Source of the DNA: Marsupella aquatica
Taxonomy: Eukaryota; Plantae; Marchantiophyta
Direction: 5' to 3'
DNA: 64,000 nucleotides
Assembly: GCA_973895155.1 (NCBI GenBank)
Contig: OZ316897.1
Location: forward strand, 21,861,455-21,925,454
The notes under the pieces were generated by a model. The model did no database searches. It had not been told where the DNA came from and saw only the letters and a program-made list of their open reading frames with translations. Below, one piece after another: positions 1 to 64,000 of this stretch. The position numbers and the translations under genes are program-made. Position 1 is the stretch's first letter; each line of letters starts with the position of its first letter.

Positions 1-377
1 TACGATTGTGGATCCGTAAGTTGCTCGTGTTCTTTGTCGTTTTATCTGGTTTTATTATCTATTTTTGCCTTTGGAGGCTTTTTTACAAAAAGTGCATCTA
101 AGAATTCTATACCATGAGTCTTAAGCGTGAAAGAATGTTTGCATAGATCTACAGTGCTGCTCGGTGCGTGTATTGATTTATCTCTTTTCAGGACCTCAAC
201 TGCGTTCCCAAAGTACTGAACTACATGGTTCTTAGACTTTATAATGTGCAGGGTGGGTATTGAGAGATAAACCTACCCCAAGTTTTTGATATCGTTTGTC
301 ATCGTGTCCTAGGGAGATCGTTTACTTGTTGGAAACTCTAAAAACTTAGTGTGACTTCATGTGACCTATAATTAGAG

Positions 378-1866
378 AGACACCTTAAATAAAGTGAGTC
401 ACGCGACCTATACTTAGAGCCTATAATTAGACTGAAATTTATAGTCAGATGTATTTTATAGGCTAGGCTATCTTACTAATAATTTGCAAAGCTACTTAAG
501 GCCTATGGTCTAGAGTTAGCAACTCCCAATAAAGACAAAACTGATAATGAGTCTTTAATAATCACACAACTTAAAAAATGAAGATAAACAAAAAAACAGT
601 ATGGGGGAGGGTGAACAAAGAACTATATGGGCAAAGATGAACCCAAATTAAAGCATACTTAGAATTGTTTCCGTGCAAGCTCTTTCTTTCTACATATCTC
701 TACTTTCAAGGAACCTTGGGTAAGAGGCCTAGTTAGTGTAACTTACTACAGGTGGACACTTTATCTAATGGAAAGTTTGTTTGGTACTCACACAAGTCTT
801 CTTGCAGAAACGGCATGCTGTGTCGGCCGACTTACTTAATGGTGTTCAGGAAGTTGGACGAGAGTTTTCAAGTTACTTAGAGAAGTGAAGCTCCGGATAA
901 GTTAAACAGCGCTTCTACATACAGGTTTGTTGTCTCCTGACATCAAGTTCTTCCTGCTTTTTGTGTGGTCCCTAACATGATTATTGAACCCTAAACTCCT
1001 TGCTATTTTCTAATATAATTTTTGGTTATTTAATTTGGCATTTACTTTGTTGCGGTCCTTTTAAGACGGTTTAGTTTGCTTCGAATCCGGACCAATTCCA
1101 AATCATAGCCATGTCTGAATTGCTTTTTGTCATTACAATTTTGAATTGCAACAAAGATCCTCACTTCATAAACAACATGAAATTAGATTGACACCTGAAA
1201 TAAACTTAAGTGAGTCACAATTTTATGTGAAATGTATTTTATAGGCTAAGCTATCTTACTAATAATTTGCAAAGCTACTTAAGGCCTATGGTCTAGAGTT
1301 GGCAACTCCCAATAAAGACAAAACTGATAATGAGTCTTTAATAATCACACAACTTAAAAAATGAAAAAAAAAGTATGGGGGAGGGTGGACAAAGAACTAG
1401 ATTGGCAAAGATGAACCCAAATTAAAGCATACTTAATTAGAATTGTTTCCGTGTTAGTGTAACTTACTAGAGGTTTAAAGTTTGTTTGGTACTCACACAA
1501 GTCTTCTTGCAGAAAGGGCATGGTGTGTCGGCTGACTTACTTAATGGTGTTCGGGAAGTTGGACGTGAGTTTTCAAGTTACCTAGAGAAGAGAAGCTCCG
1601 GATAAGTTAAACAGCGCTTCTACATACAGGTTTGCTGTCTCCTGACATCAAGTTCTAGCTTCCTGCTTTTTGTGTGGTCCCTAACATGATAATTGAACCC
1701 TAATTTTTGGTTATTTAATTTGGCATTTACTCTGTTGTGGTCCTTTTAAGACGGTTTAGTGTGCTTTGAATCCAGACCAACTCCAAATCATAGCCATGTT
1801 TGAATTGCTTTTTGTCATTACAATTTTGAATTGCAACAAAGATCCTCACTTTGGAAAGAACATGAA
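378..1866. repeat. Degenerate tandem duplication of an AT-rich unit (~380-1180 and ~1190-1866)
   Basis: Long shared blocks recur with indels, e.g. 'atgtattttataggct..gctatcttactaataatttgcaaagctacttaaggcctatgg' at ~449 and ~1232, and 'gcaacaaagatcctcactt' at ~1148 and ~1833. Confidence 0.85.
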
Positions 1867-4800
1867 GTAATCATTATATAATAAATATACAATATGTAGC
1901 TAGCTAGGCCGACCATGATAGAGTAGGTGGTAAGGGACTGAAGAGTGTAAGCAGTAGATAGGGATCGACTGTGATGGAGGTGTTCACGCCCCACACCCGG
2001 TTAATGTCCTGAGTAAAATCAGATAAAGGTTGAAAAAAGCAAGGAAACATAACACCATTTAATGCATACTTTTCCCCTCTATTTTTATTCTATAGGTGGT
2101 TCTATCTTTACTGTTAGAGTCCCAGAGATCGCTCTGCTGTTGGATCCCGATAACATGACATGCAATGAAATACTCCTACTCTTCGGTAGTTAAGCTTCGC
2201 CTACTTAATTTCCGGACGGTTCGAACTCTGATTGCAGTAAGTTAAGTTGATCCATTATGGTTAATTACCATATATCTGTGCGGCTGTACATTTGTTGATT
2301 TGTCGGGTCACTTCCGTTGCCTCGTTCCTGTGGAAGTTTTCAGATGATTATGAAACTTGATAAATGTGATGCCTAGCCAGGAATCACTCGGCCAGTTAAG
2401 TGGGTAAAGCAGGAATGCACCCTAGAAACACCTTAGTATAGGGACAAAACAAGGAAAATATAAACAATTAGGGGCGACTATGGAACCCGGGCCGAGGCCG
2501 GAGGTAAGGACGCTGGGGGTGAAAACTCGATTAGGGTTAGGGCGCGCTAAGCGTCGGCGGCTAGGAAGGATCAACGGGAGGAAGGACCGGAAGAGGAGAG
2601 GGGTAAGGAGCGCTTGCAGGAGAGGGTGGCTCATTTGCGAGCACGAACTAGGAAGACGACTACGGGAGGCCAACTACTGTCAACTGCTTAGGCAAGCACT
2701 CGGGGAGAGAGTAGATACCGACGATCAACCTAAGGAGGGTATGAGCAACGTCAATCAAGCGGCACATTTCTGGGGATGCCTGTTCGAACGGGAAACTGAG
2801 TACATCAAGACCTACGAGGACGAAGAATCAGAAAGGGCAGCTCGAGAACGACAGGAGCGCGCTTGCTCGATTGTGGGAGCTGCAGAAGACGGCTTTCTTA
2901 GGAGGCGAACTCATCAAGGCCGAGTTCTTGTGGACTCCTACTTCCAATCAGCTCGACGATCTTCTGTTTTGCGAAGACAGAATCCTCGGCATTCGAGAGG
3001 CCATCAAGAACTGCAACGACATACACTGGGAATTGAAGGGTAGCACGGAAGGGTGGACCCAGGCAACGGTGCTAGGAGAAACCTCCATGGCAGCAGAGAT
3101 GAAGAGGAAGGGAGCCGTCAATGATGAAGCCACCCCAACAAAAAGAACGAGGTCGGCGGCACCAAAGAAGCCAGCCGAGCAGCAGAGCAGGAGGCAGAGA
3201 GAAGCCGAAGAGGAGGAGGTCGATCCCATCAATGCCATTCCAACCAGGGATGACACCTGGAAAGGCTGGGTGGCAACCCTACCAGTGGAGGTGCAACTAC
3301 ATTTTGCACGGGAGGAGGATGCATGCTTTATGGCCATGCAGACCAAGAAGTACCAAGGCTTCATGGCCGGATCCGGCTTAGAGGCCTTTGTAAGATTACC
3401 ATGGCTGAAGCCGGAGGTGCCGGATTCAGACCTATTAGAATTCGTGGGGTCGTGGGAACCCGAGACCAATTGCACGAGGATATATGGGAAGGATTTCTAT
3501 CTTACTCCCAAGGTAATTGCCGAAGTGTTTGGCTTGCCGATAGGCAATAAGACCAAGGTTGATACCAGGAAGACCTTGCCTGACAAAGAGTTCCGGTCGT
3601 TCCCCGGGCCATCAACGAAGAATGGCTTCTTCCGGAACACCTGCACCAACCCGCACATAGGAGAGATGATCGACTTCTTGCGGGTGACCATGCATTGTAA
3701 CTTGCCGAGGGCAGAGATCGGCAAGGTACAGGTCTATCTGGCAGAGAGGCCAGACCCAAGCTGGGACTACAATGGGTACCTCCTCAACCAATTGCAGAAG
3801 ATCTTAAAGGAGGAGCAGCAGGTAATCGGCATGGGAAGCGTGTCGCGGCTTGGCTATCACATGCAGCTGTTGTGCCGGTATGCCAGAGGTCAGACCTTTG
3901 CCCCAGTACTTCCCCTGCAGGTAAGGGTACCCGAGGAAGCTCCAGCACCAAGGCCGGTAGTAGAGAAGCCTCAACCACCTGTTAGCCCTACGATTGAGCA
4001 GGTGTTTAGGCCAAGGAAAGAAGACTTGCCAATGCAGCAACCAAGCATGCAGAATCTGCTGAAAATGCTGGAGAAGGAAAAGACGGCACCGGCACCGGCT
4101 TCGGCAGCGGCACCAATACAGGACACTGCCCCAGAGGTCAACCTAAGCAGACTTAGAAGGGAAAACCCCTTTACCGGAAATAAGGAGAGAATCAGGCCAG
4201 AATCCAAGCCGGGTGTTCGAATGTATGTGGGAGTCTCAAGCTCTGAATCTGAGGCAGAATTGCCTGAAGCTCCTACCGACGAAGAGGAGAGGGAGAAGCC
4301 GGAAGTCCAAGAAGTAGAGGAGGTAGTGGAGGACTGCAGCCATGATAACTCCGGCTATGGGTCGGACCATCACGTTCCAGGAGTAAGGACCTGTGGCCGG
4401 TTTATCCCCACACTTCCAAGGGTAGTACGAGGGGACCCCAACCAGCAGAGTAGCCCTGAGTCTCCCCCACCAGATGTTGCTCCCCCGAGCTTTGACGGCA
4501 TAAAACAGACGGCGCAGGAATTTCAGGAGCGAATCAGGCAGGAAGAGGAGGCAGCCCTGGCTAGGGAAAAGGATTTGCCAGGAGGAGATTGGCCGGAGGA
4601 CATCAGGCGGCTAGCCGAAAAAGGAAGCAAACCTCTAGCCACGATATAAGAGATCCGCAAGACGGCTTGGGAGTAGAGGCCGCGATGGACGATGCCGATC
4701 ACTTCTACTTACTCCACCTACGCTAAGAATAGAGCCATGGAGTATGGTGAGATATGTGGGGAACTTGCGCTCGGCATCTTTGGAGAGGAGTTGGAGGTAG

Positions 4801-5322
4801 GACCCTTTTTCCATAGGGAGCAGTTGGAGAAGCACCAATTAGAAGAAGCGGTGGCTTTAGAAAGAAGCAAGAAGGACGAGGTCATCCAGCGGCTTAGGAG
4901 GATGGAAGCCGAGATTGAAGATCTAAGGGCGGCCAAGAAAGCCCAAGATGAACTGCGGATTAAGCGGCATGAGCTGAACATCATGCAGGGGCAGTTGGAC
5001 ACCGCGCAGGCTGATAATCAGATTATCAAGGATAAACTGGCTTAGACCCAGGGAGAATTCCTTGGAATGGGAACATTTTTATAATTTTTGGTTCCCCCGC
5101 GAAAAGCCCCACGGGGAGGGCAAACAGACAGACCAGAAGGCCAGACCAAGCGACATAAAACATAGCCGAACACACAGCGCACAGGCACACATCACCAGCG
5201 CATATCCCACAACCCCCCGACCACCAAACAGTGGAAAAGGGAAAATCAATCACCAACACAAGCCCAAGCCCAACATAAGAGGGCATCCAACAGTCAGATC
5301 ATCCCGGAAGCCACGGTCCCCC

Positions 5323-8300
5323 TCAAGCAAAAGAATTGACAGCAATGTTGCCACTGCCTAGCCAAACCCTATGCAGGTCATCCATCCATGCCTTTGCCCG
5401 GATCAGGCGGGTGCACTTCCTGCCCGGGGGGCAGCGCCGACTAACAGCAAAAGCATTCTCCGCTGCCTCATTCAGAACAAGTCCCAAGTCAAACACCCGT
5501 CTCCCCCCCACCTGAAACATGTGAGTGTTCCTTCCCGTCCAGAGTCGCCACAGAATATGGTGCAAGACGAAGATCCGGGCCACTTGCACAGGCTCCTTCC
5601 CGCAGGCCGCCTCTAAAAGAGCCATCAGACCTCATCCCATTGGCAAGGCCAGAATCCGCAACGAATCCTGACAGAGTTGCCAACAACGGACCGCATGTGT
5701 ACAGTGGAAGAACACGTGGGGGATCATCTCCAGCCATCCTTTGCAAAGCTTGCAATCTCCATTACTCACCTCCATTCTGAGCGCACGTGCCCCAGTGAAA
5801 AGGCCCCCTACAATAATCCTCCAAACAAAGGTCTTGCCTCTAATCGGAAGATCAGACCCCCAAAGCTTAGCCCAACACATATTCCAGCGCATCTCAGGCC
5901 AGGACAATGACCAGATCCGATTGAGGTGGTCATGGGATGCAGTCTTAGGCCTTAAGAAATCATACACTCTACAATTCTCGATTCTGAAGTCCTTCAGCGG
6001 CTCCGGTCTGTCTGTCCATCTCCACTACTTGGCATACAAGTAGTATTCAGATCGGCGATTGTCTGCCCGCCAAAGGCACTCCAAGAATGAACGAGCCATC
6101 GTTCGATGCTCATCAGAAAAGCCACGCATATTGTGCCATCGTAGCGGTAGGTCCTTCCAACATCCATCCTCTGTTGACCATCCATCACCAATAGACCTCA
6201 ATCCCAGCCTGCCACAAATCGCAGCAATCTCTATGAGGGCTTTATTCGGAAGGGAATTGAAGCCCACCATACACCTGAGGGTATCCATGATGCTCCACCG
6301 GGAAGGCGGCCCTGTCCGTCCAGGATCGAAGAATAAGTGGGCTCTCACTAGCTCCCAGCTTCTCCAGAGACCTGTCGTGTAGGGGAGCCCACTAAATGAA
6401 CGAGGCGTGCACAGTAGCAGCCGGTCCTGGAAGGAGTATCCATTTCGCCTAATAATTTTGTAGTTCGTCCACCCCATCAATTTCAGGTTGGCTGCCAACA
6501 TCCTAGACCATTCCGTCTCAGGCGCGTTAAGTGCCTTAGTGAACCATTGAGAGAGCAATGCATCAGAGTGACTGCGGAAGTCCCGGAATCCCAGCCCCCC
6601 TTCCACACGTGGCAAAGCCATCCGATCCCAGGCCACCAGGGGGACCTTCCGTCCTCCAGTGGCATTATATCCCCATAAAAATTCCCTGCTCAGAGCAATC
6701 ATCTTCTTCGCCAGGCCTACAGATTCCTTGCAATACATTACATGGTAGATCGGGATAGCAAGTAGTACCTGTTTGACCAGTAGTGAACGGCCAGTAAAAG
6801 AAAGAAGTTTGTTGGACCAAACAGAAAGTCTGGCACAAATCTTATCCAAACAGAATTTGTGCAGTTGTTCCGTGCTCAAACTCTCCCCAAAAGGTGCCCC
6901 CAGGTATTTATGTATCTCGCCTCTTCGGCTGCTAAGGCAGCCTGTGTTGTTCAGCCACTCTGGGATCCTTTCCAATGCCAATGGGATCACAACGGATTTC
7001 TTCAGATTCAGTCGCGCCCCACTAGCCATCTCATAGCATTCTAGAGCAGTGGTTGCTTCCTCAAAGGCACGCTCTGTGGCCGGGATAAACATCCCAACAT
7101 CATCTGCAAACAGTCTATAGCAGATAGTGAATTCAGGGGTGATCTGCAGTCCACAAAGTCGGCCCTCCGCCATCTCAGTATCGAGAAAGTCCATAAGAGG
7201 TTGCGTGGAGATGACAAACAACAATGGTGACAGTGGACAGCCCTGTCTTACCCCTCGTTTAAGCTCAAATGTGTTTGATAGTAATCCGTTCACCAAGGCC
7301 CTGGAAGATGCCTGTGCCAGCAGGGCCCTGACCAGCATAGTGAAGCGTCCGCTGATGCCCAGTAGGTGCATGCATTCCCATAAGTAGTCATGTGAAACAC
7401 GGTCAAAGGCCTTCTCGAAATCCAGTTTTAGGAACAATGCCTCTCTCCTCTTGTTGTGCACCCAGTCACATGTAAGCCAGGCTAAGGAAATATTTTCAAG
7501 AATGTGTCTTCCAGGTATAAATCCAGTCTGTTGCGGGCTAATAATCATGTGTAGAATCGGTTTGAGTCGTATATCGAGGATCTTGGCAATGAGCTTGTAT
7601 ATAGTATTTAACATTGTCAAAGGGCGCCAGTCCCTTAAAAACCGTTTATCAGGTTTCTTGGGTATGAACTTCACAATTCCTTCACAGATTCCAACATCCA
7701 AAGCCCCTGTAAGCCAGAACTCCTGTATCATATCCACCAGATCTTGCCCGAGAAACTCCCAGCCTGCTCTGTAGACCTCAGCTGTCATGCCATCCGGTCC
7801 CGGCGTTTTGTCACAAGGCAGGAGCCACAACACCTCCTTCACCTCCTGGTATGACGGGAGTCTCTCCATCCTCAAATTCTCCGCTCCAGAGAGTGCAAAC
7901 CTCGTGTTGCCAAGCAGTCTGTCTCTAGCCACACGAACCTCTTCCAACTTCGCTTCCAATCGCGGCTCAGGCGAGTATAATGTTTGGCAGAACCTTTCTA
8001 CCTCCTTCAGGATTTCTCCAGGGTCAGCTACTGTACTCCCGTCCTCCCTATTCAGGGAAGGCATGGACTCACAAGATCGCTTAGCCCTCACTGTAGCAAA
8101 GAAAAACTTTGTTGACTCGTCTCCTTCACTTAACCACTTAATTCTGGCTAGCCGTCGTCCTCTGTGTGCTTCCTCCAACTCTGAAGCATGTAGAGTGTCT
8201 TCCGCATCCATGAACTCTGCAATGTCTCCCTCTGAATGGTGTTCTATAATGGCCATCTTAAGAACTCGCAACTGAGCTCGCTGAGCTGCCATCTCCATCT

Positions 8301-9242
8301 CAGTTGTCCTTGGTTGGGCTTGAATTTCCTTCAATGTTTGACGCATTTCCAGCTGCCCTTAGCAAAGCACAGCCGCGGGTCCACAAAATCTCCTCGTCCC
8401 ACCCTCCAAGCAGCCTCTAGCCGCAGAATGTCCTCCCTTCTCCGCAGAAATGCCGGGTTGGCCATGAAGAGATGCACTTTGCCTCTCTCCACCGTCTCTG
8501 TCAGTCCAGAGAGCTGCACATTCAACATAACTGGATCATGATCCGAAAGGGCTGAGCCCCCGTCATGCAGGAGTTCCACCTCACGAAGCCATTCTCCCCT
8601 TTCACTAACATAAATCCTTTCGAGTTGAGACTGTGACATCTCTCCATTCCGATTCCTTCTCCACGTGAAGCGCGGGCCAGCAGCTCCTCCCCTAATGTCC
8701 CACGCGTCTGTCAAATTAAATCTCATCTTCAAGAATCTCCAAAACTCAGCCTCTCTACCGCGGATCAGCGGTGATGTACCAGTCGAGTCCGTTCTGCGTT
8801 CCGTCATATTGAAGTCACCACACAGCACCCAGTCATTGTGTGGTAGCATCACCTTTAGATCATTCCATAGCAGAGTTCTTAGTCTAGCTGAATTGGGAGC
8901 ATATATACACGCAACTCCGAAGGTCACTGCTCCCTTCTCGATCACAGCCCATACCGCCCTTCCCATATCCAGTGTTCCCGAGCCCACCACCCTCAGCTCA
9001 GGGTGTACCAGTAGTGCCGTTCCTCCCTTTCCCTCCTCCGGCTCAAAAGAAAAGTGCTGATATGATGGGAGAATAGCCCGCAGAGCCATATCAAGTCTAA
9101 ATTGATCAGCTTTCACTTCTTGAAGGGCCAGAATCCCCAGCGGTACCTTCAGCGATCTTACCCAATTCTTAACAATATGCTTACGGTTAGGCTCACAAAG
9201 TCCACAAACGTTCCAAGATGCCACCCTGAGCCTTCCGTCCAT
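5323..9242 (-). pseudogene. LINE ORF2: APE endonuclease, reverse transcriptase and zf-RVT, frameshifted
   Basis: APE motifs SWNVCG, LQEVK, GDFN, SDHDP (8331-9242). RT motifs PGPDG, WRPL, KLDFEKAFD, RQGCPLSP, FADD (6025-8346). CKLC...HVFFHC zinc finger (5632-5967). Confidence 0.9.
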
Positions 9243-9296
9243 CCTCCTACTATGCCAAAATTATATCCTGGCACAGCCACCCCCCATCCTTGAGTC

Positions 9297-11460
9297 TCAT
9301 AGTCTATTCCGTCCCTCGGGAGACATCCCCGTCACATCTCGACCCATAGGTCCACTCAAATATCCATTAATAGAGCCAGCAGGAGAGACACGCATGGGGG
9401 ATGCTATATTCGCCACTCCACCGCCAAAAGGAGCATTCCCCTGGACCCTCGCATCACAATCGCTCCCTCTAGGAATGGTGAGCAGCAGTCGCTTGTGCAT
9501 TGTAATCCCGTCCGCACTTCCTGCATCAGACATGGCACCACGTGAGAATCTAATTGATCTTTGCTTCTTAGCCTCACCTTTGGCCTTCTTAGTCCTTTCA
9601 GAGGGCGGTGTGCGAAGTTCTTGCTTGCGGGCTCTAGCTTTGAATTTGCTGTGTGAAATATAAGCTTCATATTCAGACATCTTCGCATCAGATTCTTCGT
9701 GAAAGGAGAAGGTCTCATCATTTCCATCAAGCAAATTGGGAGTAGTAAGGGCTTCAATTCCTTGTTCTGCTGAATTTCTCTGAGTAGTCCGTCGCCCAAT
9801 TGACGGGACAACGTCAGCCAGTAGTGGAATCCTGGCAGCCTCTGTATCTTGTGAGTCCTCGATGCAGCCAGCCCGCCCAGGCGTCGGGAGCAAATCAGCA
9901 CTTCTCTCCCTGGTTCCCGAAGAGAAAGCCGCCACCCGCAAATCCGGGTTCTCCCGCAGCAGCGGCACCGAGTCCCGCCCTGCCATCTCCCCAGGAACCG
10001 GACTAACAATTAGCAACTCCACCTGAGCGATATCCTCCTCCACTGAAAAGGGTACCTCCAGCACAGGAGGCACCATGGCTCCCCGAAAAATAGCACGTGC
10101 TTCAGCATTTTCTTTAGCCCTCAACACCTCCTCCTGATCAGCCTCAGAGTGTCTCTCGTCATCTTTCTCATCCGGCGGGTCCGCTCCCGTCCGTAGAGCA
10201 CCGGCAGTCTCCAAGATTACTTTACATTCACGGGCCAGGTGACCTCTTTGGTTGCATCGAAAGCAGTGATAGGGGATATTTTTAAACGTCACCGGTTGCC
10301 AGATAATAATGTCATCACGAATTCGAATCTTCACTGGCAGGGACTTCCCTGTCCGTGTCCCAAAGGATGCAAGCCCGATCGTGGGGATACGAACTGAATT
10401 TGTTCCCCTGAATGTAGTACAGCAGAGTCCCTAGAGAGCACGCAATCTTTCTTCTACAGCCCTCTAGTGCAAGGTCCCTAAACGGTATCTCAATCCACAC
10501 TGGGAGCTTCGTGAAGTTCTCACATTTTACATCAAAGGATGGATCCCATGGGAACGTGTATATAAATCGTCTCTCCATAAACCATGGTGCGTAGTTGAGT
10601 GCCAGATCCCTGTGATTAGGATCCTCAAACACTATCATGTAAAAGTTCTTCCCTACGAATTTAACCTGAAGTACCGGCCATCCCTCCTGGTTTGTCATCA
10701 CTTCGTCTACCCATGCTCTAAAATCTGTGAGGAGCGGCGTTCTTCCCGTGAAGTAGCATATGAGAGCGCAATTATATAGTTGCCTCACATTACGAGCTGC
10801 TTTCGGTAGGTTCCATTCCACTTCTGCAAAGAGTCTCTTGTCAAGATCACCTTTGGACCTGATCGCAATCTCGCGCAGGATCTTGATACACTCTTCAGAT
10901 TCGTCATCCTCCACGGGCGCGTCCTGCATCTCCACATTTTCTTGTGGCACCTCACTCCCCACCATTGCATCCTGGTTAACCTCATTCGCCCCTCTTCCAA
11001 TTGTTCCACGCCCCCAGTGCAGAGCTTCGCCTTCCTTCTCCCCTGCTCCATCCCTCTCCTGCAGGTTCTGAGGCAATTCCATTCCACTCACCGACTGCAC
11101 CTTAGGTCCAGGTCCATTCACCGGACGCTCATTCCCATTCAAGTAATACAACTGAGATCTGGCCGCAGTTGTCTCTTCCAAATTCGGGTCGTTCCTCCCA
11201 GAGCGCGCATCTTGCGCAAAGAATCCAATAGCAGGTCCACTGACCATAACACCCCGCACAGGTGATTGCCCCACAGCTTCACCGGGTATCCCCCCCACCT
11301 CAAGCCTTGCAGCAGGCTCCCCTTGTGTCCTCCGATCTACTCGTCCACCAGCTAAGCGTCCCCCCCTCGTGCTCCTGCGGCTCGAGGGTCCATAATAGTC
11401 TATCCCCTGTTCCTCCATGATACAAGTGGCCTTCCTTGACTCTACAGCCTTTGCATCCAA
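9297..11460 (-). pseudogene. LINE ORF1 (DUF4283-like RRM region plus CCHC knuckle), frameshift near 10325
   Basis: Plant L1 ORF1 signature 'APWFMERR...WDP...KLPVWIEIP', followed by CFRCNQRGHLAREC. Confidence 0.85.
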
Positions 11461-14444
11461 TTAGGAATAAAATAGTCAAGGTCTTCTTGTACTCACCAGA
11501 AGATTCGACGATGGCTCGAAGTCCCGCTGCCACTCCACACCTCCTCGTCTCCAAGGCGCACCAAGGTCAGTCCTTCTTCTCACCGCTGTGTATGCCCGCC
11601 CATCCTTCTATTCGCAGGTTACGACGTTGAAACAGCTCTCAGCTCGTCCCTATTCTCTCTCCTCTCGCTGCCAAACCTTCATACAGAATCGTCTCACCGC
11701 TCCATCCCAGGTTATGAGAAACGGAGAGTGGCATCAAAAAGTCTCCACGCCATCAATGAATAAGCCACGATTGTCGAGGACGTCCCACTGTCCCGTGCTC
11801 CTTCGATCCTCTTCAGCTAAAAGGCCTTCCCTCACACCTCCGTAAGCGATTACCTCCCATCAAGTCCCCGTAGCTCCTCCCCTCTGGAAGAGACCATTCT
11901 TGGTCACATCAACCAGCCAGCACAGCCACATACGGAAAATTGATCCTCCCAATCCCATCTACCATCAATCCGCTTACGCTCCGGTCTCCTCAAAGCCCAT
12001 CCTGGCCCTTTCACTCCTCACTTTTCCACCACTCTCGGTTATAGCAGAGCACAGAATTGAATCCACCCAACACTCACCGATTTATCCACCAATGTGTAAC
12101 AGTTAAGACTCTCCTTTGCCATCGCTTGTATCTGAGGAAACATTCTCCATCGAGCAAACTGCCCCCGTACCCACCATGCCCGTGTCTGTGTACACACAGT
12201 GCGTCGCCCTTCTCCTACACCCTAAACCACCCTAAAACCTTCTAAAATCTCCCGAGCCGTCCAAAGCGTGGAGATGTCGAGAGTGAGCAAGAGTGGGTTC
12301 ATTTGCATGCGGTGTCTCCTGCGTATCAAAACCTTCCCCCTCGGGAAGCAACGCCCACACACGATCCAGGTGTGGATGATTCCAAGCTCTTGAGAGAGAG
12401 CACAAGTCAGCGCCTTACTTTCAGCCTCCTCCTTTACGTCTTGAGTTTCCTTCTCAAAGCGATCGGTCCTTCAACACGTGCAAAGTTGTTCCAGACCCAG
12501 GGAGAATTGGCCGACGCGATCAAAGAAAGGGAGAAGTGGAAGCGAGAGCTGAGGAATGCAAAGGAGGCCCACATAACAGCCAACAACCGGGCCATGGCGG
12601 AGACCCAAAGAAAGGAATGGGCGTTGAAGGGGGAGCTCGAGAAAATCCGCGGAGCCCTTGGGCAGAAGGAGGCCGAGTTAGGGAAATCCTATCAAGGGAT
12701 TATTGCACTACAGCAGGAGCTTGCGTCCCTGTTGGCCAGCTTCAAGGCCGACCTGCGGGAGAAGGACGCCCAGCTCGACCAGACTTATGCCAAGATGAAT
12801 AACATGGAGTCTGAGGTCGTAGCGGAGCTCGACAAGGAGCTAAGAGCAACCCAGGAGGAGAGGGCTACCACCAAGAAGGAATTGGAGGAAGCCCACAGGG
12901 AATTGGAGGAAGCCAAAAATGAGCTGCAGGAGGCACGTAAGGACCTGGATGAGACCCAGGAGGAGTTGGAGGAAATCATGAGGAAGATGGAGAACCTACA
13001 GCGGCGAGCCGACAACCAAACAGAGCGGCTGAAGAAACAAGCCGCAGTATTTAAATGCTTAGCTGCATCAGGTCCATCTCTCGTTGGGGCAAACCAGTTA
13101 CCAGGGGTGGTAATTGCCGAAGGACCAGCCGTGACACACGGCCCGGTGCCGGATGTTGGCGGCAAGGGGAAGGAACCGACTGTGGAGATAGTGAAGAAGA
13201 AGAAGCGGAAACCTTCGGGGTCCGGAGATTATTCGACCCCTCAAGACGTACTCAAACCGGCACCAACCTCCGGCATGAACACGACAATAGATCCCGCTAT
13301 CACCAAAGGTGGGGATGGCGCGGCCCAAGCCGAACTACTCAGTAATGAGGCCAGTATCCCAGATCCGCCTCTTGAGCAGGCCGGGGAGACCGTAGCCGAG
13401 GTTGAGGCCGTAGCCGAGAATGATTCCCGAGCCGATGCCGATGCCGATGGTGGACCCAGTCAGGCCGATGGAGAGTTGACTCAGTCAAAGGCAGGTAATC
13501 TGTCAGAGAATGAACCTACGGCAGTGGCTGAGGAGGAAGCGTTGGGGGCGTCCATTGAGGATCCACCACCGGTGTCGTGACGGTGCAAGGGCGCCGTTCC
13601 TTTTAGGAAGGGCGGACGTGGAGGTAGGAGGCGTGAGTGGGCAGGGCGGGCGCTGATCTCCAAGTTTAGGATTAGGATCAGGACCAGGAGCGGCCCTGAC
13701 ACTTAGCTTAGTGGGATTGCGGTTCCACTGGTAGGAGCAACACTTGTGCTCCTGCCTTGCTGTACATTGGTAGATCCGGGCAGTTAGATTACTGTTAGGT
13801 AGATTAGGCTTACGCTGCAAAGAATTAGGCGGATCCACTACCAGGATAAGTACCTGGGCAGCAGGGAGCTCAGGGCCTCTTCTTTAGCAAGTTTTTAGTT
13901 TGCACCAGCCGGGCTGGGATCAAGTAGTAAGAGAAGCTCTCGGTTAGTCATACCGTGACCTTGTGTATATTCATGTTTCCTCATGCCTAAGAGCTGAATA
14001 GAGTTGGCCTCACGGCTTAGTTCGCAGAGCTTGTGTATGAGATGTACTGTTTGTATGGCAAGTGCATGGTATGACTCAGTCAGAAGGAGTCATTTTGCTA
14101 TTTGTGTGTTGCATTAACTTGTGTGAAGAGTGCCCACATCAACCAGAAGGAAGGAAAGTAAGCAAGGGAGTGAGAGTTGGATGTGTCGAGCTGAGAGAGG
14201 TCTTAGCGGCTTAACCAAGCGTATTGGCCTCATTCACAATTGGGTGTACCTCGCAGGAACCACTTTCAGGACTCAAAAACATGCTTTTTTAGTGAAAAAT
14301 GACTTTTGTAACATGGAAAAAGCACCATCATGATTTTATCTCAAGACATTTAAGTCTAATTTTTTCACAAGACTATTTTACATGGTGTTACCTACCTCAC
14401 CATGTAGATAAATCAAGTTTTCAATTGTTTTAAGAGATCCTATT

Positions 14445-17400
14445 TGTCAAACACTTGCCAAGGAGCTTAAGCGGCTTTTCTCCCCAAAAGACTACCTAAT
14501 ACCTGCTCCATGTCATACCAGGGTCACAAAGGATTGACAAAACTTCTGAAGTGTGCTTACAATGTCCAATCACTCCATACATAAGTAGTTTCAACTCTCC
14601 ACTTCTAGAGAGGTAGTCCCCTTGACTACTTTTGTACTCACCCCTTCCCCTCTCCTCTACTCCAAGGATCAGCAAGGGGGATCTCCGCTCCAAGCTGTCA
14701 CCTTAGAGTAGATTCTCACACAAACACCCAAGAACCCCAAAGTACTTTCCTCTTCAAGCTTAAGTCTCCTCAAGACCCTCAAAGTAGTGTTACCCCTCAA
14801 CCTTGCCCCCCTGGCCTTGGTTTGGGTCCACACATCCCCTTTGAGCCCTAGAGAAGGCTCCTCTATCTAAGGACTCTTCCTCTTGTTCTTACTTCTTGTT
14901 AACACCACACACCAAGCAAAGTACTTTCCACCCTCAAGCTATAATCCTCTCTAAGTCTCAAAGTAATGCTATACCTTAACCTTGCCTCCTTGGCCTTGGT
15001 TTTGTACTAGCACATCCCCTTCAAGCTTAGACCAAGATTATACCATAGCATGGACTCTTCTCTTGCTCTCATATACTTCAAATGCACTCACACTTAATGG
15101 TCACAATGAAGATTGGTAAGTCTCCTTTTATTGCATCACCTTTACAACAAAAGTTCACTACACATTCTCCACACTAAGCATGGACCACCTCTCCTTTCTC
15201 AAGCTTAGCCCTACCTTGGCAAGGTAGAGATTTCACTTAAGAGATGAGACTCCCGGTCCCTAACAAATGAAAACTTCCTCCTTATATACTATCTCCTTCC
15301 ACATCACACCAAGCTTGACCTGGGGTCCAACTATACCTCCCCCAAGTCCTCCTAACACACAAAGTCCAACTCTATAGTTCATAGCCCACCCTACTACTTG
15401 CTATTTTGCCTCCTTCCAAGCCCTGGAATATGCCACACATGAGTGGTATGCTTTGACTTCCAAACCTACTCCCACTTATGGTCCTCCTCACCAGCTTACC
15501 AACCCACTTGAAAGCTCGCAAAAAGAGTGAGTGAGTCTCAAGTTGTGCCTAGTCAAAGTTGGCCTTATTTTACTTGTAACCCCTTTACTACCCTAAGTAA
15601 ACTACCCCCTATATTTACTTTTCTTAACTTGATGGCCTTACACCTTTGGCCAAAGGTAAGTACCCTTCTCTAGAGCCTAACTCAAGTGGTATGGGTGCAA
15701 GAAAGGTCAGCCCCTAAATCTGGTATTCATTCCCCTATGCCGACTTTGGTTTGCAAGTTGTCGGGACTCCCTCGTGGCCTCGGTTAAAAATATATTTGAG
15801 TGATTACTTTTCTGGGGTTCCACCTTCACCAGGGGGTGCCTTATCTTCCCCTAACTCAGCACAAAAAAATTTGGGCCCCAACGGATACCTCTAGCCAAAG
15901 TTATGCCCATTCTCCCAAGGCCTGTTTTTGGTGTAAAGCGGGTGTAAGCGGCGGCCCGATTACACTTACCTTACATGCCCCTTATGGGGATTCCACGTGT
16001 CATGAGGGGAGAGCACTCTCATTATACTCATGTTTCTTATGAAGAAATTGTAAGGACAGCAATGTTTGCAGCCATTTCTCTCTCGTGAATTCAATCTAAA
16101 ACCACAGCATTCTCTATTGGATTCTTTCTTGTGCAGCAGTCCAGCTGATCAGCCGCCAGCCCCTCAATTTCACAGCCACCATAGCTCACAGCCAGCCTAG
16201 TCAATTTCGCAGCTAGCCCACCTCTTCAATTTTGCCGCTAGCAACACAGTCAATTTCGCAGCTAGCAGCACAGTCACATCAGCGCATTTACAGCACAACA
16301 ACAGCAGATTTGAAGCACAGCAGCAGCAACCATAGCTTGATTCCTTCTCAGTCAAGCAGGTCTCTCTTCTCAATTTCGTAGCTGCCCACCTTTGCAATTT
16401 CGCAGCTAGCAGCAGCATCATTCAATTCAGCAGCATCAAGGCAGCAGCCAGCCAATTCTCATGAGCATCTCGTGCCTGATTAGTAGGAGCACCTCTAATC
16501 TAGTGTGCAGCTGTCATAGCAGCAAGCAGCCTTCCCAATTCAAAGCCAGCAGCGATCCTAATTTGCAGCCATAGCTCTTTTCCTTCTCAGCAGCCATAGC
16601 TTCTTCAATCAGCAACAGCCCTTGCTTCTTCAATCAGCAGCAGCCATTTCAATTCAGCCGCCCTTCCTTCAATTCAGCCGCCCTTGTGCTCAATTGATTC
16701 CTCAAGTAATCATGCAGCACCTTTGGACAGCCTCCCGGTGCTTGACGTCCTCACCAGCCTCGTGCTTGCTCCTCCTTGCCTCGTGCTCGCTCCTCCTTGC
16801 CTCGTGCTCGCCGCGTGATCGTCGCCCACGCGGTTTACACTTAGAAAAAAATACATTTTTTTTTTGGAAAAACAGCATTTTGGGGCGATTTTGGACCCCC
16901 CTCCAAAACTCACACATAAGTCCAAAAGGACTTCTGAGTAGCTCCACTGATTCTATGGACATAGGACTATGTCCGGGTTTACTAAGATATAAACAAAACC
17001 CTATAACAACTTTTCTAAAATTAGGCAAAGAGGGTCAAGTCTTTATGTCTTCCAAAATTCTTCTCAACTTTGAGATGCTCCCAAAAAGTAACCAAGTGTG
17101 ACAAAGTTGTCCCACAAGTTTCTAGGGATAGAGGGGACCATACTTAACCCACTTCCAAACTTGGAACCCCTACATTTACCCATCAGCTATTTTTCCCGGG
17201 ACCCGCTATTTGGTAACTTTGATTTTTGCCAAAATACTTATAACTCCTAGGTTAAGACCCCACTTGACTTCATACTTTTTCAGGGTTCCCTAGGGACCTC
17301 CCAGCACCCATGGGAGAAATATCAGCCAAAAATAAGATGTCCGGTGTCGGGTCATTTTTCGGTCCCGACTTAGTCGCCTATTATAACTAAGGACGGACTA

Positions 17401-17609
17401 GTTTCCTGCCCCTCCTATAGTAACTTGCTTACCCCTAGATAACTTTGCATAACTAAATTCCCTCTTACCTCTACTAAGCTTCCCTTCTTACTTAAGTGCC
17501 CTAAACCTAGCTACTCTGATAGCACTAAAACTTTTTCCCTAACTATTTCCTCTTCTAAACGAAAGAATGTCATGTTTCTCTACACTAGCTGACACTGAGC
17601 CATCCCACA
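14445..17609 (-). repeat. 3' LTR of gypsy B (3165 bp)
   Basis: Matches 23773-26912 apart from a 25-bp extra repeat unit near 16610. Confidence 0.95.
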
Positions 17610-17624
17610 TAGCCCCCTACTTAA
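17610..17624 (-). promoter_or_regulatory. Polypurine tract of gypsy B
   Basis: Minus strand TTAAGTAGGGGGCTA immediately before the 3' LTR. Confidence 0.85.
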
Positions 17625-17649
17625 GTGTGCAGCGTCCCCGCAAACACAC

Positions 17650-20600
17650 TTATTCCTGATTAAAGTACCTTTTCAACCTATCATGATGCACTCTAGTAGG
17701 GAACACCTCTCCTTCAAGAGTAGCAAGCTGAATTGACCCATTAGCATAAACCTGGTGAACAACATAAGGACCCAACCACCGAGTATGCAACTTGCCTGGA
17801 AAATGAGCATACCTACTGTCATAGAGTAATACCAGTTGCCCAGCAAGTAAAGAAGTTGGCTTCTTCAACTTCTTGTCATGATGTTGCTTCACTTGAGCTT
17901 GCTTCTTCTTCACTTGCTTGCTTGCCTCTTCCCGGATTTCCTCCAACTCCTCCAGCTGGTAAGCTCTCTCCATTAAACTCTGGTCAGCCTCCATTCTCTC
18001 CTCCACACTTACCCTCAAAGTAGGCACTTCAAACTCAACAGGTACAAGGGAGTGTTGTCCAAATACTAGGTAGAAAGGACTATGGCCGGTTGTGGTCTTG
18101 AAAGCAAGGTTGTAGGAGTACACAGCTGAGTATAATTTGTCATCCCAATCAGTCTTGTGTGCCGCCACGGTTTTGTTCAAGATCTTGCCAATGATGCCAT
18201 TAGCTCTCTCCGTTAATCCATTGGCCTTGGGGTGATAGGGGGTGGTCTTCCTATGCTTAATCAAGTAATGGTTAGTGAGCTCCTCCACAACTTCATTCAA
18301 GAAGTGAGTCCCCCTATCACTAACCAGCTCTAGAGGTGGCCCAAATCTGGTAAAAATCTGTTGATACATGAACCTTGCTACTGTGAGAGCATTATCCTTG
18401 CTGGTTGGTCTTGCCTCTACCCACTTAGTAGCATAATCAGTTGCAAGAAGGATGTATCGATTCCTTCTAGACCTGGTCACAGGAGTGATGGGACCTATGA
18501 AATCTATACCCCACTTCTCAAAAGGTGCAAGAGGTAAGATGGTGGTAAGAGGGTGATGCCTTGAGTGAGCTGGCTTACCTGTCCTTTGGCAAGGGTCACA
18601 TCCCCTCACAAAAAGACTTACATCCTTATGAAGTGTTGGCCACCAATACCCTGCATCAAGAATTTTCCTTGCTGTTGTTGCACTTGCATAATGGCCACCA
18701 GCCTCCTCCTCATGCATAGCTCTCATCACAATGGAGATTTCCTTCTTCTCCAAACACCTCCTTAGTCTCCCATCAACTCCTTCCTTGTGAAGGACACCCT
18801 TCACCAATAAGTAAGGTCTGATTTTTCTCAGGAAAACAGCAGCCTCCTCTTGGTTCAAATCTCTTGGTAGCCGGGTTGTGAGAAGAAATTGGATGATATC
18901 CAAATACCATGTATCTCCTCCACTTCCCACATGAAAGAGGTCTTCATCTGGAAACTGATCATCCACCTCCTTCAAGTCCTCTTCTCCTTCAATCCTTGAG
19001 AAGAAGTCTGCATTCCCATGCTTCTTACCAGGCCTGACCCTCACCTCATAATCAAACTCTTGGAGCAACAAGATCCACCTTGCCACTCTACCAGTTACAT
19101 CAGGTTTATTCACCATATACTTGAGAGCATTGTGATCAGTATGAAAGACCACCTTATAGCCCAACAAGTAGTGCCTAAACTTCTTACAAGAGTAGATGAT
19201 TCCTAGAGCTTCTCTATCGGTTGGTGAGTAATTCTTTTCAGCTGGTGCCAATAGTCTACTTGCAAAGTAGATAGGGTGATCCCTATTCTGGTCATCAAGT
19301 TGACTAAGCACCACACCAATACAAAAGCCAGACACATCCACATACACATGAAATTCTCTACTCCAATCTGGTGCTATCAAGATAGGGGCTTCAACCAACC
19401 TGTTCTTCAACTCCTGAAAACTTGCTAGCCTCTCAACTGAGGGTTCAACCTCAGCCCCCTTCTTAAGCATGCTGGTTAGGGGTAAAGCTACTTTAGCAAA
19501 GTCCTTAATGAACCTTCTATAGTAGTTTAAACATCCCAAGAATCCCCTCAACTCTGTCACTGAAGTTGGAAACTTGACAGCCATCCAAACAGCAACCTTC
19601 TCTTGGTCCACTTCTATGCCCTTCTTGGATACCTTGTGGCCAAGTAGTATCCCTTCTTCCACACCAAAGAAGCACTTCCCTGGGTGAAGCTTCAAACCAA
19701 CTTCCCTACATCTTTGGAAGGTCATCCTCAAATGTTCAACATGGTCCTTCCCCCTTCCAAAAACAGCAAAGTCATCTATGAATACTTCCAAGAACTTTCT
19801 CAAGTAGTCATGAAAGATATTCATCATCAACCTTTGGAACATACCAGGGGCATTACAAAGACCAAAAGGCATCCTCCGAAAGGCATAAATCCCCCACTCA
19901 GTAGTAAAGGCTGTCTTCAACTGGTCCTCCTTCCTTATCCAAATCTGGTTGTAACCTGAGTACCCATCTAGGAAGCTATACACTTCCCAACCAGCTACTA
20001 AATCAAGTACCATATCAGTAAATGGAATGGGATAGTGGTCCTTCTTAGTGGCCTCATTGAGTTTCCTAAAGTCTTGGCAAACTCGGATCTTAGGCTTACC
20101 ATCCAAGCCTGGTTTCTTTGGTACTATGACAATTGGAGAAACCCACTCACTATTCAACACAGGATAGATGAAACCTGCTTCCAGCAATTTGTCTATCTCT
20201 TCCTTCACCATCAAGGAGTACTTGGGATTCATCCGATATTGCCTTTGTCTCACAGGTGAAGCTCCTAGCATCAAGTCGATTCTATGCTCACCAAGTTCAG
20301 GGTTTACACCAGTAAGATCCAAGTGACTCCAAGCAAACACATCCACATATTCACCTAGCAAATCTTGGATAGTTTTCTCTTCACCTGATCCCAGGGCATT
20401 TCCCAAGTTGAAGGTCTTGTCTTGCTGGACAGAGATGGTTCTGTACTGCTCAGCTCGAATCACCTCCATCTTGTTCCTCATTGTGGAGTCAAAAGTGCCC
20501 TCAAGTTGTGCCAACCTCATGCCTCCATAGACGGGTGCATTTTCAGCACTTAACTCCTCCTTCTCCTTGCTTGAATGCTGGTCTTCCTGAGTCTCATCCT

Positions 20601-23600
20601 CCTCTGAGTTTGCAGCCTTCAATTGGTCCTCTAGCTCCTTTATCTTGAGCTTTAACAAGGCTAAGTGCTTAGCCTTTAACCTCTGGTCATTACTCCTTGT
20701 CTTGATCTCAACTTGGGCAGCACCCTTGCTGGTCTGATCAACCTCCTGAGCCATTGTGATAGTGTCTTCTTGGTTGCTCTCCTTGGCTGAGGTCTCAGCC
20801 TGCTTCACCTCCTCGAGACTGGTCACTTCACTGAGACTGGGCAGAGGTGAATGGCTGGTAAGAGCCTCCTGCTCTTGCTCCTCTCCAAACACTTCTTCTT
20901 CAGTCCATTGGCTCACCATGTTCAACATGTATACCTCATCCTCATCAGATTCAGATTTGGTACTCAACTCATCGGAAAGTTCAGAATCATATTCATCCAA
21001 CTCATCAGTAGTCTCTCCTTGATGCTTGTCATGACCCCATGAAACTGAAGTGGCTGGTTTGCCAAACCTAAACTCCTTCTTGCCCCAATCAGACACTACT
21101 TTGGCTCCATATAGCCAAGGCCTCCCAATCAAGATTGGGTAAGTAGATGGCCTTGCTGGTCTCATCACCAAGTAATTCAACAAGAACTCCTGCCCCCCAA
21201 TGAGAGTAGGTACTTGAGTAAGAGTCCCCACCGGTAGCACTCTTGCTCCATTTGCTAGCCTCATTGTCCTTGCTGTTGGCTGAAGTTTCTTGAAACCTAG
21301 TTGTTGGGCAGTAGCCTCAATCATGATATTCACACCTGAGCCTCCATCAACTGGTACATACGAGAGTACACACCCATTTACTTGAACATCAATCTCAGGT
21401 GCTCCAAGGTCTTCACAAACCATCATCACATCAGCTGGGGTACCAACCTTTGGAAGCTTCCTTCTTCTCCTTCCTACCAACATCTCCTTCAGTTGCCTCC
21501 TATACAAAGGGTTGTCTTTGATCAGCTGCCCCACTGTAGCAGTAACCAAACAATCTTTCACATCCTTCTTGATGTCATAAGAGGGTACCTTGCTGGTCTC
21601 TTTCTTCTCTTCCACCTCAGCTTTTTCCTTCAAAGCTTTAGCAACCTTCAGGTCTTTGTTGATGGCCTCTTGATGCTCCTTAGCCTCCATCTCCTCTAGT
21701 TGCCTCTTGACTTCCTCATTCACCTTGGGATAGAAGAGCTTCGGATGGTCTCTCTTGTAGTCACTATCTTCAGCTGGTGGGACTTGAACTTCTGCTCCAA
21801 CTTCAACTTCGATTGGTGACTCCGTTGAGTGCTCCTTTCTCTCCTTCCTCTTCTTCCTCTCTTCCACTCTTTCCTTCTTTCTTGTGGACCTGGTAGACAC
21901 CTTGTAACACACAGCTTCCTCCTCAGGTGTCTCCATTCCTGGTAGATCTGGCTGGTTCTCCCCACCAGCAACTTGTGTCACTCCATCTTTGGCCTCCTCT
22001 TGCCACTCCATACTCAAGAAGTTCACTGTGGCTTCACCGGGAGCCTTGGCAACCGCTGGTGGTGGTGCTTCTATCCTTCCTATCATCATCTTGGCAGCAG
22101 ATCCAATAGGACAGTTGGCTGTGGTATGACCCTCCCTTTTGCACACAGCACAAAGAGGATAGGGAGCTCCTTGTCCCTGCCTCCTTGGTTCGGGGCAACT
22201 GTTGGAATAGTGCCCTGGTTTTTGACAGTTCCAGCAGATCACCACGGTAGTTCTTGCCACTCCCCCAGGTCCTTGAGGTCCCATTTGATCCACCATCCTT
22301 GGTTGAAGACCAGGCATCAGTTGAGGTGCCATGGGTGGAGCTGGTCTTCCTTGCAAAGTTCTTGGGCCTCCTGAAATCTGGTACACCATCTCCGGGGCTT
22401 CTTCATAGAAGTAGTCCACCACTTCACTTGCTTGATAAACATCGTTGGACTCTTCATTGACATACTGAACTTGATTCCTCCAACCTTGACACTCTTGAGG
22501 TGTATGGCCAAAACTCTTGCACTTGACACACCATACATGGGCTCTATTCACCGGCACTTTTCTCCTATCAGGTTGCACACCAGCAAAGTGAACTGATAGG
22601 GCCTTGAGTTGGTTGGTGATCTCACTCATCTTGTTATCCATCACCTTCTTCTCCTTGGTTGCTGGTGTAGAACCTTCCACCAAGTTGAAGGTTGCAGATT
22701 TGTGGTGCTTACCACCTGGCTTCTTCTTGCTGGCTCTCCTCTTCTGGTCGCTTTTTCTCTTTGCCTTCTTCTTCTTCTTCTTCTTCTTCTTCTCGGAGTC
22801 CTCCTCAGAATCAGATTCTGAATCAGAACTGGAACTACTCTCCTCAGATTCCGACTCAGAAGTATCCTCAACTGAACTACTTGATTCACTTGAGCTAGAA
22901 GAAGAATCACTATAAGCAAATCGCTTCTTCTTTCTCCTACTCTTGGAACTAGAGATCTCAGCACTCCTATAAGACTGAGCCGCCTCAATGGCCTCATCCA
23001 ACGTATTAGGGTGAGATTGCCTTACTGAGACACCCATCTTCCTGGGTAGGCTTGCCACAAACCAAGCCAACAACATGGAGTCTACTGGTCTGGGGTCAAG
23101 CTTGGTAGCTAACCTTTGAAACCTTTGCAGAAACCTCCTTACTGACTCCTTGGATCCCATTCTGATCTCTCCCATCTTGATCAGAGCTTCCGATTCTTCT
23201 CCCACCTTCCTAAACTCCTGCAAGAATGCTAGCTTGAAGGCATCCCAATCATTCTTGATGGCATTTGATAGGCTATTGAACCAAGGTCTTGCTTCTCCTC
23301 TCAAGACCCCCGCCAAAGTGGTCAACTTAATATCAAACTCTCCATTGGCTTGGGCTGTCCCAATGAAGTCCTCCAACCAAGCATCAGGATCCTCCTTGGG
23401 CTTGCCATGGAATGTCTTGTACTGAAATCTTGCTCTTTGAGTCACCACCATGGCTGCTTCTTGATCTTCACTTGTGTTGGTAGTGGAAGAAGATGTATCA
23501 CTCCACCCTACACCAGGTTCCGCTTCAGCTTGCAAATGAATGTCCACCCAATCTGGTTGCTCCAACTGGTCACCAAAGTTGAAACTAAGAGAGGCTTCTT

Positions 23601-23718
23601 TTAGTGCTTGACTCCTTGTAGTGGGCATGCCACTCACAATCACCTTCTTATCTCCCTTCTTCTCTTGAACAGCAAACCTGCAAACACACCTCCAAGTCTT
23701 GTGGCTCCACTCCAACAA
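17650..23718 (-). CDS. Gag-Pol polyprotein of gypsy B (gag, 3 CCHC knuckles, PR, RT, RNase H, integrase); likely start ATG ~23628
   Basis: Knuckles CVKCKSFGHTPQEC, CWNCQKPGHYSNSC and CAVCKREGHTTANC. PR VDGGSG. RT FLDGYSGY and FIDD. RH VDVSG and TDH. INT HHCC, WGIDF, SDRG and GPY. No chromodomain and no extra RNase H seen. Confidence 0.96.
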   Translation of the reverse strand: MLEWSHKTWRCVCRFAVQEKKGDKKVIVSGMPTTRSQALKEASLSFNFGDQLEQPDWVDIHLQAEAEPGVGWSDTSSSTTNTSEDQEAAMVVTQRARFQYKTFHGKPKEDPDAWLEDFIGTAQANGEFDIKLTTLAGVLRGEARPWFNSLSNAIKNDWDAFKLAFLQEFRKVGEESEALIKMGEIRMGSKESVRRFLQRFQRLATKLDPRPVDSMLLAWFVASLPRKMGVSVRQSHPNTLDEAIEAAQSYRSAEISSSKSRRKKKRFAYSDSSSSSSESSSSVEDTSESESEESSSSSDSESDSEEDSEKKKKKKKKKAKRKSDQKRRASKKKPGGKHHKSATFNLVEGSTPATKEKKVMDNKMSEITNQLKALSVHFAGVQPDRRKVPVNRAHVWCVKCKSFGHTPQECQGWRNQVQYVNEESNDVYQASEVVDYFYEEAPEMVYQISGGPRTLQGRPAPPMAPQLMPGLQPRMVDQMGPQGPGGVARTTVVICWNCQKPGHYSNSCPEPRRQGQGAPYPLCAVCKREGHTTANCPIGSAAKMMIGRIEAPPPAVAKAPGEATVNFLSMEWQEEAKDGVTQVAGGENQPDLPGMETPEEEAVCYKVSTRSTRKKERVEERKKRKERKEHSTESPIEVEVGAEVQVPPAEDSDYKRDHPKLFYPKVNEEVKRQLEEMEAKEHQEAINKDLKVAKALKEKAEVEEKKETSKVPSYDIKKDVKDCLVTATVGQLIKDNPLYRRQLKEMLVGRRRRKLPKVGTPADVMMVCEDLGAPEIDVQVNGCVLSYVPVDGGSGVNIMIEATAQQLGFKKLQPTARTMRLANGARVLPVGTLTQVPTLIGGQEFLLNYLVMRPARPSTYPILIGRPWLYGAKVVSDWGKKEFRFGKPATSVSWGHDKHQGETTDELDEYDSELSDELSTKSESDEDEVYMLNMVSQWTEEEVFGEEQEQEALTSHSPLPSLSEVTSLEEVKQAETSAKESNQEDTITMAQEVDQTSKGAAQVEIKTRSNDQRLKAKHLALLKLKIKELEDQLKAANSEEDETQEDQHSSKEKEELSAENAPVYGGMRLAQLEGTFDSTMRNKMEVIRAEQYRTISVQQDKTFNLGNALGSGEEKTIQDLLGEYVDVFAWSHLDLTGVNPELGEHRIDLMLGASPVRQRQYRMNPKYSLMVKEEIDKLLEAGFIYPVLNSEWVSPIVIVPKKPGLDGKPKIRVCQDFRKLNEATKKDHYPIPFTDMVLDLVAGWEVYSFLDGYSGYNQIWIRKEDQLKTAFTTEWGIYAFRRMPFGLCNAPGMFQRLMMNIFHDYLRKFLEVFIDDFAVFGRGKDHVEHLRMTFQRCREVGLKLHPGKCFFGVEEGILLGHKVSKKGIEVDQEKVAVWMAVKFPTSVTELRGFLGCLNYYRRFIKDFAKVALPLTSMLKKGAEVEPSVERLASFQELKNRLVEAPILIAPDWSREFHVYVDVSGFCIGVVLSQLDDQNRDHPIYFASRLLAPAEKNYSPTDREALGIIYSCKKFRHYLLGYKVVFHTDHNALKYMVNKPDVTGRVARWILLLQEFDYEVRVRPGKKHGNADFFSRIEGEEDLKEVDDQFPDEDLFHVGSGGDTWYLDIIQFLLTTRLPRDLNQEEAAVFLRKIRPYLLVKGVLHKEGVDGRLRRCLEKKEISIVMRAMHEEEAGGHYASATTARKILDAGYWWPTLHKDVSLFVRGCDPCQRTGKPAHSRHHPLTTILPLAPFEKWGIDFIGPITPVTRSRRNRYILLATDYATKWVEARPTSKDNALTVARFMYQQIFTRFGPPLELVSDRGTHFLNEVVEELTNHYLIKHRKTTPYHPKANGLTERANGIIGKILNKTVAAHKTDWDDKLYSAVYSYNLAFKTTTGHSPFYLVFGQHSLVPVEFEVPTLRVSVEERMEADQSLMERAYQLEELEEIREEASKQVKKKQAQVKQHHDKKLKKPTSLLAGQLVLLYDSRYAHFPGKLHTRWLGPYVVHQVYANGSIQLATLEGEVFPTRVHHDRLKRYFNQE

Positions 23719-23734
23719 AAACTGTAAAGAGTTG

Positions 23735-23752
23735 TCCCCGGCAGCGGCGCCA
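23735..23752 (-). promoter_or_regulatory. tRNA-Asp-type primer binding site of gypsy B
   Basis: Minus strand TGGCGCCGCTGCCGGGGA, matching the Athila-type Asp PBS consensus TGGCGCCGTTGCCGGGGA. Lies 20 nt from the LTR. Confidence 0.8.
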
Positions 23753-23772
23753 AAAACAAGGGTGGGACTCTA

Positions 23773-26700
23773 TGTCAAACACTTGCCAAGGAGCTTAAGC
23801 GGCTTTTCTCCCCAAAAGACTACCTAATACCTGCTCCATGTCATACCAGGGTCACAAAGGATTGACAAAACTTCTGAAGTGTGCTTACAATGTCCAATCA
23901 CTCCATACATAAGTAGTTTCAACTCTCCACTTCTAGAGAGGTAGTCCCCTTGACTACTTTTGTACTCACCCCTTCCCCTCTCCTCTACTCCAAGGATCAG
24001 CAAGGGGGATCTCCGCTCCAAGCTGTCACCTTAGAGTAGATTCTCACACAAACACCCAAGAACCCCAAAGTACTTTCCTCTTCAAGCTTAAGTCTCCTCA
24101 AGACCCTCAAAGTAGTGTTACCCCTCAACCTTGCCCCCCTGGCCTTGGTTTGGGTCCACACATCCCCTTTGAGCCCTAGAGAAGGCTCCTCTATCTAAGG
24201 ACTCTTCCTCTTGTTCTTACTTCTTGTTAACACCACACACCAAGCAAAGTACTTTCCACCCTCAAGCTATAATCCTCTCTAAGTCTCAAAGTAATGCTAT
24301 ACCTTAACCTTGCCTCCTTGGCCTTGGTTTTGTACTAGCACATCCCCTTCAAGCTTAGACCAAGATTATACCATAGCATGGACTCTTCTCTTGCTCTCAT
24401 ATACTTCAAATGCACTCACACTTAATGGTCACAATGAAGATTGGTAAGTCTCCTTTTATTGCATCACCTTTACAACAAAAGTTCACTACACATTCTCCAC
24501 ACTAAGCATGGACCACCTCTCCTTTCTCAAGCTTAGCCCTACCTTGGCAAGGTAGAGATTTCACTTAAGAGATGAGACTCCCGGTCCCTAACAAATGAAA
24601 ACTTCCTCCTTATATACTATCTCCTTCCACATCACACCAAGCTTGACCTGGGGTCCAACTATACCTCCCCCAAGTCCTCCTAACACACAAAGTCCAACTC
24701 TATAGTTCATAGCCCACCCTACTACTTGCTATTTTGCCTCCTTCCAAGCCCTGGAATATGCCACACATGAGTGGTATGCTTTGACTTCCAAACCTACTCC
24801 CACTTATGGTCCTCCTCACCAGCTTACCAACCCACTTGAAAGCTCGCAAAAAGAGTGAGTGAGTCTCAAGTTGTGCCTAGTCAAAGTTGGCCTTATTTTA
24901 CTTGTAACCCCTTTACTACCCTAAGTAAACTACCCCCTATATTTACTTTTCTTAACTTGATGGCCTTACACCTTTGGCCAAAGGTAAGTACCCTTCTCTA
25001 GAGCCTAACTCAAGTGGTATGGGTGCAAGAAAGGTCAGCCCCTAAATCTGGTATTCATTCCCCTATGCCGACTTTGGTTTGCAAGTTGTCGGGACTCCCT
25101 CGTGGCCTCGGTTAAAAATATATTTGAGTGATTACTTTTCTGGGGTTCCACCTTCACCAGGGGGTGCCTTATCTTCCCCTAACTCAGCACAAAAAAATTT
25201 GGGCCCCAACGGATACCTCTAGCCAAAGTTATGCCCATTCTCCCAAGGCCTGTTTTTGGTGTAAAGCGGGTGTAAGCGGCGGCCCGATTACACTTACCTT
25301 ACATGCCCCTTATGGGGATTCCACGTGTCATGAGGGGAGAGCACTCTCATTATACTCATGTTTCTTATGAAGAAATTGTAAGGACAGCAATGTTTGCAGC
25401 CATTTCTCTCTCGTGAATTCAATCTAAAACCACAGCATTCTCTATTGGATTCTTTCTTGTGCAGCAGTCCAGCTGATCAGCCGCCAGCCCCTCAATTTCA
25501 CAGCCACCATAGCTCACAGCCAGCCTAGTCAATTTCGCAGCTAGCCCACCTCTTCAATTTTGCCGCTAGCAACACAGTCAATTTCGCAGCTAGCAGCACA
25601 GTCACATCAGCGCATTTACAGCACAACAACAGCAGATTTGAAGCACAGCAGCAGCAACCATAGCTTGATTCCTTCTCAGTCAAGCAGGTCTCTCTTCTCA
25701 ATTTCGTAGCTGCCCACCTTTGCAATTTCGCAGCTAGCAGCAGCATCATTCAATTCAGCAGCATCAAGGCAGCAGCCAGCCAATTCTCATGAGCATCTCG
25801 TGCCTGATTAGTAGGAGCACCTCTAATCTAGTGTGCAGCTGTCATAGCAGCAAGCAGCCTTCCCAATTCAAAGCCAGCAGCGATCCTAATTTGCAGCCAT
25901 AGCTCTTTTCCTTCTCAGCAGCCATAGCTTCTTCAATCAGCAGCAGCCATTTCAATTCAGCCGCCCTTCCTTCAATTCAGCCGCCCTTGTGCTCAATTGA
26001 TTCCTCAAGTAATCATGCAGCACCTTTGGACAGCCTCCCGGTGCTTGACGTCCTCACCAGCCTCGTGCTTGCTCCTCCTTGCCTCGTGCTCGCTCCTCCT
26101 TGCCTCGTGCTCGCCGCGTGATCGTCGCCCACGCGGTTTACACTTAGAAAAAAATACATTTTTTTTTTGGAAAAACAGCATTTTGGGGCGATTTTGGACC
26201 CCCCTCCAAAACTCACACATAAGTCCAAAAGGACTTCTGAGTAGCTCCACTGATTCTATGGACATAGGACTATGTCCGGGTTTACTAAGATATAAACAAA
26301 ACCCTATAACAACTTTTCTAAAATTAGGCAAAGAGGGTCAAGTCTTTATGTCTTCCAAAATTCTTCTCAACTTTGAGATGCTCCCAAAAAGTAACCAAGT
26401 GTGACAAAGTTGTCCCACAAGTTTCTAGGGATAGAGGGGACCATACTTAACCCACTTCCAAACTTGGAACCCCTACATTTACCCATCAGCTATTTTTCCC
26501 GGGACCCGCTATTTGGTAACTTTGATTTTTGCCAAAATACTTATAACTCCTAGGTTAAGACCCCACTTGACTTCATACTTTTTCAGGGTTCCCTAGGGAC
26601 CTCCCAGCACCCATGGGAGAAATATCAGCCAAAAATAAGATGTCCGGTGTCGGGTCATTTTTCGGTCCCGACTTAGTCGCCTATTATAACTAAGGACGGA

Positions 26701-26912
26701 CTAGTTTCCTGCCCCTCCTATAGTAACTTGCTTACCCCTAGATAACTTTGCATAACTAAATTCCCTCTTACCTCTACTAAGCTTCCCTTCTTACTTAAGT
26801 GCCCTAAACCTAGCTACTCTGATAGCACTAAAACTTTTTCCCTAACTATTTCCTCTTCTAAACGAAAGAATGTCATGTTTCTCTACACTAGCTGACACTG
26901 AGCCATCCCACA
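23773..26912 (-). repeat. 5' LTR of gypsy B (3140 bp)
   Basis: TG...CA ends. Candidate TATA box TATATAAGG on the minus strand at 24608-24616. Confidence 0.95.
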
Positions 26913-27912
26913 CTATTATTGATGGCCCTAAATAAGCCAAAATTACTGATTATTTTTGTCCTGTACATAAAGGTTTAGTGTGTGTCAATATTTGAGTTTT
27001 GAAATATAAGATTATTCTATTAGTATGCATGCTTTGGTAAAATTTCATTGTCTAAAATGCATTTTTTAGAGTCCTTTTGAGTCCTGAAAGGATGTGACCC
27101 GTTGCGTGACAAGTCCTTTTATCAATCTTTGAAGGACATATAAGGAAAGCTTCAAAATCTCAAATGCTAGATAGTTTAATGAATGTTACCAACCTACATG
27201 ATGTTTATTAAGTATAGTACATCAAATTTTCTATATCATCTCATGACAGCCTACAAATGATATCCTAAAGCATAATAAACTATGGTCACTTTTGAGTGTG
27301 ACGTTCCTTTTGGGTCCTCCAATTGTGAATGAGGCCTATTGGGGATCATTCCGGCGGCGGAATCCAAACATACCTAACCAGAAGGAGAAGAAGACAAGGG
27401 AAGGCCTAGATTAGGCCGGCTACGTATCTCATGACCCGATGAAGGATCTGTCCAGTATATGTGTATAAAAGGCTAATAGTAATAGTAGAAGGAGGTTAGC
27501 AGCGTCCCATGCCGCTAAGCCACGGAAACGGCCTCGCCAAGCGCAAAACCTGCGAGAATCGGCTTGCGCTGGGGGGTTTGTTGGGTTTAGGGAGCCATGG
27601 GAAGCACCACAATAAACGTAAGGCACAATAGTGCGTTTAAATACATGAATGGAGTGGGGTTCAAGTGCGTGAGCAAAGGAAAACGACAAGTAAACTCTGA
27701 CCGGGAATATAAGTAGTTGAGTCAGTCTAAGTGGGCGCAGCCAGATAGGACAGAAGGAGGATCAGAGTCAAACGGGATCAACCAGACAGCCTACCGACCG
27801 GCAGCAAGCTCAAGGTAGTCAGTAAGATCCGATGCAGCCAGAGTGTAGAGTAACCACATCTGACAGCGAGGCATGGGAGCAGGCAAGAGACAAGACCGCA
27901 TGAATTTCAACA

Positions 27913-27923
27913 CCTCCCCTCAA
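27913..27923 (-). promoter_or_regulatory. Polypurine tract of copia A
   Basis: Minus strand TTGAGGGGAGG abutting the 3' LTR. Confidence 0.85.
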
Positions 27924-28030
27924 CCATGGCTCGCAAAGATTCAGGAGGAGAGTGTGCTGTGATATATGGAACGTCGGTATGGTAACTGAATCTATCCTAA
28001 TCAAATTTTGTACATTGGATAGAGACCACC

Positions 28031-28513
28031 ATGGCGCAGGAGGAGATGACATTGAGGGAATCGGCGATGGCACTCGTACTTTCCTTGTTGGGATTTATCT
28101 CAACATTGTCGCGGAGTGCTTATGATTACCTAGTGTGTAATCATAGTGATTTGTTAGGACCGGAGGAGAGACCCCTTGGTGGGCAATCAGAAGAAACACC
28201 TATTGAGCCGCAGGCAGGTGCAACAACGGAGATTGAACAAGCTAGGGAGCTAATAGTCCCTGTAGAGCCAAGTGCTCCAATGTATAGAGAGGAGTCCCGT
28301 CACCCGTTGTCAGGAGAAATAGTGAGAGATTTCTCAGAAGAGCTACCAAGACGATACTATTCAGTGGCTCGAGGCCGACATCCAAGGATCTATACGACTT
28401 GGGAGGAGGTAGAACCCGTAGTAAGTGGCTTCCGAGGCAATAAGTACAAGTCTTTCAAGACTCGGATAGAGGCCGAATTGTACTTAAAGAAAGAGCAGGC
28501 TAGAGCTCTCTAG
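28031..28513 (+). CDS. Antisense extra ORF in copia A with an RNase H1 N-terminal hybrid-binding (Cauli_VI/viroplasmin) domain
   Basis: YYSVARGRHPRIYTTWEEVEPVVSGFRGNKYKSFKTRIEAELYL fits the HBD consensus YAVxxGRxPGIYxxWxECxxQVxGFxGAxYKSFxTxxEAxxYL. The 160-aa ORF is intact. Confidence 0.8.
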   Translation: MAQEEMTLRESAMALVLSLLGFISTLSRSAYDYLVCNHSDLLGPEERPLGGQSEETPIEPQAGATTEIEQARELIVPVEPSAPMYREESRHPLSGEIVRDFSEELPRRYYSVARGRHPRIYTTWEEVEPVVSGFRGNKYKSFKTRIEAELYLKKEQARAL

Positions 28514-28599
28514 ATGGAGAAACTGACTATTGACACCAGTTAATCGTGGGATGCTGTAAGACAATCTCGGAGCGATGGAGATGTATCGAAGATGTGTTA

Positions 28600-31500
28600 T
28601 CATCGTAGTGGTAGCAGCTTTGCCGACTTCATTCCTAATATATCTCTATTTCTGAGAAACCTTGCTCTGGATAATGATTTTGTCAGAATTTCGGCTACCT
28701 GGTCTTCTGTTTTCACATGATGCACTGAAAGTTCTCCCTCCAAAACTCTTTCACGTACAAAGTGATGGTGAATTTCTAAGTGCTTTGTCCTCGCGTGGAA
28801 GACTGGGTTTTTGGCGAGCTTAACAGCGCTCATGTTATCGCACCTCAAATGTAAGTCCTGAAGGGATGGCACTGCAGCTTGCTCGAGATCAGTTGCTATT
28901 CCAGTGCTTTTACATTTGACCTTGGTAGGCAAGGATGTGTTACCAACCAGTTCTTCGAGTAATCGCTTTAGGTACACACCTTCTTGGGCGCCATCTGAAA
29001 GTGCCTTATATTTTGCCTCCGTAGTCGATCGAGACACCCTTGGCTGTCTTTTGCTGCTCCATGTGATGGGACCTTCAGACAGCTTGAAGATGTATCCACC
29101 TGTGGATCTTCGAGTATCAGGGCATGAATTTCCCCAGTCAGAATCTGTGAAGCCTTTGAGATTAAGTTGACTATCTCTGCTGTAGAACACTCCTAGATCC
29201 AAGGTGCCGCTAATGTAGCGCACGATGTGCATGGCTGCATCTAGGTGAGCTTGTTGTGGTTGACTCATGAATCTACTCACCAGACCAACTGAGAAGGAGA
29301 TGTCTGGACGAGTGTTAGTTAGATATATGAGTTTACCTACCAACTGACAATAATGTGTAAAGTCAACATCGGGGGTGTAGGACTCCGATGATAACTCAAG
29401 GCCTTCTGGAAGGGGTGCACGCCCACTGGCTTGCATGTGTCCATTCCGTAGTCTTGCACAAGTTGGTCAGAATAGTGTTTTTGATGCAGTAGAATCCCTT
29501 TTTCGGTGACTAGGAAATCGACTCCGAGGTATTTTTTTGCTTCTCCAAGATCCTTCATCTCATACTTGGCCTTCAGCTGCTGCTTCAGTTCTTCAATAAG
29601 TTGTACTCCGCTGCCTGTGATTAAGAGATCGTCGACAAATAGCAGGATGATGGCAATTTTTCCTCCTTGTTGTAGGGTGTATAGATTTGGATCTAGGGAG
29701 CTACGTATGCATCCAATTGACCTGAGAAATGAGTCGACTTCTTCATACCAGGCCCTTGGACTTTGCTTTAGTCCATATATTGACTTTCTAAGTCTGCACA
29801 CGAGTTTTTCTTGACCAGGAGAGAGGAACCCGGGTGGCTGCATCATATAGATGGTTTCCTTAAGAGTCCCATTGAGAAATGCAGTGACCACGTCCATATG
29901 TGATAATGGCCATCCAAACGCAGCTGCAAGTGCCACAATGAGTCTGACAGTGGACCATTTGACTACCGGGGCAAAGGTCTCTTTGAAATCTAATCCTTCG
30001 CGCTGTTCGTTTCCTCTAGCGACTACCCAAGCTTTGAACTTAATGTTTCCTGCTTGGTCAATCTTTTCCCGAAGGACCCATCTAGCTGATAGTGCTCGCT
30101 CTCCCAAGGGAAGGTTGACAAGTTCCCAAGTGCCATTTTTAAGATGAGCATTCATTTCAGCTTGCATGGCTTCCGTCCAACGGGAATCAGAGAGAGCATC
30201 TTCTACAAATATATTGTCGATGGAGTCAGCTAGAAGAGCTAACAGGAGATGCTCAGTAGTTTCAGAAAGGTATGTTGTGAAATCAGATAGCCAATAGGGA
30301 TGAGATGTGAGTCGACTGGAGGGTGGACGTGACCGCTGGAGGAGACGTTGAGTGGCACGTTGTCTTGCAGGGGTAGTGAGGATCATCAGTTATCAGTTTG
30401 GTCGCCTTGAAATTTCTGAATCTCAGCTGAGCAGCTGAGATAGGGCCTTCGCACTTTCGCGCATCTCAGTTGACCTCGCCGAGATCGGCGTAAGGATCTC
30501 AGCTGGGGCAGCTGAGATTGAGTCAATCTCAGCTGACCTCGCCGAGATCGGCGTAAGGACAAAAAAATGAAGAAAAAAAATTAAATATTTTTTTTCAAAA
30601 ATTCTCCAAAAAAAAAAATCTAAAAAAAAATTCCGACAAAATTCGGTGTCCGTATCGTACGGACATCGGACTATCTCGGCGGGTCTCGCCGAGATGCGGT
30701 GTCCGTATGGTACAGACACCCATAGTGAAAAAAATATTTTTGGGGAATTTTTGGAAAAAAAAATTAATTTATTTTTTCATTTTTTTTGGCCTTACGCCAA
30801 TCTCGGCGAGGTCAGCTGAGATTGAGTCAATCTCAGCTACCCCAGCTGAGATGCACAAAAGTTTTTTTTTTCGCATTTTCTTTCGGCGCCCCAACTTGGC
30901 AGCCTCTCTAAGATGACGTGGCGACTGATATCAGGTCGACTGATGAAAAACACTAATAACTGATGATGTAGCTTTACTCCGTCTTGCACGACGAGCTTGA
31001 CGTGGTTCAAGGACAAGCGGTGGATCAGTGGTGGAAGCAGTTGTGTCCTCGTGGGGTTCAGGCTCGGGATAGTCAATCCTGCAGTCGGGAAGATTTGGGG
31101 ATGTAGACTCGGTTGCTGGCGTGGAGTCGGTGGCTGTTGGTGTTGGAGGAGAGCCAGTTGTTGATGGAGTTGAATGTTCGGCTGGAGATTGCAAGTGGTC
31201 AGGTTCATCTTCAAGTGGAAACATATCGAGAATGCTCTCGTAGGTAGTGGCTTGTCCCGTTGAGAAGTCTCCAAGAGTTGATTCGTCAAAGACCACATTT
31301 CGGGAAACAAGAATTTTTCGAGAGACCGGGTCAAAGCATCGATATGCTTTGCTGTGGTCGTCGTATCCAACAAGTACAGTACGAATGGACCTGGGTTGAA
31401 GCTTGTTACGCATCTCCTTTGGTACATGAATGTGAGCTGTGCTTCCAATGATACGGAAGTGGCTGACATCAGGTTTGGTACCGGTGAGACATTCTGCTGG

Positions 31501-33723
31501 TGTAGAGAGATTTAATGCACGAGTGCTGCATCGGTTGTTGATGTGATTAGCCGTTTTGACTAATTCTTCCCAGAGAAAAGCTGGAAAGTTTGAGCCTATT
31601 GAGATACTCCTTACTATATCTAGAAGGGTGCGATTTTTACGTTCGGCGACTCCATTCTGATGAGGAGTTCGAGCTACAGTAAATTGCCTTCGTATCCCAT
31701 GTTGTTGACAAAATGCCATGAATAAATCAGACATATATTCTCCGCCTCGATCGCTTCGTAAGCATTTCATTTTGGTGCTTAGTGAGTTTTCGACTTCTTG
31801 TTGGAAGATCTTGAATTTTTCCAAGGCCTCAGTTTTGGACTTGAGAAAGAAGACCCAAGAATGTCGAGAAAAATCATCAGTGAAGGTGATGATGTACCGG
31901 GCCCCAGAGAGAGCTAGGACCGGTAAAGGACCACAGAGGTCTGTGTGAATCAATTCCAGAGGTTTGGTGGCGCGAAAAGTTGCTGATTTTGGTATTCGGT
32001 GTCGAGACTGCTTGCCTTTCACACAGGGCTCACAGATCATTTTGCTGACTGGAAGATTTGATGGAGCTCCCGTGATAAGCCCGTTTTGAGTCATGTAGCT
32101 GATGCACTGATGACTAGAGTGACCTAGCCTTTGGTGCCAAAGTTCAGATGGAGACAATGCAGGTTCGACTAAGTGACACTGAGCTGACATGCTGGGATGT
32201 GTTAATTTAGTGTTAGCTAAATATTTGTCCGGAGAGACGACAGGCAATTTGAGCTTATATAATCTACTATGAGGGTCTCTGTAGCCTTTGAGATAAGGCT
32301 GTGAGGGTCTATTGGGGTCATAGACGTAGCATCTACTGGAAGTAAATAGCACTTGATGACCCTGATCTGTAAATTTACCAACAGAAAGTAAATTCCTTGT
32401 AATAGATGGCACGTACAAAACATCACGAACAGATTTATTGCCAGAAAGAGAGATACAGCCAGATCCGGATATGGGCATTTTAGAGCCATTAGCCGTGAGA
32501 ACATTAGACGTAGGGGTGTTGCTGATCAGATTAGTAAGGCTACTACGATTGCGACTTATGTGAGCCGAGGCTCCGCTGTCGATGATCCAGATCTGGTCAT
32601 CAATGCCTGGAGCATCAAACTCACTGAGCATGGCCTCAATCGTAAGTGATGATTTGGGCTCACTGGGTTTGCCAACGTCAGAGTTGTTCTCTCCGATGTC
32701 TCCCTCAGCAAAATATGCTTTTGGTCCAGGAGCAGCCTTGATGTCTCTGATCTTGGAATGTAGTCCTTCAGCTGAGATACGGACATTGTCTTGATCTCAG
32801 TGTCTGCAGCTTTGATGAAGCAGTCTGCTTCCCAGTGGCCTCGTTTGCCACAAAAGTTGCAGTTGCGTCGATCTGCTCCACCTTCGTAGCCTCTCTGCTG
32901 TCTTGCTCGATCGTGGCGCCCTCGTCCTCGCCCACGATGTCCTCTGACTCCTTCTCCACGTCTCTGGTGAGCAGAGGCCAGCATAGACTGCTTGCTGCCT
33001 TCATTGCTTGATTTGCAACGAAAGTCCTCAGTCTGTAGATATTCTTCCAGATCTGCAAAAGTGGCTAGAGGGTCCTTGGCATACATGACACCGTAAGCTG
33101 ACTTGAATGCTGACCAGCTTTCAGGCAGATTTCTCAACACAATCTGGATCAGTTCTTTATCGTTAACTTCCTCTCCTACACTACCGAGTTCCATCACATG
33201 GTACTCGATCTTTTTTAGGTAGTCCTCCATAGAGGACCCTTCACAGAGGCGAGCCTTGACTAGTGCAGTCTTGAGGTCCAGTTTGCGCTGGATTACAGAA
33301 GAGTCATACTTCTGTTTAAGTGTTGCCCAGAGTTTGGTAGGATCACTCCGCAGCCTTCTAACAATAGGGACAATGGAATGATGAACAGTTTTGGTGAGAA
33401 TAATGATTACCCTCTCCTTCCGTTTCTGAGCCTCAGTCAGACTCTTCGGCTCTCCCGTAGGTTGCTGCTGAACGGCAGTTCCTTCAGTTGGTCCTGAAGA
33501 TGTCGAGGCTGCACTGTGTGCCTGTGAGGGAGCTGGCTGCTATGCTGCGCTGCTTCCTCCAGATGCTGATGCTAGCGTATTGATGGTGGGATCAACGACC
33601 TCCCATAGATCTTTTTCTCTCAGGATCTGCTCAACGTAGAAGGACCACACAATATAGTTGTGTGCTCCTACTAATTTGTCGCTGTCTGAGAATGAGATCT
33701 TGGTAGCATCACTCGACGCCATG
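28600..33723 (-). pseudogene. Gag-Pol of copia A, with a stop at ~33540, frameshifts and a MITE insertion
   Basis: Gag KLVGAHNYIVW. Knuckle CNFCGKRGHWEADC. PR WIIDSGAS. INT WHQRLGH, HTDLCGP, RSDRGGE, QNGVAERKN. RT MDVVTAFLNG, YGLKQ, FVDD. RH FTDSDWG and RTKHLEI. Confidence 0.92.
30384..30965. mobile_element. Foldback/MITE-like insertion in the copia A INT-RT linker
   Basis: Ends CATCAGTTATCAGT and ACTAATAACTGATG (inverted, 1 mismatch), flanked by AT on both sides. Long internal inverted arms and palindromes such as GCTGAGATTGAGTCAATCTCAGC. Confidence 0.8.
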
Positions 33724-33768
33724 GTAAATAGTAACACTCTAATCAGATAAAGGTGTGAGGAGCGGTAG

Positions 33769-33780
33769 GCTCTGATACCA
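33769..33780 (-). promoter_or_regulatory. tRNA-iMet primer binding site of copia A
   Basis: Minus strand TGGTATCAGAGC directly after the 5' LTR. Confidence 0.93.
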
Positions 33781-34112
33781 TGTGGAAGTTTTCAGATGAT
33801 TATGAAACTTGATAAACGTAAGGCACAATAGTGCGTTTAAATACATGAATGGAGTGGGGTCCAAGTGCGTGAGCAAAGGAAAACGACAAGTAAACTCTGA
33901 CCGGGAATATAAGTAGTTGAGTCAGTCTAAGTGGGCGCAGCCAGATAGGACAGAAGGAGGATCAGAGTCAAACGGGATCAACCAGACAGCCTACCGACCG
34001 GCAGCAAGCTCAAGGTAGTCAGTAAGATCCGATGCAGCCAGAGTGTAGAGTAACCACATCTGACAGCGAGGCATGGGAGCAGACAAGAGACAAGACCGCG
34101 TGAATTTCAACA
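33781..34112 (-). repeat. 5' LTR of copia A (332 bp)
   Basis: TG...CA ends, adjacent PBS and TSD. Confidence 0.94.
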
Positions 34113-34594
34113 GTTCCTCGGAGACTCTAGGAGATTCTAACGTTATTTTCGTTCTGTGAATGTCTCGCTTGGTCTGTTCATTAGACACATATATAGTTCA
34201 GATAGTCTAGCAATCCTGCGATTTAATGAGTCTCTTGTACTTGGCTTCAGCTATAAAGTCTTTGTCACATTTCGATACGCAAGAGTAATGAGGATCGTGT
34301 GTTGGACTGCTGAACAGACAAAAACAATTTTTCCAAGGTGATAGAGACAAGCGAGTAACAATTCGAGAAGCAATATCCCCAATCGTATGACATGCAATCT
34401 GAGTGACACAGAAAAGAACGAACAATCCCTGCCTCAACAAAGAGGGGAACAAAAACATATAGTACCCCGAAGGGGAGGCAGTGAAACAAACCACCACTTG
34501 GCAAGCAAGAAGCCACGGTGGGGAAAAAGCGCTGCAACTGATCGGTCCTACTCAGATGGAATCAAAGAGTCAGAGCAGGAGCCATCCCGCCATA

Positions 34595-37500
34595 CTAAAC
34601 TAAACTAACTGTGATGTCGATAGCCGATGGAAAAGAACAGGCGTCAAGTGACACCTGACACACCCCCCCATCGGCTGTACACACAGGAATAGTCGACAGT
34701 GAAATAGTTGAGGTAGAAACTGAAGGCGCTAATTGCAAACCCAAAAGAGAAACGAACTTGGCAAAACGAATTCCAGAGAGAGGTTTGGTTAAACCATCTG
34801 CCGGCATCTCTTGAGTGGACAAATATTTGAGGACAACAGTGCCTAATTTGACATGCTCACGAATAAAATGAAAAGGAATGTCGATATGTTTGGTTCGCGA
34901 GTGGTGCTCCGGATTAAGAGTGAGAGCCAAAGCAGGCTGATTGTCCCCATATAACAACACTTGGTGAATGTCAGAAGAAGAACAACGTAATTCCAGAAGG
35001 AGACGCCGCAACCATAAGGCCTCTTTACATGCTAAAGAGTAAGCAATGTATTCGGCTTCTGTGGATGATGTGGCAACAACTGGCTGCTTGCGTGATTTCC
35101 AGGAGATAGGGCCGCCACCGAGTTTAAACAGATAGCCTGAGGTGGACATACGATCAGCCACGTTGTCTCCATAGGATGAATCTGAGAAACCATGGAATCC
35201 TAATGAATGAATCTCCAGTCCAACAAAATCGGTGCGTTTGAAGCAGAGGCAAGAGTTGGAGTAGCCCGAAGATAAGCAAAAACGCGACGAAGGGAGCTTT
35301 CATGCTCAGGAGCAGGAGAATGAGCGAATTGGCTTAGTCGGGAACATCGTTCAGCAATATCTGGCCGTGTCCAGTTGGCAAGGTACATTAAAGAACCTAG
35401 CATGGCCTGATAATAGTGCTGCTGCTCAGGAGAGGGATTGGAGCGAGTAACGGGAAAGACGTCAATGCCTGTGGAAGGAGACGTGACAGGTAGGCAAGAG
35501 TGGAGATGAAAGCGTTCAAGAATTTTTTCGGTATATGCAGTCTGAACAAGATAGATAGTACGATGTGGACGATCTCGAATAATTGACAAACCAAGATATT
35601 CAGATAAATCCCCTAGATCACGAAGTGCGTAACGGGAGGAAAGAAGCTGGTGGATGTCCTGTATGCGAACTGAAGTTGGGGCAATCCCAATAATGTCGTC
35701 AACCCATAATACTAGGAGATCGCCAGAAGAATGTTGTAATACACATGGGTCGGAAGGGAGAGGCTGATAGCCGTGAGAAATAAGAAAAGTAGTGAGTTCT
35801 TGGTACCAGAGGCGGGGTGCCTGTTTTAGCCCATAAAGTGCACGTAATAATAACCAGACCAAAAGATTACCATTCGCGTCATAAGTCTCATGGCCAGGCG
35901 GAGGGCGAACGTAAAGACATACACCATCTTGAATGAGTGCATTAAGAAAAGCAGTGACAATATCCCACGAATGAGCCTCCAAGTTATGAATGGCAAGAAG
36001 AGCCATAAGGACACGGAAAGTCTCCGGTCTGACTACTGAGGCAAAAGTGTCGTGATAATCTTCACCAGGCCGTTGTTTATCCCCTCGGACCACAAAACGT
36101 GCTTTGTAGAGGCCGGTGCGCTTAATGTTGTAGACCCATTTCGAGGGAAGAAGATGCGCACCGGCAGGCAAAAGAACAAGTTGTGCCACTTTAAGAAGGT
36201 GAAGTTGGTGCAGCTCTATTGCCTCAGCCTCCCTCCATTGAGCAGCATCGGGCCGCCCCATTGCTTCTTTATGTGAACGTGGGAGATTAGAGGCAGAAGT
36301 TGCATAGAGAGCAGTGCAAAACGAGTAAAGAAGAGACGACGGTATTGTGGAGAGGAGTGTTTGTAAATGCCCTCCGGAGTAATCACCTTCGTCAAAACGT
36401 AGAGGAGGAACACCCCGATTTTCGCGTGCTGAGCGTCGAACAAAATCCTGGTAGCCAAGATCCTGCTGCATAGGAGAGGAGGCGCCAGCCAGATCGGCTT
36501 CAATCTCAGCACTAGAATGATGCCCAAGAGGAGGGGTAATGATAATAGAGGGAGTTTCCGGCTGGACATAAGGAACCGGGGGAAGAGGTACAGCAAATGA
36601 TTCCGACGGAGAGAAAAGAGACATAGGATCAAGAATTGGAGGGAGAAAAAGAGGAACATCAGGGGAAGAAGAGTCGGGGCAGGAAAGAGAAGAATAAACC
36701 CGTCCTTCGTCAAAAGAGACATACGAAGATTGAGTAATTTCATTGCTCTGAGGAAACCAAATACGATAGGTCAATCCATCAGAATACCCGACTAAATAGC
36801 CCTGACGGGCTCTAGCAATGAACTTGGCCCCGCGTGGTCGTTTTTCAGGAACAATGTGGACATATGAGATACAACCAAAGAGGCGGAGATGAGAGAAATT
36901 AAATGAGTAAGGAAGAGAAAACGCATGATGTAGACAAAACGCAGGAGCTGTATGCTGAGAATTGGATATAGTCGGAGAATGATTTGTCAGAAATACAGCT
37001 GTGCGTACTGCCTCAGGCCAAAGACGTTGAGGAAGGTGAGAATCAAGAAGTAATGACCGGGCTCGTTGATTAATGACCCCAATAGAGCGTTCGGCTATCC
37101 CATTCTCCTCATGATGATAAGGAGCACTGTTGATCATTCGACATCCTTTTTCGGCAAGAAATTGAACTAAAAAGGTTCCACCAAATTCAAGGCCGTTGTC
37201 AAGATGAAGAGCAGAAATAGAGGCCTTATATTGAATTAAAACAGTCGCAAAAAATTGTTGGAGTGTAAGGAACGCAGCCCCCTTGGAAGAAAGAAAAGAG
37301 ACCCAGCGATGGCGGGAGTAGTCATCCGTAAAAAGAACAAAATAGAGAGAATTACGAATACCAATTGGCGAGATTTTACCACAAAGGTCAAGATGGACTT
37401 TCTGGAATGGAGTAGTAGACCGCTGATGAGGGAGTCGACAAATGGATTTAGTAGATTTACTGAGAGCGCAAACGCTGCAAGGGGACAAAGTGGTTTGTCC

Positions 37501-38951
37501 ATGAATGTCGACTTGATGCTGAACCGCAAGCTTCTTGACAGCATCAATATTAAGATGGGCAAGACGACGATGAAGAAGTGATAAATCGACCTTGGAGACA
37601 GGCAAAATATGGGCGTACAAGTGACCATCGGTTTGTTGATCAGTAAACTTAACCATGAAAATGCGTAGATCTTGGGTAGAATCAACGCAAGCAAATTCGA
37701 GACCGGAAGAAAGATGGACAAATTTGGAATGTTCCCCCCGATAGTGTACACCCCGCTTCTCCAGAATGCGCTCAGAAATTGTGTTAATACAACTAGAAGG
37801 AGTATATCGCACATGATCCAGCCGAATAGAATGGTAAGTACCGTCAGACCGTTTTAAGGCAAGATCAACTGCCCCTCAACCGGGAGAAGTCATGGGTCCA
37901 TTACCAGTGTTGAGTTGTAATGGAGACTCATGATAATCAGAAATAAGATCACGAGAAGTACAGCAGTGGTGAGTGGCGCCCGAGTCAGCAATCCAAAGAT
38001 GAGAACCTGAAGAAGAACCAGACGAAGGTAGGGCGGAGCCGAGGTGTAGAAAATGAGTTGATTGAAGTTCAGCCGGAATAGGTCCTGATTGGAGATCAAA
38101 GGAGTCAACTGAGATGCTACGACACTGGGATATTTCTCGGTCAGGCGCTGTTGAAGGGCAGGATTGGGTAGCCAACCCCCGCGACGACGATGAGGAAATT
38201 TGTAGAAACAACGCTCCTCCCGATGCCGAGGGAGATTACAATAAGAGCAAGTATGTCGAGCAGGAGAGCGAGGAGTTGCTGAAGCACTGGGAGCAGGAAT
38301 TGCAACCTGAAGGGAAGCAAATTCAGCCGAGTCAAGAGCCACCTGGGTTTCCTCACGAAGTTCCAGCATGAGAGTATCCAGAGATGGCAGTTTCTTGGGA
38401 TCCTGCCGAAGCTATTCACGTTTATGAGAAGCCCACGATGGCAGATGAGACTCCAAGACGTGAATAAATTGGAGCACCTGGATACGATCCGGGATGTCCA
38501 ATTTGAGAGAGATGCAACGATCCAAAGCAGCCTGGTACTGTGCACAGAAATCCTCGACATCGGTGCCTTTGTAGCGCAGATTATTGAAAGAGGACCAGAT
38601 ATCATAGAGATGAATAAGCCTGCTTTGCTCATATGAAGAGGCAAGCTTGGTCCAACAGAGCTGAGCAGTGCTCACGGTTTCAAGAATGTCTTGAATATGG
38701 GGACGACAACTTGCAATAATTGCAGTGCGAGCAGAAGCAGCATGAGCTTTAAAAATCCGAATACGTTCAAGAAACATATAGTCCTTCTCGTCAATGTGCT
38801 TAACTGGAGAAACAGCAGTGCCGTCAACGTGATCCCAAATACCACACAATTCAATGGCAGACCGGCACAGATGCCGCCAACTCTTGAAATTGGGAGATCC
38901 TTCGAGTTTCGGAATAAACTGAACGTTCACGTACGAAGAGGAACTCATCAT
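34595..38951 (-). pseudogene. Gag-Pol of copia D, several frameshifts
   Basis: Gag PKLEGSPNFKSW. Knuckle CSYCNLPRHREERC. PR WIADSGAT. INT LHRRLAH, HLDLCG, LDNGLEF, ENGIAER. RT WDIVTAFLNA, YGLKQ, WVDD. RH SSTEAEY, RTKHIDI, ADGLTK. Confidence 0.9.
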
Positions 38952-39036
38952 AGAGAAAGCTTGAAGAAAGACGGAACGGAATGAGAGTGAGCTGAGCGAA
39001 AGTTTCTGTGACGGAACGGTTACAACATCAGATAAA

Positions 39037-39046
39037 GGCCCATAAC
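39037..39046 (-). promoter_or_regulatory. Half-tRNA-iMet primer binding site of copia D
   Basis: Minus strand GTTATGGGCC, 1 nt after the LTR, complementary to the iMet anticodon arm GGCCCATAAC. Confidence 0.75.
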
Positions 39047-39981
39047 TTATGACATGCAATCTGAGTGACACAGAAAAGAACGAACAATCCCTGCCTCAAC
39101 AAAGAGGGGAACAAAAACATATAGTACCCCGAAGGGGAGGCAGTGAAACAAACCACCACTTGGCAAGCAAGAAGCCACGGTGGGAAAAAAGAAGCGCTGC
39201 AACTGATCGGTCCTACTCAGATGGAATCAAAGAGTCAGAGCAGGAGCCATCCCGCCATACTAAACTAAACTAACTGTGATGTCGATAGCCGATGGAAAAG
39301 AACAGGCGTCAAGTGACACCTGACAAATCGTCATAATGACCGAGACCATACTTATATCTCGGAGATTGAACTTATCAATCACAACACAAAACGTTGTACC
39401 CTTGTGTCGTGGGTTGGTATAAACAAAGACTCAAGGTCAGAGGGAAGAATATGGCCACCTCGGCGCCTCAGCGGACACCGACTCCGCCCCCAATATATGA
39501 TGGTACAAGCGCCCCCGTGCAGGGACAACTGGCCGGGGCTTTCACCTCCTTGCCCGAAGGCACAGAAAGTAAGAAGACAAACGGTTTATCTCATTGCAAT
39601 GATTATGAATAACGACAATCAGCTAAACACATCAAAACCAAGGAACTTTACTGAATGAAAAGATAGTCACGGAAGCATATGAATATATATGTGGCAGCCG
39701 TCATTCCCAGTCAGAATTGTTGCCAATGCAAAATGTGGAGCGCACAACTACCGTACCCTAACTGCATCGATTTATTTTCCTATCTTAGCGAGACAGAAAG
39801 TTGTCCGCAGACATGATCGACAAGCTATCACGGTTGGATCGAGTGCAAGTATCATATATCTTGCAAATTATCTAGTATATATCATCTCTTCCGACAGTGT
39901 CTGCATCCGACATCAGACTGCTAGCTTTTCTACTGGAAATCACAGTTAGCTAGTCATAACTTTGTTTTGGGCGCACCCACG

Positions 39982-40523
39982 TCACAGCTGCTTGTAAGAA
40001 GCACCATGAGATTCGAGCCAATTTGCTTTCTCTGCATCGGGGATGTTCTGCATCTGCGAGTACATCTCAGCTGCTTCGGAGGTTGTGAGAATCCAGTTAC
40101 CCTTTGTGCCATCGTCCGTGTAGACTACACCAGTAGGCTTCATCTGGCTGTCACATGTCTGGTTATCAGTGAGGAGCGATCGGCGTCGAGCTTGGTACCA
40201 GAAAGCTCCGGTGAACTGGCCTCCAACTAAGCAGAAGTTGCCTTTGCCCGAGCCGACCTGCGTGGTGCAGCCTCCATCTCTATAAAATTTGCTTGCCTGA
40301 GAACTTCCAGATGTGCTTGTGACCAGCACAGAGCCGCTGTCTTTTGCGCTCACTGCACAGCAAATCTGGGATCCGATGCCATTGAATGAGTAGTCGCTCC
40401 CACTGCAGTGCGAGGTGCTTTCGAAGAAGATGATATCAAACTGCTCCAACGAGGCTTGAGAACTGTAACAGAAAGCATTGGCAGCACCGCATACACGACG
40501 CCCATTGCGCTGATCTTCGCCAT
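39982..40523 (-). CDS. Small secreted Cys-rich protein (fungal-like family); apparent 1-nt frameshift near 40472
   Basis: Adding one T in the minus-strand CTTTC run gives signal peptide MAKISAMGVVYAVLPMLFCYSSQA. This is followed by C-x14-CC...GGC...C...TGAFW, an RRR dibasic site and a C-terminal domain. A branch point/acceptor CTGAC..CAG lies just upstream. Confidence 0.6.
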
Positions 40524-43276
40524 CGTGGAAAGGTTGAAAAGGTCCTGCAAAGTAAGTCAGGCCCATCCCTCAGTTAGTCCCAGCAAAGCAATCGCATGGG
40601 CTGCAAGCGCTTGCTATATTATCAGAATGATATGCAATCAGATGTTGTGCGTATTGCGAAAAACAACGAAACAACGAAACAGCTTTGTCCATCAAACAAA
40701 TTTGGCATCTATGAAAGCTTGGCACAAAAATCGAATCCAGTCGACTGCCTATGTTCTAACGCTGGTGAGAGTGAAAGCAATGGCATCATTCAAACATAAA
40801 AGTTGCGCCATCGCGCGTCATTAGAGAACGTTTGTCTCACGAGGCTAAGTTACGGATATACTACTCAGCTCAGGTAAGGTACTAGAATTGAGCCGCCACG
40901 AGTTCAGCTGCGACTTCACTTGTAAAATCGAATGGCAGCGGTGAGAATGAGAATGAGTTTACGTTGGTTTGCATGGCTTAAATACTACTCTGGTGTAGAC
41001 CTAGCTTTTCTTCCAAGTCTGGACTGTGGAGCCGTGTGTAGCAGGGCTCATCTTCCCAACGGAGGACAATTGACTACAATTCATTTCTTTCCAGCTAGAC
41101 GTGCTGCAGTTTAGGTACGGTCATTTTCTGTGGGAAAGTTCACTCTCACCGCAGAAGAGAGGTGTCATTACGATGCGCTCAATCACAATTGAATAGAAAT
41201 TACTCAGTCACTGACAGTAGTACGAGGCATACTGTTTTAACCTACAATATAAAAAGTGTCCCCCCCCTCTGAGTGTTTTGAATTTCCTTTATGTACACCT
41301 CCTCTTCAGGTTTATATTAATGTTTCAATCTTGCGTTGCCAACCCTTTGTTAATATAGGTTAGAATACTTTTAACTTACATATAAGGTTTATTAAATTTG
41401 CATTTCATGCACTAAGGATATTTAAACCCAAGCCTATCTCTTCGCAAGAGTGAGGAAGCCAAGAAATGTGAGAAGTCCTTACACTTCAAGAATGATATTG
41501 CCAGCCCCTACCCCTAGAGAGTTGTTTCCAAAGTTTATGGTTTTGAGTGACTTAAGTGTAACCAACTAACTTAGTCATCATGATTGAGAGAAACATGAAA
41601 ATCCAGCCACTTTTGTGAAAAGTATTTATAATCTTCTAGAAGCTAAATACTTATGTCCTACAAAAATGACATGTTTATGTACTACAAAAATGACATGTGC
41701 GGATAAGAGTGGGACCAACACTTTGTAAGGTCAGTAGCAACGAGGAGAGGGCACAAGTCACCAAGACTGCTTGAAAGGCGCTCATAAAAATTCACTCTCT
41801 AAAAAGAAGATTATAATCTATATGTGTAGGAACAATACAGAACAAACTACTGCATTTTCTTTTGGGGGATACTCACAACTTTAGTTAGCTTAAAAATAAA
41901 ATTCATTACTTATTCATCTAGATGCAACAATATTAATTTTTTTTATTACCATAATTATGAGGAAGGTTGCTTAAAGTTGGAGAGCCATATCCCTGTCAGT
42001 TGAATTGATGTTATATTTCATCCCTCCACGAGTGCGTGACACATAGGGTCCTCTAGCTATAATTATTCTGCGCACCAAAACTTAACATATGGCTAGAATA
42101 ATCTTGCGCACCAAAACTTAACATATGCTACGTACACTAGGACCTGAATGACTCCTGGGATCCGACTGACCCAGGTAGCCAGGATGGACCCAGGCCTGGA
42201 GGATTCGGTGGACGAAAAATAGATTGCCACAGGTACTTGTGTGGAGCCGCGGAGTTGATACTCATCACAGTCATATTGTGGGTACCCTGTTGATACGCAT
42301 CACATTCATATTGTGAGTGGGTGCAAGTGCAAGTACAGGGAGAGTAGCTGGGAACAAGATATGTGTTCGCTGAAAACCTGATGTACCTACTGTTGAAGAT
42401 CTCGACTTTGTATCGTTAATTTACTGACCAAGCGAGACACGAAGAGTCAATAAGGTTAGTCTCCAAGGAACGAATCCATGGGTCACCTATCCTCTCAATG
42501 ATTATATAGACAGTAAACCCGCTGCTTGAGATGCATGACATCCTGACCAATCTGCCTACACAATGTTGAAACGTTTCCTGTGTACATGGCTTCGACTGAC
42601 CGCCACAGGCCCACAGCTCGTGATAGATTATTTAGCATATATGGTCATGACTGTTAGATTGTACTCCCAGAGTCTCAGACTTCACAAGGAAGATCTGCAA
42701 GGTTAGGAGTTTGAAAGAGGGGAATATAGGGGGTAAGTAGGGAAATTAACCCCAACATACCTCATGCTCCCCGCCCCCTTACTATTGGGGGTAATTTCCA
42801 GAAGATGAGTTGGGAATTCATTCCCCTCTTATCAAAGCGATTCATGGTAAGGTATTTGTCCCATATTTAGTAGGGAACCAAATCTCCTTGTAGTGGACGG
42901 GCTGCTATGCTTGTAAATTACCTATGTCCCTAGGGTAATCATTCGGTGTGTCTTGCAAGTGCATAACCTAAACCCTAAACACACACAAAAGAACACAAGA
43001 AAGAATACCAAAGAAACAGTGGACATGAGAAACAGTGGACATGATTCAAAGATGAAGTGTTCAATTCATAATGCTCCCGCAGGAGGCTTGAACAGGTACA
43101 TATGTGGCAAGGAAAGACCCACTCAGGCTCTGTCCTCCTAGTCTCATCGTTGTCCCGCTGCACTAAAATCACAACGGGAGGAAACGAGAGTGGCACTGAC
43201 AAGTAAACGAACAATAAGAGTGTCACTGCCTAACTGACTCAAGCACCGAAGAGAACCTTAGCTAAAACTCATCTAG

Positions 43277-46200
43277 CTACTCTGATGCATTGAACCTCTG
43301 CTGCCGATTCTCTCCCAGTATGAACTCCAGATTTTGTTCCATGTTATCTTTTTTCCCGGTTGCACAGCCATACATGATGTCCCTGATCATCACTCGTTTT
43401 TTGTTCTGCACAAAACATGCAACATGCGTACAATTAGAGACCACATATATGGAATTTGTAATTCATCATTACTAGTGAGTGCGTGCAGGAATTGTTAGGC
43501 AAAGCACGCGAACTGAAATACCCCAATAATACCCCATACACAGAGTGACTTTATTCACCTTGCAGTCCATGCAAGCACTTCTAATCTTACCTGCAGCTCC
43601 AAAATCTTCAACTCAATCGAATCTTCGGCGATAAACCTGACGACTTTCACCGGCCTTGTTTGCCCTATACGATGTGACCGATCGACGGCCTGGTCCTCTA
43701 CCGTGGGATTCCACCACCCGTCTACCATAAGAACATGTGTAGCCTCAGTGATGTTGAGTCCTGTGTTCGTTGCCATCAAGGACAAGAGGATAATGCTGAT
43801 CTGCATGAAATGAGTAGAAACAATTTAATTAGAATATGAAGAGTTTACCCTTTGAACAAATACAGACACCGATCTGCACGGATAATGACGGTTGTACCTC
43901 TGGGGTCGTCTTGAAATCATTCAAGGCTTGTTCTCTGACATTGGAATTCATTCCTCCATCAATCCTTGTGAACTTTAGACCAGCCTTCAGAATGTGTGGC
44001 TCAAGCATGTCAAGACACGAAGTCCATTGTGAGAAAACAAGAGCCTTCTGCCTGGGCACAAAGCTTTCGCTGCTGCCCTGTCTTGTAGTGTCCAGCAGAA
44101 TCGACTTCAGGTATTCCAAGACTGCATCAAATTTTGGAGAAGGTGGGTGTCGGACATCATATTCTCTTCGCGCCTTCCCTTTTGACTTCGCACCACCATT
44201 CACTAGCCTCAAATCAGCTGGCCTGTATAGGACCTGGGCTGTCACGTATTTTGAACATTTTGCCGATTTGCAGGTTCCAGCTTCCCGGTCTATTGCACAA
44301 ATGCCACAGTATACATGGCCACAGCCAGAAATCTGAAATGGACTTCCAATCAAGCCCCCCTGCACAATCCAACCGTTAAAGTGAGTGCGTGCAGAAATTG
44401 TTAGGCAAAGCACGTTAATTGAAATACCTCAATCATACACAGAGTGACTATACTCACCTTGCAGTCCACGCAAGCACTTCCAATCTTCAATTGCTGAAAC
44501 TCTGACACAAGTCGGGCTCGTTGAGGCTCACTAAGGGGCGTTCTTTGCACTTTGTTCTCGATCTCCTCTTCGCGAATTTTACATAAGGAAGGAAGTTTCG
44601 GGTGCACTGCAAATTGTCGCAACCGGAGCAGAACGCTCAACACATTCGATAAGGCACCTCTTTCGGCGTCACAGAATTCCTACAACATTACAGGCACATT
44701 AATTGCCACCGAACAGACACCTTCAAGGGATCAAATTGAACTCTCATACGTCTTCAACATTGGGGATTATTAAGAGCCTTACGTACCTTGTATAACTCCT
44801 TACTCTTTTCCTCCTGATCAAAATAAGCGTTTCGTTCTTGCTGTGTTCTCCATTCAACAATTTGCACCTTGATCGTCTTAGGGGGCAGTGGGAGTATGCC
44901 TGCATGTAAGCACAGTGGCAGGGTAAATGCACAATTGATAAAGAAATCAGGCTTGGGATTAAACAAAGTGAACTCTACCATGATATATGCATGCACGCTT
45001 ACTTTTGTCTCTCCTGAGCGCAATCGCAACCAAGTGTTTTGAGAGGATGCCATTCGCTATCTTTGGCCTTGTCTTCAGCAACTTCTTTAACTGCGAGAAT
45101 TCCTTCCACTCTCCTAGAGGATAATACCTCTGAAAACTGAAGTAAGGAAACAGATCAGAAGCCTCGTTCTGTATGGGTGTACCGCTTAGGCACCACCTCC
45201 TCTCTGCCTTGAGACAACGCGAGGCCTTGAAATTTTGACTAGTTTTATTTTTCATGACATGACACTCATCCAGGACTACTCTAAGCCAACTAATCTTAAA
45301 CAGTGGACCTGCAAGTCTAGGTTTTTTTACAGGTCTCTTCATACTCCCTTTTGGCACGCTGGACGTCTTTGGAGCAATGGGAGACTCCCCTGTCATGATT
45401 GAGTACGTAGTGACAACCATGTCATGGCTTGAAATAAAGTTGATGTCTTTATTCCTCTTGTTGTGGTAGAGGAGGACCTTCACTTTTGCTATCTTGGAGG
45501 TCCTTGCAGCTATTTCTTGGCCCCATTGAATCACCACGCTGGCTGGACAAACAACTAGAGTTGGCCCACACTTATGAGGGCGATTCGCGAGAAATAGCGC
45601 TACGACATGCATGGTTTTCCCCATTCCCTAAAAAAATCCAAGCCAAGAAAACGGTCAGGGACCCACTCACTTGCAGACAAGGTGCGCGCGTACCCCTAAC
45701 ATACTCCAAAAATACCCCCAAAGTATCCTGCTGAATGAAAATAATGAGTGCGACTTCGGCTTAATTTGGGGGCTTTTGTACCTGGTCATCCGCCAACATC
45801 CCACCAATTGGAGAGCTTTTTCCGGATTCGCGTTCCAACATCCATGCAAGACCAATCCGTTGGTGTGGATATAGAGCTATAGTCATTGTACCAAGTGGAG
45901 GGCATGCCTCCTCTGTCAAGTGAGACCCTTGGATATCAATCTGCGGATCCCGCTCACAGCCAAGTTAGATATGCTTGAACATTGTTTCTGAAAAAACAGT
46001 AATCACACAACAAAGGAAAAAAATCGCTAACCTTTCCACTCTCTGTGGCACACTCTTCCCAGTGAATGTCTTGTTCTGAATGCTCGTCATCCTCCACTTC
46101 ATCTTCTTCTTCTTCTTCTTCCTCTACCTCTTCCTCTTCCTCCACTTCGATAGCCCTCCTCTTCGCTGGTGAGTGACTACCACTTGGAATAGAGTCCTCT

Positions 46201-48019
46201 CGCCCTCTCTTTGAAGCACGAGGCAAATTTGGTTGTCGTGAAATGTGACTCGTCCTAGCCTCCCATCCCGGACTCTTAGTTGGAACATGAAATAGAACAG
46301 AAATCGGAGGTGACCCTGGTACTTCTGATGCAATTGCACTCGACGATTTGTCCTCCTCTGTAGCTGAGACCTCTACTTTTGATGTTGGTGCAGCATTTGG
46401 TGCCTCTCCTTCTAAAAGTGACATCTCTTCTTCTGATGCCGGTACCTCTGCCAGTACTGGTGGTGCAGCTGCCTGTAACTCTACCAAAACTGGTGAGTCA
46501 CCTCCACTCGACATAGACTCCTCTCGCTGTATCTTTGAAGTAGGATAATGAATTGGGAAAGTACCTGCTTCTGCTGGTGCTGCTACTGGTACCTCTACTA
46601 TAGCTGGAACACCAGGATAATAATTTGGGAAAGTACCTGCTTCTGCTGGTGCTGCTACTGGTACCTCTACTATAGCTGGAACACCAGAAACTGGCAGTAA
46701 CTCTGAAATTGGGCTACGCTGTGATGCCTCTGCATCATAACCTGCATGTACCCTGGCACCAAGACCTACCAGAACCTCACAACATCTCTCGTCACCTCCG
46801 CTCTCACCTTCTCCACTCGATGTCTCACTGCCAACTTGTTCTGAATGCAACCCAACCTGCCTTTCCAATTCTAATATGCGGACTCTTTGTCTGTCGTTTT
46901 CTTTCATCAAATCGAGGACCAATTTTTTATGATTCTCCACTGCTTCTCGTAGCATGTCCAATTTTTCTGCAAGATCAACCTCTAGCGCACGTATGTGCTG
47001 TGATAGAACATGCATGCACTCTGGCACGGAGGGCGGCGATTTGTGCTCACCCTGAGGACATTTCTGTTCATCCCTGGAGAATTGGGGCGCAACCTCCGAT
47101 GGCTGCCCCTCACCGTCAGACGCACCATCCCCTTCCTTGTCCTCTCGTGAGCCATCTTCTCCTTCCTCGTCCTCTCGTGATCCGTCATCCCCTTCCTCGT
47201 CCTCCTGTGAGCCACTGTCCCCGTCCTTGTCCTCTTCTGAGCCAGCCTCCCCTTCCTCATCCTCTTGTGAGCCATTGTCCCCTTTCTCCTTGTCGTCCTC
47301 CTCATGATCATCTTCGTGTTGTTCGACCATAAGCTCCTCCAGCAAATACCCGTAGTGTACAAGAATCTGCGTTATAGCAGTGCCACAGTAGCAAGGAAGT
47401 CGTTTGTCTACGACACCATTCTTCGATAGGTGTGACTTTAACCTGAGGATCTCACTTGTCAGATTATCGTACACCAAATGTGCCCAATCGGGCTTCACCA
47501 CGGGAGTTTCAGCTCCTCTAAAACGATCACGTACCCTAATCGTATCCCACCAATACGCCCAGTATACCCACATGTCTTTTGAGGTGACTTGAGTGGGTTT
47601 GCTCTTGCCTGAGAGCAATTCAGAAATCACCCTGATTATCCCACACCACTGCATATATGGCGCAGTGATTTTGTCTAGACTGTATGGGTTGCCTTTCGTC
47701 TTGGCAGAAAACATGGAATTAGTTGACCTTGGACCAACCCAGGTTTAAATCGGGCCCATTCTCCAGACGGAAAAGCAAATGCAGCTCGCAATACCTCTCT
47801 GTTGAATGTGTGAGTTGCACCCCGGAATGACACACAGTTTTGACCTTGATCATACCCTACTGCGAACTCCTTTTTAGCAAGAATTGCAACTCTGGGCCAG
47901 TCGAGTTCAAAACATGGAACCAAACCAGCTTTTCTAGCTAAATTATGGTCTGCAGGGGCCATCCCTAGATAATGCCGTATTACCCTCCCTGAGCATGACT
48001 TCCAAATCGTCTCCGTCAC
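43277..48019 (-). CDS. Spliced RAD5/RAD16-like SNF2 helicase with RING finger and a long N-terminal region (at least one frameshift near 47710; possibly a pseudogene)
   Basis: LADDQ|GMGKT across an intron, LVVCPASV, LDECH, SGTPIQN, RING CVDC|..CGHVYCGIC..C..C, VFSQWT, WWNPTVEDQAVDRSHRIGQ. GT-AG introns. Last exon 43277-43405. Joining the upstream exons 45954-48019 to the helicase exons is inferred. Confidence 0.8.
46551..46690. repeat. In-frame 72-bp tandem duplication (GVPAIVEVPVAAPAEAGTFP x2)
   Basis: The repeat is visible in both DNA and protein. Confidence 0.85.
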
Positions 48020-48936
48020 GACTGTACAAACAAAGCAGGCCTTAGTTGTGCCATTCTAACAATCGATCAATATACTTCATGCGGAATTAAGAACCAAAGG
48101 AGTTGAGTGAAAGAGGGGTACATACGATCTGTGATATCCTCGTCGCTCTGCATCAACAATGCGACCGGCGCTGGACGATCATGTCGACGAACCATACTTT
48201 CACCAATCCTCCAACGTCACCCCGCGCTCGTCGATACTTGCTTCCGTCGCGAACACCCCAAGTGTTATCCAATGGCAGACTTGTCAGCCACAAAGATCTA
48301 CGAAACCTACACAATCAAAGACTGGAGCTCAGGAGCTCGCACCATTGCCCAAAGCTTATAAGGAATTCCTCATAGGGCGTTCATGTGCGCAGTGGCATGC
48401 ATCATTTAGTCACTGCAGTTTCAGTAGTAGATCTCACAACAAAGATTCTGTCTCCGATCGGTGGCACCGCCCTTTCACTACCCCAACGTACATTTTATCA
48501 CGTTCCCAAGTAACCTGGTAATACCCATCCATTATGTCACGTCCGACCCAGAATCCAATAATATTTGTGACCCGTGCCGTCCCCGATCATACCCCGTGCG
48601 AAGCACCATAGCGTCACATCATAGGCTCACATCTGACCTGCATCTCACACATCCTACGGTCTGCATCCTGGTCAGTATTCAGTTATTGACAAAACGGCTC
48701 CTCTCAAGTGTTGTCATATCCCATAGTATCTTTCTTTTTGTCGTACTTGGGACTTTCCATGGTATTACTATACGGTATTCCACCGTACAGGGATACCATG
48801 GTGAAGTCCAATTGCACAAAAATCAAGCCTCAACGCAACTAATCTTTGAAAGGTGATGTGTTCATCAATTTGTGATGCTGCCTTGTAGATTGGGCAACTT
48901 GACCGAGAACCCTGTACAGACAACCAGCTCACACCA

Positions 48937-49313
48937 ACCTTCCCGAGGTCCTTCTCATTATCATTTGCATTGTGCGATTCTGCCATGTCATCCCCTCCCT
49001 CCTCCTCCTCCTCCTCCCCGTCAGAAGCACCGTCCACTCCTACATCCCCCGCTTGCATTTCCGTTGCCGCATCGCGCCTGGGAAGGAGGACTTCCCTTAC
49101 AACACACAGGTCAAGGACGGAAAGTGAGTCCGCTATTGCAATCATTATGTCCCCTACCTCTGGGAAAGGAGGGCAGTTTGCAATTGTGGTAGGGAGTTCC
49201 CGTACTAAAGTATCTCCATTCTCCAAGGCTACAACCTCCCTCCCGCCTCTTCGAATTGGGAAGAACTTGTGTAGAATTCTTGACATAGGCCTACAGTTGT
49301 TGCCATGTGCGTA
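48937..49313 (-). pseudogene. Coding exon of unknown function, cut by the gypsy C insertion
   Basis: The frame of ORF 48768-49286 stays open up to the LTR junction. It has an acidic tract and a probable splice donor after DLGK. Confidence 0.45.
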
Positions 49314-52300
49314 TGTGATGCCTAGATAGGAATCACTCGGCCGGTTAAGTGGGTAAAGCAGGAAGGCACCCTAGGAACACCTTAGTATAGTGACAAAACA
49401 AGGAAAATATAAACAATTAGGGGCAACCATGGAACCCGGGCAGAGGCCGGAGGTAAGGCTGAGGGTGAAAACCCGATTAGGGTTAGGGCGCGTTAAGCGT
49501 CGGCGGCTAGGAAGGATCAACGGGAAGAACGACCGGCAGAGGAGAGGGGTAAGGAGCGCTTGCAGGAGACGGTGGCTCATTTGCGAGCACGAACTAGGCA
49601 GACGACTACAGGAGGCCAACTACTGTCAGCTGCTTAGGCAAGCACTCGGGGAGAGAGTAGATACCGACGATCGACCTAAGGAGGGTATGAGCAACATCAA
49701 TCAAGCGGCACATTTCTGGGGATGCCTGTTCGAACGGGCAACTGAGTACATCAAGACTTACGAGGACGAGGAGTCAGAAAGGGCAGCTCGAGAACGGCAG
49801 GAGCTCGCTCGATTGTGGGAGCTGCACAAGACGGCTTTCTTAGGAGGCGAACTCATCAAGGACGAGTTCCTGTGGACGCCTACTTCCAATCAACTCGACG
49901 ATCTTCTGTTTTGCAAAGACAGCATCGTCGGCATCCGAGAGGCCATCAAGAACTGCAACGACATACACTGGGAATTAAAGGGTAGCACGGAAAGGTGGAC
50001 CCAGGCAACGGTGCTAGGAGAAACCTCCACGGCAGCAGAGATGAAGAGGAAGGGAGCCGTCAACGATGAAGCCACCCCGGCAAAAAGAACGAGGTCGGCG
50101 GCACCAAAGAAGCCAGCCGAGCAGCAGAGCAGGAGGCAGGGAGAAGCCGAAGAGGAGGAGGTCGATCCCATCAAGGCCATTCCAACCAGGGATGACACCT
50201 GGAAGGGCTGGGCGGCAACCCTACCGGTGGAGGTGCAACTACATTTTGCACGGGAGGAGGATGCATGCTTTACGGCCATGCAGACCAAGAAGTACCAAGG
50301 CTTCATGGCCGGATCCGGCTTGGAGGCCTTTGTAAGATTACCATGGCTGAAGCCGGAGGTACCGGAGTCAGACCTATTAGAATTCGTGGGGTCATGGGAA
50401 CCCGAGACCAATTGCACGAGGATATATGGGAAGGATTTCTATCTTACTCCCAAGGTGATTGCCGAAGTGTTTGGCTTGCCGATGGGCAATAAGACCAAAG
50501 TTGATACCAGGAAGACCTTGCCTGACAAGGAGTTCCGGTCGTTCCCCGGGCCATCAACGAAGAATGGCTTCTTCCGGAACACCTGCACCAACCCGCACAT
50601 AGGAGAGATGATCGACTTCTTGCGGGTGACCATGCATTGTAACTTACCGAGGGCAGAGATCGGCAAGGCACAGGTCTATCTGGCAGAAAGGCCAGACCCA
50701 AGCCGGGACTACAACGGGTACCTCCTCAACCAATTGAAGAAGATCTTAAAGGAGGAGCAGCAGGTAATCGGCATGGGGAGCGTGTCGCGGCTTGGCTATC
50801 ACATGCCGCTGTTGTGCCGGTATGCCAGAGGTCAGACTTTTGCCCCGGTACTTCCCCTGCAGGTAAGGGCACCCGAGGAAGCTCCAACACCGAGGCCGTT
50901 GGCTGAGAAGCCTCAACCACCTGTTAGTCCTACGATCGAGCAGGTGTTTAGGCCCAGGAAGGAAGACTTGCCGATGCAGCAACCAGGCATGCAGAGTCTG
51001 CTGAAACTACTGGAGAAAGAAAAGAAATCGGCATCGGCAACAACAACGGCAACGGCAACAATGCAGGACACTACTACAGAGGTAGGCCTACACCGGCTCA
51101 CAAGAGAAAACCCCTTTGCTGGAGACAAGGAGAGAATCAGGCCGGAATCCAAGCCAGGTGTTCGAACGTACGTGGGAACCTCAAGCTCCGAATCTGAGGC
51201 AGAATTGCCTGAAGCTCCTACCGACGAAGAGGAGAGGGAGAAGCCGGACGTCCAAGAGGTAGAGGAGGCAGTGGAGGACTGCAGCCATGATAATTCCGGC
51301 TATGGGTCGGACCATCACGTTCCAGGAGTAAGGACCTGTGGCCGGTTTGTCCCCACACTTCCAAGGGTAGTGCGAGGGGACCCCAACCAGCAGAGTAGCC
51401 CTGAGTCTCCCCCACCAGATGTTGCTCCCCCGAGCTTCGACGGCATAAAACAGACGGTGCAGGAATTTCAAGAGCGAATCAAGCAGGAGGAAGAGGCCGC
51501 CCTGGCTAAGGAAAAGGATTTACCAGGAGGAGATTGGCCGGAGGACATCAGGCGGCTAGCCGAAAAAGGAAGCAAACCTCTAGCCACGATTGAAGAGATC
51601 CGCAGGACGGCTTGGGAGCAGAGGCCACGATGGGCGATGCCGATCACTTCTACTTACTCCACCTACGCTAAGAATAGAGCCATGGAGTATGGTGAGATGT
51701 GTGGGGAACTTGCGCTCGGCATCTTTGGAGAGGAGTTGGAGGTAGGACCCTTTTTCCATAGGGAGCAGTTGGAGAAGCACCAATTAGAAGAAGCGGTGGC
51801 TTTAGAGAGAAGCAAGAAGGACGAGGTCATTCGGCGGCTTAGGAGGATGGGAGCCGAGATTGAAGATCTAAGGGCGGCCAAGAAAGCCCAAGATGAACTG
51901 CGGATTAAACGACATGAGCTGAACATCATGCAGGGGCAGTTGGACGCCGCGCAGGCTGATAATCAGAATATCAAGGATAAACTGACTCAGACGCAGGAAG
52001 AGTTGGCTGACACGATCAAAGAGAGGGAAAAGTGGAAGCAAGAGCTGAAGAATACAGAGGAGGCCCACATAACAGCCAACAGCCAGGCCATGGCGGAGAC
52101 CCAAAGAAAGGAATGGGCGTTGAAAGGGGAGCTCGAGAAAATCCGCGGAGCCCTTGAGCAGAAGGAGGTCGAGTTAGGGAAATCCTATCAAGGGATTATG
52201 GCGCTGCAGCAGGAGCTTGCGTCCCTGACGGTCAGCTTCAAGGCCGACCTAAGGGAGAAGGACGAGATGCTCGAACAGACTTACGCCAAGATGAACCAGA

Positions 52301-53949
52301 TGGAGTCTGTCATCATTGCAGAGCTCGACAAGGAGCTAAGAGCAACCCAGGAGGAGAGGGCTACCTTGAAGAAGGAATTGGAGGAAGCCCACAGGGAGCA
52401 GGAGGAGGCCAAAAACGAGCTGGAGGGGGCACGTAAGGACCTGGATGAAACCCAAGAGGAGTTGGAGGAAATCACGAGGAAGATGGAGAACCTACAGCGG
52501 CGGGCCGACAACCAAACAGAGCGGCTGAAGAAACAAGTCGCAGTATTTAAATGCTTAGCTGCAGCAGGTCCATCTCCCGTTGGGACAAACCAGTTACCAG
52601 GGGTGGTAATTGCCGAAGGACAAGCCGCATCAACTGCACCAGTGCCGGAAGTAAGTGGGAAGGGGAAGGGACCAGCTGCCGAGCCACCAACGAAGAAGAA
52701 GCGGAAACCTCCAGGGTCAAGGAGTAATACGACTTCACAGGCCGTGGTGATCAAGGAGGTAGACCCAGCACCGACCCCAGACAGGGTCACGGCTAAGGAT
52801 CCAACTACCCTAGGGGAAGGGGAGGCCGAAGCCGTGGGAGTGGCTGAGGCCGAAGCCGTGGGTATTGCCGAGGCCGGTGTCGAGGCTGAAGCCGAAGGTG
52901 GACCCAGTCAGGCCGATGGAGAGTTGACTCGGTCAAGGGCAGGTAATCTGTTAGTAGGCGGGCCAACGGCAGTGGCTGAGGAGGAAGTGTTGGGGGCGTC
53001 CATTGAGGATCCACCACCGGTGTCGTGACGGTGCAAGGGCGCCGTTCCTTTTAGGGAGGGCGGACGTGGAGGGAGGAGGCGTGAGTGGGCAGGGCGGGCA
53101 CGGATCTCCACGTTTAGGATTAGGATCAGAACCAGGAGCGGCCCTGACACTTAGCTTAGTGGGATTGCGGTCCCACTGGTAGGAGCAACACTTGTGCTCC
53201 TGCCTTGCTGTACATAGGTAGATTCGGGCAAGTAGATTACTGTCAGGTAGATTAGGCTTACGATGCAAAGAATGGCGGATCCACTACCAGGATAAGTACC
53301 TGGGCAGCGGGGAGCTCAGGGCCTCTTCTTTAGCAAGTTTTTAGTTTGCACCAGCCGGGCTGGGATCAAGTAGTACGAGAAGCTCTCGGTTAGTCATACA
53401 GTGACCCTTGTGTATATTCATGTTTCCTCATGCCTAAGAGCTGAATAGAGTTGGCCTCACGGCTTAGTTCGCAGAACTTGTGTATGAGATGTACTGTTTG
53501 TATGGCAAGTGCATGGTATGACTCAGTCAGAATGAGTCATTTTGCTATTTGTGTGTCGCATTAACTTGTGTGAAGAGTGCCCACATCAACAGAAGGAAGG
53601 AAAGTAAGCAGGGGAGTGAGAGTTGGATGTGTCGAGCTGAGAGAGGTCTTAGCGGCTTAACCAAGCCTATTGGGGATCATTCCGGCGGCGGAATCCAAAC
53701 ATACCTAACAAGACGGAGGGGAAGACAGGGGAAGACAGGGGAAGGCCTATATTAGGCCGGCTACGTATCTCATGACCCGATGAAGGATCTGTCCAGTATA
53801 TGTGTGTAAAATGTTAATAGTAGTAGTAGAAGGTTAGCAGCGTCCCATGCCGCTAAGCCGCGGAAACGGCCTCGCCAAGCACGAAACCTGCGGGAATCGG
53901 CTTGAGCTGGGGGGTTTCTTGGGTTTAGGGAGCCATGGGACGCACCACA
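49314..53949 (+). repeat. 5' LTR of gypsy C (4636 bp)
   Basis: TGTGATG...CACCACA ends. Near-identical to 60174-64000. Same ends as the TSD-flanked solo LTR. Confidence 0.95.
49390..53028 (+). CDS. LTR-encoded ~1200-aa protein: basic N-terminus, plant-transposon-type globular domain, acidic/Pro-rich linker, long coiled coil, NLS-like KKKRK (first ATG 49429)
   Basis: Uninterrupted 3.6-kb ORF wholly inside the LTR. Frame and terminus are conserved in the diverged solo-LTR copy. Confidence 0.88.
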   Translation: MTKQGKYKQLGATMEPGQRPEVRLRVKTRLGLGRVKRRRLGRINGKNDRQRRGVRSACRRRWLICEHELGRRLQEANYCQLLRQALGERVDTDDRPKEGMSNINQAAHFWGCLFERATEYIKTYEDEESERAARERQELARLWELHKTAFLGGELIKDEFLWTPTSNQLDDLLFCKDSIVGIREAIKNCNDIHWELKGSTERWTQATVLGETSTAAEMKRKGAVNDEATPAKRTRSAAPKKPAEQQSRRQGEAEEEEVDPIKAIPTRDDTWKGWAATLPVEVQLHFAREEDACFTAMQTKKYQGFMAGSGLEAFVRLPWLKPEVPESDLLEFVGSWEPETNCTRIYGKDFYLTPKVIAEVFGLPMGNKTKVDTRKTLPDKEFRSFPGPSTKNGFFRNTCTNPHIGEMIDFLRVTMHCNLPRAEIGKAQVYLAERPDPSRDYNGYLLNQLKKILKEEQQVIGMGSVSRLGYHMPLLCRYARGQTFAPVLPLQVRAPEEAPTPRPLAEKPQPPVSPTIEQVFRPRKEDLPMQQPGMQSLLKLLEKEKKSASATTTATATMQDTTTEVGLHRLTRENPFAGDKERIRPESKPGVRTYVGTSSSESEAELPEAPTDEEEREKPDVQEVEEAVEDCSHDNSGYGSDHHVPGVRTCGRFVPTLPRVVRGDPNQQSSPESPPPDVAPPSFDGIKQTVQEFQERIKQEEEAALAKEKDLPGGDWPEDIRRLAEKGSKPLATIEEIRRTAWEQRPRWAMPITSTYSTYAKNRAMEYGEMCGELALGIFGEELEVGPFFHREQLEKHQLEEAVALERSKKDEVIRRLRRMGAEIEDLRAAKKAQDELRIKRHELNIMQGQLDAAQADNQNIKDKLTQTQEELADTIKEREKWKQELKNTEEAHITANSQAMAETQRKEWALKGELEKIRGALEQKEVELGKSYQGIMALQQELASLTVSFKADLREKDEMLEQTYAKMNQMESVIIAELDKELRATQEERATLKKELEEAHREQEEAKNELEGARKDLDETQEELEEITRKMENLQRRADNQTERLKKQVAVFKCLAAAGPSPVGTNQLPGVVIAEGQAASTAPVPEVSGKGKGPAAEPPTKKKRKPPGSRSNTTSQAVVIKEVDPAPTPDRVTAKDPTTLGEGEAEAVGVAEAEAVGIAEAGVEAEAEGGPSQADGELTRSRAGNLLVGGPTAVAEEEVLGASIEDPPPVS

Positions 53950-53953
53950 TTTT

Positions 53954-53972
53954 TGGCGCTAGATGGAGGGGG
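53954..53972 (+). promoter_or_regulatory. tRNA-Asn-type primer binding site of gypsy C
   Basis: TGGCGCTAGATGGAGGGGG, 4 nt after the LTR, versus the plant tRNA-Asn 3' complement TGGCGCTAGAAGGAGGGG. Confidence 0.8.
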
Positions 53973-54018
53973 CATTTCTTAAGCCGTGAGATATGAAGTT
54001 AGAACGGAAGCGTAGGTA

Positions 54019-57012
54019 ATGACTGACCTTACGCCGAGGGAAGAAAGAGTGATTCAACGGGAGAGAGCTGGACTGCAGCAGCTCGCCGGGTGGCATGATA
54101 CACAGCGACTGAGAGGGGCAGAAAGAGCTGGTAGCTCCGAAACTGGAAGTGGCATCGAAGAAGACATACCAGAAGAAGAGTCGGTAAGGAGAAGTGAGTC
54201 TCCAACCGACATGGGGGAACCAGAGGCACGGCCAGACGAAAGGCCAGGGACCAGATTGAGCCAGCGGTCGTGCATACATTACAAGGCATTTCATGGGAGA
54301 GGAGATGAGGATCCGGACGAATGGTTGGATGATTTCGAGGGAACCGCTGCAGCAAATGGAGAATCGGCCATCAAGATGCAGATTCTTCCTGGCCTGTTCA
54401 AGGGTGAGGCTAGGCCTTGGTACAGAGCATTAGATGTGGAAGATCAAGCCATCTGGGATATCTTCAAAACACTCTTTGTTAAGGAGTTTCGACCCATTGG
54501 AACTTCAGAACTAGCAGTGCTGAAGTTGGGACAACTTCGGTTCAAGGAGAACAAATCCTTCAGGAAGTTCTTGCAACGCTTTCAGAAACTGGTAAGACGT
54601 ACAAAGACCAATGCATCTGAAGGTATGCAACTTCAATGGTTAGTGAATGCTTTGCCACAGAAGATGAGTTTTGCAATTAGGAAGGAGAACCCGGAGACTT
54701 TAGCCGAAGCAATTAAGGATATTCAATTATACATTAATGCAGATATCACAAGCCGGAAGAAACAGCTTAAGTCTGAGAGTTCCTCATCAGAGGAGGGATC
54801 ACCCCATAAGAAAAAAGATAAGAAGAAGAAACATTCCAAGAAGTCTAGAAGTGATAAGTCAAGCTCGGATAGTGGGAGTAGCAAGAGTGAGTCATCTTCT
54901 AGTTCTGAAGAAGAAAAAACTAGGAAAAGGAAGGGCAGAAGGAGAGGGAAGACGAAAGTCAAGATGGAGGCTAAGCCACCAGATAACATCGTAGCCCTTA
55001 CCGAGCAACTTAAGGCTATCATTGCAGAGGTAAAACCAAAGAAGAAGGTAGTACAGGAGGATAGCTCTGTATGGTGTGCCTTATGTTATAAAACCGGACA
55101 CCATAAAGATGCGTGTCCTAAGCTTAATACTAATCATGTTCGGCATGTGGCCGAGATCAGACCATGTCAGGGAGAAGTAGAGTACTTTTTGGGAGATGCC
55201 GCTGATAGTGTTTTCGGCATCAGTGAGACTGGAGCACGAGACCTATCCAACAGACCTGCATCTCTGTGGTCAGGGTTAAGGAACAATCCAGGAGAGATGT
55301 ATCCTCGGATTATTCAGAACCCGTCAGTACCTCCTAGGCCGAATGTGCAAAGATTTGCGGCGTGCTATAATTGTGGTCAACCTGGCCATTTTGCTAGAGA
55401 ATGCCCGAATGCACGCAAACAGGGTGATGGACAACCAGCTCAGCTATGTATGGGATGCCGACAGGAAGGTCATATGCTAGGGCAATGTCCTACTTGGTTG
55501 GCAGGCCTGGCCGCAAATCATAAGCTTTTGCCGATCAAGATCTTACCGCCAGGTACTACCCCCGGAGGAGTTCAAATCAACCACATCGAACTAGGATGGC
55601 AAGAGGATGCCGAGGCAGAGTTTGTACCATCTGATGATGAGGCCGAAGCCCTATCAACCTTCTCAGAGGAGGATTTAGATCATGATTGCTACCGGGTCTC
55701 TACTCGATCTACCAGAAGGAAGGAAAGGTGGGATGGGCTGGCCAAAAATAAAGGGAAGGTTACGGAGGAAAGGATCGACTCTTCGTCAACATCAACAGAA
55801 GGAGAAGGGAGGGCTCCGGCAATACAGGTAAGCCATGAGCCCACCAGTGAAACCAATCCTTCACAAGATAGCGACTTCAATCGAGATCATCCTAAGTTGT
55901 TCTACCCCTCTGTTACGGCTAGTGTTAAGGAACAACTAAGAGAATTAGAAACCCTGGAGAATACCGAAGCCATTGCCAAGGATGTAAAACGAGCAAAAGC
56001 ATTGTTTGCTTCGGAAGACCCAACAGCTGTGGAGACTAGCGTGGCAAAACTGGCCGAATCCAAGACGGAAACACCACCAGAAGAGAAGCCGATTGTTCCC
56101 TATGACCTGGCTAAAGATGTACTAGAATCTAGAGTCTCGGCAACAGTAGGTCAACTATTGAAAAATAGCCCGTACTTCCGGAAGCAATTAAGGAAGGCTA
56201 TTCTCGGCAAGCCGAGATTACCCAAGGTAGCAACCAGATCCGACGTACTAATGATAGAAGAAGATCAAGGAGCCCCAGCATTACCATTAATGATTCAAGG
56301 AGAATTATTACTACGGGTACCCATCGATGGAGGATCAGGGGTATGTATTATGATTGATTCAACAGCAAAAGGGTGGGGTCTAACACCGGAGATGACTGGA
56401 AGAGTGTTGAACATGGCCAATGGATATCAGGTCATTCCGACGGGAGTGTTAACCGGCATCAAGACAGAGATAGGAGGTATCTTCTTTAGCATTAACTATG
56501 TAGTAATGAAGCCGGTAAATCCTACGTCCTTCCGGCTATTGATTGGTAGGCCATGGCTGTACCTAGCCGAGGTAATAGAAGATTGGGGTAAAAAGCAGTT
56601 CACTTTCGGGACCCCCTCTATCACGGTATCCTGGGACACTAAGGATGACCGTAGGAAAAGCATAAGGGAAGTAGATGGGTACGATAGTGGACTGGAGTCA
56701 GCCGATGAAGTACGTTGGTTAGAATGCCTCACTAACCTAACCGAAGAAGGTGTCTTTGGACCAGAGGTACCCCCCAGCGGATTATGGCAAGAACCAATGG
56801 AAGGTGACTTGGAAGAAGAAGACGAAGAGGTCGAGGACTGCTTTACAATAGAATCCACCTTTTTAGCTGCAATTCCGGAGGAAGTAAAGGATGTAGACCA
56901 ATTGGATAAAACGGCTAAGTGGGGAGCAGTAGCAGGGACAGTGGATTTTCTGCAGGCGTTGTGGCAGAGCCGACGGGGTCCACAACGCCATCGATCATCG
57001 GCAAGGAATTAA
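54019..57012 (+). CDS. Gag-protease of gypsy C
   Basis: Gag FHGRGDEDPDEWL. Three CCHC knuckles. PR IDGGSG...LLIGRPWL. Homologous to the N-half of the gypsy B polyprotein. Confidence 0.93.
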   Translation: MTDLTPREERVIQRERAGLQQLAGWHDTQRLRGAERAGSSETGSGIEEDIPEEESVRRSESPTDMGEPEARPDERPGTRLSQRSCIHYKAFHGRGDEDPDEWLDDFEGTAAANGESAIKMQILPGLFKGEARPWYRALDVEDQAIWDIFKTLFVKEFRPIGTSELAVLKLGQLRFKENKSFRKFLQRFQKLVRRTKTNASEGMQLQWLVNALPQKMSFAIRKENPETLAEAIKDIQLYINADITSRKKQLKSESSSSEEGSPHKKKDKKKKHSKKSRSDKSSSDSGSSKSESSSSSEEEKTRKRKGRRRGKTKVKMEAKPPDNIVALTEQLKAIIAEVKPKKKVVQEDSSVWCALCYKTGHHKDACPKLNTNHVRHVAEIRPCQGEVEYFLGDAADSVFGISETGARDLSNRPASLWSGLRNNPGEMYPRIIQNPSVPPRPNVQRFAACYNCGQPGHFARECPNARKQGDGQPAQLCMGCRQEGHMLGQCPTWLAGLAANHKLLPIKILPPGTTPGGVQINHIELGWQEDAEAEFVPSDDEAEALSTFSEEDLDHDCYRVSTRSTRRKERWDGLAKNKGKVTEERIDSSSTSTEGEGRAPAIQVSHEPTSETNPSQDSDFNRDHPKLFYPSVTASVKEQLRELETLENTEAIAKDVKRAKALFASEDPTAVETSVAKLAESKTETPPEEKPIVPYDLAKDVLESRVSATVGQLLKNSPYFRKQLRKAILGKPRLPKVATRSDVLMIEEDQGAPALPLMIQGELLLRVPIDGGSGVCIMIDSTAKGWGLTPEMTGRVLNMANGYQVIPTGVLTGIKTEIGGIFFSINYVVMKPVNPTSFRLLIGRPWLYLAEVIEDWGKKQFTFGTPSITVSWDTKDDRRKSIREVDGYDSGLESADEVRWLECLTNLTEEGVFGPEVPPSGLWQEPMEGDLEEEDEEVEDCFTIESTFLAAIPEEVKDVDQLDKTAKWGAVAGTVDFLQALWQSRRGPQRHRSSARN

Positions 57013-60000
57013 ATACCAAGGGATCGGCATACAAGCCGATTACGAGGGCAGAACAAATTGAGGCCCTATTAGAAGCCGAGAGAGCACAACGGCCTAACTC
57101 TCAGGAGCAAGAGGTGGATGAGATGGACAGACACGATCTAGAGCCAAGGCAGGAAGGGGAGCCGACCACTAATTCAAAACTGAATAGACCGGTAAGGGGA
57201 CAATCTATGGACACCAAGGAAGGGACCGACTCGGCTAGTCCAGCTGAGATCCCAGTTTATGGAGGTATGAGATTAGAGAGACTGGAAGCCGAACTGGACC
57301 CGAATTTGAAGAAGCAGATTAATATGATCCAAGCACGGCAATATCGGAAGCTTGACTTAGGAGAGGGAAGAGAACTGAACTTAGGGAGAAACCTAGCACC
57401 TGAGCTCGAGAAAGAGATCAGTGACTTATTGATTGAATTTCAGGATGTGTTTGCATGGAGTCACCAAGATCTAAAGGGAGTAGATCCAACACTAGGGGAA
57501 CATCGAATTGATCTCATGTTAGGAGCCAAATCATTTCGACAACCAATTCGAAGGATGAACCCGAAGTATTCCCTGCTGGTCAAAATAGAAATCGACAAAC
57601 TAGTGGAAGCTGGATTCATCACTCCAGTCCTGCATTCAGACTGGGTGTCTCCAATTGTGATAGTTCCCAAGAAAGCTGGACCCGATGGTAAACCCAAGAT
57701 CCGGGTTTGTCAGGATTACAGGAAGCTGAATGAAGCAACATTAAAAGACCATTTTCCTTTACCGTTTACTGATATGGTACTAGACATGGTAGCCAGTCAT
57801 GAACTATATTCATTCATGGATGGATACTCTGGTTATAACCAAATCAGGATTCGGCAGGAAGACCAAATCAAGACGGCCTTCATCACGGAATGGGGGATCT
57901 ATGTCTTCAATCGTATGCCGTTTGGACTCTGCAACGCACCAGCTATGTTCCAACGATTAATGGTGAACATTTTTCATGATTACTTGAGAAAGTTCATGGA
58001 AATCTTCATTGATGACTTTGCAGTATTCGGGAAGGCATCGAAACATGCTAAATACCTCAGGAAAACCTTCATGAGATGTAGAGAGGTGGGTCTCAAGTTA
58101 CACCCAGATAAATGTTTTTTTGCAGTAACCGAGGGGGTGCTACTAGGTCACAAGGTATCAAGGAAGGGCATTGAGATTGACAAAGGTAAGCTAGCAGTAT
58201 GGCTAGATATCATGCAACCTAAGAACATAAAGGATGTAAGATCCTTCTTGGGATGCATTGGTTACTATCGCCGGTTCATCAAGGATTTTGCCAAGCTGGC
58301 TTTACCATTAACCAATATGCTCAAGGCAGGAGCAGACTTCGAACCCACACCCGAACGAGTCACAGCGGTGGTAGAATTGAAGCAGATGTTAGTAGAGGCC
58401 CCAGTCATGATAGCACCGGACTGGAACAAAGATTTTCATGTTTTTGTAGATGTCTCGGGCTTCTGTATTGGCTCAGTACTAAGTCAGTTGGATGAGAAAG
58501 GAAGGGACCATCCCATATACTTCGCAAGCCGTCAGCTTGCCGATGCCGAACGGAACTACTCTACCACGGAAAGAGAAGCATTAGGAGTCATTTATTCTTG
58601 TAAAAAGTTTAGGCATTATTTACTAGGGTACAAGGTAATCTTTCATACTGATCATGAAAGTTTGAAGTACCTAGTCAATAAGCCGGACCTTACAGGCAGA
58701 GTAGCAAGATGGATTTTGCTATTACAGGAGTTTGACTATGAGCTGAGGATCAAGCCGGGAAAGTTACATGCCAATGCCGACTTCTTTTCAAGGATCACAG
58801 GTAAACCTGCCACGGATTGCATCGATGATCGATTCCCCGACGAGGAGCTATTCGTTGTGGAAATAGCTGGTACATGGTACCCTGAGATTTTACAATTTCT
58901 CAGCACTTCCAGATTACAGCCAGGATTAAGCCGAGAGCAAGCCGCAGTCTTTGTGCGGAAGGTCAGACAGTATCAGTGCATTAAAGGCATACTGCACAAG
59001 CATGGAATCAACGGCACGATTCAAAGGTGTTTGGAAAAGAGAGAGGTAAAACGAGTCCTACGGGCCATGCATGGAGAGGAGGCCGGAGGACATTTTGCCC
59101 CAGTAACCACGTCTAAGAAGATATTAAATGCCGGTTACTGGTGGCCCACCTTGCACAAAGATGTCTATCAGTTTATCAAACAATGCGATCCTTGTCAACG
59201 AGCGGGAGGACCAAGGGCGTCCACCAGGCATCCACTGCACCCTATTCTACCTCTGGCACCATTCGAGAAGTGGGGTATTGATTACATTGGACCTCTGAAA
59301 CCACTGACCCACCCTCGACGGAACAAGTACATAATCCTGGCTACGGATTATGCAACTAAATGGGTAGAGGCCAGACCAACAACGAAGGATGATGCAATTA
59401 CTACGGCTAGATTCATGTATGAGCAGATCTTCACCAGGTATGGAGCACCCCTAGAATTAGTTAGTGATAGAGGAACCCATTTTTTGAATGATATAATTAG
59501 TCGTTTAAATGAGCAGTATTTAGTTAAACATAGGCCTACTACTCCCTACCATCCAAAGGCAAACGGGTTGACAGAACGAGCAAACGGGATCATAGGAAAG
59601 ATATTGAACAAGACAGTAGCTCAGAACAAACTCGATTGGGATGATAAATTGTTTGCTGCTGTTTTTGCTTACAATCTTGCCTATAAATCCACTACCGGTC
59701 ATACACCCTTCTTCTTAACCTTTGGACAAGAAGCCCTGGTACCCATGCAACTTGAGATACCGACATTTCAAGTTACAATTGAGGAAAGAGCCTCAGCGGA
59801 GGAGAGCCTAAAGGAGCGAGAATATAGGTTAGAAGCTTTAGAGGAAGCGAGAATGATTTCAGCCGAGAGAGTAGAATATAGACAGAATATCATGAAGCAG
59901 CAGTATGATAAAAGGTTAAAAGTAGTTAGTATTCATAACGGTGATCTTGTGCTACTTTATGACAATAGGTATAGTAGGTTTCCAGGAAAGCTTTACACTC

Positions 60001-60185
60001 GCTGGTTAGGACCCTTTAGAGTAACCATGATGTTCCCCAATGGCTCCGTACAATTGGCCAACATTACGGGAGAGGTATATCCAGTTCGCATCCATTATGA
60101 CCGCCTCAAGAAATACTATATGGACGAAGATGAAGTTGTTCGCGAGGACGCTTCACAATTAAGTGGGGAGCTATGTGATGCCTAG
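56919..60185 (+). CDS. Pol (RT, RNase H, integrase) of gypsy C, in the -1 frame relative to gag-PR
   Basis: FMDGYSGY, FIDD, VDVSG, TDH, HHCC, WGIDY, SDRG, GPF. The stop codon falls inside the 3' LTR. Confidence 0.95.
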   Translation: MGSSSRDSGFSAGVVAEPTGSTTPSIIGKELNTKGSAYKPITRAEQIEALLEAERAQRPNSQEQEVDEMDRHDLEPRQEGEPTTNSKLNRPVRGQSMDTKEGTDSASPAEIPVYGGMRLERLEAELDPNLKKQINMIQARQYRKLDLGEGRELNLGRNLAPELEKEISDLLIEFQDVFAWSHQDLKGVDPTLGEHRIDLMLGAKSFRQPIRRMNPKYSLLVKIEIDKLVEAGFITPVLHSDWVSPIVIVPKKAGPDGKPKIRVCQDYRKLNEATLKDHFPLPFTDMVLDMVASHELYSFMDGYSGYNQIRIRQEDQIKTAFITEWGIYVFNRMPFGLCNAPAMFQRLMVNIFHDYLRKFMEIFIDDFAVFGKASKHAKYLRKTFMRCREVGLKLHPDKCFFAVTEGVLLGHKVSRKGIEIDKGKLAVWLDIMQPKNIKDVRSFLGCIGYYRRFIKDFAKLALPLTNMLKAGADFEPTPERVTAVVELKQMLVEAPVMIAPDWNKDFHVFVDVSGFCIGSVLSQLDEKGRDHPIYFASRQLADAERNYSTTEREALGVIYSCKKFRHYLLGYKVIFHTDHESLKYLVNKPDLTGRVARWILLLQEFDYELRIKPGKLHANADFFSRITGKPATDCIDDRFPDEELFVVEIAGTWYPEILQFLSTSRLQPGLSREQAAVFVRKVRQYQCIKGILHKHGINGTIQRCLEKREVKRVLRAMHGEEAGGHFAPVTTSKKILNAGYWWPTLHKDVYQFIKQCDPCQRAGGPRASTRHPLHPILPLAPFEKWGIDYIGPLKPLTHPRRNKYIILATDYATKWVEARPTTKDDAITTARFMYEQIFTRYGAPLELVSDRGTHFLNDIISRLNEQYLVKHRPTTPYHPKANGLTERANGIIGKILNKTVAQNKLDWDDKLFAAVFAYNLAYKSTTGHTPFFLTFGQEALVPMQLEIPTFQVTIEERASAEESLKEREYRLEALEEARMISAERVEYRQNIMKQQYDKRLKVVSIHNGDLVLLYDNRYSRFPGKLYTRWLGPFRVTMMFPNGSVQLANITGEVYPVRIHYDRLKKYYMDEDEVVREDASQLSGELCDA
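56943..57002 (+). promoter_or_regulatory. Putative -1 programmed ribosomal frameshift signal
   Basis: In-frame G_GAT_TTT, a 5-nt spacer and a perfect 10-bp stem GGCGTTGTGG/CCACAACGCC. Loop GCCGA can pair with downstream TCGGC. The pol ORF is in the -1 frame. Confidence 0.8.
60160..60173 (+). promoter_or_regulatory. Polypurine tract of gypsy C
   Basis: TAAGTGGGGAGCTA immediately before TGTGATG. Confidence 0.85.
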
Positions 60186-63100
60186 ACAGGAATCACTCGG
60201 CCGGTTAAGTGGGTAAAGCAGGAAGGCACCCTAGGAACACCTTAGTATAGTGACAAAACAAGGAAAATATAAACAATTAGGGGCAACCATGGAACCCGGG
60301 CAGAGGCCGGAGGTAAGGCTGAGGGTGAAAACCCGATTAGGGTTAGGGCGCGTTAAGCGTCGGCGGCTAGGAAGGATCAACGGGAAGAACGACCGGCAGA
60401 GGAGAGGGGTAAGGAGCGCTTGCAGGAGATGGTGGCTCATTTGCGAGCACGAACTAGGCAGACGACTACGGGAGGCCAACTACTGTCAGCTGCTTAGGCA
60501 AGCACTCGGGGAGAGAGTAGATACCGACGATCGACCTAAGGAGGGTATGAGCAACGTCAATCAAGCGGCACATTTCTGGGGATGCCTGTTCGAACGGGCA
60601 ACTGAGTACATCAAGACTTACGAGACGAGGAGTCAGAAAGGGCAGCTCGAGAACGGCAGGAGCTCGCTCGATTGTGGGAGCTGCACAAGACGGCTTTCTT
60701 AGGAGGCGAACTCATCAAGGACGAGTTCCTGTGGACGCCTACTTCCAATCAACTCGACGATCTTCTGTTTTGCAAAGACAGCGTCGTCGGCATCCGAGAG
60801 GCCATCAAGAACTGCAACGACATACACTGGGAATTAAAGGGTAGCACGGAAAGGTGGACCCAGGCAACGGTGCTAGGAGAAACCTCCACGGCAGCAGAGA
60901 TGAAGAGGAAGGGAGCCGTCAACGATGAAGCCACCCCGGCAAAAAGAACGAGGTCGGCGGCACCAAAGAAGCCAGCCGAGCAGCAGAGCAGGAGGCAGGG
61001 AGAAGCCGAAGAGGAGGAGGTCGATCCCATCAAGGCCATTCCAACCAGGGATGACACCTGGAAGGGCTGGGCGGCAACCCTACCGGTGGAGGTGCAACTA
61101 CATTTTGCACGGGAGGAGGATGCATGCTTTACGGCCATGCAGACCAAGAAGTACCAAGGCTTCATGGCCGGATCCGGCTTGGAGGCCTTTGTAAGATTAC
61201 CATGGCTGAAGCCGGAGGTACCGGAGTCAGACCTATTAGAATTCGTGGGGTCATGGGAACCCGAGACCAATTGCACGAGGATATATGGGAAGGATTTCTA
61301 TCTTACTCCCAAGGTGATTGCCGAAGTGTTTGGCTTGCCGATGGGCAATAAGACCAAAGTTGATACCAGGAAGACCTTGCCTGACAAGGAGTTCCGGTCG
61401 TTCCCCGGGCCATCAACGAAGAATGGCTTCTTCCGGAACACCTGCACCAACCCGCACATAGGAGAGATGATCGACTTCTTGCGGGTGACCATGCATTGTA
61501 ACTTACCGAGGGCAGAGATCGGCAAGGCACAGGTCTATCTGGCAGAAAGGCCAGACCCAAGCCGGGACTACAACGGGTACCTCCTCAACCAATTGAAGAA
61601 GATCTTAAAGGAGGAGCAGCAGGTAATCGGCATGGGGAGCGTGTCGCGGCTTGGCTATCACATGCCGCTGTTGTGCCGGTATGCCAGAGGTCAGACTTTT
61701 GCCCCGGTACTTCCCCTGCAGGTAAGGGCACCCGAGGAAGCTCCAACACCGAGGCCGTTGGCTGAGAAGCCTCAACCACCTGTTAGTCCTACGATCGAGC
61801 AGGTGTTTAGGCCCAGGAAGGAAGACTTGCCGATGCAGCAACCAGGCATGCAGAGTCTGCTGAAACTACTGGAGAAAGAAAAGAAATCGGCATCGGCAAC
61901 AACAACGGCAACGGCAACAATGCAGGACACTACTACAGAGGTAGGCCTACACCGGCTCACAAGAGAAAACCCCTTTGCTGGAGACAAGGAGAGAATCAGG
62001 CCGGAATCCAAGCCAGGTGTTCGAACGTACGTGGGAACCTCAAGCTCCGAATCTGAGGCAGAATTGCCTGAAGCTCCTACCGACGAAGAGGAGAGGGAGA
62101 AGCCGGACGTCCAAGAGGTAGAGGAGGCAGTGGAGGACTGCAGCCATGATAATTCCGGCTATGGGTCGGACCATCACGTTCCAGGAGTAAGGACCTGTGG
62201 CCGGTTTGTCCCCACACTTCCAAGGGTAGTGCGAGGGGACCCCAACCAGCAGAGTAGCCCTGAGTCTCCCCCACCAGATGTTGCTCCCCCGAGCTTCGAC
62301 GGCATAAAACAGACGGTGCAGGAATTTCAAGAGCGAATCAAGCAGGAGGAAGAGGCCGCCCTGGCTAAGGAAAAGGATTTACCAGGAGGAGATTGGCCGG
62401 AGGACATCAGGCGGCTAGCCGAAAAAGGAAGCAAACCTCTAGCCACGATTGAAGAGATCCGCAGGACGGCTTGGGAGCAGAGGCCACGATGGGCGATGCC
62501 GATCACTTCTACTTACTCCACCTACGCTAAGAATAGAGCCATGGAGTATGGTGAGATGTGTGGGGAACTTGCGCTCGGCATCTTTGGAGAGGAGTTGGAG
62601 GTAGGACCCTTTTTCCATAGGGAGCAGTTGGAGAAGCACCAATTAGAAGAAGCGGTGGCTTTAGAGAGAAGCAAGAAGGACGAGGTCATTCGGCGGCTTA
62701 GGAGGATGGGAGCCGAGATTGAAGATCTAAGGGCGGCCAAGAAAGCCCAAGATGAACTGCGGATTAAACGACATGAGCTGAACATCATGCAGGGGCAGTT
62801 GGACGCCGCGTAGGCTGATAATCAGAATATCAAGGATAAACTGACTCAGACGCAGGAAGAGTTGGCCGACACGATCAAAGAGAGGGAAAAGTGGAAGCAA
62901 GAGCTGAAGAATACAGAGGAGGCCCACATAACAGCCAACAGCCAGGCCATGGCGGAGACCCAAAGAAAGGAATGGGCGTTGAAAGGGGAGCTCGAGAAAA
63001 TCCGCGGAGCCCTTGAGCAGAAGGAGGTCGAGTTAGGGAAATCCTATCAAGGGATTATGGCGCTGCAGCAGGAGCTTGCGTCCCTGACGGTCAGCTTCAA

Positions 63101-64000
63101 GGCCGACCTAAGGGAGAAGGACGAGATGCTCGAACAGACTTACGCCAAGATGAACCAGATGGAGTCTGTCATCATTGCAGAGCTCGACAAGGAGCTAAGA
63201 GCAACCCAGGAGGAGAGGGCTACCTTGAAGAAGGAATTGGAGGAAGCCCACAGGGAGCAGGAGGAGGCCAAAAACGAGCTGGAGGGGGCACGTAAGGACC
63301 TGGATGAAACCCAAGAGGAGTTGGAGGAAATCACGAGGAAGATGGAGAACCTACAGCGGCGGGCCGACAACCAAACAGAGCGGCTGAAGAAACAAGTCGC
63401 AGTATTTAAATGCTTAGCTGCAGCAGGTCCATCTCCCGTTGGGACAAACCAGTTACCAGGGGTGGTAATTGCCGAAGGACAAGCCGCATCAACTGCACCA
63501 GTGCCGGAAGTAAGTGGGAAGGGGAAGGGACCAGCTGCCGAGCCACCAACGAAGAAGAAGCGGAAACCTCCAGGGTCAAGGAGTAATACGACTTCACAGG
63601 CCGTGGTGATCAAGGAGGTAGACCCAGCACCGACCCCAGACAGGGTCACGGCTAAGGATCCAACTACCCTAGGGGAAGGGGAGGCCGAAGCCGTGGGAGT
63701 GGCTGAGGCCGAAGCCGTGGGTATTGCCGAGGCCGGTGTCGAGGCTGAAGCCGAAGGTGGACCCAGTCAGGCCGATGGAGAGTTGACTCGGTCAAGGGCA
63801 GGTAATCTGTTAGTAGGCGGGCCAACGGCAGTGGCTGAGGAGGAAGTGTTGGGGGCGTCCATTGAGGATCCACCACCGGTGTCGTGACGGTGCAAGGGCG
63901 CCGTTCCTTTTAGGGAGGGCGGACGTGGAGGGAGGAGGCGTGAGTGGGCAGGGCGGGCACGGATCTCCACGTTTAGGATTAGGATCAGAACCAGGAGCGG
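60174..64000 (+). repeat. 3' LTR of gypsy C (truncated by the window end)
   Basis: Matches the 5' LTR, with about 8 differences seen by eye. Confidence 0.95.
60250..63887 (+). pseudogene. 3'-LTR copy of the LTR protein, with a 1-bp deletion near 60624 and CAG>TAG at 62811
   Basis: Direct comparison with 49390-53028. Confidence 0.88.

Follow-up and report, generated by a model that had tools for sequence, protein, structure and literature searches.

In the 64-kb window, by which we mean the whole stretch of liverwort DNA analysed here, a young, high-copy Gypsy element (element A) has an LTR that is itself mostly protein-coding. The product of the LTR gene is likely a VANC-like protein that binds DNA in the nucleus, which is predicted to recognise the DNA word WWGCCG(A) and to prevent silencing of its family; we give this reading a probability of about 0.5. 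Element A is about 15.5 kb long and has the following parts.

49309–49313, forward strand: left target-site flank GCGTA, a candidate TSD (the right end of element A lies beyond the window)
49314–53949, forward strand: 5′ LTR, TG...CA
53954–53971, forward strand: PBS, starting after a 4-nt gap from the 5′ LTR
54016–57012, forward strand: gag-protease ORF
56919–60185, forward strand: pol ORF with RT, RNase H, and integrase
56943–56989, forward strand: likely −1 frameshift signal, the slippery sequence G GAT TTT in the gag frame followed by a stem-loop of −23 kcal/mol
60135–60173, forward strand: terminal-type flanking motif and PPT, preceding the 3′ LTR and overlapping the 3′ end of integrase
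60174–64000, forward strand: 3′ LTR, running to the window end, with a broken ORF copy

The 5′ LTR, 4,636 bp in length, starts with TG and ends with CA. It is repeated at the 3′ side, where 3,827 nt of the second copy differ from it by 7 substitutions and a single 1-bp deletion. In other runs, too, contigs break at these borders: one begins at 49314 with a different flank, and three joints exit at 53949. Read depth over the LTR is approximately 3–4 times that over the internal region in X1 and X2, a ratio that does not equal copy number. An earlier note on this DNA had described a 4,636-bp LTR delimited by TG/CA, a PBS, a PPT and, in a solo copy, a TSD. This description is borne out by the borders and, for the solo copy, by its 5-bp TSD and by a paralogous site that is empty. 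The solo LTR spans 2365–27611 and is interrupted by a LINE with a 16-bp TSD (about 5060–12492) and further on by a TIR element (14226–27336), which contains element B, a sister of element A.

2365–5059, forward strand: solo LTR, first piece, preceded by the TSD ATAAA at 2360–2364; its ORF copy is broken
12493–14225, forward strand: solo LTR, second piece, with the C-terminus of the ORF and its stop at 13580
27337–27611, forward strand: solo LTR, third piece, followed by the TSD ATAAA at 27612–27616
33781–34112, forward strand: empty paralog of the solo insertion site, with a single ATAAA

The LTR contains no terminal direct repeat and so does not consist of short-LTR units in tandem; the TSD on both flanks of the solo copy and the empty site likewise rule out such an array. 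The 4,636-bp LTR is real.

The LTR-borne gene and its features are arranged as follows.

49408–49413, forward strand: TATA-like TATAAA near the LTR start, a candidate internal promoter, retained in the solo copy
49429–53028, forward strand: extra ORF of 1,199 codons in sense orientation, with the ATG at 49429 and the stop ending at 53028
50242–50841, forward strand: conserved globular domain of about 200 aa, shared with post-integrase extra ORFs, with a weak link to Transposase_32 and VANC21 as the best fold match
51772–52554, forward strand: long predicted coiled coil, E/K/L-rich, with a 21-nt repeat spacing (approximate borders; coiled-coil families match below threshold)
52684–52707, forward strand: NLS-like PPTKKKRK, whose KKKRK core is retained in the solo copy

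The ORF occupies 77.7% of the LTR, in agreement with the earlier estimate of about 78% for one sense ORF, and it is under purifying selection. The dN/dS ratio is 0.37 for the whole ORF and 0.21 for the conserved domain, in which 29 of the 33 common family variants are synonymous; the selection on the protein that had been suspected from the solo copy is thus supported. The rewritten low-complexity segments of that copy do remain in frame and terminate at the same IEDPPPVS*. Codons upstream of the second in-frame ATG (49687) show no clear selection, with 3 synonymous and 9 non-synonymous differences before this ATG and 11 and 9 after it. All three LTR copies in the window carry the ORF, as had been stated, but it is intact only in the 5′ copy. 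The 3′ copy is disrupted by the loss of 1 bp at about 60624 and by a stop at 62811, whereas the solo copy has a 4-bp insertion, three stops, and the LINE, and neither contains a working ORF.

The only whole-domain fold match of the conserved domain, a tentative one, is VANC21, an anti-silencing DNA binder, and no sequence similarity between the LTR protein and VANC was detected. A possible remote homology to Transposase_32 and ATHILA is transitive through the relative L008; Atlas leads stand at 0.87–0.88, and the direct profile alignment is weak. In Pfam, the LTR protein of element A has no match to Transposase_32 (PF20167) or ATHILA (PF03078); one of the 13 aligned family members, L008, has a match, which falls below the gathering cut-off. 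With Foldseek, nothing in PDB or BFVD matched at an E-value of 0.001 or lower, sequence-profile searches of PDB returned low-complexity or weak rows only, and a single-sequence structure model of residues 19–542 (pLDDT 40) was unusable. Word-index homolog searches found nothing either with the whole LTR protein or with alignment A1 at longer lengths (1,379–3,935 aa only), and scans of viral contigs revealed no relatives of the protein.

A family-specific word extending across the whole of element A is a new observation on this element.

49314–60173, both strands: dispersed word WWGCCG(A), 5.6–9.1 per kb, including 37 WWGCCGA sites

The word was detected using synonymous shuffles and an order-2 background. 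WWGCCG reaches about three times the synonymous-shuffle expectation in each of the LTR ORF, gag, and pol, and is 6–50 times denser in element A than in neighbouring elements. A test of 7-mers against an order-3 Markov background gave no significance for element A.

The anti-silencing function guessed in the earlier note has gained two independent hints, the VANC21 fold match and the element-wide word, and as a function it remains predicted. The 200-aa domain would bind WWGCCG(A), the coiled coil may oligomerise or bridge the word sites, and host demethylation or anti-silencing factors would work along the element. VANC21 and VANC6, the anti-silencing proteins of Arabidopsis VANDAL (Mutator-like) transposons, resemble the LTR protein in being element-encoded extra proteins with a conserved domain and variable low-complexity regions, and in their association with a short family-specific DNA word enriched in the element (PMC5735166). 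Unlike VANDAL, the host of the LTR gene is a class I Gypsy element of a liverwort, not a Mutator-like DNA transposon. Its word of 6–7 bp is dispersed through coding DNA, whereas the VANDAL motif lies in non-coding tandem repeats.

The LTR protein could instead be a nuclear accessory factor of another role, such as an LTR transcriptional activator, a genomic-RNA export factor, or an integration tether, which may bind the word without opposing methylation. We regard this as a serious but rather unlikely alternative. It is consistent with the NLS-like motifs, the long coiled coil, and the strong selection, with the CpG retention in L007, which does not follow ORF presence, and with Grande GENE23 and the sunflower Athila ORF(+), which are nuclear or predicted to be nuclear (PMC7264820, PMC11728184). 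However, the only protein whose fold tentatively matches the whole domain binds DNA and opposes silencing, and the word is equally frequent on both strands in the LTR ORF and gag, which speaks against a signal acting at the RNA level.

The word itself raises the unlikely case that gene and word are unrelated, the word being a host-factor site or a family-specific mutational by-product and the gene an ordinary Athila-type extra ORF, placed in the LTR by a neutral accident of PPT usage. Element B has its own enriched word but no ORF, and L007 has the ORF but no word, as this explanation would allow. On the other hand, the word is missing from neighbouring elements of this genome, which makes both a common host site and a mutational bias across the genome improbable, and different ORF-bearing families have different words (those of L001, L003, and L008 differ from that of element A).

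The earlier note had regarded the ORF as an accessory gene absorbed into the LTR when the PPT moved upstream. Absorption of an accessory gene is supported because relatives (L007 and L008) keep a homologous ORF that is flanked by an internal PPT on one side and by the terminal PPT on the other; L005 is laid out likewise, though its homology match is weak. A PPT-like relic in element A provides moderate additional support.

53038–53062, forward strand: PPT-like relic directly after the ORF stop, where the terminal PPT of the relatives sits; it ranks first of 919 windows for 3 of the 12 query motifs

A simple move, however, leaves the order of the flanking motifs unexplained: a terminal-type motif precedes the LTR ORF of element A, and an internal-type-like motif follows it. 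In the ancestral state, the ORF would have been an internal 3′ extra ORF of the usual kind, with a PPT on either side, and a shift of plus-strand priming to the upstream PPT would have joined it to U3. As part of U3, it would be copied into both LTRs and left in solo LTRs. It may be expressed through splicing, on a subgenomic RNA of the 3′ LTR as Athila ORF2 is, or be driven by a promoter located at the LTR 5′ end. Element B has long non-coding LTRs, as had been reported, and no ORF remnants were found in its LTR. The ORF of element A may have been acquired from another lineage by recombination: the domain tree separates it from L001, L003, L004, and L007, but grouping them together was not rejected (p-AU 0.40).

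We consider it quite unlikely that the ORF lies in R/U5 rather than U3, with genomic RNA starting near 49408 and the gene representing a 5′ extra ORF as in Ogre, enclosed by the LTR. The TATAAA at 49408 is the sole TATA-like site common to the 5′ LTR and the solo copy. A TATAAAA at about 27465, proposed earlier as the LTR TATA, is confined to the solo copy (the 5′ LTR reads TGTAAAA) and was discarded, and a TATA-like site at 53748 in the 5′ LTR is absent from the solo copy. The PBS of element A, which we take to be of the tRNA-Asn type, also differs from those of its relatives (presumably tRNA-Asp in B, L001, and L007); no tRNA gene was found in the 64-kb window. Against the R/U5 placement, the homologous ORFs of the relatives are 3′ of pol, the TATA-like site of L007 is 98 nt from its LTR end, and the arrangement requires minus-strand strong-stop DNA of 4.5 kb as well as gag to be translated downstream of a 3.6-kb ORF.

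An env-like membrane protein that serves movement between cells, and that would share its genomic origin 3′ of pol with the Athila "env-like" ORFs (PMC7264820), is highly improbable and was dropped, as the LTR protein has no hydrophobic stretch of transmembrane strength, carries NLS-like motifs, and has no match among predicted viral structures.

Returning to the VANC-like reading, we tentatively suggest that Athila-type extra ORFs might be the retrotransposon counterpart of VANC, namely, sequence-specific anti-silencing proteins co-evolving with an element-wide family word. With the gene in the LTR under its own promoter, each LTR, even a solo one, would be a self-contained trans-acting cassette that survives the recombination that usually deletes retrotransposon genes. 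The function of the plant Athila/Tat extra ORFs is described as unknown (PMC7264820, PMC11728184), and the element A family offers a direct test, with one 200-aa domain and one candidate DNA word; its relatives L001, L003, and L008, with different words, permit a specificity swap. If the anti-silencing function is true, the VANC strategy reaches beyond Arabidopsis DNA transposons into early land plants and their retrotransposons. That most of a plant LTR can code for protein also changes what a solo LTR is, and surveys restricted to the internal region would overlook LTR-borne genes.

Element A has gag followed by RT-RNase H-integrase, LTRs, a PBS, and a PPT, as do Ty3/Gypsy elements, with a TSD known from the solo copy only. 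No additional RNase H or chromodomain was matched in its pol ORF, as in the Athila clade, and element A is an Athila-like Gypsy element without additional RNase H. The clade has a 5-bp TSD, with which the solo copy agrees, and a tRNA-Asp (72%) or tRNA-Asn (12%) PBS (PMC6317226 supplement 3). Like the Athila 3′ additional ORFs, the gene of element A is a sense ORF 3′ of pol on genomic RNA and encodes NLS-like motifs, and its domain is linked to them through L008 and the Atlas leads. An extra internal PPT is known from Athila4/Calypso (PMC2829016). The extra ORF lies between pol and the terminal PPT in L007 and L008, as in Athila, whereas that of element A comes after the working PPT, within the two LTRs and also within solo LTRs. 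It encodes 1,199 aa, while the sunflower Athila ORF(+) has 487 aa (PMC11728184), and, unlike Athila extra ORFs, a protein with neither a direct Pfam match nor a transmembrane segment.

PMD, a domain of the Ogre extra ORF and of MAIN/MAIL1, is Gypsy-borne, as is the domain described here, and is reported to be structurally similar to VANC DUF1985 (bioRxiv 10.1101/2024.09.27.615353); none of the family members scanned matched it (PF10536). Ogre has the additional RNase H that element A lacks. Phygy and Selgy (4-bp TSD, tRNA-Trp or -Ala PBS, short, no extra ORF) were rejected given the 5-bp TSD, the length, and the extra ORF of element A. In a quick integrase tree, built without curated Athila, Tat, or Phygy references, element A falls together with B, with a protein of Riccia, and with loci from metagenomes, whereas the angiosperm matches stand apart. 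Outside plants, MMTV sag and the U3 part of lentiviral nef are protein-coding frames inside U3 of an LTR. These belong to mammalian retroviruses, which have several-fold shorter LTRs and ORFs, and the proteins are unrelated to the LTR protein of element A.

Self-comparison of the window shows that 49314–53141 is repeated at 60174–64000 with 99.8% identity. These are the LTRs of a full Gypsy element (element A), with a 5′ LTR at 49314–53949 and a 3′ LTR that is cut by the window end. The PPT of element A overlaps the end of the integrase, and the TG of the 3′ LTR follows directly. A third LTR copy, a solo LTR approximately 94% identical, lies in three pieces within 2365–27611; the elements that split it are a LINE and a TIR element, the latter containing a sister Gypsy element (element B).

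Features of element A and its surroundings
53954–53971: PBS of element A, separated by 4 nt from the CA that ends the 5′ LTR (53949)
54016–57012: gag-protease ORF, between the LTR copies of A
56919–60185: pol ORF, encoding RT, RNase H and integrase, arranged as in Gypsy elements
5060–12492: near-complete L1-type LINE with a 16-bp TSD, inside the ORF of the solo LTR; ORF1 with DUF4283/zinc-knuckle, endonuclease and RT
14226–27336: short TIR element with 18-bp inverted ends and TATT flanks, within the solo LTR and holding element B
14445–26912: element B, with an intact 2,039-codon gag-pol ORF in a single frame
30496–30852: palindromic 357-bp stretch from the self-comparison, MITE-like, between Copia fragments
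45954–47744, minus strand: open frame of 596 codons that matched no Pfam family convincingly

ATAAA flanks the solo LTR on either side, and an uninterrupted paralog of its target (33781–34112) contains a single ATAAA. Both LTR borders are therefore fixed independently of the full element, and the 4,636-bp LTR with a TSD in the solo copy, as proposed in the earlier note, is borne out. No terminal repeat was found inside the LTR of A, and contigs of other sequencing runs break at the same borders. The right-hand TSD position of the full element falls outside the 64-kb window. Element B has long non-coding LTRs, as stated in the earlier note, of 3.1 kb each, and its internal region is extremely CpG-depleted (o/e 0.09–0.13).

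The LTR of A contains a sense ORF of 1,199 codons from the ATG at 49429 to the stop at 53028, which occupies 77.7% of its length (about 78% had been estimated). It is intact in only one of the three window copies: the 3′ LTR copy has eight differences, including a 1-bp deletion and a stop in the ORF, and the solo copy has a 4-bp insertion, three stops and the LINE. The suggestion of the earlier note that the protein is under selection agrees with dN/dS for the single solo–5′ LTR pair (0.37; bootstrap 0.29–0.48; 1,190 codon pairs), which is 0.21 in aa 261–500 and 0.63 in the low-complexity tail. The rewritten tail of the solo copy keeps the frame through to the same stop, as had been noticed. 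Run X1, one of the other sequencing runs, lists 33 variants at a share of at least 10% in 50150–50900; 29 are synonymous (31% expected), and there is no indel among those listed. Selection is not clearly evident over the first 86 codons (3 synonymous and 9 non-synonymous changes); the ATG at 49687 may therefore be the working start.

A profile of the ORF domain (approximately 200 aa, 50242–50841) was searched against all ORFs of at least 40 aa in 80 loci. At E values between 3e-7 and 1e-5 it matched sense ORFs directly after the integrase in three relatives (L008, L004 and L007), and L003 and L001 gave weak matches. Membership of one family was confirmed by profile–profile comparison (97.8%, E 1.2e-12). 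The contig of L007 represents an entire element in collapsed form, in the order pol, internal PPT, extra ORF, terminal PPT, LTR, PBS and gag, with a non-coding LTR of 1 kb. The terminal PPT, which is preceded by a conserved motif, lies 3′ of the ORF in L007, L008 and L005 and 5′ of it in A, L001 and L003; in element B it immediately follows the integrase. From this we infer that the ORF originally lay in the internal region. Athila has the same arrangement, and an extra PPT is described for it (PMC2829016). The ORF is inside the LTR in A and probably also in L001 and L003, which are represented by short contigs. After the stop codon of A lies a PPT-like relic, which came first among 919 windows with 3 of the 12 motifs used as queries. 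Its likeness to the internal type is no less than that to the terminal type, which a simple PPT shift leaves unexplained.

LTR-borne coding frames are exemplified by MMTV sag and nef. No report of a coding frame within the LTR of a plant retrotransposon was found among the openly accessible papers listed. Extra ORFs and LTRs of up to approximately 5 kb are already known in the group of A (PMC6317226), and PMC7264820, in its accessible portion, confines extra ORFs to the internal part of the element.

VANC proteins, the anti-silencing factors of VANDAL transposons, bind short motifs that are overrepresented in the family encoding them (PMC5735166), and we therefore searched A for a family word. 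In its coding regions, TCGGCA occurs 25 times against 6.3 expected from synonymous-codon shuffles (z 8.4, with a null maximum of 5.4). WWGCCG forms the core, in many cases with an A after it, and has 36 occurrences in the LTR ORF, 19 in gag and 17 in pol (12.0, 6.1 and 6.3 expected), each above the maximum of 500 shuffles. The enrichment holds on either strand and in every frame, and words discovered in one gene of A rank near the top in its other genes. The word reaches densities of 5.6–9.1 per kb within A and of 8.3 per kb in the solo LTR, against 0.16–0.96 in B, the LINE and the rest of the window. In a 7-mer test against an order-3 Markov model, the word did not stand out. Relatives have very strong words of their own: CCGGAA occurs 79 times in 7.5 kb of L001 (10.5 per kb) and 39 times in 5.2 kb of L003 (7.5 per kb), and the longest ORF of L008 (pol) contains 25 copies of AATTGG.

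The reading we favour, at roughly even odds (probability about 0.5), is that the ORF product acts in the nucleus, binds DNA sequence-specifically, uses the word to mark the family to which it belongs and opposes silencing in the manner of VANC. The protein would bind the word dispersed through the family copies and, once bound, counter their silencing, with a presumed effect on methylation. Two papers that bring PMD, VANC, anti-silencing and retrotransposons together offer the idea as speculation only. Against a tight link between ORF and word, B lacks the ORF yet is enriched for ACCAGC, and L007 has the ORF without an enriched word (CpG o/e 0.08). CpG o/e is 0.61 in A and 0.09 in B, and other window elements reach 0.54–0.85. 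Short tandem clusters of an AGCGCT-containing 8-nt unit occur in L007 (636–706, 5059–5129, 6739–6785 and 7991–8021), nearer to the tandem-motif pattern of VANDAL. The ORF of A would lie in U3. It might be expressed from a spliced subgenomic RNA, like Athila ORF2 (PMC7197481), or from a conserved TATA-like site at 49408 acting as promoter.

Between protease and RT, 56943–56989 contains a slippery G GAT TTT and a stem-loop, and a programmed −1 frameshift is likely in A. The same junction of L007 has an in-frame TAG and then CAA TCA, which we take to be a readthrough-type context; in B, gag-pol is a single ORF. The lineage seems to recode at this junction in differing ways. In the gag-pol linker, the 12 nt at 56916–56927 are identical to the terminal PPT and recur nowhere in the window except at that PPT (60160); they are possibly a central PPT. 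The REXdb survey sought the PBS only 0–5 nt from the LTR end. The spacer between LTR and PBS is 4 nt in A and approximately 11 nt in L007, against 20 nt in B (23753–23772, minus strand, from the end of the 5′ LTR).
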